From an uncultured Candidatus Berkelbacteria bacterium (GTDB lineage: Bacteria > Patescibacteriota > UBA1384 > UBA12157): a stretch of DNA of 49,205 nucleotides. The notes beneath the pieces are model-generated. The model did no database searches. It was not told the DNA's origin and saw only the letters and a list, made by a program, of their open reading frames with translations. Below, piece after piece: positions 1 to 49,205 of this stretch. Each line of letters begins with the position of its first letter. Position 1 is the stretch's first letter. The translations under genes and the position numbers were made by a program. The DNA is taken from NCBI GenBank assembly GCA_903877885.1, contig CAIRFN010000003.1:1-49205 (forward strand), given 5' to 3'.

Positions 1-40
1 ATATATTCCTGTTCCTGTTGTATAATAGTTCTAACATCGT

Positions 41-1588
41 TCACGATGTTCCGCCAAATGAGATAGGACTTGCTTGCAAGTCCAAAATTGCTCTGTAAAA
101 TGGGCTAATTTGGGTGTTCGAATAGCCGTTTTTACCATATGGCATTCCGGAGGGGAATATCGAACACAAGAGTGTTTGAACCTGTTTAAGCTTTACATCT
201 GGCTCACTTTTCAACGAATCTTCAAACATTTTAGGTAGGTCTGTAAGCTTTGTTTCTACGAATTTATTGATCAATTCCAAATTATATTTCTCAAGAAGTT
301 CGTCGTTCTTGCTAAACTGTATACTCTTTATCTTTTCTTCCAACATACTATTTTGTTCTTTAAAGATCTCATCGGAGTAAATACCCGATAAATTCTTCTC
401 TATAAGCGCCTGACGCAACTCGTACTGCTTTTTTAAGTCGGTATCGGCTAGTTCCCGCCTTTCCTGCAAGTCGGCGGCTCTTTTAAAGTATGTCCGACGC
501 AGAAAGGCGTTAAACAATTTGGCGGCATTATCCTTTACGGAAAAGTCATGCAGCCATTTAACGGTATCGCCAATCAGTTTACTGGTGGTAACATTCGAGC
601 CGTTACATCGATGTCGACAAAAATAATAGCCGAAGTACTCACGTTTTCCTTTGCTTTTGCCGCCGGTGAAAGAAGTCCCGCATATTTTGCATTTAACAAG
701 TCGACGTAGCGGAAAATCAGGATTGTCTCGATGTCTGATAGCCAGCGGCCCCGATACGCTGTGGTTTCGACCGTCCAGAACAGCCTGAACCTGATAAAAA
801 AGTTCCTCAGTCACCATTGGCGGATGCTGGCCTCGAACTTCACGACCGTATTTTTTAGAAACGACATAACCGGCATAGAATTTATTGCGAAACATTCTGT
901 TGACCTGTTGCGGCAACATTCGTCCGCCTTTATGCCTTTGAGCCACACCCTGTTCGGTCAGGACATCAGCAATGTTTCTCAAGGTTTTAGTACCGGTCGC
1001 CATTAAATGCCATGAATCCTCTAGTTTATCAAAGGTTGCCGGATCTTTTGTCGTATAGCCGCTCTGATTGATATAACCCATAGTGACATAACTTGTCAGT
1101 CCGTTTAGGAATCTTGCTTTCAGGCCGTTTTTAGCGCGTTCACTGCGTATATCGTTATCCATCTGTGCAAATCCCGCCAGCATGGTTTCGACGAATTTTT
1201 CGGTCGGACTGTTGCCGGTCGGCTCGGTCGCTGAGATCAATTTGATATCGCATTCGGTCAATTTCCTTCTTATGATCAAATAATCGGAGGTTTGACGTGA
1301 AACGCGATCCAGTCGGTAGACGATGACTGAACCAATCTCCCGCTTGTGTTTTCGGCAATATTCCAGCATTTCAACCAATATCGGTCGCCCCGTGATCGTT
1401 TTGGCCGATCGCCCTTCCTCGCGGAAAACCTGTGTTACGGTCATTCCTCGACGCTCCGCTTCTTTGCGGCAGATGTCCTCTTGAGTCCCGAGCGAATAAT
1501 TTTCAACCTGTTCTTCGGTCGAGACGCGAATATAGACAATCGCTTTATCCGACCGCTGCTCGATTTTGCCCGTTGGTGTAAGTTCCAT
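41..1588 (-). CDS. Large serine recombinase (resolvase + recombinase + zinc-ribbon domains)
   Basis: N-terminal YIRVSTEEQ (catalytic Ser), IVYRLDRVSR, E..IRSERAKNG helix, GQHPPMV recombinase motif, CKICG...CRHRC zinc ribbon, C-terminal coiled coil. SD AAGGAGG upstream. Confidence 0.93.
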   Translation of the reverse strand: MELTPTGKIEQRSDKAIVYIRVSTEEQVENYSLGTQEDICRKEAERRGMTVTQVFREEGRSAKTITGRPILVEMLEYCRKHKREIGSVIVYRLDRVSRQTSDYLIIRRKLTECDIKLISATEPTGNSPTEKFVETMLAGFAQMDNDIRSERAKNGLKARFLNGLTSYVTMGYINQSGYTTKDPATFDKLEDSWHLMATGTKTLRNIADVLTEQGVAQRHKGGRMLPQQVNRMFRNKFYAGYVVSKKYGREVRGQHPPMVTEELFYQVQAVLDGRNHSVSGPLAIRHRDNPDFPLRRLVKCKICGTSFTGGKSKGKREYFGYYFCRHRCNGSNVTTSKLIGDTVKWLHDFSVKDNAAKLFNAFLRRTYFKRAADLQERRELADTDLKKQYELRQALIEKNLSGIYSDEIFKEQNSMLEEKIKSIQFSKNDELLEKYNLELINKFVETKLTDLPKMFEDSLKSEPDVKLKQVQTLLCSIFPSGMPYGKNGYSNTQISPFYRAILDLQASPISFGGTS

Positions 1589-1903
1589 TTAGCCCTCCTT
1601 TAATATTTCTTTTAATGTTTTGTTATCAAAAACCTGTTTCTCGTACTCGTCCAGCCATGAGTCGATCAGATATTGAAAGTTGGTTAAATAAACGTCCAAA
1701 TCTTCGTCCGATAAATCTTTAACATCGTCACCCATAATAAGCCGCGCTTTTTGAATCCGAGTTTCCTCCTGCTTGGCCGGAAAGATATGTTGCAAGGCGG
1801 TTTCAAATGTTTTTCCGTACTGCATTATCGGATTGATCGGTTTTTCTCTTTCGACAGAAAAATCGATAGAAGGCTTTGCTATTTGTGCCTTCGCAACAAA
1901 CAT
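1589..1903 (-). CDS. Small acidic hypothetical protein translationally coupled to the recombinase (possible directionality or accessory factor)
   Basis: Its TAA abuts the recombinase ATG (TAAATG) and the recombinase SD lies in its last codons. Start codon uncertain. Confidence 0.65.
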   Translation of the reverse strand: MFVAKAQIAKPSIDFSVEREKPINPIMQYGKTFETALQHIFPAKQEETRIQKARLIMGDDVKDLSDEDLDVYLTNFQYLIDSWLDEYEKQVFDNKTLKEILKEG

Positions 1904-1970
1904 GTCTTGCTGATCGATTAGCTGTAATTGAGCCGTCGTCGTATACCCTCCTTACTGTGGTTATAATCAT

Positions 1971-2000
1971 AGTTTACTATGGATATAACCATATTGTCAA
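1971..2000 (-). promoter_or_regulatory. Candidate sigma70 promoter for the small ORF-recombinase operon
   Basis: Minus strand TTGACA (2000-1995), 18 bp, TAAACT (1976-1971), followed by SD AAGGAGG (1953-1947). Confidence 0.45.
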
Positions 2001-2026
2001 GAGGCATTTTTTATCCATAAATCGTG

Positions 2027-2055
2027 TTGACAAGCTAAGAATTCGGGTGTTTAAT
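2027..2055 (+). promoter_or_regulatory. Candidate sigma70 promoter for the replication-relaxation gene
   Basis: TTGACA (2027-2032), 17 bp, TTTAAT (2050-2055); back-to-back with the leftward promoter. Confidence 0.6.
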
Positions 2056-2201
2056 TGTATCAGTGATCAGATACCAAAATATATCTCATTCAATCTTAAA
2101 ATGTAAATGTTTGTGTTACCTACCTTTACAAATAAAGGTTTGGTCGGTATAGGTAATAAAGGTAAATCGCAAATAAAATAAACTACTAACTTCAAAAAAC
2201 T

Positions 2202-3017
2202 ATGACAAACAAAATAACTCCAAAACAAAAACAAATACTCCAATATCTCTATAAATACAAATTCCTAGACAGAAAACAGATCCAACAATTCCTAGATCAC
2301 AAATACCACAAGAGAATCAACGACTGGCTCAAAGACCTAAATCAAAAAGAATATATCAATCGGATATACTCAAACAAATTCGGAGAAAATACCAAACCAG
2401 CAATATACTATCTAGCCTTAAATGGTATCAGGCATTTAAAAGAGCAAAATGAATATCCAATCGAAATACTCCGAAAATTTTACCGGCTCAAAGACCGCTC
2501 AAATGATTTTATCGAGAAGTGTATATTAATTGCTCAGATGGTCCTTGATCTGAAAACAGCCGCAGACAAGAGTCATGACAAGAAAGAGGAAAGTGAACTC
2601 TCGTACCTGATTGCTACCCCTGTGGACTTAGCTAATCCGGATTATCGTTTTAATTTTCTTACCGAGTACAAAGTCGATCTGGTTGTCAAAAGACTCAAAA
2701 CAAAGAAAAGTGGCAAACGAACAAACTCAACCTATTTTCTTTTAACGATTATTGCTCCAACTTTGCCGCGCTATTCGATCAGGCATCAAGTCAAAAAATT
2801 CATCGAACTCTATAATGGCTACGAGTGGGACGATATCAATGAAACCTTCCCTACGATCATGGTTATCTGTCCGACCATCGCTACCATGATTTATACCAAA
2901 CGGATGACGCGGAAACTTCTAGAGGACGAGGATAATCCGAAGGATCTTCATATCCAATTCGCCATGGTTGAGAAAGTCAAAGAATTTGGTGTTACCGGGG
3001 ATATCTGGGAAAAATAA
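2202..3017 (+). CDS. Replication-relaxation (Replic_Relax)-like protein with N-terminal winged HTH
   Basis: ITPKQKQILQYLYKYKFLDRKQIQQFL...RINDWLKDL...YINR...KPAIYYLALNG pattern, size and position next to a serine recombinase fit this family. Recognised by eye. Confidence 0.6.
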   Translation: MTNKITPKQKQILQYLYKYKFLDRKQIQQFLDHKYHKRINDWLKDLNQKEYINRIYSNKFGENTKPAIYYLALNGIRHLKEQNEYPIEILRKFYRLKDRSNDFIEKCILIAQMVLDLKTAADKSHDKKEESELSYLIATPVDLANPDYRFNFLTEYKVDLVVKRLKTKKSGKRTNSTYFLLTIIAPTLPRYSIRHQVKKFIELYNGYEWDDINETFPTIMVICPTIATMIYTKRMTRKLLEDEDNPKDLHIQFAMVEKVKEFGVTGDIWEK

Positions 3018-3092
3018 ACATTTAAATATGTATAGTTAAATCGCGAGTTATCAGTGCGAATCATAGTCAAGGAGTGGAATATCACAAACCCC

Positions 3093-3121
3093 TTGATTTA
3101 TTCTTCTGTTTGTGCTATAAT
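3093..3121 (+). promoter_or_regulatory. Strong sigma70 promoter for DGR target gene 1
   Basis: TTGATT (3093-3098), 17 bp, TATAAT (3116-3121), with extended -10 TG at 3113-3114. Confidence 0.75.
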
Positions 3122-3244
3122 CATTAGGTTTAGAACCTTAAATTTTATCTGGAGCAAGCGCCTTGTTAGCCATATAATATGGTAGATAGTGCGCTTGTTC
3201 CAAGCAAGGGACGGCCTGCTACGGCAGATCTTATATGAAGGAGG

Positions 3245-4147
3245 ATGATGACGATGTCAGGAACATTGATCACGTCCAGAGACCCCAAGGGCCTTCAGGC
3301 AACCTCTATCTTTGAGGCCGCCTATAATCAGGCTGAACTTGACGGAGATCGTGCACAACGTCTCAATGAGCATGGTGGTGAACTCAAAACCGGCATTCTG
3401 CAACTTATCCAAAAGCTGTCGATGTCGAACCAGTTCGCCAACGAGGAGACCAGCTCCAACTACACCTACCCGAAGGAGTATCACGGCCCGAAACCGATCG
3501 AGGAGCAGATCAAAGCAATTGCCGAGATCTTCGACCTCGATCCGGCCCAGGCGTTTGAATACGCCAAGACCCTGGCCAAACTCCCCGAAGGAGCCGAAGG
3601 ATGGTTTGCCATTCCGTCAGTCAACTCCCTGGCAGCCAAGCATTTCCCTGAAGTAACCGATCCGGCTGAAAAGTATTGCCGGGCAGCCCAACTCGTCATA
3701 GAGAAGCTCGCGGCCTCACGGAAGTTCTACAACTACCGTGAGGGCCAGATCGACCCGCAACATCTGCGGGTTCATTCCCGTACGGCTTATGCGCTCGATC
3801 TGATCGCCCAGGAACAAACGGGCGGCATCCTGATTATCGCAGGCCAACTGGGTATGCGCCATCGCGGCAAGTCCGTTCGTCGGTCACGCGAAGTCTTCGT
3901 GTCGAAGGAATTCGGTCTCGAGGCCGTTGCCGGCGGATCCATCGCCCTAACTCACCCCGAACGCTTCACGCGTTCCGAAGAGCTGGACATGGATTTGGCG
4001 GGTAATGAATGGAGCTGGCGCGCCGATGGCGTCTTCGGCGGCGCCCTGAGCCTCTACTTCAGCGGCGGCGGGGTCGAGCTGGGCACGAGCTACCTTGAGG
4101 ACGTGATTCAGTGCTTCGGTTCTGCTTCCGGCTTCCTCTCGCAGTAA
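3245..4147 (+). CDS. DGR target protein 1 (C-terminal variable region; probable start at ATG 3254)
   Basis: 3' end matches TR except at TR adenines. SD AGGAGG (3239-3244) is 9 nt from ATG 3254. Paralog of 4408..5313. Confidence 0.92.
   Translation: MMTMSGTLITSRDPKGLQATSIFEAAYNQAELDGDRAQRLNEHGGELKTGILQLIQKLSMSNQFANEETSSNYTYPKEYHGPKPIEEQIKAIAEIFDLDPAQAFEYAKTLAKLPEGAEGWFAIPSVNSLAAKHFPEVTDPAEKYCRAAQLVIEKLAASRKFYNYREGQIDPQHLRVHSRTAYALDLIAQEQTGGILIIAGQLGMRHRGKSVRRSREVFVSKEFGLEAVAGGSIALTHPERFTRSEELDMDLAGNEWSWRADGVFGGALSLYFSGGGVELGTSYLEDVIQCFGSASGFLSQ
4015..4141 (+). repeat. DGR variable repeat VR1
   Basis: 127-nt ungapped match to TR with 22 mismatches, all at TR adenines (18 A>G, 3 A>T, 1 A>C). 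Confidence 0.96.
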
Positions 4148-4210
4148 GCCGTGTCCCTTGTGTTTTAAATCCTTGAAACTTTTAGCAACTTACTACTTGT
4201 TACTTGGATT

Positions 4211-4261
4211 CCGCCGTAAGGCGGTCGACTTATATCCTGGGTTACCATATGGTAACCCAGG
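4211..4261 (+). promoter_or_regulatory. Post-VR1 hairpins (candidate DGR target-recognition cruciform plus palindrome or terminator)
   Basis: CCGCC-GTAA-GGCGG (4211-4224) then TCGAC; perfect 26-bp palindrome CCTGGGTTACCAT/ATGGTAACCCAGG (4236-4261). Confidence 0.7.
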
Positions 4262-4407
4262 TATCTTTACCCCTTACCCTGATTTTTTTCTTCATAATAA
4301 ATAATTAAACCGAAAAACTTTCTCTCCAGTTCTTAATTGTTTACCTTATAGGCAGACAGCTAAGACCTAGGGGATTAAACCCTGATGGTACTTTTACAAC
4401 AAAGGAG

Positions 4408-5313
4408 ATGGTTCCGATGTCGAAAACATTGGCCCCGTCAGTCACCACCCGAGACAAAAAAGGTCTCAAATTCATGTCCGTTGTGGACGCCGCCTATAAT
4501 AAGGCCGGTCTCTCTGAGGACGAAGCTCAACGTGTCAACGACACGCCTGGGCTTGGCAATTTGGTTTCTAAGTTCATTGCCGACAGTCGGTTTTCCGACA
4601 AGTACAAGAACGAAGAGACCGAGTCGTCCTGCGTCTATCCCTCCACATACAAAGGCCCCAAGCCGATCGAACAGCAGATCGCGGCAATTGCCGAAATCTA
4701 CGGTCTCGACCCGACCCAGGCGCTGGAATATGTGAAGAACCTGCCGGCATTGCCGGAAGGCGCCGAGGGTTGGTTCGCCGTTCCGTCCGACGAAGCGATC
4801 GCCAAGCTCTTCCCCGACATCGCCGACAAGGCCGAACTGTACTGCGCAATGCTGCGCCTGATTATCAGCAAGATTGCTGCTTCGCGGAAGTTCTACAACT
4901 ACCGCGAAGGCGAGATTGACACCAGGCATCTACGGCAGATCCAACGCACCGCCGAGATGCTGGCCAAAGCGGCCGAAACCCAGCCGGGCGATATCCTGAT
5001 CATCGCCGCCCAATTGGGGCTCCGCCATCGCGGTCGTTCGGTTCGCCGCGCCCGCGAGTGCTTCGTCGCCAACGAGTTCGGGCTTTGCCCCGTGATCGTC
5101 GGCACCATTGCACTGACCCACCCCGAGCGGTTTACAAATTCCAGTGAGCTGGATGTAGACTGCGCTGGCGGAGAGTGGAGCTGGAGCGCCGATGGCGTCT
5201 TCGACTACGCCCTGCTCCTCTTCTTCTACGACGGCGAGGTCAGGCTGGGCACGCGCGGCCTTGAGAGCGTGGATCAGGACTTCGGTTCTGCTTCCGGCTT
5301 CCTCTCGCAGTAA
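4408..5313 (+). CDS. DGR target protein 2 (probable start at ATG 4417)
   Basis: 3' end matches TR except at TR adenines. SD AAGGAG (4402-4407) is 9 nt from ATG 4417. Roughly half of residues identical to target 1 by eye. Confidence 0.92.
   Translation: MVPMSKTLAPSVTTRDKKGLKFMSVVDAAYNKAGLSEDEAQRVNDTPGLGNLVSKFIADSRFSDKYKNEETESSCVYPSTYKGPKPIEQQIAAIAEIYGLDPTQALEYVKNLPALPEGAEGWFAVPSDEAIAKLFPDIADKAELYCAMLRLIISKIAASRKFYNYREGEIDTRHLRQIQRTAEMLAKAAETQPGDILIIAAQLGLRHRGRSVRRARECFVANEFGLCPVIVGTIALTHPERFTNSSELDVDCAGGEWSWSADGVFDYALLLFFYDGEVRLGTRGLESVDQDFGSASGFLSQ
5181..5307 (+). repeat. DGR variable repeat VR2
   Basis: 127-nt ungapped match to TR with 20 mismatches, all at TR adenines (14 A>G, 4 A>T, 2 A>C). 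Confidence 0.96.
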
Positions 5314-5376
5314 GCCGTGTCCCTTGTTCTTTAATCCCTTGAAACTTTTGAATTCTTTTCTCTTGTTTCTTGGGTT

Positions 5377-5390
5377 CCCGCCTTGGCGGG
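5377..5390 (+). promoter_or_regulatory. Post-VR2 hairpin (candidate DGR target-recognition cruciform)
   Basis: CCCGC-CTTG-GCGGG then TCGAC, at the same distance from the stop codon as the VR1 hairpin. Confidence 0.7.
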
Positions 5391-5399
5391 TCGACATAC

Positions 5400-5434
5400 C
5401 CGGGCTATCCTTCAGTGGGTGGCCCGGCTTTTTT
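5400..5434 (+). terminator. Rho-independent terminator after target gene 2
   Basis: 11-bp stem CCGGGCTATCC/GGGTGGCCCGG (two G-U pairs), 6-nt loop, then CTTTTTT. Confidence 0.75.
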
Positions 5435-5721
5435 ATTGCTTTTAAATTCCCGAGTTGATATATTGCAGATGAAAGTAAGCTCATGAACAGACGTCTACGG
5501 ATTTCTGTCGCTGAAATCTCGAATCAAAACCAAGCCGGAATTCCAAAGGTTACGGCTGATGGAAGAGTGCTTATTTGAGGAGATACTGCTTGCTCTTATC
5601 TGGTGCGGGTGTCCGAATAATATCGGGCTGCTGCCAAATAAAATACAGGGATGGGAGTACATAATCCCTTTTGGGAAGTAAAACTCGATTTCCGGTGCCA
5701 AAAGATGGATAAGAGCATTTA

Positions 5722-5848
5722 CTGGAACGCCGATAGCGTCTTCGACAACGCCCTGAACCTCTACTTCAACGACGACAAGGTCAAGCTAGACACGAACAAC
5801 CTTGAGAACGTAAATCAGAACTTCGGTTCTGCTTCCGGCTTCCTCTCG
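5722..5848 (+). repeat. DGR template repeat (TR), presumably expressed as non-coding RNA
   Basis: 34 adenines, with 8 AAC and 1 AAT codons in the target frame. Last 28 nt are adenine-free and identical in both VRs. Lies between the targets and avd/RT. Confidence 0.96.
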
Positions 5849-5862
5849 AAGTCTCTCCTTTT

Positions 5863-5897
5863 AAAAAGACGTTTTACCAAACGTAAGGCGTCTTTTT
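5863..5897 (+). terminator. Hairpin or terminator at the 3' end of the TR RNA, overlapping the avd stop codon
   Basis: 15-bp stem AAAAAGACGTTTTAC/GTAAGGCGTCTTTTT with CAAAC loop. Two G-U pairs work only on the + strand. A-run before and T-run after. Confidence 0.65.
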
Positions 5898-6243
5898 ACT
5901 CTTTAGAAGCTTTAATCCAACCGCCCAACATGCGGCCGATTTCATCGATGTTGGATTCGAATATAGTATAGATTTTGAGATCGATTGCTTTAATATCTTT
6001 CATTAAGCGAACAAAAACTCGAAGCAAACTAATTTTCGAAGCGGTATCTTTTAGGACGGGTAATTTTTCTTCTTTTGACATCTGACTAGCCCTTAAGATA
6101 CCTTCGATAACCTCTAAAAGAGCATTTTCACTCTTTTGAAATAAAGTGTAGCGTTCCTGCTTAGGTATCTTGTTTCTGATCTCATGAAATTGTCGATACA
6201 GGTCGTAAGCCTTTTTAAAGATGGGAATGTCTAATTCTTGCAT
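5896..6243 (-). CDS. avd: DGR accessory variability determinant (Avd)-like four-helix-bundle protein
   Basis: 115 aa, helical, with IFKKAYDL...PKQERYTL...LLRVFVRL..D...EIGRMLGGW signature; sits between TR and RT. Confidence 0.85.
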   Translation of the reverse strand: MQELDIPIFKKAYDLYRQFHEIRNKIPKQERYTLFQKSENALLEVIEGILRASQMSKEEKLPVLKDTASKISLLRVFVRLMKDIKAIDLKIYTIFESNIDEIGRMLGGWIKASKE

Positions 6244-6257
6244 GGGAAACCTTTCGT

Positions 6258-7389
<1,132 letters not shown>

Positions 7390-7513
7390 TCAACCACAAA
7401 AAAAGCCCGAGAGTCCAAAAACTCCCAGGCCTTTTAATTAGTACTCACTTACAAACATCACTGTTAGCGATCCGAATCTATGAATATTTTGATATTTATG
7501 CTACAATCGGCTC

Positions 7514-7732
7514 ATGATTATCAAGAAAAATGAAAAAGTGAGAGTTGAGCTGGGCGACAAACTCCGCAAAGCCAGAGAGAAAGCCGGAATGACTCAGGCG
7601 GAAGTTGCTGATCAGGCGGAAATCAATGTCAGCTACTACGCCCAGATCGAACGGGGCGAGGTTAATGTTTCTTTTGATAAACTTCAGAGCATTATAAAAG
7701 TGCTAAAGATCAAATCTTTAGATATTGTTTAG
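7514..7732 (+). CDS. XRE/Cro-C1 family helix-turn-helix transcriptional regulator
   Basis: LGDKLRKAREKAGMTQAEVADQAEINVSYYAQIERGEVNVS is a canonical HTH_3 pattern; 72 aa. Confidence 0.9.
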   Translation: MIIKKNEKVRVELGDKLRKAREKAGMTQAEVADQAEINVSYYAQIERGEVNVSFDKLQSIIKVLKIKSLDIV

Positions 7733-7824
7733 CTCAATCAGGAGCTGTCACTCCCGTCGAATACTTGCCTTAACCGGTCAAGCCAGGCTAAAAGGTGTTC
7801 GAAACAAAGTGCATCCAGCCCGCC

Positions 7825-7852
7825 AAAAAAAATCGCCTTCGGGCGTTTTTTT
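7825..7852 (+). terminator. Bidirectional rho-independent terminator
   Basis: A8, then CGCC-TTCG-GGCG (C(UUCG)G tetraloop), then T7. Confidence 0.8.
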
Positions 7853-7935
7853 GTTACTTTCTATTACTTCTCAAAATATGTTAATATAGTATTAATTGAT
7901 AATATTAGTATATTTGTAATGGAGCAAAGCGACTC

Positions 7936-8625
7936 ATGAAATTAGCTATTTTAATCCCGGCCTATAATGAAGAGGCTTCTCTTGGGAAAGTGATAGAAAC
8001 TCTACCTAAAGAACTCCCAGGTATTTCTAAAATTGAAGTGGTAGTTGTTAACGACGGTTCGGCTGACAAAACCCGTGAAGTGGCTCTAAACGCTGGCGCA
8101 ACTGTCGTATCTCATTGGTTTAATCGTGGCTTAGGTGGTGCCCTTGGGACTGGTTTTGAGTATATTAAACGCCATGATTTTGATTTGTTAATCACTTTTG
8201 ATGCCGACGGCCAACACAATCCTGATGATATTGCTCCGGTCATTAAACCGATTGTCGATGGTCGAGCCGATGTTTGTATTGGTTCGCGTTTTATCGGTCA
8301 TCTCGGTTCAATGCCATGGTATCGTCGCATTGGCATTTTCGGTCTTAATATTATCACCTTTCTGCTTTTTTGGACTTGGACCACTGATTCCCAATCGGGT
8401 CTGCGCGCTTTTGGCCGCAATGCTATCAATAAAATCGAAATTAAAACCAATAAAATGGAGGTTTCTTCCGAGTTTTTCTATGAAATTCAAGCCAAAGGTT
8501 TAAAACTAACCGAAGTCCCAATCCAATCAATCTATACCGCCTATTCTATCAGTAAGGGCCAAAAAAACATTAACGCCTTTAATATTTTAGCTAAATTAAT
8601 TTATCGACGATTTTTCGCTAAATAG
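7936..8625 (+). CDS. GT2 polyprenol-phosphate glycosyltransferase (DPM-synthase/GacI-like)
   Basis: ILIPAYNEE, VVVVNDGSAD, NRGLGGAL, ITFDADGQH, DSQSGLRAF motifs. Confidence 0.9.
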   Translation: MKLAILIPAYNEEASLGKVIETLPKELPGISKIEVVVVNDGSADKTREVALNAGATVVSHWFNRGLGGALGTGFEYIKRHDFDLLITFDADGQHNPDDIAPVIKPIVDGRADVCIGSRFIGHLGSMPWYRRIGIFGLNIITFLLFWTWTTDSQSGLRAFGRNAINKIEIKTNKMEVSSEFFYEIQAKGLKLTEVPIQSIYTAYSISKGQKNINAFNILAKLIYRRFFAK

Positions 8626-8673
8626 ATCGGTGACCCGATCGCAGAATTTCAATATTCCGAAATATAATATAAT

Positions 8674-8706
8674 TGTCATTGCGAGCTCCGCAGAGCGCGG
8701 CAATCT
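8674..8706 (+). repeat. REP-like palindromic element
   Basis: TGTCATTGCGAG-CTCCGCAGAGC-GCGGCAATCT: nested ATTGC/GCAAT and GCTC/GAGC stems, matching the GTCATTGCGAG...GCAATCT type of intergenic palindrome. Confidence 0.55.
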
Positions 8707-8722
8707 ATCATAAGGAGAAAAC

Positions 8723-9091
8723 ATGTCATTATTCGATCGAATTTTAACTTTAATCACCCCAATTCGGATTATTTTACTTTTATTCGCCATCTTTGCTTGG
8801 ACGCGCGTAGTATTACGTTTTCGCGATAAAGTAGTTAACTTTAAAGAACTTGCCTTCTGGACTTTGGTTTGGTTTGGTATGGTTATTGTTATTTTCCTAC
8901 CTTATAAAACCACTTATTTAGCCAAAGCTCTCGGCATGGAACGTGGCATTGATGCCATGTTTTTACTTGGCATTGTCGCTCTTTTTTACGCTGTCTATCG
9001 GCTTTACATTAAACTTAATGAAACCGAACGTGAAATGACCAAATTAGTTCGTCAAATCGCTTTAAAATTAGGCGAAGAAAAACCAGAATAA
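8723..9091 (+). CDS. DUF2304 family small membrane protein (GacJ-like partner of the upstream GT2)
   Basis: Three TM helices, LAKALGMERGIDA motif, C-terminal EREMTKLVRQIAL; follows a DPM-like GT2; SD AAGGAG. Confidence 0.85.
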   Translation: MSLFDRILTLITPIRIILLLFAIFAWTRVVLRFRDKVVNFKELAFWTLVWFGMVIVIFLPYKTTYLAKALGMERGIDAMFLLGIVALFYAVYRLYIKLNETEREMTKLVRQIALKLGEEKPE

Positions 9092-9100
9092 CAGACTATA

Positions 9101-10306
9101 ATGAAGATTTTACTTATCACTCAATATTATAATCCGGTTAAGGGAGCTGCGGCCAAACGAACTGGAAAAATGGCTCAATTTTTGAATACAGCCGGCCACG
9201 ATGTCACTGTTTTGACTGGTTTTCCCTCTTATCCGACTGGAATTTTAGCCAAAAAATATCAAAGCAAACTTTGGTTTCACGAAGTTATTAATGAAATCAA
9301 AATTACTCGAGTTTGGGAATTACCGGTTTCCACGTCTGATAGCACCATTAAGCGTTTATTAAATCTAGTTAGTTTTGCCAAAACCAGCGCTTGGTATGGT
9401 TTGTTCCACCATAAATTTGATATGGTGATTGTTAGTTCACCAAATTTTTTAAGCGGCTATGCCGGGCTTTACAGCGCCGGAAAAAATGCCAAATTCTATT
9501 TTGATATTCGTGATCTTTGGCCTGATTCGGCCGTTCAATTAGGAGTACTGCCAGAGGAAGGTTTTTTAACTAATTGGCTCAAAAAATTGGAAAAAAAGTA
9601 TTATGATCGCGCTACCAAAATTTTTACCGCCACTCCGGGAATTAAAGATCATTTACTTACTGAAGAAATTCCGGCTGATAAGATTGAAGTTTTATTAAAC
9701 AGTGTCGATACTAACCTATTTTCACCCAAGAAAGTTAATAAAACCAAGTTCGAACTCGATGAAACCGATTTCGTCTGCGGTTATATTGGTAATATGAGTC
9801 GAGTTTATGATTTGGAAACAGTCATTAAAACCGCGCAGAAATTGAAGGATTACCCAGAGATTAAATTTGTCCTGGTTGGGGAAGGCGAAAGTAAATCGAA
9901 AGTCCAAGTTATGGCTAAAAATATGGGGCTTAATAATGTGATTTTTATTCCAGAAACACCACTTCAAGAGTTACCAGAAATTATCAACAGTTTTGATTTG
10001 GGCTTGGCGCCGATTGCCAAAATTGGCGTTTCTCAAGAATCTTTTCCTTCTAAGGTCAGCGAATATTTAGCTTGTTCTGTGCCCGTACTTGCCTCTCTGG
10101 CCGGAGATATGGCCAAGACCATCAAAGAGCACGAGGTTGGTCTAATTTACGAACCAGGCGATGCTGAAGCCTTGGCTAATTATATTTTAAAACTTTCCAG
10201 AGATAATCTTTCCATGCAAATAATGAGCCTTAACGCTCGTCAATTAGCCCTCAAAATGTTTTCCGATGAAATTTTTAGTGAGAAATTAATTTCAGCTCTC
10301 GGCTAG
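9101..10306 (+). CDS. GT4 glycosyltransferase, WbuB-like
   Basis: MKILLITQYYNP, VLTGFPSYPTG, IRDLWPDS, YIGNM, FPSKVSEYLAC motifs. Confidence 0.88.
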   Translation: MKILLITQYYNPVKGAAAKRTGKMAQFLNTAGHDVTVLTGFPSYPTGILAKKYQSKLWFHEVINEIKITRVWELPVSTSDSTIKRLLNLVSFAKTSAWYGLFHHKFDMVIVSSPNFLSGYAGLYSAGKNAKFYFDIRDLWPDSAVQLGVLPEEGFLTNWLKKLEKKYYDRATKIFTATPGIKDHLLTEEIPADKIEVLLNSVDTNLFSPKKVNKTKFELDETDFVCGYIGNMSRVYDLETVIKTAQKLKDYPEIKFVLVGEGESKSKVQVMAKNMGLNNVIFIPETPLQELPEIINSFDLGLAPIAKIGVSQESFPSKVSEYLACSVPVLASLAGDMAKTIKEHEVGLIYEPGDAEALANYILKLSRDNLSMQIMSLNARQLALKMFSDEIFSEKLISALG

Positions 10307-10314
10307 GTCAAAAA

Positions 10315-11139
10315 TTAATTTTTAGATCTTGGATACATTGATACAACCTGATTAATAGTTTTAACTTGAATCTGACCTTGTTTTTGTTTCTCACTAATAT
10401 AGGCTAAAATTTGATCTAAATACTTTGGTTGAATTTCGAATCGTGAAGATGGACTATTGTCAACCGTATGCATATAGATAATTAACCAACCTTTTTGATT
10501 AATCGCTTGGTCAATTCGGTCCTTTACCACACTAATCGATGTCGAAGAGCCAACCTCAAACGAGGACAAACCATAAGGGTTTAATTTATCCAAATGATTA
10601 ATGCCAGGATTACCGCGGATATTATTTTTACGATTCGACTGATAAAACTCTTCGATCCAAGCTAAGCCATTACTATTATATTGGCCATAAGGCGCGGCAA
10701 AAGAAGTCACTTTATAACCATGTTGCGCAAAGATAGTCTTAGCACCATCGAGTTCATAAATCATTTGATCTTTGGTTTTAATTAAATTTAGATGAGGATG
10801 AGTCACTGTATGACTAGCAATCTCCCAACCACTTTGAGATAAAGTTTGAACATTATCCCAACTAACAAAACCGTCTTCACTAATTGAACCAGCAATCAGA
10901 TAAAAAGTCGCCGGAATATGATATTGCTGAAAAATTGGAAAGGCATTATCATAAATGGTTTTTGAGCCATCATCAAAGGTAATCGTCACAATCGCTTGAT
11001 TTTTAAGTTGATTCGAATTTTGACGATGGTATCGCCAAACCAAAACTAAGCCAGTAAGAAGGATAATCAATCCTAAAGATATCAAAAGATACTTTCTAAT
11101 ATTTAATCTTAAATTTTTCTTAGTTTGCATTGGTAACAT
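10315..11139 (-). CDS. Membrane-anchored polysaccharide deacetylase (CE4/NodB)
   Basis: N-terminal TM helix, ITFDDG, EIASHTVTHPHL, FAAPYG, IIYMH motifs. Confidence 0.88.
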   Translation of the reverse strand: MLPMQTKKNLRLNIRKYLLISLGLIILLTGLVLVWRYHRQNSNQLKNQAIVTITFDDGSKTIYDNAFPIFQQYHIPATFYLIAGSISEDGFVSWDNVQTLSQSGWEIASHTVTHPHLNLIKTKDQMIYELDGAKTIFAQHGYKVTSFAAPYGQYNSNGLAWIEEFYQSNRKNNIRGNPGINHLDKLNPYGLSSFEVGSSTSISVVKDRIDQAINQKGWLIIYMHTVDNSPSSRFEIQPKYLDQILAYISEKQKQGQIQVKTINQVVSMYPRSKN

Positions 11140-13447
11140 TTGCTAGCTTATCGACTTCAACTTTTAAAGCTGGTAAAACTTGATAAATTACCGAATCACT
11201 TTTAAAGATTTTTTTAAAATATTCTGGATGAGCGTCAAAGAAAGCTTCATCTTGGTTAACTGGTGCATAAAGCGTAATATATTGGGCCTTCGATTGATAA
11301 ATTAAGATTAAACACTCGTTCAAAGTCCATTTTCCTTCATAAACTCGATTATAGCGATTTAAGGCACCAGTTCGCGGATAAGCAGTCATGAACTGATCTA
11401 AGATAACTGGAAAAGTGTAAACTGTTGATCCAGGCGTTAAGAAAATTGATTTAGCGGGAATATTTTTTTGAATAAAATCAACCATATCCGCTCCGCCAAT
11501 CGCTCTCGTGGTATTCTGACGGAAACTGGCTATATTAGTTTGAGTTATTAAAATCTTATCTTCAAAAGCAGAACTAAAACTTGTTTTAACATATGTCCAA
11601 GTTGGTGAAAAAAAGATTGCTAATAATATCACTATTGCAAAACTAGCAAATATGCCATTTTTGGGCTCTGTTAAAGTAAAAAAATCTCGAGTTTTCGGTT
11701 TCCAAAACTGCAAGAAAATCAGAATAAAAGCAATTGAAAGTGATGGAATAAAAAACCACCAAAAATGTTCTCCAAACCAAGTACTAAAGTTATCTGAAAA
11801 AATTGCATTATAAATCGTAGCTGTCGACGTTAAAATAAGTTTTGTTGGTGTGTGTTTATCTGGCAATAATGCTAATTGAAATTGAGTTTTTACAAACAAG
11901 GCTGCCAAAAAGACTAAAATTATATTAAAAAAATACTGACCAAATCTAGAAACCTTAACTTTACTAATTAATTTATCAATAATAAATACAACAAAACCAA
12001 AAATTAAAGCCAAAACAAGATAGTGCCAAGTAAGACTACCAATTAAACGGTTAACAAAAATATAGCCTAAAACCTTTAGCAAAAATATTACCACTGGTTT
12101 AAAATAAGCAATTGGCGCTACTAACATTAAAGCAAAAATAAAAAGCAAATGTCGATTTTTAATTGATAAAGCTAAAACTATTGGAGTAAAAACATAGGCA
12201 TATTTAGAATAAATATCATAATCGCTAAAAACCCCGAAATGTAAAACTTGTGTTGCAACCACAGCCGCATTTTGAACATTTTCAGCCAGAACTTTAGTTA
12301 CAATATGACTTCTTATTTCCAGAAATATCAGAAAAGGCACAAAGATAAGAAAACTACCTAATAAAATCCAACCAACACGAATTAATATTTTTTTATAATC
12401 TTGATTCTGCCACTGTGAAATTATCCAAACTAAACCGAACATTCCAATTAGAACCAAAAAATAAAGATATTGGGTGATATGAATAGTCGCCATCAAAACA
12501 ACTGAAATTGAAGTTAAAACTAACAGCTTTTGATTAATTTTATCCTCAAAAATATATTTTAAAGCCAAAGCCGTAACTAAAGGAAAAAGAAACATATTGT
12601 TTAGAGTGTCTGGCAAGGGCAAACAAGTGAAAAGATAACTTTGAGACCAATTATAAATATAAATTGCAACATATGCTAAACCTAGCCAGATAAAAAAGCG
12701 TTTTTGAAAAACTATTTGGAAAAGCCAGGCCCAGGCCAAAAACGCCAAAACAGAAAGTGGAACAGAAATAACTTTCCACATCGCCAAAGGATCACTTTTA
12801 GTTAGGTTTGACAGAAAACCTACAAAAACGTGCCAAATTGGTACACCATAGGCGATATGAATCGTATCACCTTTGATAAAACTTAAGTTAGCCAACGCCA
12901 GCGGTTGGCCAGCCGAAGCTTTTTCCACAATAGCCATATGAAAGTCGGTATCACCACCTCTTAAGAGCGTTCCAGCGTTTGCTACTGACGCAATCACAGC
13001 CAAAATTGCTACCAGGACTAAAGTATAACCAATATTTTCTGCTCGCAGAAAATTTTTCCAATTCCAAATCATTTTTTCTGGTTCGGCCTTGTAACGTAAA
13101 TCTAAAATTAAACTAGTAATCAATAAACCGATAATTAAAATTAAGCAAAGATTGGCTAAAACTCCGACTGTTAGACTAATTAACATTGTTGTTAGACAAA
13201 CTAATAAAACAAAAGTTAGCCCTAATGTTAACCAAAGAATTAACTGACCTAGTTTATCATTTGTAAATTTAAATTTTAATAATCTTGCCAAAGAGAAACC
13301 AGGAACAATCAGAATGCCAGTAAAAATAATAGTGATTGTTAACGGTGATAAAATATTACTTTTAGCTAAAGTTAAACTGGTAATCAGCCAAACAACCATC
13401 AAACCATATTGAGCCATCAATATTTTTTTGTTTTTGAATATTTTCAT
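11120..13447 (-). CDS. Large polytopic membrane protein, GT-C-like, paralog A1
   Basis: Many TM helices; PGFSLARL, GGDTDFH...GQPL, PIWH, PLPDTL motifs shared with the two neighbouring genes; soluble C-terminal domain. Confidence 0.6.
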   Translation of the reverse strand: MKIFKNKKILMAQYGLMVVWLITSLTLAKSNILSPLTITIIFTGILIVPGFSLARLLKFKFTNDKLGQLILWLTLGLTFVLLVCLTTMLISLTVGVLANLCLILIIGLLITSLILDLRYKAEPEKMIWNWKNFLRAENIGYTLVLVAILAVIASVANAGTLLRGGDTDFHMAIVEKASAGQPLALANLSFIKGDTIHIAYGVPIWHVFVGFLSNLTKSDPLAMWKVISVPLSVLAFLAWAWLFQIVFQKRFFIWLGLAYVAIYIYNWSQSYLFTCLPLPDTLNNMFLFPLVTALALKYIFEDKINQKLLVLTSISVVLMATIHITQYLYFLVLIGMFGLVWIISQWQNQDYKKILIRVGWILLGSFLIFVPFLIFLEIRSHIVTKVLAENVQNAAVVATQVLHFGVFSDYDIYSKYAYVFTPIVLALSIKNRHLLFIFALMLVAPIAYFKPVVIFLLKVLGYIFVNRLIGSLTWHYLVLALIFGFVVFIIDKLISKVKVSRFGQYFFNIILVFLAALFVKTQFQLALLPDKHTPTKLILTSTATIYNAIFSDNFSTWFGEHFWWFFIPSLSIAFILIFLQFWKPKTRDFFTLTEPKNGIFASFAIVILLAIFFSPTWTYVKTSFSSAFEDKILITQTNIASFRQNTTRAIGGADMVDFIQKNIPAKSIFLTPGSTVYTFPVILDQFMTAYPRTGALNRYNRVYEGKWTLNECLILIYQSKAQYITLYAPVNQDEAFFDAHPEYFKKIFKSDSVIYQVLPALKVEVDKLANVTNAN

Positions 13448-13465
13448 TTTTTAATCCTTGTTTAA

Positions 13466-15727
13466 TTATTGCCATTTTGGCGCACGGCAATTTAACGGAA
13501 CGAGTGACTTATTATCATTAGTAGCCTGATTAACTTTATCTTTATTGACTAAATATAAATCTACAGCGGTGTTTTGGTAGACTCTAGTCAAGTATTCGGA
13601 AAGATTGTCCAGATTAATATAATTTTTACCGGCTTTCTTAGAAACAACTAAAAGATAGTCAACCTTGTAAACAGATAAACATCTAACTTTTAGCATTGGA
13701 TCAGCCACACTTTCGTAAATCTGGCTCAATTCCCTTTCTGGTTGAGTCCTTTCTGGCCAAGCAGCCATATAGACATCTGCTAAAATTTCTAAATTGCGAT
13801 AAGCTGTATTACTTTCGACTACCGAACCAGCTGGAACATTTTTTTGGATATAAGCTAAAGTGTCATAGCCACCAAAAGCTTGTGGTTTAATCACTTTTTT
13901 GGTGTAATCTCGAGTTTGCGTAAACCAATAATTATTTTTTGAATCGTTCTTGGCACTTTTAATTAAATTTTTTTCGCCGTCAGCCAATAAAATACCAACC
14001 AAAGCAAAACTTAAAAATAATACTATTAGTAAATTCTTTGGTTCCGAAGTTTCCGGAAATTGTTTGATTTTTTTAGAAAGCTGCAACCAGAATATAATAA
14101 TAGCAATAATTAAAATCGGGCCGACAAAAAGCCAAAAGTGAGTTGCTAGCCAGGCATCCATCTGACGTGAAAAAATAAATCGGCTAATATTCAACCGCGA
14201 AATCCAGATAATAATCGATAATATAATCAGAATAAAAGTAAAAATATATCTAGTAACTAATTTAAATCGACTAATAATTTGATCGATTATGACAAAAATA
14301 GAGCCAAAAATTAAAGCCCAAATAGCAAAAGACCAGGTCACATTAGAAAAAAGTCGTTTCATAAAAACATAACTTAAAACGCTATTTAGAAAATCGCGCA
14401 AAAAAACAATATTATAAACGACTGGTACAATCAACATCACTGCCAGGAGCGCGATCAAATTGCGATTTTTCCGTAAAAACAAAAGGGTCGAAGGCAATAG
14501 AATATAAGCGTATAAAGAAAAAATATCGATCGAAGAAAGAGCCATTGTTTTAGACAAATCAGCTTTTATGTCCGACAAGGTCTCGAAACTATTATTAATA
14601 ATATTCGTTTTTAATTGTAAATAACCAAATAACGGTATCATTAAAATGAGATTTGCAAAAGTTATAGTTAACATTCTTTTAATGATTATTTTATAATCCG
14701 GATCTTTAAACCGAAAAACCGAATAACCAATCATAAAAGCAATCATAATAAAATAGAAATAGAAAAACTGGGTTAAATGGATTCCTGCTGTTAAAACTAA
14801 AATAACTGAAGCAAGCGATAGAACTTTAAAATTCGGTTTTTCTTCAAAAATATATTTAAAAGCTAGCCACAAAGCGGCTGGCAAAAAAATTAGCTTGCAA
14901 AGACCATCAGGCACAGGCAAAGCCGTTAAAAGATAACCGTCAGCTCCAAAAGTGAAAACCGCGAAAATAACGATTGCCAAGGCAGCTAAATATTTTGTCG
15001 GGAAAATTTTGCGGAAAAACCCAAACCAAGTTAGAAAAACTAAAGTTGTTAAAATCGCGGAAATTTCGCCCCAAAGATTATAAGTCGTCAAATGAGTAAT
15101 TTTGGCCAGTTCGGCCAAAAAAACCGGCCAAATCATAAAAGCATAAGCCGGATGAGGTTGATTTTTGATAAACGCTAAAGCGTTGACACTCAATGGTTGA
15201 CCAGAAAAAGCTTTTTCCACAATTGCCAAATGATAAGTTGGATCGCCGGTAAAACTCGAACCTTGTTGATTGATCGAAAGAATAATTAAAATTAAAGGTA
15301 AGGTTGCCAATAGCCAAACCAGATTATCTAATTTAAAAAGCCCTTTCCAATCAATTGATTCATTTGCTACGACTGGCCGAATTAAATCAATGACCAATGA
15401 AACAATAAACAATAAAACTATACTGGCTAAATATCCAGTCAATAAAACTGTAAGATTAATTTGGACTAATACTGCTACTAGACATAAAAATAGTGCCCAA
15501 GAAAAACCTAAAAACAACCAAAGTAATTTCTGATCATAACAGTCTTTATCATGGAATTTAAACAGTCTTGCCAGCGAAAACCCTGGAATTGCCAATAACC
15601 CAAAAAAAGTTAAAAAAATCGTTGTCGATGTTATTGGAAAAAATTTTAACAACGCCCAAATAATTATTGCTAGAACAAAAAAACCGCCATAAGTTAACAA
15701 AAGCCGTTTTTTATTTCGAAAGTCCAT
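13466..15727 (-). CDS. Large polytopic membrane protein, GT-C-like, paralog A2
   Basis: PGFSLARL, GDPTYH...GQPL, PVPDGL, GGYDTLAYIQKNVP motifs. Confidence 0.6.
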   Translation of the reverse strand: MDFRNKKRLLLTYGGFFVLAIIIWALLKFFPITSTTIFLTFFGLLAIPGFSLARLFKFHDKDCYDQKLLWLFLGFSWALFLCLVAVLVQINLTVLLTGYLASIVLLFIVSLVIDLIRPVVANESIDWKGLFKLDNLVWLLATLPLILIILSINQQGSSFTGDPTYHLAIVEKAFSGQPLSVNALAFIKNQPHPAYAFMIWPVFLAELAKITHLTTYNLWGEISAILTTLVFLTWFGFFRKIFPTKYLAALAIVIFAVFTFGADGYLLTALPVPDGLCKLIFLPAALWLAFKYIFEEKPNFKVLSLASVILVLTAGIHLTQFFYFYFIMIAFMIGYSVFRFKDPDYKIIIKRMLTITFANLILMIPLFGYLQLKTNIINNSFETLSDIKADLSKTMALSSIDIFSLYAYILLPSTLLFLRKNRNLIALLAVMLIVPVVYNIVFLRDFLNSVLSYVFMKRLFSNVTWSFAIWALIFGSIFVIIDQIISRFKLVTRYIFTFILIILSIIIWISRLNISRFIFSRQMDAWLATHFWLFVGPILIIAIIIFWLQLSKKIKQFPETSEPKNLLIVLFLSFALVGILLADGEKNLIKSAKNDSKNNYWFTQTRDYTKKVIKPQAFGGYDTLAYIQKNVPAGSVVESNTAYRNLEILADVYMAAWPERTQPERELSQIYESVADPMLKVRCLSVYKVDYLLVVSKKAGKNYINLDNLSEYLTRVYQNTAVDLYLVNKDKVNQATNDNKSLVPLNCRAPKWQ

Positions 15728-15756
15728 TTTATCCTTTTATATTTAATTTAAGTATA

Positions 15757-18012
15757 TCAATTTCCTAAATCATGAGCAATTTTTACACGATTAACCTTAT
15801 AAATAATCGCATCAGCTCGATAAATTTTTTGAAAATATTCCGGGTTTTGATCTAATACATTTTCCGTTTCAACTAAGTTTTTCGGTTTTCCAGTTACCAT
15901 CAGGTATTCAATTTGGTCTTTTTCAATCACTCCGATTTTAGTATTAATACTCCATTTTTTCGGATCGTAAAGCCGATCATAAGCAACATCAGCACTAGCA
16001 CAATAATTCGACATTTGCACATCAACTAATTGCGGCAAATAGAAAAAACCACCACTAACATCAAAAACCGCTTTTGACGGAATATTTTTTTTAATAAAAT
16101 CAACTGTTTCATAACCACCAACCGCACCCAAAGCGTTTTTTTCAGATGAAATAGTTGTTGGTTCAATAACTTTATAAACTTTATCAAAGTCAAAAGATCG
16201 AATAAATCGCGCTTGAGCTGGTGAGGAAAAAATCAAAAAAACCAACACAAACAAACAAAAAACTAAACCTTGATTTTTCGTTTCTTCAAATGTTAAAAAT
16301 TTTTCTGTACTTTTTGAGTGCCAAAAATAAAGGAAAATAACCATCAAAGAAAATGGAACGAGAAACCATAAATAATAATGTACAAGCCAAACTTCTAGAT
16401 GATTTGAAGTAATCGAAGTATAAATTGTACTAGCCGTTTCCCGATATACTTTCGGCACTAATTTATCAAAATATTCATGCCAAAAAAATAAAATGGCTAA
16501 ACCATAAAAACTATAATTAATAATCGTACGTAATTTTCCATGAATAAGGTTTAAAACTCGATCGGCCAGCAAAAACAAAAAACCGAAAAACATAGCCCAA
16601 ACCGGAAAATACCAGACTACTGTGCCGTAAAATCTTTTTACAAAAATCATGCCCAAGTTTTTAGTTAAAATCGCACTAATGAAATGATTAGAAACTAACG
16701 GTAAAGCCAAAAACAGAGCTAAAATTAAAACTAATTTGCGATATTTCCGACTAAAAATAAAAACTATCGGCAAGAATAAATAAGCATATTTAACTAAAAT
16801 ATCCCAAGATTTAAAGGTATTATAATATGATCCAGTCGGATAGTCTTGAGTATGAAAAGACAACCAAAAATTGGAAATAACATGCCCTTTAAGTTGAAGA
16901 ATAAAAGCTAGTGGTAAAATCGAGATAAGACTGGCAAAAATGATGGCTAATAATTTGAATCTAATAATCGGAAAATCCGATTCGCGAAACTTTAAAATCG
17001 AATAGACCATGGCAAATACTACCATTATAATCAAAAAATAAAAATATCCAGTTAGATGAACGACGCCAACCAGGATCGTTAATAAAGTTAAAAATATTAA
17101 AAATAGCCAATTATTTTTAAGTTTAAAAATGTAATGTAATACCAAGGCTACCAGTAATGGCAAGAGTAAAAACTGCATTAATGAATGTGGAATTGGCAAA
17201 GTAGACAGTTCATAGCCATATTTCCAATTATAATTAAATGCGGCATAGAAAAATGTGGCCAAATAAGCCAGATTGCGAGTTGGTAGAATTTGGCGAAAAA
17301 GCCAATACCAAGTTAAAAAAGCCATCGCTACCAATGGCACACACATCTCTCGCCAAATCATAAAGATATTGCCATTAGCCAAATGAGTCATAATCCCCAT
17401 TAAGACATGCCAAATCGGAAAAGCGTAAGCAATTTCAATTTGATTTTTGACATATGATAGGTTTGCCACAGTCAGTGGTTGGCCTTCAACGACTTTGCGT
17501 AAAGTTGATATATGATAGCCAGCATCACCACCGCTATAGAGCGAACCGTTAGCGACCAAGTCAATCAAAATAAAACCTAAATAAACTAAAACTAGCAATA
17601 ATGGAAGATTATTAAAATTAAATACTGCTTGCCAGTGGATTGGCTTTACGTCTTGATGCGTTCGCCGTAAATCGAAAATTAAAGCTAAAATTAGCAGAAT
17701 ACCAGTTACGATCATAAAAACAGTTGTGGCAGCACTAATCGTCAGCCCAGCAATAATACTTAGAAAACTAAAACCAAGACCATACGTCCAACCAAGTCCG
17801 AGCCACAAAACCAGTCTGCCTGCCAGGCCATCAATTTGAAACTTAAAAATTCGAGCTAAACTAAAACCTGGTACAAAAATAACAAAAGAGATCAAAATCC
17901 AAGACAATAATGGCGACATTAAAAAATGTTGACTAAATATCGAAATTAAAAATAACAAAAAACAGACAAAGTAAGCTACTGCAAAACGTTTTTGTTTAAA
18001 AAATGTTGGCAT
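15757..18012 (-). CDS. Large polytopic membrane protein, GT-C-like, paralog A3
   Basis: PGFSLARI, GGDAGYH...GQPL, PIWH, PIPHSL, GGYETVDFIKKNIP motifs. Confidence 0.6.
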   Translation of the reverse strand: MPTFFKQKRFAVAYFVCFLLFLISIFSQHFLMSPLLSWILISFVIFVPGFSLARIFKFQIDGLAGRLVLWLGLGWTYGLGFSFLSIIAGLTISAATTVFMIVTGILLILALIFDLRRTHQDVKPIHWQAVFNFNNLPLLLVLVYLGFILIDLVANGSLYSGGDAGYHISTLRKVVEGQPLTVANLSYVKNQIEIAYAFPIWHVLMGIMTHLANGNIFMIWREMCVPLVAMAFLTWYWLFRQILPTRNLAYLATFFYAAFNYNWKYGYELSTLPIPHSLMQFLLLPLLVALVLHYIFKLKNNWLFLIFLTLLTILVGVVHLTGYFYFLIIMVVFAMVYSILKFRESDFPIIRFKLLAIIFASLISILPLAFILQLKGHVISNFWLSFHTQDYPTGSYYNTFKSWDILVKYAYLFLPIVFIFSRKYRKLVLILALFLALPLVSNHFISAILTKNLGMIFVKRFYGTVVWYFPVWAMFFGFLFLLADRVLNLIHGKLRTIINYSFYGLAILFFWHEYFDKLVPKVYRETASTIYTSITSNHLEVWLVHYYLWFLVPFSLMVIFLYFWHSKSTEKFLTFEETKNQGLVFCLFVLVFLIFSSPAQARFIRSFDFDKVYKVIEPTTISSEKNALGAVGGYETVDFIKKNIPSKAVFDVSGGFFYLPQLVDVQMSNYCASADVAYDRLYDPKKWSINTKIGVIEKDQIEYLMVTGKPKNLVETENVLDQNPEYFQKIYRADAIIYKVNRVKIAHDLGN

Positions 18013-18048
18013 ATTTATACAATAACAAATCTTTGTGATTCTTACTAT

Positions 18049-19113
18049 TTAAATCTTAAGATAATCCTTAAGAATCTGCGAAATCTTTAAATAAGCTTCG
18101 CCGTCACCCAAAAAATCTGGGTGATTTTTTGGCGTCGGATAATTTTTGACTAATTCTACAATTTTTTGAGTCTCTGCTCCGGCCAGTTGGTTCCAACCGG
18201 AATCTACCGTTTCTGTCCACTCGGTTTCGTTCCTTAAAGTAATACAAGGCACTTCGGCTAAATAAGCTTCTTTTTGCACGCCGCCGGAATCAGTCAAAAT
18301 CAATTTAGCATTTGCTTCTAAAATAATCATTTCTTTATAGCCAAGAGGCTCAATCACTTTAATTTTGTCTGACAATTTAAGATTATATTCCTCAAGATAT
18401 TTTTTTGTTCGCGGATGAAGCGGAAAAATAATAGTTTCATCAATCTGGTTAAAAGCGTTGATAATATTGGATAAATTAGTTTCATCATCAGTATTGGCTT
18501 GGCGATGAACTGTGGCTAAAATGTATTCTTTCGACTTCAAAGATAGTTCTTCTAAAATTGATAGCTGATCATGATCACCAGATACTTTCTTTTGGATATC
18601 AGCCATCACATCACCAGTTAAAAAAACTCCTTTGGTCATCCCCTCTTTAGTCAAATTTTCCATGGCCGAACGAGTCGAACAAAAAAGCAAAGCAGAAACC
18701 TTATCTGATTCAACTCGATTTTGCTCTTCAGACATTTCCTGATTGTAGCTTCTCATGCCAGCTTCAATATGAGCAATGGGAATATTTAATTGGTTCGCAG
18801 CCTGTGCGCCGGCCAGAGTTGAATTAGTATCGCCATAAATCACCACCAAATTCGGTTTTTCTTTAACAAGGACTTCTTTAATTTTTTCTCGCATCAATTT
18901 GATTTGTTCTCCACGTTCCATTGAACCAATACCTAAATTATAATCCGGTCTTGGTATACCTAACTCTTCAAAAAAAATATCCGACATATTCGCATCGTAA
19001 TGCTGACCAGTATGGACAACTACTTCTTTTGCAAACTTTCTGATTTCTTGGGAAATTAGTGGTATTTTAATAAATTGCGGTCTGGCACCAACAATTGTGA
19101 TAATTTTTTTCAA
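18049..19113 (-). CDS. wecB: UDP-N-acetylglucosamine 2-epimerase (non-hydrolysing)
   Basis: IVGARPQFIK, HTGQHYD, YGDTNST, HIEAGMRS, TDSGGVQKEA, TLRNETEW motifs. Confidence 0.92.
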   Translation of the reverse strand: MKKIITIVGARPQFIKIPLISQEIRKFAKEVVVHTGQHYDANMSDIFFEELGIPRPDYNLGIGSMERGEQIKLMREKIKEVLVKEKPNLVVIYGDTNSTLAGAQAANQLNIPIAHIEAGMRSYNQEMSEEQNRVESDKVSALLFCSTRSAMENLTKEGMTKGVFLTGDVMADIQKKVSGDHDQLSILEELSLKSKEYILATVHRQANTDDETNLSNIINAFNQIDETIIFPLHPRTKKYLEEYNLKLSDKIKVIEPLGYKEMIILEANAKLILTDSGGVQKEAYLAEVPCITLRNETEWTETVDSGWNQLAGAETQKIVELVKNYPTPKNHPDFLGDGEAYLKISQILKDYLKI

Positions 19114-19122
19114 TTTAATCCT

Positions 19123-20058
19123 TTAAATTCGTTTATTATTCTTTAATAAAATGTAACTAAAAATTGGCGCCAAAACAAGGAGCCAAAACAAATACGAAAC
19201 TCGCACAATTTCCGCCACCAATAAACCTTGACTAACATTAAAATTAAATAATCTCGAAGTGTAGATCACTGCCCCCTCGTAAAAACCAATCGAAGCTGGT
19301 AAAAGTCTAATGATTAAAGTGTAATTTGACAAACAAGTTGGAATAAAAGTCGATAGATAATTAATTGCAAAACCAAAGGTTTGAAAGGCAAAAAGAAAAA
19401 TTAAAGCGCTAACCAGAAAATAGCCAATCATCAATAAAATTATTTTAACTAAAATTTGCTTTTGATTCTTAAGCCACTGCCAGCTTTGCGAAATTTGAGC
19501 TAATCGATTAAGAAAAGAATTTTGGCTTGGCTTAAATTTAAAAGTTATTAAGATAAAAATTAGACAGATAAAAGTGACTATACTAAAAATTAAAAGTAAT
19601 GTTTGAGCAATTAAATCTGCGGATCCTAAATAAATCAATCCGACTAAACCGCCTAAAGAAAAAATAATCAATTCGAAAATTGTTACCACAGTCAAAACAC
19701 TTAAGAAATTGGCCGAGCTAAAATTATATTTCTTTTTAAGATAAAGCCCGCGTACGCCCCAACCACCAAAAGGTAAAACCATATTACCAAGCGAACTTAA
19801 AACATTTAAACCGAACCATTCTTTTGACAATAATTTGATATTAAATGGTTCTAAAATAATTTTTAAAATCAAACCTTCAAAAACTAAAGCTGTAAGATTC
19901 AAAAAAAGCAAAATAGCAATAGTCGATAAAGATATTAACCGAACCACTGCAAAATCCGCTAAATGATTTTTAATAAAAAAACCGAACCAGAAAATTATGG
20001 CAATAAAAATGAGATAAATAATAATCTTCTGAAATATTTTATTAGACAATATTTTCAT
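19123..20058 (-). CDS. Lysylphosphatidylglycerol-synthase TM domain / UPF0104 putative flippase
   Basis: About 8 TM helices, NMVLPFGG..VRGLYLK, PASIGFYEG, R.SYLFW pattern. Confidence 0.75.
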   Translation of the reverse strand: MKILSNKIFQKIIIYLIFIAIIFWFGFFIKNHLADFAVVRLISLSTIAILLFLNLTALVFEGLILKIILEPFNIKLLSKEWFGLNVLSSLGNMVLPFGGWGVRGLYLKKKYNFSSANFLSVLTVVTIFELIIFSLGGLVGLIYLGSADLIAQTLLLIFSIVTFICLIFILITFKFKPSQNSFLNRLAQISQSWQWLKNQKQILVKIILLMIGYFLVSALIFLFAFQTFGFAINYLSTFIPTCLSNYTLIIRLLPASIGFYEGAVIYTSRLFNFNVSQGLLVAEIVRVSYLFWLLVLAPIFSYILLKNNKRI

Positions 20059-21140
20059 GGTTTTTTTTGGTAATTTTTAGCTAAATCCTTGGGCCGAAGA
20101 TTTAAAAATGATTGTTTGGAAATAAAATTAATTAGCGATTGATAAAACTCTTTATGGTCAATAATGATTTCCGGATGAAAATTTAGACAGGCTACGCCAT
20201 GTAGATTCTGAATTAAAAGAATTTTTTCTCGATAAAAATCATATGCTTCTTGATCAGGTAGATCTAAATTTCTAAAAATTTCCGTATCCATCGGCCAAAC
20301 AACCGGAATTTCAACTAAATCTTGATTCTCGTAACTAAATGGCCAACAAAAAAAAGTATTAAAACTGTTAAGATTTTTAATCGGATAAATATTACTTTCA
20401 TATTCAAAACCCGCCGCTTTTACCGCGTAAAGCATATTTAAACTATTTCTTAATGAGTGATTGCGAAAACCAGAGATTGGCTGACCGGCCAAAGATTCTA
20501 ATTTTTGTTTGGCTGATTTTAATTGTTTAACAATTGTTGACTTACTCCGATAAGCTAAACGTAAATCATAAGTTAACCCATGAACGCCGACTTCGTGCCC
20601 CATCTCTAACAATTTTTTAAGCAAGTCGCCTGAAATCTGATAGCCAGCTTGAACTAAAAAATAATAACTAGCACGAAGTCCTAAATCAGCTTCCATTTGG
20701 GCAATTTCTAAAACGCTGTCGTAACCCTTGCGATAGTCAACATCGTGAGTTAACAAAACCACACTAGCCATACCTTGGTATTTCAAATCTTTAAAATTTT
20801 CTGCAAGATCATCAATTGTTTTGCTCGGCAGACTTTTTAGATTTGTTTTTACTTCATATTTAGTTCCTTTTTTAACTGCCGATGATATTTTTTCTCGCAT
20901 TTTTTCACTTAAAAAACTATAAAACCAAGCGGAACATTTTTCAATCTGTTTGAGTAATGGATTTGGGGTATAAAAATTCAGCAGACTATCAATCTGTTTT
21001 TCTTCATCTGAAGTAAAATTTGGATTTTCACCCAAATCTTTTTTGCCAAAAGCAAAAAATGATTGTTTATCAATTCCCCAGGTTTGATCTTTCATATTTA
21101 TTTTACAAATAAATCTTTGTTTGATTCCATATCTAACCAA
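20055..21140 (-). CDS. Polysaccharide deacetylase family protein (start probably MKDQTW, near 21095)
   Basis: LLTHDVD, HEVGVHG, GFRNH, YESNIYP, EIPV, NFHPE motifs. Confidence 0.75.
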   Translation of the reverse strand: MVRYGIKQRFICKINMKDQTWGIDKQSFFAFGKKDLGENPNFTSDEEKQIDSLLNFYTPNPLLKQIEKCSAWFYSFLSEKMREKISSAVKKGTKYEVKTNLKSLPSKTIDDLAENFKDLKYQGMASVVLLTHDVDYRKGYDSVLEIAQMEADLGLRASYYFLVQAGYQISGDLLKKLLEMGHEVGVHGLTYDLRLAYRSKSTIVKQLKSAKQKLESLAGQPISGFRNHSLRNSLNMLYAVKAAGFEYESNIYPIKNLNSFNTFFCWPFSYENQDLVEIPVVWPMDTEIFRNLDLPDQEAYDFYREKILLIQNLHGVACLNFHPEIIIDHKEFYQSLINFISKQSFLNLRPKDLAKNYQKKP

Positions 21141-22051
21141 ATTGCAAAACCGAATGAAAAAAATCCCATCATCAAAGAAAATGACAAAATAATTAAAGTT
21201 GTACCTGGCGCTTGACCGGTTTGAAAATAAAGTACAAAAAATCGAATAATCAGCGGAATTGAAATCAAAATTAAACTGACAAAGCTAAAGAAATAAAATA
21301 AAATCAACGGATGGAAATCGCGGAAAAAATATTTTTCCATAAGACGACGCCAAAACATTTTGGTTAAAAACCAACAAACATCAATAGTATAGCGGAATAA
21401 CTTGATACCGCTTTTTTCTCGACCATAAACTGGTTTAACTTCAACATCGGTAATTTTAAAATTGTAAAAATTTAAGCGATACAAAATATCAGCATTATAA
21501 CCATAACCTTTTTTCAAAGTAGCAATATCAATCTTATCGAGGGCTTTTTTACTAATCGCCGTATAGCCGCACTGGGGGTCGATTAATTGCCAATAGCCAG
21601 TGGCAAACTTGGTTAAAAAAGTGGCCACAATATTGCCAAAAAATCGGTATTTTGGCATAATCTTAGAAGCGCCTTTATAGAGTAAACGATTTCCCTTGGT
21701 ATAATCGACTGTTTCATCAATAATTGGCATCACAATATTTTCTAAATCCGCCGGGTCCATCTGATTATCACCAGCCATCACCGCAATACAATCTAAATCT
21801 AATTCCAAAGCTTTAACATAACCGTCAGCCAAAGTGGCGCCCAAACCTTTATTTTTTTCGTGATCAATGAAAACGATTCGGCTTTGTTTGGCTTGTTCTG
21901 CCAATATTTTCTCTTTAGTATTGTCTTTGCTAGCGTCATTAACCACAATGATTTTATCAACAAAATCCGGAATTCCTTGGAGAGTTTCGGTGATTAATAG
22001 TTCTTCGTTATGCGCTGGCATAACCACGCCAATAGTTTTGTTTTTGATCAT
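21098..22051 (-). CDS. GT2 glycosyltransferase with C-terminal TM helices (paralog 1)
   Basis: VVMPAHNEE, VNDASKD, MAGDNQMDP, DYTKGNR, DPQCGYTAIS motifs. Confidence 0.88.
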   Translation of the reverse strand: MIKNKTIGVVMPAHNEELLITETLQGIPDFVDKIIVVNDASKDNTKEKILAEQAKQSRIVFIDHEKNKGLGATLADGYVKALELDLDCIAVMAGDNQMDPADLENIVMPIIDETVDYTKGNRLLYKGASKIMPKYRFFGNIVATFLTKFATGYWQLIDPQCGYTAISKKALDKIDIATLKKGYGYNADILYRLNFYNFKITDVEVKPVYGREKSGIKLFRYTIDVCWFLTKMFWRRLMEKYFFRDFHPLILFYFFSFVSLILISIPLIIRFFVLYFQTGQAPGTTLIILSFSLMMGFFSFGFAIWLDMESNKDLFVK

Positions 22052-22136
22052 GTTTTTACCTCAGAAAATTTCCGCAATTAGTTAGTTGTCTTTATTTTAT
22101 CGCGTTTAGATTTTATTTACTAGATTTGTTAGATAT

Positions 22137-23093
22137 TCACTTTACTTTAAGGTCTTTGTTGTAATCCATATCAAACCACATCGCAAAAAACAAAAACTGC
22201 GGGGCCATAATTAAACAAAAGAATAAAGCTAAAGCGTTCATTGGTGGGATATGTCCAGTTAGATGTAAAATATAAAATAATCTAATTAAAAGATATAAAC
22301 CGATAAAATTCAGAATAAAAGAAAATAAATAGAAAAAAACCAACGGATGGAAATCTTCAATAATATATTTTTTCTTCAGCCGCCAAAAAAATCGCCGAAT
22401 TAGTAACCATGAAATCGTCGGAATAACTTTCCAAATTCTAATCCCCGATTTACCATTTTGATAATAAACTGGTTTGATCGGAATTTCTTTGATTCTAGCT
22501 CGGATCAAATTTAAATGAACCAACATATCGTTGGGAAAGCCATAAGATTTATAAAGATTACCTAAATCCATCTCTTTCAAAGCCTTAAGCGATATTGCCG
22601 CATAACCGGTTTGAGAGTCGGCCACTTGCCAATAACCAGAAGAGATTTTGGTTAGTAGTGATAAAACTGAATTTCCTAAATAGCGGACTTTGGGAATCAT
22701 TTGCCAAGCTTTACCATGAATTAAACGGTTGCCCTTAACATATTCAGCCTCATTGTTAATGATTGGTAAAACTATGTCTTTAAGTTCCGCCGGATCCATT
22801 TGGGCATCTCCAGCCATCACCGCTGTGCAATCCATTTTTTTAGCTATGGCCATATAATAACCAATCACAATCGCCCCACCAACACCTTTATTTTTCTTAT
22901 TAACAACAATTTCGGTTTTTTTCTTAAATTTTTTCGCCGCATCACTTGCCTTTTTCACCGTTTTATCGGTACTGGCATCATCGATGACAATAATTAAATC
23001 AACAAAATTAGGCATTGTTTCAATCACTTTGCCAATCATTTTTTCTTCATTGTGCGCGGGGATCACCACCGCAATTTTTTTATTCTTAATCAT
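22137..23093 (-). CDS. GT2 glycosyltransferase with C-terminal TM helices (paralog 2)
   Basis: VIPAHNEE, IDDASTD, MAGDAQMDP, YVKGNR, DSQTGYAAIS; colinear with the 21098..22051 protein. Confidence 0.88.
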   Translation of the reverse strand: MIKNKKIAVVIPAHNEEKMIGKVIETMPNFVDLIIVIDDASTDKTVKKASDAAKKFKKKTEIVVNKKNKGVGGAIVIGYYMAIAKKMDCTAVMAGDAQMDPAELKDIVLPIINNEAEYVKGNRLIHGKAWQMIPKVRYLGNSVLSLLTKISSGYWQVADSQTGYAAISLKALKEMDLGNLYKSYGFPNDMLVHLNLIRARIKEIPIKPVYYQNGKSGIRIWKVIPTISWLLIRRFFWRLKKKYIIEDFHPLVFFYLFSFILNFIGLYLLIRLFYILHLTGHIPPMNALALFFCLIMAPQFLFFAMWFDMDYNKDLKVK

Positions 23094-24309
23094 TTTCGTT
23101 ATTACGTAAATCCTGGTTTTCTTTTGATAACTTGGAAGGAATCTTCATATGATCAAGAGCAACAATGAGCGGTGGTGTTGTTGGCTCTAAAACACGATAA
23201 ACAATTTTAATTAGTGATCTGAATAAACGCATTAAAGAAAAATACGATGGATAATCCAAAAATGTTTTTGGTTTAGAAATCATAATTTTATCAAATTCTT
23301 TTTCTGTTAAATTTAACTTTTTTAAAATATACTTTTGATCACTTTGTGCTTGTTCGACAGTGATTGGCTCTTGATTAATCTTTTTAAAAGCAGAAAATCG
23401 GCTTAAATGACCTGAACGAACTTCAGCAGAAATGTGAATCTTTCTCTTATCAATATTGAATTTTTTAATCAAAATATAATTTTGCAGGAATCTGGTGAAA
23501 ATTGATTCTGAATGTTTTCCGCCGTAATCTTTCCAATCCAATTCTTTGATTAACAGCTTTTTTACTTGATCTTTACGATAATCCATATATTGAAGGATTC
23601 TAACAGTTTTAATTCTTTTAATAAAACCATAATAAAAATATTCTTTAATTGTAAATTTGGGATAATTATTTAACTTTTTATTTTTCCCAAATTTTTTGTA
23701 AATATAATTAATATAGCGATTATCAGCATAAGCCCAAGTTAAAGGAATTTTTCCTTCCGTACGAAAGTTCTGACCGTTAATAATATAAGAAATACCTTCT
23801 TTAGCCGCCACCTGACAAAGTATTGGTCGGATCGCTAAGTCTGTTGGCGTTTCTATTTCCGGAATTGAAGCTTTAAGAAAAGCCAATTGAAGTTCTTTAA
23901 AGACTTCCCAATCCAAAACCTTTGTTTCCAAATCAACTCCAAGCTTACGACAAGTTTTCTCGATATTACTTACAGCTAATTCAGAATCCCAGCCATTATC
24001 CATATGGACTGCCAATGGGCGTAATCCCAACTTTTTAGCCAAATACAAACAATAAGTACTATCTACCCCACCGCTAACTCCAATAATACAATTGTATTTT
24101 TTACCTTTGCCTTTAGCTTTTATCTCTTTAATAATTTTATGAAGTTCTTTTTTTCCTTGTTTATTAAGAGGATGTTGCGCATCCATTTCGTCATGAATTT
24201 CGCAATAATTACAAATACCTTCATTGTTAAAAGATATACTCGGAATGTTCGAATCAAGAATACATCGACGACAAACTTGTTTTTTTACAATATTTTTATT
24301 TTTTTTCAT
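23086..24309 (-). CDS. N-acetyl sugar amidotransferase (WbuX/WbpG-like)
   Basis: CRRCILD, CNYC, YNCIIGVSGGVDS (PP-loop), AVHMDNGWDSELA, YGGKH.ES.FTRF motifs. Confidence 0.88.
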   Translation of the reverse strand: MKKNKNIVKKQVCRRCILDSNIPSISFNNEGICNYCEIHDEMDAQHPLNKQGKKELHKIIKEIKAKGKGKKYNCIIGVSGGVDSTYCLYLAKKLGLRPLAVHMDNGWDSELAVSNIEKTCRKLGVDLETKVLDWEVFKELQLAFLKASIPEIETPTDLAIRPILCQVAAKEGISYIINGQNFRTEGKIPLTWAYADNRYINYIYKKFGKNKKLNNYPKFTIKEYFYYGFIKRIKTVRILQYMDYRKDQVKKLLIKELDWKDYGGKHSESIFTRFLQNYILIKKFNIDKRKIHISAEVRSGHLSRFSAFKKINQEPITVEQAQSDQKYILKKLNLTEKEFDKIMISKPKTFLDYPSYFSLMRLFRSLIKIVYRVLEPTTPPLIVALDHMKIPSKLSKENQDLRNNEND

Positions 24310-25070
24310 GATTTCATTGCCTCTTTTACTTCTTTATCATCCGGATAACTGATTAAGACGGCTCTTTTTGCGCCATAAAACACAAAATAACTACCTGCTG
24401 CAACTGCCGAACAATGACCTTTTTTGATCGCAGTATTAAAATCTTTGATTTTCCCAGCTCCACCACTAGCAATAACTGGCACTTTAACTTTATCTGATAT
24501 TTTTTTAATTAATGGAATGTCATAGCCTTTCATCGAGCCATCTAGATCGATAGAACAAAGTAGAATCTCGCCGGCCCCCAGTAATTCTGCTTGGCAAGCC
24601 CAATCGAGTGGATCAAGACCGGTCGGTTTAGTCCCAGAATGAGTATAAACCTCATACTTTCCATTTTTATTTTTTTTAACATCAATCGAAACAATGACAC
24701 TTTGATTACCAAAAGTTTGAGAAATTTCTTTGATTAATAATGGATTTTCAACCGCTTGGCTATTAATTACAATTTTTTCGGCACCGGCGTTTAAAATCTC
24801 TTTAACATCATCGATGGTTTTAATCCCGCCACCAACCGCAAAAGGCATATCACATTCTTCAGCAATTTTTGTAATAAAATTAAGATCTGGGATTCGATTT
24901 TCCGCTGTCGCATCTATATCTAAAAAACATAACTCGCTGGCTTGTTTTTCACTAAAAATTCTAACGGCATTTATTGGATCGCCAATATATTTATAATTCT
25001 TGAATTGTTCTCCTTTAACCAAGACTTTATCTTTTAAAAGGAGGCAAGGAATAATTCTTGTTTTTAACAT
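24306..25070 (-). CDS. HisF-like cyclase of glycan amidation (AglZ/HisF2/WbuZ-like)
   Basis: RIIPCLLL...YIGDPINAVRIF, GGGIKT, GAGEI, DGSMKGYD, IASGGAG, AVAAGS.FVF; located in a glycan locus. Confidence 0.85.
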   Translation of the reverse strand: MLKTRIIPCLLLKDKVLVKGEQFKNYKYIGDPINAVRIFSEKQASELCFLDIDATAENRIPDLNFITKIAEECDMPFAVGGGIKTIDDVKEILNAGAEKIVINSQAVENPLLIKEISQTFGNQSVIVSIDVKKNKNGKYEVYTHSGTKPTGLDPLDWACQAELLGAGEILLCSIDLDGSMKGYDIPLIKKISDKVKVPVIASGGAGKIKDFNTAIKKGHCSAVAAGSYFVFYGAKRAVLISYPDDKEVKEAMKS

Positions 25071-25738
25071 TAATAATAATCGATAAAATTTTTTATAAGT
25101 TTTAATCCATGACGATGGCTTTTTTCTGGATGAAACTGCACGCCAATAATATTATCTTTTTTTATAATTGAAGCAAATTTACTGCCATAATCAGTTTCAG
25201 CCAGAATATTATTCTTCGCTGAATTTACAAAATAAGAATGAGTAAAATAGAAATAGCTATCTTTAGGAACTTCTTTAAACAATAAATCGTTTTTTAAAAT
25301 CTTGATTGAATCCCAACCAACATGAGGAATTCGTAAATCAGCTTTGGGAAAATTGAATCTTTTAGTTTCACCATCAATCCATCCCAAACCGGGAACATTA
25401 CCTTCTTCACTGAAATTTGTCAGAAGTTGCATTCCCAAACAAATACCTAAAATTGGTGTTTTTTGGTTTAAAACTTTTTCTTCAAGAACAGGAATTAAGC
25501 CCGATTTTTTTAGGTTTTCCATACCTTGCGCAAAATTTCCTACTCCTGGCAAAATTAATTTAGAAGCGGCCAAAATCTCTTTTGGTTTTGACGAGATAAT
25601 TGCTTCAACCTCGAAACGTTTAAGTTTACTAAGTATTGTCCCTAAATTACCCAAACCATAGTCAATAATAACTACCATATTTCTCCATAATAAAAATAAC
25701 TTAAATAAACTATTGATGCAAGTTTTTATAACATCCAA
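25070..25738 (-). CDS. HisH-like glutamine amidotransferase subunit (WbuY-like; start probably MVVIIDYG, near 25678)
   Basis: IIDYGLGN, LPGVGNF, GICLGMQ, PHVGW, YFTHSY, GVQFHPEKS triad motifs. Confidence 0.88.
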   Translation of the reverse strand: MDVIKTCINSLFKLFLLWRNMVVIIDYGLGNLGTILSKLKRFEVEAIISSKPKEILAASKLILPGVGNFAQGMENLKKSGLIPVLEEKVLNQKTPILGICLGMQLLTNFSEEGNVPGLGWIDGETKRFNFPKADLRIPHVGWDSIKILKNDLLFKEVPKDSYFYFTHSYFVNSAKNNILAETDYGSKFASIIKKDNIIGVQFHPEKSHRHGLKLIKNFIDYY

Positions 25739-26897
25739 TAATTCTTTTGGTTACGGCTTTTTTAGAAAAATTATTTAAAAAGATTTGTCTAATTTTTTTT
25801 GGTTCAAATCGATGCAAATTATTCGCCATGTCGAGAATGGCCTGACTAATTTGTCTAATATTGCCAACTTCAACCAATATCCCTGTTTCACTAGTCACAA
25901 TAGATTCCGGACCGCCGCAGCGGGTTGCAATCACTGGTTTACCACAAGCCATTGCTTCTATGTAAACCACGCCGAATGATTCATAATGCGAAGGTAAAAT
26001 GAAAGCATCGCAATCGCGAAATTCGTCTCTGACTTGTTTTCTATTTAATGGTCCTAGCCAGATAATAAAATTCTCTATTCCCAACTTTTTTGCAAATTTT
26101 TTATAGGATGAGTAATTTCCTGTTCCGGCAATTTTAAAAATAAGATTTGGATTTTTCTTAACCGCAATAGAAATTGCTTTAACTAAATCTTGAGTTCCTT
26201 TTGGTAAACCATCATTTCCAAGATTAAAAAAAGTAAAAACCGAATTATTCTTGGATTTAACAGGATAAAAATAATCTTCATCGACTAGGTTCGGTATGAC
26301 TTTTATTTCATTTTTGATACCATATTTTTTTATTTGGTGAGATAAACTTTCGCTTACAGCAATTATCTGATCTGCTTTTTCCAATGACTCTCTGATGATT
26401 TGAGGTAAATCCCCATTTTCCAGATAAAAAGCATACGGAAAATTTCCCATATGTTCCGTAATAATATATGGCACTTTAAATTTTTGAGCCAATTTCATAG
26501 CAATGTAGCCAGCTGGATAGCTAAGATGAGCATGAATTAAATCAATTGAGCCAAATTTGGACTGAGCTTTTAAGAAATTATCCTCGTTGGCTTTTATGAC
26601 CTTGGCTATATTTCCACCGAAAATTTTATGAAACCAACTAAATGTCGGATTAAAAATTTCATAATTATTCGTAGATATTTTTTTAAGGTAATTCTTTTTT
26701 TTAAAAAAATTAATCAAATTATAAAGAGCCAAAAATGGTTTATTTATTGCTAAAGCACAGTCATTTTGTCCCCATAAGCTATTGATAATAATTTGATCTT
26801 TTTGCTCACCAAGCGCTTGAGCTTGTTCATAAAAAAATATACCAGCTAAAGGTTCTTGCTTCGAAGGATATTTTGAAGGAATAAAAAAAATATTCAT
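25710..26897 (-). CDS. GT4 glycosyltransferase
   Basis: IHAH, IITEH, KG..DL, PSHYESFGVVYIEAMACGKPVIATRCGG. Confidence 0.9.
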   Translation of the reverse strand: MNIFFIPSKYPSKQEPLAGIFFYEQAQALGEQKDQIIINSLWGQNDCALAINKPFLALYNLINFFKKKNYLKKISTNNYEIFNPTFSWFHKIFGGNIAKVIKANEDNFLKAQSKFGSIDLIHAHLSYPAGYIAMKLAQKFKVPYIITEHMGNFPYAFYLENGDLPQIIRESLEKADQIIAVSESLSHQIKKYGIKNEIKVIPNLVDEDYFYPVKSKNNSVFTFFNLGNDGLPKGTQDLVKAISIAVKKNPNLIFKIAGTGNYSSYKKFAKKLGIENFIIWLGPLNRKQVRDEFRDCDAFILPSHYESFGVVYIEAMACGKPVIATRCGGPESIVTSETGILVEVGNIRQISQAILDMANNLHRFEPKKIRQIFLNNFSKKAVTKRIIGCYKNLHQ

Positions 26898-26943
26898 GAA
26901 ATTCGACTCTACCCTTGATTAATATTTTCTAATTGGAGCTCAG

Positions 26944-27981
26944 TTATTTTCTTTTTAACCGTCTGACGATCTGAATAAGACAATTCATGCAATAAGATGC
27001 ACTTTTGGACCATAAATTATAAAGAAAAGCCATCCAAAGCCATGAAAAATAATTGTCTTTTTTTATATAATTTTTACTAGAGTTGTAAGCATAATCAGCG
27101 GTTTTCAGTAACCCGATAATTTTGTTAGCTAAAGCAATATTAATATAGTCAAGACTAATATTTTTTGATTTAGTAAAAAGTCGATCAGCGGAAAAATGCT
27201 TTAAAACATTGAGATACAAAACATCTTCTTCAACCATTTGGCGATCACTTGTCGTGACCGAATCTTGCTGGTTATGTTTCCGACTTCTAACCAAATATCC
27301 TGGGCAAAGTCTAAAATCATATCCAATATCCATTAGACGAAACCATAAATCAAAATCTTGCGTATTTAATAATTTTGGATCAAATAATCCAGCATCAGCA
27401 AAAGCTGATTTAGGAATTAGAAGAGCACAACCATGAATAAAACGATCTTCCATTAATGCGCGAATTAAATTACTTTTACGAATCGGTTTCAGTTGCGAAT
27501 AACCCAAATGTTGTCTAAATCGATCCACCACTTCGTAATTGCAATAAACCAATGTCTTTAGTGGACATTTTAGTATAAACTTAATCTGTTTAGCGATTTT
27601 ATCTGGCGTATAAAGATCGTCATGGCTAAGCCAAGAAAAATAATCGCCAGTCATTTCCTTAATTCCTAAATTCAAAGCAGTAGAAACTTTACCATTTTTT
27701 TTCTTAAAATAACGAATTTTATCACCAAAACTTTTAGCAATTTTTTCGGTTGACCCGTGATCTTTTGATCCATCATTCACAACAATAATTTCGAGATTTT
27801 TATAGGTTTGAGCCAAGGAACTTTCGATAGCTTCCCTTAAAAAATTCGAACCATTATAAACCGGAATAATAATTGAAACTTTAGGATTTTCTTTCAATTT
27901 CCGCGATCGACTTTGTCGATCCATAATTGAAACTTTTGGGTTTTGAGTCTTGTTCGTTTTTATTTCCATATATTTACACAT
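26944..27981 (-). CDS. GT2 glycosyltransferase (GT-A)
   Basis: KVSIIIPVYNG, IIVVNDGSKD, WLSHDD, QDFDLWFR motifs. Confidence 0.9.
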   Translation of the reverse strand: MCKYMEIKTNKTQNPKVSIMDRQSRSRKLKENPKVSIIIPVYNGSNFLREAIESSLAQTYKNLEIIVVNDGSKDHGSTEKIAKSFGDKIRYFKKKNGKVSTALNLGIKEMTGDYFSWLSHDDLYTPDKIAKQIKFILKCPLKTLVYCNYEVVDRFRQHLGYSQLKPIRKSNLIRALMEDRFIHGCALLIPKSAFADAGLFDPKLLNTQDFDLWFRLMDIGYDFRLCPGYLVRSRKHNQQDSVTTSDRQMVEEDVLYLNVLKHFSADRLFTKSKNISLDYINIALANKIIGLLKTADYAYNSSKNYIKKDNYFSWLWMAFLYNLWSKSASYCMNCLIQIVRRLKRK

Positions 27982-28208
27982 ATCGCAGTTTTAAAATTTA
28001 TGCAAGTCAGACTGCATTGCAATTACAAATAAGTAAACAAAAAACGATAACCTATAAGGATTATCTCCCGGCGACCAATCTGTTAGAGTATTGGCCAAAT
28101 GGATTTCTAGCATCGTCTTCCCCCTTTTATATCAAAAAGATCTCGCCTGATGATTCAGACGCTATGTGAATATTAGATCAAGAATTAAGTTTAGTCAAGA
28201 GATATGAT

Positions 28209-29336
28209 TTACTTCAGCTTATACCAAACCGTTCGATTAATGTAATCAGTGTAACTTAAAATAATTCGCAAAACTTTTTTACTAACATTTTCCACTTCGT
28301 AATCCGCTACCGGTTTAAAAGCTCGCGGTTCTTTTTGATATTGGCTGGTAGTCACCTCAATCGCCTCTAAAACTTTTTTGGGTTCCAATCCAGACATAAT
28401 GATCGTGCCTTCATCCATGCCTTCTGGACGCTCGTGAGCCTGTCGAATCATAATCGCCGGAAAGTTTAATATCGATGATTCTTCGGTAATTGTACCGCTA
28501 TCTGAAACTACACAAAAACTTGCTAGCTGCAATTTAATATATTCGAAGAAACCCATTGGTTTTAAAAATTGAATTCTTTTATCTAATTCAATTATTTTCA
28601 TTTCTTCAAGTTTTTTTCTGGTTCTCGGATGAGTCGAAACAATCACCGGCATTTTGTATTTTTTGGCAATTGCTTTCAAAGATTTAAGAAAATTAGTAAA
28701 GTTTTCGTCACTATCAATGTTTTCTTCGCGATGAGCACTAACAATAAAAAACTTGTTTTCCTTCAATTTCAAATCAGTTAGCGGATCTGATGCTTCAATT
28801 TTGTCTGCATAATAAGCTAAAACTTCTTTCATCGATGAACCGGTTTTGACAATCGTTTCTGCCTTAATTCCTTCAGCAATCAGATAACGACGCGCGTGCT
28901 CGGTTAACGGCATATTAATATCGCTCAAATGATCAACAATTTTACGATTAATATCTTCCGGTACCCGTTGATCAAAACTGCGGTTGCCAGCTTCCATATG
29001 AAAAACTGGGATATGACGCCGTTTGGCAGTAATAATCGAAAGGCAACTATTAGTGTCGCCGTAAAGTAAAACCGCATCTGGTTTTTCTTTCTCGATTATT
29101 TCATCAGCTTTGGCAATAATATTGCCAATAGTTTCGGCCGTAGTTTTTCCTGCCGCCTCCAAAAAATAGTCTGGTTTTCTTACTTCTAATTGTTCAAAAA
29201 AGATTTGATTTAATTCATAATCATAATTTTGGCCAGTATGAACAATGATATGTTTGGTAAACTTATCAAGTTCGGCCATAACTCGGCTTAATTTAATTAT
29301 TTCTGGACGAGTACCCACGATTGTCATTACTTTCAT
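28209..29336 (-). CDS. wbjD: UDP-2-acetamido-2,6-dideoxy-L-hexose 2-epimerase (WbjD/FnlC/Cap5G family)
   Basis: MTIVGTRPEIIKLSRV, HTGQNYDYELN, HMEAGNRSFDQRVPEDINR, HERPEGMDEG. Confidence 0.85.
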   Translation of the reverse strand: MKVMTIVGTRPEIIKLSRVMAELDKFTKHIIVHTGQNYDYELNQIFFEQLEVRKPDYFLEAAGKTTAETIGNIIAKADEIIEKEKPDAVLLYGDTNSCLSIITAKRRHIPVFHMEAGNRSFDQRVPEDINRKIVDHLSDINMPLTEHARRYLIAEGIKAETIVKTGSSMKEVLAYYADKIEASDPLTDLKLKENKFFIVSAHREENIDSDENFTNFLKSLKAIAKKYKMPVIVSTHPRTRKKLEEMKIIELDKRIQFLKPMGFFEYIKLQLASFCVVSDSGTITEESSILNFPAIMIRQAHERPEGMDEGTIIMSGLEPKKVLEAIEVTTSQYQKEPRAFKPVADYEVENVSKKVLRIILSYTDYINRTVWYKLK

Positions 29337-29346
29337 ATAGATCCTT

Positions 29347-30423
29347 TCATCTTAATAATTCTCCTTCGCCAATTTCATCGCCATATAATAAATGATATTT
29401 TTTAAGCATTTCTTTGGTTTCCGCTAAATCCATCGGATTAGATGAGGAACTATATTCGCCGGTTTTTTCAATGAAATTTTCGTAAGAATTCTTAATAAGT
29501 TCTGGCAAAATCGGTTTAATTACATAGTAATCGCCACGTTCAACCGTATGCCAAGCTTCTTCTTCGGAAATTAGAATTTCGTGAATTTTTTCGCCAGGAC
29601 GAATCCCTGTAATTTTAATTTCTAAATTTCGATTTTCAATCAGAGCCTTGGCTACATTAACCATAGAAGAAGATTTTACCTTGGGGATATAGGTTTCCCC
29701 TTGATTACCGCCGGCAATCGCTGAAAAAACCGTATCGACCGCATGGTTAAGCGGCAGCAAAAATCGGGTCATATCTTCGGTTGTAACAGTTAGTGGCAAA
29801 TTATTTTTGATTTGCTCGTGAAACATAGGGATAACTGAACCGCGGGAGGCTAAAACATTGCCATAACGAACCAAAATAAACCGGACTTTTGGCACAGAAA
29901 TATTGGCCGAAACAAAAATTCTTTCCTGTAAAGATTTGGTCATACCCATCACATTAACTGGTTTGCAAGCTTTATCGGTCGAAACGCCAACCACAGTTTC
30001 CACTGGGCAATCAATTTCAGCCAAGGCCTGAACAATATTTTGCGCTCCGATAATATTAGTTTGGACCGCTTCATAAGGGAAATATTCACACGAAGGAACT
30101 TGCTTTAAAGCTGCCGCGTTAATCACGATATCGGAATTTTTCAAAACTCGGCGAATTGAATCATAGTTTCGAACATCGCCAATATGAAATTCAACCAGTT
30201 GTTGAAAATTATTATAAGTAACTTCATCTGTTGCATTTTTCCGATGCTGATATTCCAAACGCATATTATGCTGTTTGGCTTCATCTCGAGAAAAAATCAT
30301 AATTTTTGATGGCACACCCTGCTCGCCGCTTAATAAACGCTTAACTAAAATTTTTCCCAAACTTCCAGTTCCACCAGTAATTAAAATTCTTTTTTGACCA
30401 AATAATGACATTTTCCTCCTCAA
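29347..30423 (-). CDS. wbjB: UDP-GlcNAc 4,6-dehydratase/epimerase (WbjB/FnlA/CapE family)
   Basis: ITGGTGSLG, FSRDEAKQ, AAALKQVPSCEYFP.EAV.TN, STDKA, RYGNVLASRGSVIP, IRPGEKIHE. Confidence 0.8.
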   Translation of the reverse strand: MRRKMSLFGQKRILITGGTGSLGKILVKRLLSGEQGVPSKIMIFSRDEAKQHNMRLEYQHRKNATDEVTYNNFQQLVEFHIGDVRNYDSIRRVLKNSDIVINAAALKQVPSCEYFPYEAVQTNIIGAQNIVQALAEIDCPVETVVGVSTDKACKPVNVMGMTKSLQERIFVSANISVPKVRFILVRYGNVLASRGSVIPMFHEQIKNNLPLTVTTEDMTRFLLPLNHAVDTVFSAIAGGNQGETYIPKVKSSSMVNVAKALIENRNLEIKITGIRPGEKIHEILISEEEAWHTVERGDYYVIKPILPELIKNSYENFIEKTGEYSSSSNPMDLAETKEMLKKYHLLYGDEIGEGELLR

Positions 30424-30425
30424 GT

Positions 30426-31316
30426 TTAAAACTGAATAAAGTTTTTATTTTTCAAATAATATTGATGCATTTTTTTAATTAAAATCGGCCAAGTTGGCGG
30501 TAAATAACCGGTCGCTTTTCTAAACCGACTGGAATCAAGTGAGCGGTCATTAACTGTTTCAATATCTTCCTTAATCTCAACTTTTTTACCATACACCTTG
30601 GCAATTAATTTAAGCAAATCAAATTTTGAAATTGGTTCAGCCGAGACCTGGTACAAACCCTTTAACTTTTTATTAGGAATAACATATTCAGCGATAATGC
30701 GAGCCATTTCGACAGTTGGTACACCAGAATAAATGACTTTTCTAAACCCTTTAATTTTACCTTCTTGAGCCAAAAACCAATCAGTAAGTTGTAAATCATT
30801 TTCGAAACTATGACCAATAATAGAAGTTCGAATGGTTAAAGCCTGATCAGAATGAATTTCACCTAAGGCTTTGGTCTTGCCATAAATATCATCAGCATCC
30901 GACAAATCTTTCTCGGTATAAAAACCTTTATTGCCACTAAAAACGCAATCAGTACTAAAGTGGATTAACCTAGAACCAGAAAGTTGGCAAAGTTCAGCTA
31001 ATCGATGCGGTAAAAGCGCGTTCAAACTAATCGCTTTTTGAATATTATTCTCGTTAATTAAATGTTTAACCAAACCAATGCAATTTATAACCACATCTGG
31101 TTTAAGCTGATTAAAAATTCTAGCTAAACTATCCGTATTTTCCACATCAACATAATTGACGATTTTTTCTAGACTTTTAATCTCAAAATATTTTTTGGCA
31201 TCTTCTCCTTTGGCTGTACCATGAACATCAAAATCTTTGTATTTTGATAGGTCGGTAAATAAACCATTGCCAAATATACCAGTCGAACCTAAAATTAAAA
31301 TTTTTATTTTGCTCAT
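30426..31316 (-). CDS. RmlD-like SDR 4-reductase (WbvR/QnlB-like)
   Basis: LGSTGIFG, VINCIG, HFSTDCVFSG, YGKTKALGE, RTSIIG, DRSLD motifs; no C-terminal cupin domain. Confidence 0.8.
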   Translation of the reverse strand: MSKIKILILGSTGIFGNGLFTDLSKYKDFDVHGTAKGEDAKKYFEIKSLEKIVNYVDVENTDSLARIFNQLKPDVVINCIGLVKHLINENNIQKAISLNALLPHRLAELCQLSGSRLIHFSTDCVFSGNKGFYTEKDLSDADDIYGKTKALGEIHSDQALTIRTSIIGHSFENDLQLTDWFLAQEGKIKGFRKVIYSGVPTVEMARIIAEYVIPNKKLKGLYQVSAEPISKFDLLKLIAKVYGKKVEIKEDIETVNDRSLDSSRFRKATGYLPPTWPILIKKMHQYYLKNKNFIQF

Positions 31317-31347
31317 AGCTCTCCTTTAAAATTTAAATAAAAAATGA

Positions 31348-31378
31348 TATTCCATAATTTATTGGAATAATTATTATA
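31348..31378 (-). promoter_or_regulatory. Candidate internal promoter with operator-like inverted repeat upstream of the reductase-wbjB-wbjD cassette
   Basis: Minus-strand TATAAT (31378-31373); TATTCCA/TGGAATA inverted repeat (31348-31369); SD AAGGAG before the ATG. The -35 element is poor. Confidence 0.35.
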
Positions 31379-31421
31379 TAACTAGTTTAGTTACCGATTA
31401 CAACCCCTTAGAACTTAAACA

Positions 31422-31784
31422 CTATCGCAACAAAAAAATAACACCTGTTAGACACAGGATTAAACCAAAAACTTTATTAAAGTTTACTGATTCATGATAA
31501 AAAACAACCGAAACTATAAAAACTAAAATTGTTGCCGCAATAATTGTAACCGGAAAAGCCCGATTTAACTCAACTTTTGAAAGCACGATCGCATAAGTCA
31601 TAAAACTAATAGCATAACAAACTAAGGCCAACCATAAATATGGACTACCAGCCATTTGCTTTAATTTATCCAAAAAACTCACATTTAATTGGACTAAACC
31701 GATTCTTTTCATAGCTGCTTTAACAAAAAATTGGGCTCCAACCGAGAACAACATGCCACCAAATAGAATAATTTTATAAATCAT
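31422..31784 (-). CDS. Small multidrug-resistance/EamA-like 4-TM protein (ArnE/F-type lipid-sugar flippase candidate)
   Basis: 120 aa, four TM helices, LSKVELNRAFP and ESVNFNKVFG patterns. Confidence 0.72.
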   Translation of the reverse strand: MIYKIILFGGMLFSVGAQFFVKAAMKRIGLVQLNVSFLDKLKQMAGSPYLWLALVCYAISFMTYAIVLSKVELNRAFPVTIIAATILVFIVSVVFYHESVNFNKVFGLILCLTGVIFLLR

Positions 31785-32989
31785 TTAACCTCTTTTCTTT
31801 TAGAATTAGACTTTGGATCTTTCCGATAACCTTTAATCACTTGATTAAAAACCTTTATCATATCTTTACCAACTTTGGGCCAATTCATATATTTGACTAC
31901 TAGTTTTTTCCCATTTTGACCAATTCTTCTCCGAAGTTTATGACTTGAAAGAATTAACTTCATTTTATCTAAAATTTGGCCGGTTGAACAGCTGTCTGTA
32001 AAAATGTAATTTTCCATATCTATTAATTCAGCTTGACCAAGTAAATCTGATGGAATATTAGAAATTACTGGCACACCCATCATCATCGCTTCTAGATTGG
32101 AAGTGCCAAGCCCAACATATTCTCCAGTTAACGTTCCCCAGCCACAAACTGATTTTTGAAGCTCTTTTAAAACTTTTTCGTGCGGCAATTCACCTGTTAA
32201 TATAACTTTTTTTTCCAACTTAAGACTTTTAATTAAGAAAACTGTTTTTTGATAATAAATATGTCCGATAATTTTTAACTTTAGTTTCGGGTATGATTTT
32301 AGAAGCTCGTGAAATATTCTGATAATAAAGTGAAAATTTCTCTGTTCAATGATTGCTCCAACCCCAACGATTTGCTGAACATTTCGGTAATCATGTTTAT
32401 GATTTAAATAGGTTCCCAAATCACCATTCACCCCAAAATTAACAATAGTGTTTTTCTCTAGAATTTTTTCACCATGAATATCTTTTAAGTATCGTTCGAT
32501 TTCTTTGTCCCAAGAAATAATTTTCTGAGTCTTTGAGAAAATATAACCACATATTAGCTTATCAAAAAAATTAAGAACTTTTGACCGAAAAAAGTTGAGT
32601 GATTGCAATTGCGTCCCAACCGAAACTACTAGAGGAATTTTGTTTTTGCGGGCCGCATAAATTGTTGGGAAAGCAATATCTAGATAATGATTAACTAGTA
32701 AGATTATATCGGGTTTATCTTCTTTGACAATTTCATCCATTTTAGAAAAATTAGTTAAATATAAAGAGCAAACTCGTAGATGTTTAAAATAATTTTTAAG
32801 CGGAAAATGAAACGCTTTTAGTCGATGAATTTTGTAAGAAGACGACTGTTTTTGTTGATTAGAATTTTCCAAAGTAACCAGAGTCACTTTGTGGCCAAGT
32901 TTTAATAGTGAATCAGCTAAATTTTTGGTATAAAAAGAAGTCCCTGTTCGAATTGGCGGAAACATCCCGGTCACAATTAGTATCTTCAT
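31781..32989 (-). CDS. GT4 glycosyltransferase
   Basis: MKILIVTGMFPP, GELPH, GLGTSNLEAMMMGVPVI. Confidence 0.85.
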   Translation of the reverse strand: MKILIVTGMFPPIRTGTSFYTKNLADSLLKLGHKVTLVTLENSNQQKQSSSYKIHRLKAFHFPLKNYFKHLRVCSLYLTNFSKMDEIVKEDKPDIILLVNHYLDIAFPTIYAARKNKIPLVVSVGTQLQSLNFFRSKVLNFFDKLICGYIFSKTQKIISWDKEIERYLKDIHGEKILEKNTIVNFGVNGDLGTYLNHKHDYRNVQQIVGVGAIIEQRNFHFIIRIFHELLKSYPKLKLKIIGHIYYQKTVFLIKSLKLEKKVILTGELPHEKVLKELQKSVCGWGTLTGEYVGLGTSNLEAMMMGVPVISNIPSDLLGQAELIDMENYIFTDSCSTGQILDKMKLILSSHKLRRRIGQNGKKLVVKYMNWPKVGKDMIKVFNQVIKGYRKDPKSNSKRKEVK

Positions 32990-32995
32990 ATTTGA

Positions 32996-33514
32996 TTAAT
33001 TTTCTTCGCGCATTCTTAGTTTTTGAGCTGGCACTCCAGCAACAACCGAAAAAGGTTCAACATTCTTTGTGACTACCGCCCCTGCACCAACTTGGGCTCC
33101 TTGACCGATAGTAACGCCTGGTAAAATAATAGCACCAACGCCAATATCAGCATCATCCTCAATCGCTACTGGCGTAAATTTTATCTTACTATGTAAAATT
33201 GGTACATTACGGCCATCTTCCTCGTGAAACGAAGTAATAATTTTAACAGCCGGACCGATACCAACATTTTTACCAATCGTCAAACCACCAGCACTATGAA
33301 AAAAACATTGCTGACCTACCCATGTTCCAGTGCCAATTATCAGCTTATTTTTATGGTAACCTTTCAAAATTGCGTTGTGACCGATATAAACATTATCACC
33401 AAGTTCTATATTTTCAGGATGAAAAACTAAAATGCCAGACTCAAAAATAACATCTTGGCCAAGTTTAGCAAATTGTTCTAATTTGAATTTCCCATCACCA
33501 TGAGTTTTATTCAT
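32996..33514 (-). CDS. Hexapeptide-repeat (left-handed beta-helix) acyltransferase
   Basis: LTIGKNVGIGP, IEDDADIGVGAIILPGVTIGQGAQVGAGAVVTKNV, VAGVPA. Confidence 0.9.
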   Translation of the reverse strand: MNKTHGDGKFKLEQFAKLGQDVIFESGILVFHPENIELGDNVYIGHNAILKGYHKNKLIIGTGTWVGQQCFFHSAGGLTIGKNVGIGPAVKIITSFHEEDGRNVPILHSKIKFTPVAIEDDADIGVGAIILPGVTIGQGAQVGAGAVVTKNVEPFSVVAGVPAQKLRMREEN

Positions 33515-34616
33515 CTAAAGCCTTTACTAGTTCATCAGCAATCAACAAGATTTCTGCTGATTTTAGCTTGCCATAAAGAGGTAAAACCAATCCCTTGTTA
33601 AATAACCTAGTTGCTACTGGAAAATCTTCATTTTTATAACCATATTTTTTTTGAAAATAAGTTAAACAGTTTAAGGCTTGAGCCCCAATGCTTGTTTGAA
33701 CACCAGCTTTATCCATCTGATTAATAATCTGATGTCGATCGATTGATTTATCTAAAACAATCATATAACTTTGCCATGAATTGCCAGTTTCATCTAATGG
33801 AAGTTGTAAATTTTTTTTATTTTTTAAAACCTGGTAATAAATCTCGACTAATTTTTTCCTTTTAGTCAATTCTTTACTGAATCTTTTTATTTGTCCTAAA
33901 CCAAGAACAGCTTGAAATTCAGTTAAACGGTAATTCAACCCTGCAAGAGTAAAATCGATTTTATCTGGAGTTTTTTCCATACCGTGATTACGCAATTTTT
34001 TTAATTTAAGATCCAACTCTTTAGACCGAGTCATAATTGCCCCACCTTCACCAGTAGTTATGGCTTTTCGAGGATGAAAAGAAAAACAAGCCATATCGCC
34101 ATAATAACCAGGGTGGTGACCATCAGCCATTGTTCCGAGCGCACAAGCAGCGTCTTCAATTAGCTTAAGATTATATTTCTTGGCAATTTTAGAAATTTCT
34201 TTGATCTTTACTGGTTGACCAAATTCATGAACAATCATAATTGCTTTGATATTCTTTTTTGTGTTGGCTAAAATAGTTTTTTCGATCATCTCTGGTGTAA
34301 CCACGTATGTTTCTGGATCAACATCACAAAGAATTGTTTCGCAACAAATATTCTCAACAACATTAGCTGAAGCAGGAAAGGTAAAAGCCGGCACAATCAC
34401 ACTACTTCCTTTTGGTAATTCCAGAGCCATCATCGCTAAATGCAAGGCTGCTGTTCCTGAAGTTACCATAGTACAATATGGTAAATTGGAAAAATTTTCC
34501 AATTCTTTTTCCAATAAAACAACATTTTCACCCTGAACCAAATTGCCGCTTTTCAAAACATTGATAACTTTTTTAATATCTTCGGCTAGAATATCAGGAG
34601 AAGCTAATTTAATCAT
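33507..34616 (-). CDS. DegT/DnrJ/EryC1/StrS family PLP-dependent sugar aminotransferase
   Basis: SGTAALHLA, PAFTFPAS, IEDAACALG, FSFHPRKAITTGEGG, GLNYRL. Confidence 0.92.
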   Translation of the reverse strand: MIKLASPDILAEDIKKVINVLKSGNLVQGENVVLLEKELENFSNLPYCTMVTSGTAALHLAMMALELPKGSSVIVPAFTFPASANVVENICCETILCDVDPETYVVTPEMIEKTILANTKKNIKAIMIVHEFGQPVKIKEISKIAKKYNLKLIEDAACALGTMADGHHPGYYGDMACFSFHPRKAITTGEGGAIMTRSKELDLKLKKLRNHGMEKTPDKIDFTLAGLNYRLTEFQAVLGLGQIKRFSKELTKRKKLVEIYYQVLKNKKNLQLPLDETGNSWQSYMIVLDKSIDRHQIINQMDKAGVQTSIGAQALNCLTYFQKKYGYKNEDFPVATRLFNKGLVLPLYGKLKSAEILLIADELVKALDE

Positions 34617-34630
34617 TACTAAATCCTTTC

Positions 34631-35587
34631 TTACAAAATATGCTTTTTATACCAGTCGGCAGTCCGTCTAATACCATCTTCTAAATCAACTTTAGCCTTA
34701 AAATCTAAGATTTCTTCGGCTTTATTGGTATCAGGAATACGTAACTCAATATCAGCCGAAAGAGCTTTCTTGAAAACAATTTTGGATTTGGATTCTAATA
34801 CTCGACAAACGATTTGAGCTAGACCATAAATAGTGGTGATAGTTCGCGCATTACCGATATTAAATGACTCGCCAACCGCCTTTTTTTCTTCAAGAGCCAA
34901 CATTAAACCTCTAACCATATCATCAACATAACACCAGGCTCTAATTTGAGTGCCATCGCCATAAATATAGATATCCTCGTTTTTCAATGCTTTTCGTATA
35001 AAAATTTGAATGGCGCCTTCGCCAGTTTGACCCGGACCATAAATATTAAAAGGTCGAATTGTAACCGTTGGCAAACCATATTGCGCAAAATAAGCATGAG
35101 TCAAATGTTCGCCAGCTAATTTACTAACTGCATAAACCCAACGAGCTTCACCGACCGAGCCAGAGATAGCTTGGCAACTTTCGTTAACCCGATAAGCCAT
35201 CGATCCAAAAATTTCCGAAGTCGAAAATTCCAAAACTCGACTTTTAACCTTATTTTCTAGTGCGGCCTTTAAAACATTGGCGGTTCCAATCATATTAACT
35301 TCCATCGTTTTTACTGGATTTTTAATCACTGTATCGATTCCGGCAATAGCCGCAGCATGAACAACAATATCTGCACCTTTCATTGCCTGAGTCAAAGCTT
35401 CTAAATTCAAAATATCACCGTTAATCAAACTAATATTTTTATTTTGTAACAAACCAGTATGCTTTAAAGTATCCCGAGTCAGATTATCATACAAAACAAT
35501 CTCATTATTCTTAGCTAATTTATTTGCTAAAGTTGAGCCAATAAAACCAGCACCACCAGTAATAAATATTTTTTTATCTTTAATCAC
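34631..35587 (-). CDS. NAD-dependent epimerase/dehydratase (extended SDR)
   Basis: [49 protein letters not shown]. Confidence 0.92.
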
Positions 35588-35602
35588 GATAACCTTCCTG
35601 TT

Positions 35603-37435
35603 TTAATTTTTTTTATTAATTGAAAATATAGTCGTGCGAAAATCGTCATAAATCATTTTTGTTTCCAACCAATCTGGCGGAGGATTATTTTCTAAATCTT
35701 TAAGTACAAACAGACTGGAATCTTTTTGAATCACAATTTTATTATATCCTTTATTATAAAGATATTCCCATGTGACAGTTAAGCCATCGGGCGGTTTTAT
35801 GTTAACCAAGATTTCTGGCCTAAGAAAATAACGATAGGCACCAGCAATAAATATTTGATCGCTGGGAGAATAACTTTTATTAATAAAATCAAGTGCCGGG
35901 AAGTATGCCCCAGTGTTTAGTGATCTTATATCTATTCGACCAAAAATTAAGCGGACAAATAGTTTGGACAAACGCCATTGCCCCGCAATACTTACTAATA
36001 GTATCACTAACATCATGCTAATTCCAATGAATTTCAAAATATAATATTTCTGTTGATTGAGTAGATTTTCAAACCCAGACGCCATAACTACTCCAAAAAG
36101 TAATAGAGTGGCTAAGATATACCGAGGCGAAAGAACCGAAGGACGCATTATCATCCAAATCGCCAAACCGATCAATGCCACTGTCAGGATTTGTTTTTTG
36201 ATTATTGAATTGTTTTGTTTTAGAAAGATTAAAGGTAAAAAGGCAAAAATTAAAACCGATAAATTACCGTCTTGCATTGGATATTGACCAAAAGTCAAGG
36301 CAAAAGGATATGTTAATAAAATAAATTTAGTCGTCTGAGCCGAATACCAGACCTGCTCGATCCAACTTGATCCTTGAGGTTTAAAAAAGAAAAATGGTGC
36401 TAACGGTTCACCGTAAATAATCGCGTTTTTAGTCAGATGAGGGATAGCTGATATAAAAATAAAAAGACCGATAATTCCCAAAGAAATTATTGCCGAAATA
36501 ACAAACCTCTTGAATGATTCTTTTATTTTTCGACTGTCTGAATAAATATTCCAACTAAGAATAGTTAAAATACCAGGTGAAATTACCAGAATATTAGAAA
36601 ACTTGGCAATAAAAGCCAAGCCAGCAAATAAACCTGTTAAGGCAAGTGGTGTCCAACCATTTTCTCTTTTTGTTTGCAAAACCCAATAATAAGCCGCTAG
36701 ACCAAAAGCTGCACCAAAAACATCAACTTTTCCATCCATAATATAATTAGTAAAAGCAGTAGAAGTAAAAAGCAAAATCAAAACTATAATTTGGCCCTTA
36801 GCTTTAAGACCGGCTAACCGACCAATTATCAAAAGCATAACCGCGGCGGCTAAAGCCGTAAACCAAACAAAGAATTTGCTAGCAACCGGACCAGCTATAA
36901 CCATTAAAGCGGCAAAATGCATTTCACCAGATAAACCAATTTGGGAAAATGAAATATAGTTAGCTGGTGGTTGCAAAGTTCCGGTATAAGCCATAATTTT
37001 AGGTAAAACCATATAAAAGGCTTCGGCATCTCCTGTGGGAGATTTAATAATTGAACCAATAGCAAAACACAAAACTAATATTATTAGTAAGCTAAAAAAA
37101 ATTTTCCAAATTAAAGTTAATTTTTTTATCGCCTCGATAATTTTCCTGAATTCAGGTTTGATCGTTTGAAAAAAAGGCCGTAATGTCAACGTACCAATAA
37201 TGGCGATTAGAATTATAATTACCAATATAACTGGTTTTTTAAACCAAGATAATAAGCCTAATAATAACCATAAATTAGCCAAAACTCCCTGCCCGAGTAG
37301 AAAACCAGAGCAAAATTGGACAAGAACCGGCCATTGGTGAATTTTTTGTGCTGAAATTACTTTCAACAAAATTAAACCTAAAAAGAGATTAACCAAAACA
37401 TAAAAAATTGTATAAAAAATTATAATATAAATCAT
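35603..37435 (-). CDS. Polytopic GT-C-like (ArnT/PMT-like) membrane protein, paralog B1
   Basis: GDAEAFYM..PK, GKVDVFGA, AFIAKFSN, PRYILATLLL; many TM helices. Confidence 0.65.
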   Translation of the reverse strand: MIYIIIFYTIFYVLVNLFLGLILLKVISAQKIHQWPVLVQFCSGFLLGQGVLANLWLLLGLLSWFKKPVILVIIILIAIIGTLTLRPFFQTIKPEFRKIIEAIKKLTLIWKIFFSLLIILVLCFAIGSIIKSPTGDAEAFYMVLPKIMAYTGTLQPPANYISFSQIGLSGEMHFAALMVIAGPVASKFFVWFTALAAAVMLLIIGRLAGLKAKGQIIVLILLFTSTAFTNYIMDGKVDVFGAAFGLAAYYWVLQTKRENGWTPLALTGLFAGLAFIAKFSNILVISPGILTILSWNIYSDSRKIKESFKRFVISAIISLGIIGLFIFISAIPHLTKNAIIYGEPLAPFFFFKPQGSSWIEQVWYSAQTTKFILLTYPFALTFGQYPMQDGNLSVLIFAFLPLIFLKQNNSIIKKQILTVALIGLAIWMIMRPSVLSPRYILATLLLFGVVMASGFENLLNQQKYYILKFIGISMMLVILLVSIAGQWRLSKLFVRLIFGRIDIRSLNTGAYFPALDFINKSYSPSDQIFIAGAYRYFLRPEILVNIKPPDGLTVTWEYLYNKGYNKIVIQKDSSLFVLKDLENNPPPDWLETKMIYDDFRTTIFSINKKN

Positions 37436-37635
37436 TCTGTTGTAAAAATATATTGGCGCCAGACATAAGGATAAATTAAAGCTTCGGCTTGCCTAGTTAT
37501 TTGACGTATTTTAGGCGGCACTAAATTACCACTCGGTGGCTCAACTAGACCACTTAAAACCCACCAAACCAAAAAACTAGCTATCATCCATAAAAATATC
37601 AGCAATCCAATTGTAAATTCTTTAAATTTAATCAT
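37432..37635 (-). CDS. Small single-TM hypothetical protein
   Basis: 67 aa with one hydrophobic helix; ATGA overlap with the next gene; resembles the C-terminal tail of the 40142..41569 protein. Confidence 0.7.
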   Translation of the reverse strand: MIKFKEFTIGLLIFLWMIASFLVWWVLSGLVEPPSGNLVPPKIRQITRQAEALIYPYVWRQYIFTTE

Positions 37636-37642
37636 TTTTCCT

Positions 37643-40123
37643 TCATTTTTTCTCTACCGAATAAATGTCAGCATAAGGATCCGAGTAAACTTTTTCAACT
37701 TTTATCCTATCCGGTTTTAGACTATTTTCCAAAACTTTGCCAATCGACATAGGATTTATTTTTTGAAACACAACATACTTATAATTATATTGAGCAACAA
37801 ATGACCAACCTTCTCCATATTGTATGGCTCCGTACAAATTAGTCCAATCAACTGTATATGTTGTCAAAATAAATTCTGGTTTTAGATAATAAGGAAAAAC
37901 GCCCATAATTAAAACTTGGGTATCAACCGGTACATTTTTGTTAATATAGTTTAAGGAATCATAATTATTACCCGCTAAATCTGTCATTTTTATCCGATGA
38001 GCCGTCAACTGAAAAAAATCTTTAGGGAGATAGCTCAACGTGACTATAAAACAGCCCAAAACGGTTAAAATCGCTCCAATAATCGCAAATTGTAAAACTA
38101 AAGATTTTTTTTCTACAAATACCTTTTCTATACCATAAGCAATGATTGGCAGAAAAAGCAATAGAGTTGCCAAAATATAACGCGGATGGATAACGTCGGA
38201 CCGGATCAAAAGCCAAAGAATTACTCCTGTTAATGCCATTATTAGAATCTGTCTATAAACCAAATTAACTTGGCCGCGCCAAAAGAAAAACGGTAGAAAT
38301 ATCAATACTAAAATAGATAAAGTTCCATCTTGACCAGGTCGATTCCAAAGTGTAAAAGCCAAAGGACTGGTATAAAATATAAAAAAAGTATTTTTAACAA
38401 TAAGCCAAGGTAAGGCCAATTTAGTTTTAGCATAATCTATAACCAGCGTAAAATGCATCTTTGTTTTGACAAAATTTGAAAACTTAGACGAAATACGACC
38501 ATCCGGCGGCAAATATCCTTCAATTCCCTTGTCAGTGTAAACCTTAAAATAAAGGTCTGTGTCTAAATCTCTATCCCACATTCCATTAGTAAATACAGCT
38601 TTAAAACCTTTTGTATAAGTTGACGAATTACCATCAGTACCCAATATATAACCAGTATCTTCTCCGCTTTTAGTCCCTTCAGCAACGATCCAATAAAGCG
38701 TATCTGAATATAATATTAATGGTGGATCAAAATTTACTGTTTCCCATTGATAAGTATTATTATAACTTCTGATTGATTTTATTGCATTTAGATCGACCAA
38801 GTTGCCTGATGGTTCATCTTTTCCATTGTCACTTTCAATTTTAACTGTCAACTGGCCTGAATTATCGATAGCTGAATTATTTTTTAAATATAAAGAAACC
38901 GCCGAAACATAATCAGGTTTATCCAATCGGAACGATTGAGCAATAATCAAGTTTGTATCTTTTCCAACTACAGCGCCATCGATTTCATTTTCTTGAGTTG
39001 ATTCAGCGGTTACCGGCATATTAGGTAAATCTTTTTTATCTTTTTGCCAAACCGGATTCGACCATGATCCAGATTGGTTTAAAGAATAAGATGAAGAAAA
39101 AGGATCATTAAACAAAATTTTATTTTTAACCATATTAGATGAAAAAGCCAAGCCAAAAGATAGAATAATAGTTAAACCAGACAAAAAGACGCTTTGAATA
39201 ATACTTTTTATATTCTTACGGTTATTTTTAAATTCATCCCAATAAATCCAACAAAACATGATAAAAATTCCCGGCACAATTACTAATATATTTGACAATT
39301 TAGCTACAACAGCAAAACCAGTGAAAAGTCCCGTCAAAATTTGAGCCAACCGATTCCCCTTCATTTTTAAAGTCCAGTAATAAGCGGCTAAACCAAAAAC
39401 CGCGCCGTAAATATCTGGTTTGCCATTATAGATATAATTAACAAAGGTTCTGGAAGTAAAAAGTAGTGCTAAAATAATGACTTTTCCTCTAGCTTTAAGT
39501 CCGATTTGCGTTCCAAGTGAAATTAATAAGCCGGCTGTCGCTAAAGCATCAAACCAAACAAAAAACTTGGCAGCGCTTAAATCAGAAATAATCATCAAAA
39601 CTGCCGAATGCATTTCACCTAGTAGCCCAACGGAAAAATCTGGACAAGAGCTTTGACAAAACAGTTTTCCGGTATATGCCAAAACTTTAGGAAGAACCAT
39701 GTAAAAACCTTCAGCATCAGGATGAAGTGGTAAAATCAGGCTACCAATAGCAAAATACAAAATAAGAACCATTATCAAAAACAAGATAAACTTCCAAATC
39801 CAAGTTAGTTCTTTAAGTTGCTTGGTTAAACTAACCAATATTATTTTTACAAACTCGACTAATTCACTCCAAATAAACAATCCAGTAATTAAAATTAAAA
39901 CCGAAATTATCATCACTAGTTTAAATTTGAGCATACCAGCAATTACTAGAATCAACCACAAACTAGCTAAAACTCCTTGACCAAGCAAAAAACCAGTAAT
40001 AATCATAATCGAAGCAGGTTGCTTTAAATAATTCTTACGAAAACAAAATTTTAATAAAACTAAGCCCAATAAAAGATTAATCAAGGCATAACCGGTAGTA
40101 TAAATTACAGAAATTATAATCAT
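37643..40123 (-). CDS. Polytopic GT-C-like membrane protein, paralog B2, with an inserted ~214-aa extracytoplasmic domain
   Basis: PDAEGFYMVLPK, GKPDIYGA, AVVAKLSN, PRYILATLLL shared with B1; extra hydrophilic block AQSFRL...VSLYL...GQLTVKIESD. Confidence 0.65.
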   Translation of the reverse strand: MIIISVIYTTGYALINLLLGLVLLKFCFRKNYLKQPASIMIITGFLLGQGVLASLWLILVIAGMLKFKLVMIISVLILITGLFIWSELVEFVKIILVSLTKQLKELTWIWKFILFLIMVLILYFAIGSLILPLHPDAEGFYMVLPKVLAYTGKLFCQSSCPDFSVGLLGEMHSAVLMIISDLSAAKFFVWFDALATAGLLISLGTQIGLKARGKVIILALLFTSRTFVNYIYNGKPDIYGAVFGLAAYYWTLKMKGNRLAQILTGLFTGFAVVAKLSNILVIVPGIFIMFCWIYWDEFKNNRKNIKSIIQSVFLSGLTIILSFGLAFSSNMVKNKILFNDPFSSSYSLNQSGSWSNPVWQKDKKDLPNMPVTAESTQENEIDGAVVGKDTNLIIAQSFRLDKPDYVSAVSLYLKNNSAIDNSGQLTVKIESDNGKDEPSGNLVDLNAIKSIRSYNNTYQWETVNFDPPLILYSDTLYWIVAEGTKSGEDTGYILGTDGNSSTYTKGFKAVFTNGMWDRDLDTDLYFKVYTDKGIEGYLPPDGRISSKFSNFVKTKMHFTLVIDYAKTKLALPWLIVKNTFFIFYTSPLAFTLWNRPGQDGTLSILVLIFLPFFFWRGQVNLVYRQILIMALTGVILWLLIRSDVIHPRYILATLLLFLPIIAYGIEKVFVEKKSLVLQFAIIGAILTVLGCFIVTLSYLPKDFFQLTAHRIKMTDLAGNNYDSLNYINKNVPVDTQVLIMGVFPYYLKPEFILTTYTVDWTNLYGAIQYGEGWSFVAQYNYKYVVFQKINPMSIGKVLENSLKPDRIKVEKVYSDPYADIYSVEKK

Positions 40124-40141
40124 TTTTCCTCGATAATATTA

Positions 40142-41569
40142 CTAATTAAACGCTTTATAAATATATAGATTGGTTATTTTATTTGTCTTCAAAAACTGGT
40201 CAGTCTGAACAATAAATTTTTGTATTTTTGATGGATACACGACGCCCGAATCTTTAACTGAATTAATCAAGCCAATCATCAACCATGCCACCAGCCAAAA
40301 AATAATCCAGAAAAATAAAAAATGTTCAACTAAATTTCGGTAATTGCTTTTAGATAAATTGATCTCTGATTTTGCGATTTGCTTTTTTCTCAAATCTTTT
40401 TGAATCTTTTTATAAATTTCGAGTGTTTTAGTTTTAATTAATTGATAGTCTAATCTTTTCTCGGCTGTCTGCCAGTTAATTTTGGCGGCTTCTTCCAAAA
40501 GTTTGTCATTATGAATCACTTTTTTTATCGCTTCAGCAACTACTTTAGAATCCTCTGACGGCACTAAAATTCCGGTTTTTCCATTTTTAACCCATTCATC
40601 AGCGCACGCAGTATTTGATTGGATTGGGAACGAGCCCATCACCATTGATTCTAAAAACGAATTGCTTAGACCGTCACTAATACTTAGACTAATAGAAATG
40701 CGAGCCTGACCGTGCAATTTCAAGATTTGCTCATGTGAAACATTATGAGAAATAATTTTGACTTTGAGACCAGTTTGTTTTTTAAATTCAGATAATATTT
40801 CAATAATCGATGGTTGCGGCAAAATAGAATAAACAACAATGGTGTAATTTTTAAGTTGGTCGGCACAAAGTTTAAGTGCGTCTAATCCTACTAAAACTCG
40901 CCCCCATATCCCGTGATAGCCTTTGAGCATGATTATTTTCCTTTGAGCTAAAGGTTTTCGCCAGGATTTAATTTTTTTTAAATCAAGCCCACCGGGCCCC
41001 GGCAGAATTGGCAAAATTTCACCTTTAAGCCCATGATGCTCAGCTAATTCAACATCTCTTTTACATTCGCAAGAGTAATAATCACATTTTTTTAAAGTTT
41101 CCTCAATTTTTATTCTCTCAATTGGAAAATGTCTAAACCAATAAATATCACTCCCCCAATTTGTCGCAATCCAGATTGGAAATTTACCTTGAAATAAACT
41201 CTTTGCTTTTAACACTAAATAACCTGCCGATTGGAATTCCAAAGAATGAACTATATCTGGTTTGATCTTTTTTATTAAATTATTTAATTGTCTTGATCTA
41301 GCATTTTTATCTATTTTATCTCTATAAAATTTGAGCCCAGTTATAAACCTGTTAAGCCAAAGATGAGGTCCTTTTATATGATAAACTGCGGTTTTTTCAG
41401 CCTTCTTTGAAAAATTTGAGTAATGAATTGTAGTATTCTTAATTTGGCGGTAAATCGAACTTGAATAAGTGCTAGGACATATATGAATTTCCCAACCTTG
41501 ATCATTAATCTGTGAAATCCAACGTGTTGTGTGCACGCTTTCAGCCATGGCTACGAACAAAATTTTCAT
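40142..41569 (-). CDS. GT4 glycosyltransferase with C-terminal membrane tail
   Basis: MKILFVAMAESVHT, TNWGSD, SDGLSNSFLESM, WVKNGKTG; TM extension. Confidence 0.85.
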   Translation of the reverse strand: MKILFVAMAESVHTTRWISQINDQGWEIHICPSTYSSSIYRQIKNTTIHYSNFSKKAEKTAVYHIKGPHLWLNRFITGLKFYRDKIDKNARSRQLNNLIKKIKPDIVHSLEFQSAGYLVLKAKSLFQGKFPIWIATNWGSDIYWFRHFPIERIKIEETLKKCDYYSCECKRDVELAEHHGLKGEILPILPGPGGLDLKKIKSWRKPLAQRKIIMLKGYHGIWGRVLVGLDALKLCADQLKNYTIVVYSILPQPSIIEILSEFKKQTGLKVKIISHNVSHEQILKLHGQARISISLSISDGLSNSFLESMVMGSFPIQSNTACADEWVKNGKTGILVPSEDSKVVAEAIKKVIHNDKLLEEAAKINWQTAEKRLDYQLIKTKTLEIYKKIQKDLRKKQIAKSEINLSKSNYRNLVEHFLFFWIIFWLVAWLMIGLINSVKDSGVVYPSKIQKFIVQTDQFLKTNKITNLYIYKAFN

Positions 41570-42825
41570 TTTTGACTTTCTGCTTTGTTTGTCTGATATA
41601 CTGTTTTGTAAAAATTTATTGTTTTTTGTTTGATTTTCTGCTCATCCAATTTTTGACGAATAATCTGACGATTAATTTTGGCGGCTTGATCCACGAGAAA
41701 ATCATTATTTAAAGCTTTTTTAATCGCTACGGCAATTTTTTCCGAATCTTCGGCTGGCACTAAAATACCTGTCTTGTCATTTTCAAACCATTCACCGGCG
41801 CAGGAAGAATCTGACTGAATTGGAAACGAGCCTAAAGCCATAGCTTCCAAAACCGCTGTACTAATCGCGTCGCTCACGTTTAAACCAAGTGAAAAACGCG
41901 CTTGTCCATGAAGTTTCAAAATCTTTGTGCGCGATACTCCGGAAGGAATAAAACTGACCGAAATGCCAGTTTTTTGGGAAAAAATTTTAGCTGCTTCGAC
42001 TACATCCTCTGTTGGTGAAAAAATTATAATTTTATAACCCTGAAGTTCCTTCGCGCATTTTTCCAACGCTTGGATCCCAACCAAAGCTCGGCCAAAAATA
42101 CTCTGTGCCCCTTTAAAAACGATTATCTTCCTTTCTGAAGTTTTACCTTTTCTTCTAAAATTGTCAAATTTTTTCAAATCAATTCCGCCAGAATTAGGAA
42201 AAACCGGTAAAACTCGAGCTTTTAAACCATAATATTGAGCCAAACAAACATCCCGATTACATTCACAGGAATAAAAATCACATTCTTTTAAAATTTGTTT
42301 GATTTTAGCTTGATCTTCGGCAATTTTACCAAAAAAATAAATATCACTACCCCAATTTGTCACGATCCATTTGGGGAAGGGAAAATTTGGACCTAAAATC
42401 TTTTTAGCTTCATAAGTTAAATACCCAGCATGTTGAAATTCCATTGAATGGATAATATCTGGTTTAATAATTTTGATTAACTTAGCCAATCTTTTAGCGC
42501 GGTAACGCGGAAACAAATATTCAAATAATCTTAGACAGTTTCGCACCAGTATCTTACTATAAAGATTGATTCCGATAATTTCAATTTTCCCAGGATTGTC
42601 TTCCAAACAATAAAAAAAGTGGTGGAGTTTAAGCTTCTTTAAATCAGAATGAGAAAAATCAATATTTTTGCTCGGAAAAAGATTGATTCCCCAGTTTTGA
42701 TCGGTAATTTGATTGATCCAACGCGCCGTATGAATGCTTTCAGCCATAGCCACAAATAATATCTTCACCTTTCCCGCCTTAGCCAAAAAACAATTTTTTC
42801 TAATCTTCGTTTGGCTAAAATACAA
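41566..42825 (-). CDS. GT4 glycosyltransferase (probable GTG start at 42768)
   Basis: VKILFVAMAESIHT, TNWGSD, SDAISTAVLEAM; GTG overlaps the upstream TGA (GTGA). Confidence 0.85.
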   Translation of the reverse strand: MYFSQTKIRKNCFLAKAGKVKILFVAMAESIHTARWINQITDQNWGINLFPSKNIDFSHSDLKKLKLHHFFYCLEDNPGKIEIIGINLYSKILVRNCLRLFEYLFPRYRAKRLAKLIKIIKPDIIHSMEFQHAGYLTYEAKKILGPNFPFPKWIVTNWGSDIYFFGKIAEDQAKIKQILKECDFYSCECNRDVCLAQYYGLKARVLPVFPNSGGIDLKKFDNFRRKGKTSERKIIVFKGAQSIFGRALVGIQALEKCAKELQGYKIIIFSPTEDVVEAAKIFSQKTGISVSFIPSGVSRTKILKLHGQARFSLGLNVSDAISTAVLEAMALGSFPIQSDSSCAGEWFENDKTGILVPAEDSEKIAVAIKKALNNDFLVDQAAKINRQIIRQKLDEQKIKQKTINFYKTVYQTNKAESQK

Positions 42826-43508
42826 TAAGAAATAATCTGTCTAACGAAGTTTTTAGGATGATAATAAAATAAATTTTTGATTCTTTTTCCTATTGGATAT
42901 TGGACTAATTGATTAAATTTTTTATAACAGTTTCGGTCATTAAAAAAATCCCTGGCCAGAATATCTTTTTTACCCTTTGGGACTTCAAGAAAACCTAAAA
43001 TATAGCTCTCATTTTTTTTAAAATTGAGTTTGGCAGTTTGATGACCAATAAGAATTATTTTGAAATTTGGATGAATTTTTTTGATAACATTTATGAAACG
43101 ATTAATTTTTTGTTGTGTATCCTTCTTTTTAGATTCTTCAGAGATATATCTGATAAACAGAATTGAATCCTGACTATTCAAGAGACCAAGTAGTCTCTTT
43201 ATCCTTCGTGTATATTTTATCTTAACTAATTTGAGTTGGCTTTTTATATCCAATCTTTGTTTAAAATCATGATAAAACAAAATATTAAACTTATAATTTC
43301 CAACAATATTAAACGGAGGAACCTCGTTGCTAAACAACTGACGGTAAGCAAATAAATTTTCGAACTTTACTGCAATTAAATCTGTCACAGTATCAAGATC
43401 GGTGATTGTCCAGTCAAAAGGAAACGAAGCCTCTCTAAACCCTTTTCTTTCAAGTTCAATCGCCACCGAACAAAAATAACCAATTGAAATAATATGCTCA
43501 AAACGCAT
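42765..43508 (-). CDS. DUF1796 family putative papain-like protein
   Basis: IISIGYFC...R......SFPFDW, FYHDF, KYTRRIKRL pattern. Confidence 0.7.
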   Translation of the reverse strand: MRFEHIISIGYFCSVAIELERKGFREASFPFDWTITDLDTVTDLIAVKFENLFAYRQLFSNEVPPFNIVGNYKFNILFYHDFKQRLDIKSQLKLVKIKYTRRIKRLLGLLNSQDSILFIRYISEESKKKDTQQKINRFINVIKKIHPNFKIILIGHQTAKLNFKKNESYILGFLEVPKGKKDILARDFFNDRNCYKKFNQLVQYPIGKRIKNLFYYHPKNFVRQIISYCILAKRRLEKIVFWLRRER

Positions 43509-43551
43509 CTTCAGTTTTCTTTCTTTTATGAATTATTCTAAACGAAATATT

Positions 43552-44559
43552 TTATGACTTACTGACACGCTTTAGCCAAAAACTACCTGATGTCAACTTA
43601 TGAATTTTCGAATCGTATTTCGGAAAAGCCAGTTGAAATTCTTTTGTATAGTTTGTCATAATATTAGCCATCGCCAAGATAATTTCAAAATCGTGATTAC
43701 AAATTAAAAAGCTTTGTAAAAGATATTGTTCGGTCCAAAATTGGCGGAAAGTTTCACTAGTGGCATAGCTTTTTGGATATTCGTAAGGTAAACCAATATC
43801 GTGGATATGAACAATCACTCCAGGTTTAAGCCGCGGTAATATATCCAGATAAAGGAAATTAACATCATTACCAATTTTAACCATATGACTAGAATCAATG
43901 AAAAGAATATCGTTTTCGCCCAATCGATCAAAATACCGAGGATCAACAGTTTCAACGCATTTAGAAATTAATCTGTTATACTTCAATAATTTTTTGCTAA
44001 TATATTTAGCCGGATAAGGATCAATTATAGTGTAATGGGTTTTTATGCCAATTATATTATTGATTTTAATCGCTTTAGCAATGATCTTAGATGAACTGCC
44101 TGAGCCAATTTCAATAATGTTTTTAGGTTTGTGTTCACGAATCATAGAATGCAAAATGGCGGCACAACCGTAGCTAAAACTGTCGTTATCAACATAAAAA
44201 TCGGCTTTATCTTCGGTTGGTGAAAGCGGCCAGTCGCATTCTTTAGCAAAACCTTTTCCTAATTTTTTTAAATTAACTAGTTGTTTCTTCTCGTTAAAAT
44301 TAATACCATGAAGTTCGCTTTTTTTATCCCAAACTTTCCTCTGCTCCAAAAATTTTAAATCCGGAATTGGCGAATAAAAATGAACTGGAGTGATTAAAAA
44401 ACCTTTCTTTATACATTTATTGCTGCCATAGCCCAAGTCAGCAATTAATTTCAAAATCCATAGATTTAATGGATTCAAATAGAAAAAATTAAAAAAAGAA
44501 AAAAATCCTTTTAATAAGCTTCTATAAATTCTAATGGCATCTTTTCGTTTAAGTTTCAT
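43552..44559 (-). CDS. Class I SAM-dependent methyltransferase (Methyltransf_24-like)
   Basis: PVHFYSPIP, IIEIGSGSSS, DILFIDSSH, LKPGVIVHIHDI, WTEQYLL. Confidence 0.85.
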   Translation of the reverse strand: MKLKRKDAIRIYRSLLKGFFSFFNFFYLNPLNLWILKLIADLGYGSNKCIKKGFLITPVHFYSPIPDLKFLEQRKVWDKKSELHGINFNEKKQLVNLKKLGKGFAKECDWPLSPTEDKADFYVDNDSFSYGCAAILHSMIREHKPKNIIEIGSGSSSKIIAKAIKINNIIGIKTHYTIIDPYPAKYISKKLLKYNRLISKCVETVDPRYFDRLGENDILFIDSSHMVKIGNDVNFLYLDILPRLKPGVIVHIHDIGLPYEYPKSYATSETFRQFWTEQYLLQSFLICNHDFEIILAMANIMTNYTKEFQLAFPKYDSKIHKLTSGSFWLKRVSKS

Positions 44560-45715
44560 TGGTTATTTCTCTATAATAGTCATTAACTTTTTGACCAATT
44601 TTTTTCTTATCTGCTACCTTCTTAACTAAACTTAAATTATTTATCACAACCTTGTCAACTAACACATCATCTGTCATTACTTTTTCCAATACTGAAGCAA
44701 TTTCATTTGGGTAAAGATTGCGGGCAAATAAAACATTTTCTTTAGTAACGACTGTCTGAATAGTTTCTAGTGGTGAAACAATTGGAAAAGTTTTGCAAGC
44801 CATGGCTTCATATAAACTATTTGGAATACCATCAATCAAACTTGGCAGGAGCACCACTCTGGCTTTAGCCATAAGTTTTAGTAGATTTGCTCTGGGAATA
44901 CGATCATAAATTTTGATATTTTTTCTAATTTCTAGTGGTAGTGCCGCCAGCCATAATTGAAAATCCGGCGTCACTGCGGTCATAATAATCTGGCAGGGTT
45001 TAATTTTAGTCCAAACCATTTTGATCGCTTCAAGAACCGGCAAACCTTTAGAGTAAATCCCTTCGCAGGCTTTCGGCCAGAGAATTATCCGCAATTTTGA
45101 AGTTTTTATTTTTCTTAATTTCGACAGCTTTTCAATATCCATTCCGCCAGTGCCTGGTGTAAATTCCAATGGCGGTTTCTTATTTTTATCCAGTCCCAAC
45201 TCATAAGCATAAGAATAGGTAATTTTATTATCAGCGAAAACTGAATCGCAATTAGTAAAAATCTGACGGAATATTGGCTGTTTTTGGAGATCAAATCTTT
45301 CCAACTCCAAATCAGAACCACCGCGAATAGTCACGATCCATTTATATTTACAAGAATTTTTTATTTTTTTGTGTATGATTAAAAAATTTATAGTCGCAGG
45401 TTCAAGTCCTAAAGTATGGACAATATTTGGTTGCCATTTTTTAATAATCCGCTTCAGCCACCAATTTTCTAATCGACAACCATAAAATTCATCAACTCGA
45501 TAGATTAGCCTCTTAATTATTCTTAACCAAAGAAAATTTTGCGAAATCGATGAATTACTAATTCCGAAAAGTTTCACTTCAAACTGATTTTCATCAATCA
45601 ATTCCAGCCATGACTGGGTATGACTACTTTGGGCTAAAGCAATAATTAGAATTTTTTTCTTTTTCATCGATCCAATACCTCTCGAGCCCAGAGTTCGGCC
45701 ATCATCAATAGCCAA
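44549..45715 (-). CDS. GT4 glycosyltransferase (probable start at ATG 45667)
   Basis: KILIIALAQSSHT, RGGSD, PSLIDGIPNSLYEAM; related to the two GT4s at 40142-42825. Confidence 0.82.
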   Translation of the reverse strand: MAIDDGRTLGSRGIGSMKKKKILIIALAQSSHTQSWLELIDENQFEVKLFGISNSSISQNFLWLRIIKRLIYRVDEFYGCRLENWWLKRIIKKWQPNIVHTLGLEPATINFLIIHKKIKNSCKYKWIVTIRGGSDLELERFDLQKQPIFRQIFTNCDSVFADNKITYSYAYELGLDKNKKPPLEFTPGTGGMDIEKLSKLRKIKTSKLRIILWPKACEGIYSKGLPVLEAIKMVWTKIKPCQIIMTAVTPDFQLWLAALPLEIRKNIKIYDRIPRANLLKLMAKARVVLLPSLIDGIPNSLYEAMACKTFPIVSPLETIQTVVTKENVLFARNLYPNEIASVLEKVMTDDVLVDKVVINNLSLVKKVADKKKIGQKVNDYYREITNET

Positions 45716-47574
45716 ACTCTAGTCCAATGGACTTCGCCTGCAAGAAACTTCAGATATAATTTTCCAACCTCTTCAGGATTAAAAAAACCGCGTATTGCAA
45801 CAGTTTTATTCGAAAGACAATCGACTAGAATTTCTCTTAACTCTTCTCTTAGCCAACGATCAAACGGCATTGCAAAACCTTTTTTAACCTGTGAATCCAT
45901 ATCTTTGGGAAGTAATTCTTTACCAATGTCAATCAGGATTCGTTTAGCACCAAGTTTTTGATATGTTTGAGTCTCGGTCTGACCAGAAACTTGATCGCTT
46001 AATTTTACTGACATTGGCAAAGAAAGCGCCAGATCAGATAAAACCGGATCTAAAAACGGCACTCTAACCTCAAGTGATTGAAACATAGAAGTTGCATCAA
46101 TATCTCTTAATAATTGATTTAAAGTATAGCCACGAAGACAAAGCGCTGAAACTCGATTAACTGATTCGGCTCCAGGAAGTTCATCAGTTAAAGCCATGTC
46201 AATAGCCTGTTCCCGACCAAGATGTGTCTCGTTTCTTCTATTAGTAGCTAAAATTTTAGCGGTTAGATAGGGACTAAAAATCCCGTATTGACGACTAAAA
46301 TGACTTAAAAAATTTTGATCTCTGATTTTTTCCAAACCAGGTCGAAAAATAGCATCACTATAGGCCACAAAATCGAAAAACTCTTGGCCAAAAAAATGTG
46401 ATAATTTATCATTGTGTTTTTGACTAGAAAATTTAACCATGTTGGCAAACCAAGGATAACCGGCGAATAATTCATCACCGCCCGTGCCAGAAATCGCCAC
46501 AGTCACCATTTTTTTAGCAGCCATAGAAACAAAAAAAGCATTTGCCCCGTCAACAGAAGGTTGATCCAAACCCCTAGCAATATTCTTAATTTGATTTTTA
46601 GCATCATGACCAGTAATTAAAATACGGTGATGATCTGTCCCTAGATAATCGGCAATTTTTTGCGCATCTTCGGTTTCATCAATTTCAGTATCCGTTTCAA
46701 AACCAATTGAAAAAGTTTTAATCTTCTTTCGACTATTTTTAGCCATCAAAGCTACCAGAAGCGAAGAGTCCACCCCACCACTTAAAAAAGCGCCCAAAGG
46801 AGCATCGCTGACCATTTGCATTTTGACCGATTCTTCCAATGTTTGTCGAGTTAATTCAACCTGTTGAGCATAAGACAAAGTTCTGATGTTATTCAAACGA
46901 TTTTCGCCTAATTGCCAGTATTTTTCAATTTTAACTTTACCGTTATTCCAAATCAAACAGTGAGCCGGCAAAAGCATCTTAACATTTTCAATAATAGTCG
47001 CTGGTTGCAAAACCGAACCATAAGTTAAAAGCAGACGCAGAGATTCTGAATCAACTTTTTTTTCGATTAAATCGCTTTTTAGAATCGATTTTATTTCTGA
47101 AGCAAAAACAATCACTCCATCTCTTTGAGTATAAACTAAAGGTTTTACCCCAAATTGATCGCGAGCCAAAATAATTTTTTCGCCGTTTCTTTGATCAAGA
47201 ATAGCCAAGGCAAAAATCCCTCGCATTCTTCGTAAAAAATCATCACCATACTCCTGATACATATAAAGAATTACTTCCGTATCGGTTTCGGAACAGAATT
47301 TATAACCTTTTTTAATTAAAGTTTGCTTTTCTGTTAAAAAGTTATAGAGTTCGCCATTATAAACGATATGAATATTGGATTCCGAATTAGACATTGGCTG
47401 ATGACCTTTTGGCGACAAATCTAGGATAGCTAAACGTCTCATGCCAAAAGCGAGATTTTCAAAACTAGCCGTGCCAGCGTCGTCAGGCCCACGGTGGCTT
47501 AAAGCCTCAGTCATTTTCGCAACTTGTTTTTCTCGATTATCGGTTTTTCCGATAATCCCACAAATTCCACACAT
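45664..47574 (-). CDS. asnB: Asparagine synthase (glutamine-hydrolysing) family amidotransferase, probably glycan-modifying
   Basis: MCGICG, HRGPDD, RRLAILDLS..GHQPM, YNGELYN, RDQFGVKPL, FLSGGVDSS, SGTGGDELFAGY, LEVRVPFLD. Confidence 0.93.
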   Translation of the reverse strand: MCGICGIIGKTDNREKQVAKMTEALSHRGPDDAGTASFENLAFGMRRLAILDLSPKGHQPMSNSESNIHIVYNGELYNFLTEKQTLIKKGYKFCSETDTEVILYMYQEYGDDFLRRMRGIFALAILDQRNGEKIILARDQFGVKPLVYTQRDGVIVFASEIKSILKSDLIEKKVDSESLRLLLTYGSVLQPATIIENVKMLLPAHCLIWNNGKVKIEKYWQLGENRLNNIRTLSYAQQVELTRQTLEESVKMQMVSDAPLGAFLSGGVDSSLLVALMAKNSRKKIKTFSIGFETDTEIDETEDAQKIADYLGTDHHRILITGHDAKNQIKNIARGLDQPSVDGANAFFVSMAAKKMVTVAISGTGGDELFAGYPWFANMVKFSSQKHNDKLSHFFGQEFFDFVAYSDAIFRPGLEKIRDQNFLSHFSRQYGIFSPYLTAKILATNRRNETHLGREQAIDMALTDELPGAESVNRVSALCLRGYTLNQLLRDIDATSMFQSLEVRVPFLDPVLSDLALSLPMSVKLSDQVSGQTETQTYQKLGAKRILIDIGKELLPKDMDSQVKKGFAMPFDRWLREELREILVDCLSNKTVAIRGFFNPEEVGKLYLKFLAGEVHWTRVWLLMMAELWAREVLDR

Positions 47575-48527
47575 TATTTCTTTCCTTCAGGTTTTTCCAT
47601 TACCACATATAAAGCTTGGCTTTTAAATAAAGGCCAAGTTTTTTTGCCGATTAGCTTAAACAAACCGAAAACTAGATTAAAGAAAATTGATAAAATAAGA
47701 TGACTCGAACGATTCAAAAATCGTCCCCAGGCAGAATCTCGTTTGAATTTATAGTTGACCCAGTGAACAAAGTAATAATAACTGTCGCGGTCAATTAACG
47801 GTTCATAGACAATTCTCTTAATTCTTAAACCCATTTTTTCGGCCAAAACTTCGAAAGTTTTTTTTCGCCAGTGAGTCGCATGATGAGGTGGCATATTACT
47901 GACACAAGGGTTAATAAAATGAATTGGTCCGTCTTGATTTGGAACGGAAATACAAATTTTACCTCCAGGTTTAACCAAAGAAATAGCTAGCTTTAAAAAT
48001 GCCGCTGGATTATCAACATGCTCAAGAACATGAAAAGAGAAAACTGAATTAAATTCATTCTTAAAAGATTTCAATTCTCGATCATTGATAATTTTGATCC
48101 CTTTTTTAGTCGCGTCTCTAGCCGCTTCCTGGTTACACTCTGTTCCAAATAAATTGGATGTCAAAGGCTTTAAACTGGTTAAAAAACCACCCGGACCACA
48201 GCCAAGATCCATAACTTGATCGCCAGATGTCACATCATTTACAGCTTCGTGAAAATCCCACTTATCATCCTCGTAATAAAAGGCTTTTTCATTCTGTTGA
48301 AGTTCTTCGTAAAAACTACCAGTTCCAATAATTTGGGGTAAAAATATTTCTAATTCACAATTCGGACAAATAAATAACTGTGTTTTTAAACTTTTTTTCT
48401 TATGCACATTAATGATTTTTTGAGAAAATTTAACTGGTTTCCAAAGTTTAAAAAGTTCTTCGGTCGAATAAGAACGATTTTTTTTAACCAAGGTTTTTTG
48501 ACAAATTGGGCAGACATTTTTTAACAT
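47574..48527 (-). CDS. Class I SAM-dependent methyltransferase with N-terminal Cys motif (Methyltransf_23-like)
   Basis: CPIC...CPNC, VMDLGCGPGGFL, FHVLEHVDNP, LVKPGG, ISVPN, NMPPHH. Confidence 0.87.
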   Translation of the reverse strand: MLKNVCPICQKTLVKKNRSYSTEELFKLWKPVKFSQKIINVHKKKSLKTQLFICPNCELEIFLPQIIGTGSFYEELQQNEKAFYYEDDKWDFHEAVNDVTSGDQVMDLGCGPGGFLTSLKPLTSNLFGTECNQEAARDATKKGIKIINDRELKSFKNEFNSVFSFHVLEHVDNPAAFLKLAISLVKPGGKICISVPNQDGPIHFINPCVSNMPPHHATHWRKKTFEVLAEKMGLRIKRIVYEPLIDRDSYYYFVHWVNYKFKRDSAWGRFLNRSSHLILSIFFNLVFGLFKLIGKKTWPLFKSQALYVVMEKPEGKK

Positions 48528-49204
48528 ATTTTAAACCTTTTAAATAGCTTTAGCCTAACAATATCGATTGCTGTTGAGTAGACATAAATAATAATCACAG
48601 AAAAAATCAAATGTAAGAAAAATAAAGGACTAAACCAATAACGATCAGCGCGTAATATCTTTAAGTAAATAAATTGACCAATAAACGGATTAGTATGAAT
48701 CAGATAAACGCCGAATACAAAACCAGCCAAATAGTTAATAATTTTTGATTGAAATTGCAATTTGGAGAAAAATAAGAACAGGCAGACCGACGCCATCATC
48801 GTAAAAATAAAGTTATAACTCCAAACATTAGCCGCACCGATAAAACTGGGATTAAGAGAAAAAGCAAAAATAATTAAACAAAATATAAAATAACCTGATA
48901 GATAAAATTTAGCCGTGTATTCAGCCTGATAATATTTTTTGATATAAGCACCGATAGAGTAAAGCATGACAAAAGTGATAATGCCATAACCCTTATCAGT
49001 ATTGGCAGCGTAAGGCAAAAAAGATGGCCAAACTGAAAAAAGCAATATCATAATTAGAAATAAAATTCGATAACTTTTCTCATCTAGTCCATTTAAACCA
49101 ACATTAATAAAAGGTGATAAAAGATACAAAATCAAATAAATCTTTACAAACCAATACTGATCAAATAAAAATGGCAATACAGCCTTAGCTGTTCCAGATA
49201 AATT
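48521..49204 (-). CDS. Acyltransferase family 3 membrane protein, 5'-truncated by the window edge
   Basis: YWFVKIYLILYLLSPFIN, FGVYLIH motifs; multiple TM helices; frame stays open from 49177 to the window end. Confidence 0.82.
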   Translation of the reverse strand, partial: NLSGTAKAVLPFLFDQYWFVKIYLILYLLSPFINVGLNGLDEKSYRILFLIMILLFSVWPSFLPYAANTDKGYGIITFVMLYSIGAYIKKYYQAEYTAKFYLSGYFIFCLIIFAFSLNPSFIGAANVWSYNFIFTMMASVCLFLFFSKLQFQSKIINYLAGFVFGVYLIHTNPFIGQFIYLKILRADRYWFSPLFFLHLIFSVIIIYVYSTAIDIVRLKLFKRFKIC

Positions 49205-49205
49205 G

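What the first reader, a model, noticed from the sequence alone, without database searches (positions are those of the whole stretch)
3245..5848. One template repeat diversifying two paralogous target genes
VR1 and VR2 each align ungapped to TR over 127 nt with 22 and 20 mismatches, and all 42 are at TR adenines, which is the defining DGR signature. TR has 34 adenines covering 21 variable codons: 9 AAY (15 residues each), 10 single-A codons (4 each) and 2 AAG (13 plus stop). That gives about 7e18 possible protein variants per target (15^9 x 4^10 x 13^2). The two VRs carry different variants, so they were diversified independently.
Basis: seen in the sequence. Interest (0 to 1): 0.8.

Follow-up and report, generated by a model that had tools for sequence, protein, structure and literature searches.

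The report
DGR whose reverse transcriptase is repeat-switched
The window holds a genuine diversity-generating retroelement with one template and two paralogous target genes, but its reverse transcriptase gene is out of frame at a (GA)16 repeat whose length differs between samples, and the same repeat sits in hundreds of related elements, so it may act as an on/off switch for targeted hypermutation.

Summary
TR 5722-5848 matches VR1 and VR2 ungapped, with 22 and 20 mismatches, all at TR adenines. This is a diversity-generating retroelement (DGR) of the type found in candidate phyla radiation (CPR, Patescibacteria) bacteria. It comprises two paralogous 300-aa targets, a TR, an Avd gene on the opposite strand and an RT. 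It lies on a roughly 7.8-kb integrative element.

Two targets per cassette is already described.

- **Same element, other samples:** nearly identical copies carry (GA)13 (off), (GA)16 (off) or an intact 375-aa RT that equals the (GA)14 product. VR1, VR2 and TR do not differ in any assembly.
- **Other elements:** scans found 204 distinct CPR DGR RTs with at least (GA)7 at this site. Only 19% of alleles are in frame. Both other frames are common, every copy keeps YxDD, and near-identical elements differ in tract length.

I read this as a slipped-strand on/off switch on the mutator, off in this window. Recoding by slippage is the main rival. I found no report of it. The targets have no recognisable family or fold.

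The parts
3245..4147 (+). Target gene T1. It encodes 300 aa from the first ATG. Gene callers start at 3254, giving 297 aa (P0001).
   Evidence: ORF list. More than 1272 homologues, from CPR genomes where a source names the organism, are 63-69% identical and variable only in the last ~45 residues. No Pfam, PHROG or NCBIfam hit.
4015..4145 (+). VR1, the variable repeat at the 3' end of T1.
   Evidence: 23 mismatches to the TR over 131 nt, all at TR adenines.
4408..5313 (+). Target gene T2, a paralogue of T1 (61% aa identity). It encodes 301 aa; gene callers start at 4417, giving 298 aa.
5181..5311 (+). VR2, the variable repeat at the 3' end of T2.
   Evidence: 21 mismatches to the TR over 131 nt, all at TR adenines.
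5722..5852 (+). Template repeat (TR). It lies in an intergenic region, and a spurious ORF (5651-5971) runs through it in the VR reading frame.
5821..5848 (+). A-free 28-nt 3' segment of the TR. It is identical in VR1 (4114-4141) and VR2 (5280-5307) and is a candidate IMH*/IMH region. VR and TR diverge just after it.
5863..5897 (.). Inverted repeat between the TR and the convergent avd gene. It may be a bidirectional terminator.
   Evidence: Read from the sequence. The simple terminator scan did not call it.
5896..6243 (-). avd accessory gene (115 aa), on the strand opposite to the TR and RT.
   Evidence: Pfam bAvd E 5.9e-18. NCBIfam DivGenRetAVD 88.9 bits, above the cut-off of 80.
6258..6905 (+). 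RT, N-terminal reading frame (215 aa, with the upstream RT motifs). It ends at a stop soon after the GA tract.
   Evidence: RVT_1 profile positions 8-106. Matches residues 4-160 of bRT 8ub7_A.
6828..6845 (+). Hairpin GATTTGC-GGAA-GCAAATC, immediately 5' of the tract.
   Evidence: RNA fold. Related RTs keep the stem, some with changed bases.
6846..6877 (+). (GA)16 microsatellite inside the RT gene. It is the only dinucleotide tract of 6 or more units in the window.
   Evidence: Alleles of 13, 14 and 16 units occur in other samples.
6878..6900 (+). Hairpin GCTGTCGG-CTTCCAA-CCGACAGC, immediately 3' of the tract.
   Evidence: the 161-nt region folds with z = -4.3. L006 and L051 have different-sequence hairpins at the same place.
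6907..7389 (+). RT, C-terminal reading frame (+1 relative to the N part; open from 6880). It carries GIPIGNLTSQ, YTDD and the thumb.
   Evidence: RVT_1 profile positions 117-205. Matches residues 175-322 of bRT.
7514..7732 (+). HTH_3-type regulator gene (72 aa), the last gene of the mobile element.
   Evidence: It is also present in the related element L006.
41..1588 (-). Large serine recombinase (integrase) of the element.
   Evidence: Resolvase, Recombinase and Zn_ribbon_recom domains. phrog_95 integrase, E 6e-77.
1589..1903 (-). 104-aa gene of unknown function that belongs to the element.
   Evidence: Conserved next to the recombinase in L001, L002, L006 and L007. No family hit.
2202..3017 (+). 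Replication-relaxation-like gene (271 aa).
   Evidence: Pfam Replic_Relax E 1e-7. phrog_2190 replication initiation protein, E 6e-5.
50..58 (.). Left end of the element, with core TCCGCCAAA. In L001 this overlaps the 3' end of tRNA-Ser(GCT).
7820..7835 (.). Right end of the element. It contains the direct repeat CCGCCAAA, and homology to L006 stops at 7835.
4236..4261 (+). Terminator-like hairpin after T1. Its counterpart after T2 is at 5400-5427.

Best explanation
**What it is (shown).** This is a CPR-type DGR carried on a roughly 7.8-kb integrative element (about window 50-7835). The element encodes a large serine recombinase, and in one sample it abuts a tRNA-Ser gene. One TR (5722-5852) is the template for the last ~43 codons of two paralogous cytoplasmic-looking proteins, T1 and T2.

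**How it works (inferred from the Bordetella phage paradigm).** The TR RNA is copied by the RT-Avd complex into cDNA with random bases opposite adenines. The cDNA then replaces VR1 or VR2. Homing is presumably guided by the A-free 28-nt 3' segment that the TR and both VRs share.

**State in this window (shown).** The RT cannot be made by ordinary decoding. A (GA)16 tract in the loop between RT motifs 3 and 4 puts the catalytic half in the +1 frame. Tracts of 11, 14 or 17 units restore a single 375-aa-class ORF.

**Proposed switch (inferred).** The tract is a slipped-strand contingency switch.
- Replication slippage changes the number of GA units and turns RT synthesis on and off.
- Diversification of T1 and T2 would then happen in bursts in a minority of cells, while most cells keep their VRs fixed.
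- This window is an OFF allele.
- The hairpins on both sides of the tract may raise the slippage rate, or may allow some frame correction at the RNA or ribosome level.

The confidence of 0.6 is for the whole statement including the switch. For DGR identity alone I would put it near 0.97.
For: **DGR identity**
- Mismatches are adenine-only.
- Avd is above the NCBIfam cut-off.
- The RT is homologous to bRT and has PIGNLTSQ and YTDD.
- The TR and VR1 co-vary in the related element L006.

**Frameshift**
- Translation and simulation of tract lengths show which unit counts restore the frame.

**Tract polymorphism in the same element**
- The copies are at least 99.85% identical: at most 5 SNPs in 4.8-6.9 kb, and none in a VR or the TR.
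- (GA)16 gives the 215-aa frame (10 contigs).
- (GA)13 gives a 213-aa frame (2 contigs).
- A 375-aa RT (2 contigs) equals the simulated (GA)14 product residue for residue.

**Generality**
- That gave 204 distinct elements and 212 alleles: 41 in frame, 93 shifted by 1, 77 shifted by 2.
- RTs without a tract are in frame in 75 of 80 loci.
- 8 of 19 groups of near-identical elements differ in tract length, and 6 of them change frame.

**OFF alleles are not decayed**
- All 213 alignable tract-bearing RTs keep Y/FxDD.
- Both RT halves are intact as often in OFF alleles (71%) as in ON alleles (64%).
- TR/VR pairs with mostly-A mismatches are as frequent in OFF as in ON loci.
- Tract-bearing RTs are only 46-66% identical to each other, so the tract has coexisted with purifying selection for a long time.

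**Specificity**
- The loci hold 259 GA/TC tracts in 2.39 Mb, against 4 tracts of any other dinucleotide.
- 228 of the 259 were placed at the RT site.
Against: - No reads were available. Within-sample tract heterogeneity, reversibility and switching rate are therefore untested.
- The contigs with the in-frame RT carry the same VR1 and VR2 as the OFF contigs. No link between ON state and diversification is shown.
- In-frame alleles (19%) are rarer than the 33% expected for a freely drifting tract (p = 1e-5). That fits selection against ON, but it also fits a system that does not need the genomic frame, meaning recoding.
- The tract could have grown repeatedly from a conserved Glu-Arg (GAGAGA) in the loop (LFERKG in tract-less RTs). 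Recurrence may then partly reflect mutational bias rather than selection.
- The test for TR/VR decay has little power against recent gene death.
Confidence: 0.6

Rival explanations
1. Recoding rather than a DNA switch. Full-length RT is made from any genomic frame because RNA polymerase or the ribosome slips on the GA tract. A 2-nt slip re-pairs perfectly on a period-2 repeat, and the flanking hairpins would act as stimulators. Tract length would then tune a low RT level instead of switching it on and off.
For: - All three frames are common, and the in-frame one is the rarest.
- A GC-rich hairpin directly 3' of the tract occurs in 40% of 204 elements against 5% of control windows. Its sequence differs between relatives while the stem is kept.
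- The window has hairpins on both sides of the tract.
- OFF alleles keep all catalytic motifs.
Against: - 60% of elements lack a strong 3' hairpin.
- To my knowledge, slippage on GA dinucleotide tracts by bacterial RNA polymerase or ribosomes has not been demonstrated.
- DNA-level length changes are directly seen among near-identical elements. A DNA switch therefore exists whether or not recoding adds to it.
Confidence: 0.2
2. Dead element. The RT was inactivated by expansion of an unstable repeat, the DGR no longer works, and the VRs are frozen relics.
For: - The RT is out of frame in 12 of 14 contigs that carry a complete RT of this element.
- VR1, VR2 and the TR are invariant in all assemblies.
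Against: - An in-frame allele of the same element exists in other samples.
- There are no other lesions in either RT half.
- The same tract is found in 204 elements whose RTs have diverged to about 57% identity yet all keep YxDD. That is not expected if out-of-frame meant dead.
Confidence: 0.12
3. Sequencing or assembly artefact. The true tract is always in frame, and short-read assemblers misreport its length.
For: - Dinucleotide repeats are prone to PCR stutter.
- Some contigs end in or near the tract: L209, and 14 observed against 6.3 expected in the metagenome set.
Against: - The same 215-aa frame is found in 10 contigs from several samples and assemblers.
- The tract (32 nt) is much shorter than a read.
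- Two independent collections give the same frame proportions, 23:49:40 and 18:49:40.
- RTs without a tract, from the genome collection, are in frame in 75 of 80 loci.
Confidence: 0.05

Closest known systems
Bordetella phage BPP-1 DGR (bRT-Avd, TR, Mtd VR)
   Same: - Adenine-specific TR-to-VR differences.
- The VR sits at the 3' end of the target ORF.
- An A-free 3' segment is shared by the TR and VR.
- Avd is present.
- The RT is homologous: 8ub7_A, E 7e-42, with IGxxxSQ and YxDD.
   Different: - Chromosomal integrative element, not a phage.
- avd is on the opposite strand, between the TR and RT.
- Two targets.
- The target has no recognisable C-type lectin fold: no PDB fold match, best E 1.1.
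- The RT has a roughly 35-residue insertion that holds a (GA)n tract and is out of frame here.
CPR/Patescibacteria DGR lineage (Paul et al. 2017; the 'CPR set' of Wu et al. 2018, PMC5758913; clade 2 of Roux et al. 2021, PMC8144416)
   Same: - RT relatives are 54-66% identical, and those that carry an organism name come from CPR genomes.
- The target family includes proteins from the GW2011 Parcubacteria genomes (P0087).
- The target has no known domain, which is typical of CPR DGR targets.
   Different: - None of the surveys I could read mentions a repeat tract or split RT genes.
- Paul et al. 2017 could not be read.
- I could not check whether this cassette matches the 'B3' architecture, because the figure is not held.
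Simple-sequence-repeat contingency loci (phase-variable genes of Neisseria, Haemophilus, Campylobacter and Helicobacter, including phase-variable methyltransferases)
   Same: - An intragenic repeat whose unit is not a multiple of three.
- ON and OFF alleles occur among near-identical genomes.
- The tract is conserved at the same site in orthologues.
   Different: - The switched gene is a mutator enzyme that acts on two other genes, not a surface or modification gene.
- The host is a CPR bacterium.
- The repeat is a long GA dinucleotide flanked by hairpins.
- Switching rate and reversibility are not measured.
Rescue of frameshifted genes by polymerase slippage on homopolymer tracts (endosymbiont poly(A) tracts; IS-element and dnaX slippage sites; reviewed in PMC5009743)
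   Same: - A repeat inside an otherwise intact gene that is out of frame in the genome.
- All frames are seen across relatives.
   Different: - The repeat is a dinucleotide, not a homopolymer.
- There is no RNA evidence here.

Membership tests
Diversity-generating retroelement (DGR) | A TR/VR pair whose differences fall almost only on TR adenines. | tested here: met
   42 of 42 mismatches over 127 nt, and 44 of 44 over 131 nt, for the two VRs.
Diversity-generating retroelement (DGR) | The VR lies inside a protein-coding gene, usually at its 3' end. | tested here: met
   VR1 ends 2 nt before the T1 stop codon ends, and VR2 likewise in T2.
Diversity-generating retroelement (DGR) | An RT of the DGR clade, with motif 4 IGxxxSQ and catalytic YxDD. 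| tested here: met
   GIPIGNLTSQ and YTDD are present. The best solved relative is bRT, E 7e-42.
Diversity-generating retroelement (DGR) | An intact, translatable RT gene. | tested here: not met
   In this window the RT is split 215 + 143 aa by (GA)16. An in-frame 375-aa allele exists in other samples.
Diversity-generating retroelement (DGR) | An accessory protein (Avd or HRDC). | tested here: met
   NCBIfam DivGenRetAVD 88.9 bits, above the cut-off of 80.
Diversity-generating retroelement (DGR) | IMH at the VR 3' end and a differing IMH* in the TR. | tested here: inconclusive
   An A-free 28-nt block is identical in all three repeats. The VRs (CAGTAAGCC...) and the TR (AAGTCTCTCC...) diverge just after it. 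Function is not testable in silico.
Diversity-generating retroelement (DGR) | Ongoing adenine-specific polymorphism of the VR within populations. | not testable with these tools
   No reads were available. At the assembly level each target has a single sequence, in 19 and 18 contigs.
SSR phase-variable (contingency) gene | An intragenic tract whose unit length is not a multiple of 3, so that unit changes shift the frame. | tested here: met
   (GA)16 at 6846-6877. Simulated tracts of 11, 14 and 17 units give an open frame.
SSR phase-variable (contingency) gene | Tract-length alleles, both ON and OFF, among otherwise near-identical genomes. | tested here: met
   13, 14 and 16 units in copies at least 99.85% identical. 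8 of 19 other near-identical groups vary in tract length.
SSR phase-variable (contingency) gene | The tract is conserved at the same site in orthologues beyond chance. | tested here: met
   204 distinct elements carry it. GA/TC tracts number 259 in the fetched loci, against 4 tracts of any other dinucleotide.
SSR phase-variable (contingency) gene | High-frequency, reversible switching within a clonal population, with a phenotype that follows the switch. | not testable with these tools
   This needs reads, cultures or reporter assays.
Programmed ribosomal frameshift / transcriptional slippage site | One fixed frame relationship between the two ORFs, conserved across homologues. | tested here: not met
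   Shifts of 0, 1 and 2 occur in 41, 93 and 77 alleles.
Programmed ribosomal frameshift / transcriptional slippage site | A stimulatory RNA structure just 3' of the slippery sequence. | tested here: inconclusive
   Present in the window and in 40% of elements against 5% of controls, but absent from the majority.
C-type lectin-fold DGR variable protein (Mtd/TvpA type) | A C-terminal CLec fold that displays the VR. | tested here: not met
   AF2 model pLDDT 75.6, pTM 0.69. No PDB fold match, best E 1.1. No Pfam or PDB sequence match. The VR segment itself is modelled with only moderate confidence.

The most novel reading that the evidence does not exclude
Many CPR bacteria gate their DGRs with a hypermutable (GA)n tract inside the reverse transcriptase gene, so that one mutational switch controls another. 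Most cells are RT-OFF and keep their variable proteins fixed. Rare slippage to RT-ON (or rare slippage during expression) triggers bursts of diversification. This would be the first known genetic on/off control of a DGR. It would also mean that DGR surveys that require an intact RT ORF have systematically missed or misclassified a sizeable class of elements.
Probability: 0.5. Interest if true: 0.85.

Novelty: new variant of a known kind. Interest (0 to 1): 0.72.

Why it matters
**What is routine.** The DGR itself, and one TR serving two targets, is known biology.

**What could matter.**
- How DGR mutagenesis is regulated is an open question, because constant mutagenesis of a useful protein is costly.
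- A repeat-based on/off switch inside the RT would be a simple, heritable and reversible answer.
- It appears in at least 204 distinct elements across CPR lineages, with about 80% of assembled alleles out of frame.
- It is directly testable with existing metagenome reads: tract-length spectra against adenine-specific VR diversity, sample by sample.

**Practical consequence.** Pipelines that call DGRs from intact RT proteins will split, discard or label as pseudogenes most members of this class.

**Other points.**
- The target family has more than 1272 members, no known fold and no signal peptide visible to the eye. It is a large uncharacterised class of diversified, probably intracellular proteins.
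- The cassette rides on a small element that, in one sample, sits at a tRNA-Ser gene. That gives a route for horizontal spread of DGRs among CPR bacteria.

Tried and rejected
1. **Remote VRs.** A degenerate TR pattern and the A-free 28-mer find only TR, VR1 and VR2 in the window. The exact 28-mer is absent from the genome collection.
2. **Known RNA families.** An Rfam scan of 1-12000 gave only two sub-threshold hits: snoZ178 on the GA tract, and RT-7 RNA at 5534-5601 (21 bits against a gathering score of 117). I rejected both as chance.
3. **Target function.** There was no match in Pfam, PHROGs, NCBIfam, PDB sequences or the PDB fold search. PADLOC was not run.
4. **One fixed programmed frameshift.** Rejected, because both non-zero shifts are common.
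5. **Split RT working as two polypeptides.** Unlikely. The first ATG of the downstream frame (6958) lies after the GIPIGNLTSQ motif.
6. **Phage origin.** Rejected. The rest of the window is an envelope polysaccharide locus, and the element has an integrase but no structural genes.
7. **Contig ends at the tract as a sign of within-sample polymorphism.** Only a mild excess (14 against 6.3 expected), so I did not rely on it.
8. **Literature.** Five full-text searches and targeted reading of Wu 2018 and Roux 2021 found no mention of a repeat tract, a frameshift or phase variation in a DGR RT. Paul et al. 2017 is not held, so prior mention there cannot be excluded.


Full report
**1. The observation**

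Repeat finding and direct comparison place three copies of a 131-nt repeat in one register: 4015-4145, 5181-5311 and 5722-5852.
All 42 are adenines in the third copy, which is therefore the template repeat.
- That stretch has 34 A in 127 nt. The chance of 42 of 42 hits on A is about 1e-24 (my arithmetic).
- The codon bookkeeping is right: 9 AAY, 2 AAG, 10 single-A non-synonymous codons and 2 silent third-position A. This gives 6.8e18 variants.
- One more A>C is shared by both VRs at 5849. Similarity stops at 5853.
- Substitutions are A>G in 32 of 42 cases.
- The two VRs share 12 changed sites, 8 with the same base. About 7 are expected if they changed independently.
- No further VR exists in the window.

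**2. The cassette**

- **Targets.** VR1 and VR2 end the ORFs 3245-4147 (T1) and 4408-5313 (T2), which are paralogues with 61% aa identity.
- **TR.** It lies 408 nt after T2.
- **avd.** It follows at 5896-6243 on the minus strand. It matches Pfam bAvd and passes the NCBIfam DivGenRetAVD cut-off.
- **RT.** It starts at 6258 on the plus strand.
- **IMH candidate.** The last 28 nt of the repeat contain no adenine and are identical in all three copies. Just after this block the VRs read CAGTAAGCC... and the TR reads AAGTCTCTCC.... This is the layout expected of IMH and IMH*.
- **Relative L006.** Its T1 is 90% identical. Its TR differs from this TR at non-A positions, and its VR1 carries the same changes. 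That is what repeated homing predicts.

One TR with two targets in the cassette is found in about 13-15% of surveyed DGRs (Wu et al. 2018, PMC5758913).

**3. The RT is out of frame**

- **Split gene.** The RT reads as 215 aa (6258-6905, with the upstream RT motifs) and then continues in the +1 frame (open from 6880), with GIPIGNLTSQ, YTDD and the thumb, to 7389.
- **Tract.** Between the two frames lies a pure (GA)16 tract, 6846-6877. It sits inside a roughly 35-residue insertion relative to the Bordetella phage RT (8ub7_A, E 7e-42; the alignment breaks between bRT residues 160 and 175).
- **Frame rule.** Simulation shows that 11, 14 or 17 units give one ORF, 375 aa at 14 units. All other lengths give early stops.
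- **Hairpins.** The tract is bracketed by GATTTGC-GGAA-GCAAATC (6828-6845) and GCTGTCGG-CTTCCAA-CCGACAGC (6878-6900). The 161-nt region folds with z = -4.3.

**4. The same element in other samples**

Exact-protein look-ups returned 18-19 contigs from several samples.

*RT alleles*

| RT product | Tract | Contigs |
|---|---|---|
| 215 aa | (GA)16 | 10 |
| 213 aa | (GA)13 | 2 |
| 375 aa | (GA)14, inferred | 2 |

The 375-aa protein (P0243) is residue for residue the simulated (GA)14 product.

*The rest of the element*
- These copies differ from the window by at most 5 substitutions in 4.8-6.9 kb. None is in a VR or the TR.
- One contig ends inside the tract.
- T1 and T2 each exist as a single sequence in the 15-billion-protein collection, in 19 and 18 contigs. 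That includes the contigs with the in-frame RT.
- So the tract is the most variable site of the element, while the VRs are invariant at the level of assemblies.

**5. The tract is a family trait**

*First signs*
- Many intact homologous RTs (54-66% identical) carry (RE)3-6 at exactly this loop. The commonest 349-aa relatives read ...LFERKGLPIGN....
- The conserved Glu-Arg codons are therefore a likely seed for the repeat.

*Scans.* I scanned for (GA)7, then 8-38 nt, then PIGNLTSQ codons.

*Frame assignment.* I assigned frames by tblastn of the two RT halves. This gave 228 loci, 204 distinct elements and 212 distinct alleles.

| Frame state | Alleles |
|---|---|
| In frame | 41 (19%) |
| Shifted by 1 | 93 |
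| Shifted by 2 | 77 |
| In frame with a stop | 1 |

- The two collections give nearly the same proportions: 23:49:40 and 18:49:40.
- In-frame alleles are fewer than one third (binomial p = 1e-5).
- RTs without a tract, from the genome collection, are in frame in 75 of 80 loci.
- Among 19 groups of near-identical elements, 8 differ in tract length and 6 change frame. Examples are 10 units ON against 9 OFF, and 11 OFF against 25 ON.
- GA/TC tracts of 7 or more units number 259 in the 2.39 Mb fetched. 228 of them were placed at the RT site, and tracts of any other dinucleotide number 4.

**6. Out-of-frame copies are not decaying**

- All 213 tract-bearing RTs with an alignable C half keep Y/FxDD, whether in or out of frame.
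- Both halves are intact in 71% of OFF alleles and 64% of ON alleles.
- TR/VR pairs with at least 80% A-mismatches are found in 53 of 93 OFF loci, 14 of 25 ON loci and 52 of 73 tract-less in-frame loci. The A fractions are similar, 0.95-0.975.
- Tract-bearing RTs are only 46-66% identical to one another. The tract has therefore coexisted with purifying selection on the enzyme for a long time, or arisen many times.
- A GC-rich hairpin right after the tract occurs in 40% of elements against 5% of control windows. An upstream hairpin occurs in 12%. Stems are kept with different sequences: window, L006, L051, L324.

**7. Interpretation**

*Shown*
- This is a DGR.
- Its RT is frameshifted here.
- Tract length varies among near-identical copies, and one variant is in frame.
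- The tract is widespread, specific to this site, and mostly out of frame.

*Inferred*
- The tract works as a slipped-strand on/off switch for RT synthesis, and so for diversification of T1 and T2.

*Rivals*
- **Recoding.** Transcriptional or ribosomal slippage on the period-2 repeat, helped by the hairpins, would make the genomic frame unimportant. This would also explain the shortage of in-frame alleles.
- **Plain gene death** is argued against in section 6.
- **Assembly error** is argued against by reproducibility across assemblies, by tract lengths far below read length, and by the contrast with tract-less RTs.

I could not test within-sample heterogeneity or any link between the ON state and VR diversity. 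The in-frame contigs have the same VRs as the others.

**8. Targets**

- T1 has more than 1272 homologues. Those that carry an organism name come from CPR genomes. They are 63-69% identical over residues 1-250 and hypervariable over the last ~45.
- There is no hit in Pfam, PHROGs, NCBIfam or PDB sequences.
- The AF2 model (pLDDT 75.6, pTM 0.69) is mixed alpha/beta. The VR forms the last three strands. No PDB fold match was found, best E 1.1.
- I therefore cannot file the target as a C-type lectin-fold variable protein.
- By eye the N terminus has no signal peptide or membrane segment (no predictor was run). An intracellular role is likely but unknown.

**9. Context**

- Window 50-7835 aligns at 85% to L006. 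L006 sits in a different neighbourhood, and the similarity stops at both ends.
- The ends carry the direct repeat CCGCCAAA.
- In L001 the left end overlaps the 3' end of tRNA-Ser(GCT).
- The element encodes a large serine recombinase, a 104-aa protein, a Replic_Relax-like protein, the DGR and an HTH regulator.
- The rest of the window is a chromosomal envelope-polysaccharide locus of about 33% GC.

**10. Comparison and novelty**

- In mechanism and membership this is a DGR of the CPR lineage. It meets all the sequence-level criteria except an intact RT in this copy.
- The repeat-gated RT resembles SSR contingency genes. It meets the criteria I could test: a frame-shifting unit, ON and OFF alleles among near-identical genomes, and site conservation.
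- I found no report of such a tract in five literature searches and two surveys that I read.
- I rate the whole locus as a new variant of a known kind, because of the switch-like tract.

Noticed in passing
window 6846-6877 (and L088-L329): A (GA)16 tract inside the RT gene puts the catalytic half out of frame. The same tract occurs in 204 distinct CPR DGR RTs, and about 80% of their alleles are out of frame. This became the main result of the report.
   Followed up: yes
window 6828-6845 and 6878-6900: Perfect hairpins directly flank the GA tract. Relatives keep a 3' hairpin with different sequence, often with a TTCG loop, in 40% of elements. Its role is unknown: it might stimulate slippage or frameshifting.
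   Followed up: partly
window 3245-5313, against the rest of the window: Both target genes are 57-59% GC (GC3 67-74%) in a genome of about 33% GC, while the RT and avd are 36-39% GC. Across 61 T1-family genes the median GC is 57.8%, against 44% for their surroundings. The cause is unexplained.
   Followed up: partly
window 50-58 and 7820-7835; L001 2712-2803: The DGR sits on a roughly 7.8-kb integrative element bounded by CCGCCAAA repeats. In L001 the element abuts tRNA-Ser(GCT). In the window and in L002 the identical element has a different left flank but the same right flank, which suggests a rearrangement or a tandem insertion at the attachment site.
   Followed up: partly
window 5266-5333, against L006 8013-8080: In the window the T2 3' end is identical to T1 for 20 nt beyond the TR homology. 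In L006 the T2 VR region matches the TR only over its first ~78 nt (all but one of those mismatches fall on a TR adenine) and then diverges, so it has no IMH-like block. This suggests gene conversion between the paralogues, which would have made or kept T2 a target in this lineage.
   Followed up: partly
window 4146-4235 and 5312-5399: About 90 nt downstream of both stop codons are conserved between T1 and T2. The conserved stretch includes a small hairpin (CCGCC-GTAA-GGCGG in T1, CCCGCC-TTG-GCGGG in T2) followed by TCGAC, and lies ahead of the terminator-like hairpins. It might serve target recognition or transcript processing.
   Followed up: no
window 5651-5971: A 106-aa ORF runs through the TR in the VR reading frame and overlaps avd on the other strand. 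Some gene callers annotate it (88 or 106 aa in L003 and L209). It is most likely spurious, a relic of the target 3' end.
   Followed up: no
window 5722-5848: The substitution spectrum is strongly A>G (32 of 42). Both silent third-position adenines (5788, 5812) are G in both VRs.
   Followed up: no
window 5534-5601: A weak Rfam hit to RT-7 RNA (21 bits against a gathering score of 117, E 0.13), upstream of the TR. It is probably chance. Conservation of the region upstream of the TR was not examined.
   Followed up: no
L263 586-778: A 1.5-kb metagenome contig carries two tract-plus-motif matches about 120 nt apart. This could be an assembly artefact at a polymorphic tract, or a duplication.
   Followed up: no
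window 11120-18012: Three consecutive ORFs of 751-775 aa on the minus strand have no Pfam match. They lie within the glycosyltransferase-rich polysaccharide locus.
   Followed up: no

Follow-up and report, generated by a model that had tools for sequence, protein, structure and literature searches.

DGR targets of CPR bacteria have previously been described as "clade 2" by Roux et al. 2021 (PMC8144416) and as a "CPR set" with unknown VR classes, UVR1-6, by Wu et al. 2018 (PMC5758913). Roux et al. (PMC8144416) predicted that novel variants of C-Lec occur in CPR, and the fold and location of such targets were stated to be unresolved (PMC8144416, PMC5758913), leaving open whether these abundant proteins are truly non-membrane and which fold bears the VR. 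TvpA of Treponema denticola (PDB code 2Y3C) is a ~300 aa DGR target with its VR at the C-terminus and an FGE-type C-type-lectin fold as scaffold; it belongs to Pfam FGE-sulfatase, and several paralogous targets are served by one DGR. The tropism determinant Mtd of Bordetella phage BPP-1 (PDB code 1YU2), a trimeric phage tail-fibre protein whose N-terminal part drives oligomerisation, adopts a C-type-lectin fold in its C-terminal ~125 aa, the last ~45 aa of which form the VR. Bd2740, the Bdellovibrio fibre tip (PDB code 8OKS), is not a DGR target; it caps a long, trimeric fibre of the cell surface and was described as a trimeric, calcium-free C-type-lectin adhesin tip, with Mtd as the only homologue matching it in assembly (PMC10769870).

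The window analysed here, a whole stretch of 49,205 nucleotides from an uncultured Candidatus Berkelbacteria bacterium, resembles the targets of the two CPR surveys in that its CPR genome carries a cellular DGR whose cassette comprises Avd and RT, and in that its target proteins show no transmembrane segment or other recognisable domain. This likeness is drawn at a general level, with no named UVR class or protein cluster. CPR targets of this type are already in the published surveys (Wu 2018, Roux 2021), and within its group this instance is unremarkable; what the present analysis contributes is the assignment of a fold, the prediction of a dimer module and the few relatives that carry a signal. 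The features of the locus are as follows.

3093..3121, + strand: promoter-like site upstream of target 1 (TTGATT-17-TATAAT with TG)
3254..4147, + strand: DGR target gene 1 (ORF opens at 3245; likely start ATG 3254; ~297 aa; pI 5.4)
4014..4144, + strand: VR1 (recoded codons are residues 259-290, at 4019-4114)
4236..4261, + strand: terminator-like hairpin after target 1
4417..5313, + strand: DGR target gene 2, a paralogue of target 1 (ORF opens at 4408; likely start ATG 4417; ~298 aa)
5180..5310, + strand: VR2
5400-5427: second terminator-like hairpin, after target 2
5721..5851, + strand: template repeat (TR; 131 nt, 37 adenines, 10 Asn codons AAC/AAT)
5896..6243, - strand: bAvd accessory gene (PF22296, E 5.9e-18)
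6258..7389, + strand: DGR reverse transcriptase (two frames in the assembly, 6258-6905 and 6958-7389)

Both targets are genuine DGR variable proteins, as an earlier note made from the letters of the DNA had claimed. All 24 mismatches between VR1 and TR, and all 22 between VR2 and TR, fall on the 37 adenines of the 131-nt TR (hypergeometric p of 3e-17 and 2e-15, respectively), and Avd and RT genes adjoin. VR1 sits at the 3' end of its ORF (residues 259-299 of 300), and 17 residues within 259-290 deviate, in at least one of the two VRs, from the reading of TR. Over their final 38 nt both VRs and TR are identical, a stretch that may represent a homing signal. A (GA)n run near 6846-6880 interrupts the RT frame, and RVT_1 is found in each of the two RT ORFs. 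The target-TR-Avd(-)-RT(+) layout is repeated beside 11 of 20 relatives, and no conserved neighbour gene besides Avd and RT was found in 21 loci.

The two target ORFs, both on the + strand, extend over 3245-4147 (300 aa) and 4408-5313 (301 aa), with no further upstream in-frame start codon for either. Starts at 3254 and 4417 are likely because AGGAGG/AAGGAG boxes precede them and because the family alignment has a nearly invariant Met as its fourth position; these are the same starts as those given in the earlier note. The proteins share 59% identity (E 4e-125), and the invariant blocks previously attributed to both, LPEGAEGWFA, AASRKFYNYREG, QLG.RHRG.SVRR.RE.F, LTHPERF and the GSASGFLSQ end, are indeed present in each.

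The targets belong to a very large family in which no fewer than 1,949 relatives, about 300 aa long, were counted and for which 1,428 clusters at 50% identity (E<=1e-3) were found. It occurs in 41 genomes out of 401 sampled from the window's phylum, and its named members are all from Patescibacteria. The window's own 1.0-Mb genome holds only two copies. In five near-complete genomes relatives are kept as single genes and the DGR RT was not found. Searches of Pfam, NCBIfam, PHROG and PADLOC with both targets returned nothing at E<=1 except chance-level matches, in line with the earlier statement that no domain is recognisable, and Pfam searches of 90 aligned relatives gave no family at E<=1, including FGE-sulfatase (PF03781), DUF1566 and Lectin_C. 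The family thus lies outside the FGE-sulfatase family to which TvpA, an exported lipoprotein, belongs. Neither a single protein nor the profile of the family gave a confident match in sequence searches of the PDB; the best, a PhoB winged helix (E 1.2 over a 35-residue EFGL...LTHPER alignment), was taken as chance. The ESM Atlas contained only unnamed clusters of the same kind.

The absence of a recognisable domain holds at the level of sequence and does not extend to structure. The AF2 model of the target (pLDDT 96.4, pTM 0.90) predicts the following domain.

3560..4144, + strand: target 1 domain with a divergent C-type-lectin fold (residues ~106-300; predicted model)

When residues 106-300 were compared with 48,161 chains in a wide VIA-align search, nearly all of the 50 best matches were C-type-lectin-fold proteins. 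The closest was the C-terminal domain of Bd2740 (Z 7.1, rmsd of 3.2 over 107 of 111 residues, 8% identity), followed by CarF (Z 5.8), Lcl (Z 5.7), PvdO (Z 5.6), TvpA (Z 5.6, rmsd of 3.6 over 130 residues, 4% identity in the structural alignment), an FGE paralogue (Z 5.2) and Mtd (Z 4.2, rmsd of 3.4 over 115 residues), together with many animal C-type lectin domains; these values are middling (best 7.1, most 4-6), and a Z below 8 can reflect a common arrangement alone. Foldseek of the model against PDB and BFVD returned nothing at E<=1e-3, and neither sequence searches nor Foldseek linked the targets with confidence to any known family of secreted or phage receptor-binding proteins. The fold search proposed in the earlier note, which asked whether the C-terminus is a C-type lectin, thus favours a divergent fold of this type on a pLDDT-96 model, and residues ~106-300 are predicted to form a divergent C-type-lectin fold that is of the Mtd/TvpA/FGE kind and lacks a calcium site. 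The GSASGFLSQ ending, earlier set apart from the usual GFR, is present, but its GSASGF-L is a variant of the G-F-R tail rather than a different kind of end.

In the model, the recoded residues of VR1 map to a predicted β-hairpin, with strands at 266-273 and 276-283, and to the loop that follows, and they alternate along the two predicted strands. Judged from this alternation pattern, the VR residues may be exposed on one surface. The lectin-fold domain also contains a highly conserved insert, QLG.RHRG.SVRR...EFGL...LTHPER (residues 201-247), and the strongest conservation in the family is found in a polar cluster, Q201, H206, G208, S210, E222, H237 and R240, which adjoins the VR strands in sequence.

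The N-terminal region of the targets is predicted to adopt a separate helical structure.

3254..3427, + strand: three-helix module at the N-terminus of target 1 (residues 4-61; interface of the predicted symmetric homodimer)

Two-copy complex prediction gave a score of 0.75, compared with 0.00 for the best of three controls. Among proteins of solved structure, 20 of 30 same-chain pairs and 1 of 23 single chains attained this mark, counts that hold only roughly because our own alignment was used. Contact agreement between the runs was at least 86%, partner pLDDT was at least 89, and the predicted interface comprises residues 6-61 of both copies. The model thus supports, and does not show, the pairing of two chains by the N-terminal module as a symmetric homodimer. 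The module is optional in the family, being absent from ~11% of relatives. Folded alone it reached a pLDDT of 76, and a structure search with it gave mixed helical hairpins (best Z 4.6 at rmsd of 10.6) and no fold assignment. The targets would therefore resemble Mtd in having an N-terminal part that drives oligomerisation, here predicted only, and differ from it in pairing as dimers through a three-helix module, in the G-F-L rather than G-F-R tail motif and in the lack of a phage context.

Taken together, these data suggest an arrangement in which one DGR serves two paralogous variable proteins of a very large family that matches no Pfam entry and was encountered here in Patescibacteria (CPR) only. 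Each protein would comprise a dimerising three-helix module (~4-61) followed by a conserved core (~60-300) that ends in the C-type-lectin fold. The error-prone reverse transcriptase would copy TR into the last ~45 residues, recoding up to about 17-23 positions at TR adenines, mostly alternate hairpin residues and the following loop, while the interleaved constant VR residues would keep the scaffold; two paralogues could thereby acquire two independent specificities from one template. Given this two-part architecture and the recoded C-terminus, the product is most likely a soluble, bivalent ligand-binding protein with rewritable specificity. We assign a probability of roughly 0.6 to the account as a whole, namely paralogous, soluble, bivalent lectin-fold DGR binders that lean towards the cytoplasm. 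To the question left by the surveys, it offers for the window's family a divergent C-type-lectin scaffold plus a separable N-terminal module predicted to confer bivalence.

Consistent with the absence of a signal peptide and transmembrane helix stated in the earlier note, a hydropathy scan revealed no signal peptide, lipobox or membrane helix in either target and no N-terminal hydrophobic stretch, the search being a simple hydropathy window and not a trained signal-peptide predictor. Kyte-Doolittle hydropathy exceeds 1.6 in one stretch only, the conserved "FV.NEFGL....G...L" segment; in the model this segment forms a strand and a helix and is therefore probably buried. About 99% of the relatives examined are likewise without a signal. 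Because SecY was found in the genome and yet no Sec signal is present, and because no effector is fused or in the neighbourhood, we lean towards the cytoplasm; the acidic pI and the lack of a conserved cysteine pair point the same way. This lean is weakened by 4 of 361 relatives in which a Sec signal peptide or membrane anchor replaces the N-terminal module, rare natural variants which indicate that the core domain evidently can work outside the cell. The term "intracellular" used in the earlier note is thus likely but unproven, and the odds are only slightly better than even that the targets are cytoplasmic, or exported only non-classically, and act by binding or cross-linking a ligand.

In episymbiotic CPR bacteria, DGR targets are usually proposed to act as extracellular or surface adhesins. 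Here the targets would leave the cell without a Sec signal, and the variable lectin face would bind host-cell or particle surfaces. The best of the structural matches come from tips that serve in adhesion or receptor binding, namely Bd2740, Lcl, Mtd and TvpA. The signal peptide or anchor of the four relatives occupies exactly the place of the helical module, and a bivalent dimer, as predicted, would suit avidity binding. Nevertheless, both targets and nearly all examined relatives are signal-less although SecY is present, no conserved neighbour could serve as exporter, and there is no conserved cysteine pair that could form a disulphide. Type VII-like export via the helical module was considered and rejected, as the genome has no WXG100 protein and one ordinary single-domain FtsK. 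An extracellular role is accordingly possible but doubtful. A cytoplasmic sensor of phages or other invaders, recognising phage proteins through its hypervariable face and setting off defence, would fit a signal-less hypervariable protein on a mobile island with a recombinase, and cytoplasmic DGR-diversified sensors have been proposed in other bacteria (PMC10907252). In contrast with those STAND/NTPase-linked conflict-system sensors (PMC10907252), the targets are neither fused nor adjacent to an NTPase, a kinase, a protease or any further effector domain; PADLOC gave no match, Avd and RT are the only conserved neighbours, and a search for fused forms of 526-2000 aa found none, which is weak evidence. 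CPR DGRs are also set apart from the conflict-system clades in PMC10907252, and relatives persist singly in the five near-complete genomes where the DGR RT was not found. The anti-phage sensing envisaged in the earlier note is therefore improbable. A further reading, of low probability, is a cytoplasmic, dimeric, hypervariable lectin-fold binder, a stand-alone "intracellular antibody" of ultra-small bacteria that would neutralise or cross-link invading or host-derived molecules without an effector domain, and whose paralogues might heterodimerise and so combine two specificities.

The conserved core could also be an FGE/EgtB-type enzyme in which the VR tunes a substrate pocket rather than a pure binding surface. 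An FGE paralogue, EgtB, SenA and PvdO are among the structural matches (Z 4.8-5.6), and the conserved polar cluster lies beside the VR strands in sequence; however, the family has no sequence or profile relation to FGE-sulfatase, lacks a conserved cysteine pair like that of FGE, and TvpA, an FGE-type DGR protein, has no such activity (PMC5758913). Kinship with FGE-sulfatase was rejected after hhalign of the family against eight CPR FGE-sulfatase domains gave a probability of 0.9%, the sole aligned piece (A..YA..LP.GAEGW against A.AYA.W.GKRLPTEAEW) not being significant. A catalytic role thus retains very little probability. Binding of nucleic acid by the RHRG.SVRR patch, described previously as basic, was dropped in view of the acidic character of both proteins (pI 5.1-5.4, net charge about -8 to -9); the segment itself contains as many acidic as basic residues. 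The reading as soluble, bivalent lectin-fold binders is the one retained.

On the main contigs of four lake-water samples, both genes are identical to the window, VRs included; the four runs belong to one study, and three of them may be the source sample. Each target protein is recorded as one single sequence on 18 or 19 contigs. Since contigs hide rare variants and break at repeats, this identity neither proves nor excludes DGR activity. The identical VRs across samples, the single-sequence records and the out-of-frame RT together suggest that diversification may currently be switched off.

The window carries a compact DGR comprising two target genes, a template repeat (TR), bAvd and a reverse transcriptase (RT), and the cassette lies inside an island of 44-51% GC (33% for the window), where its neighbours are a serine recombinase and a Replic_Relax protein. 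The features are as follows:

41-1588, minus strand: large serine recombinase, flanking the DGR within the GC-rich island
2202-3017: Replic_Relax protein, flanking the DGR within the same island
3245-4147, plus strand: DGR target gene 1 (ORF reading)
4408-5313, plus strand: DGR target gene 2 (ORF reading)
5721-5851: TR, a 131-nt repeat with 37 adenines
5896-6243, minus strand: bAvd gene (PF22296, E 5.9e-18)
6258-7389: DGR reverse transcriptase, in two frames
7514-7732: small HTH_3 protein, flanking the DGR within the same island

A serine recombinase also occurs about 8 kb or less from the cassette at two related loci (L039 and L047), and the HTH protein is found again at a third (L041). That both genes are DGR targets, as the earlier note had called them, is not in doubt, because every difference between the variable repeats and the TR falls on one of the 37 adenines in its 131 nt (24 of 24 for VR1, 4014-4144, p 3e-17; 22 of 22 for VR2, 5180-5310, p 2e-15). 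The genome (1.0 Mb in 13 contigs, 99% complete) contains these two target copies and the TR only. The likely starts are ATG 3254 and ATG 4417, the coordinates originally proposed; both follow an AGGAGG or AAGGAG box by 9-11 nt, the family alignment shows an almost invariant Met at position 4, and neither ORF has a further in-frame start codon upstream. The two proteins are 59% identical and have in common all the conserved blocks first listed for them. In target 1 numbering the VR covers residues 259-299, and within 259-290 VR1, VR2 or both depart from the TR reading at 17 residues.

The profile search that had been suggested returned no family: neither target protein has a match in Pfam, NCBIfam, PHROGs or PADLOC, and Pfam recognises none of the 90 relatives in the alignment. 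PDB sequence searches with the single protein and the family profile gave a best E of only 1.2. At that value, EFGL...LTHPER...L (residues 220-254, window 3902-4006) aligns with helices 1 and 2 of a PhoB/OmpR winged helix, an alignment judged to be chance since the predicted model places this region in a different context. A hydropathy scan revealed no N-terminal hydrophobic stretch in either target, in agreement with the reported lack of a signal peptide; the sole hydrophobic window is the conserved FV.NEFGL....G...L segment, which forms a strand plus helix in the model. Both proteins are acidic (pI 5.1-5.4).

The AlphaFold2 model, built on a 90-sequence alignment, has a mean pLDDT of 96.4 and a pTM of 0.90. 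Foldseek searches of PDB and BFVD retrieved nothing at E<=1e-3. VIA-align of residues ~106-300 against a library of 48,161 representative chains matched almost exclusively C-type-lectin-fold proteins. They include the Bd2740 C-terminal domain (Z 7.1, rmsd 3.2, 107 of 111 residues), CarF (Z 5.8), the Legionella Lcl C-terminal domain (Z 5.7), TvpA (Z 5.6 over 130 residues), PvdO (Z 5.6), an FGE paralogue (Z 5.2), EgtB, SenA and dozens of animal C-type lectin domains, while re-examination of the Foldseek candidates added Mtd (Z 4.2 over 115 residues); these Z values are middling, and the tool cautions that Z below 8 may reflect merely a common arrangement. Because the match list is homogeneous and holds both archetypal DGR variable proteins, a divergent CLec fold is accepted for this predicted region at the level of fold. 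The statement that the targets have no recognisable domain thus stands by sequence and gives way by structure, where the C-terminal lectin fold that had been raised for checking is predicted. Bd2740 has been described as a calcium-free trimeric C-type-lectin adhesin tip, with Mtd as its closest assembly analogue (PMC10769870). The recoded residues occupy alternating positions on two predicted strands, 266-273 and 276-283, and the whole loop ahead of the last strand, the pattern expected for one displayed face. The proteins end in GSASGF-L, a tail that differs from the usual G-F-R, as had been noticed, in its last residue, with G-F retained. The strongest conservation in the family lies outside the VR scaffold, at residues 190-255 (Q.GDI....Q.G..H.G.S..RA....EFGL.....L.HP.R).

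Residues ~4-61 form three helices in the model. Prediction of a two-copy complex scored 0.75, with 0.00 for the best of three controls, a mark also attained by 20 of 30 proteins whose solved structures are pairs of one chain and by 1 of 23 solved as single chains; these counts are approximate, since a custom alignment was used. At least 86% of contacts agreed between runs, partner pLDDT was at least 89, and the predicted interface comprises residues 6-61 of both copies, which supports pairing through this N-terminal module. Folded alone, the module had a pLDDT of 76 and no meaningful structural match. Its sequence has diverged at constant length, with a median of 73 aa ahead of a conserved YP..Y.GP motif; in about 11% of relatives the protein begins immediately ahead of that motif and so lacks the module, and in 4 of 361 another N-terminus replaces it. 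Three of these (P0250, P0254 and P0271) carry a typical Sec signal peptide and the fourth (P0359) an N-terminal membrane helix, all four keeping every conserved core motif, and therefore the core domain can work outside the cell in rare lineages. The overwhelming majority of relatives have no signal. P0254 and P0271 are encoded on one 2,954-nt contig.

Taken together, the target would be a soluble binder of a ligand, probably dimeric and hence bivalent, with a lectin-fold face that the DGR rewrites, and one template would serve two specificities, one in each paralogue. Its location leans slightly towards the cytoplasm or non-classical release, because a signal is absent although the genome encodes SecY, so that ordinary export would be available were one present, nothing in this genome points to a type VII route, and the proteins have no conserved cysteine pair for a disulphide. 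A role as surface adhesins stays alive, since some relatives bear signals and the structural neighbours include adhesin-like proteins. Enzymatic activity of the FGE kind is unlikely; in sequence comparison hhalign gave FGE-sulfatase membership a probability of 0.9%. The anti-phage sensor suggested in the earlier note finds no support: no effector was found, no gene other than Avd and RT recurs at 20 related loci, PADLOC is empty for both proteins, and CPR DGRs are set apart from the conflict-system clades in PMC10907252.

The target proteins belong to a very large family: a word-indexed search found at least 1,949 relatives, each about 300 aa long, and an exhaustive one 1,428 clusters at 50% identity (E<=1e-3); no fused forms longer than 526 aa turned up. 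All named relatives are Patescibacteria (Wolfebacteria, Pacebacteria, Kaiserbacteria, Vogelbacteria and others). Of 401 genomes sampled evenly across the phylum, 41 encode a member, and these are spread over many families; the corresponding figure for Pfam FGE-sulfatase, the classic DGR scaffold, is 11 of 201. Avd (minus) and RT (plus) have the same layout as in the window at 11 of 20 related loci. Of ten genomes checked whose target copy lacks an adjacent RT, five near-complete ones (G145, G026, G101, G260 and G317, 99-100% complete; loci L034, L035, L044, L048 and L043) yielded no DGR RT with the query used. Their targets are orphan or fossil, kept as open genes; intact family members therefore persist without the mutator.

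The targets are members of a known, still unexplained class, and the original observation was correct. Most CPR VRs were left as 'unknown VR' classes whose domain type could not be concluded (Wu et al. 2018, PMC5758913); CPR clade-2 targets typically lack transmembrane or other conserved domains, their genuine non-membrane-bound status is still to be established, and new C-Lec variants have been predicted in CPR (Roux et al. 2021, PMC8144416). Added here are a model-based fold assignment for the family, a predicted dimerisation module, and natural variants that bear signals or lack the module.

The RT coding sequence, as assembled, is divided between two frames (6258-6905 and 6958-7389). The break falls in an insertion of ~80 nt containing a hairpin and, near 6846-6880, a (GA)n run; in related RTs, such as that of L038, a single ORF spans both matched parts, which lie just 18 nt apart. 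Contigs of all four lake-water runs, which come from one study and of which three may be the source sample, end at 6837-6886. Their main contigs equal the window sequence across both target genes, and each target protein is recorded as one sequence on 18 or 19 contigs. The frame-split RT and invariant targets fit a currently silent element, rare variants being invisible in contigs. Within the interval 4076-5389, low-depth contigs of two of the runs (X1 and X3) connect sequence immediately downstream of target 1 to the homologous stretch behind target 2; they skip 1,260 and 1,166 nt and have a depth of 3-4 against about 20. They could represent a minor variant with one target, generated when the duplicated segments behind the VRs recombined, or come from another organism's related element.

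At 57-59% GC (GC3 67-74%), the target genes stand far above the remainder of the window (35%) and the RT encoded in their own cassette (38%). The excess is family-wide (median 56.5% in targets against 45% in flanks at related loci L033-L052) and also seen in copies from genomes that yielded no RT. The target genes are depleted in A and T alike, and the excess is therefore not an adenine-specific effect.
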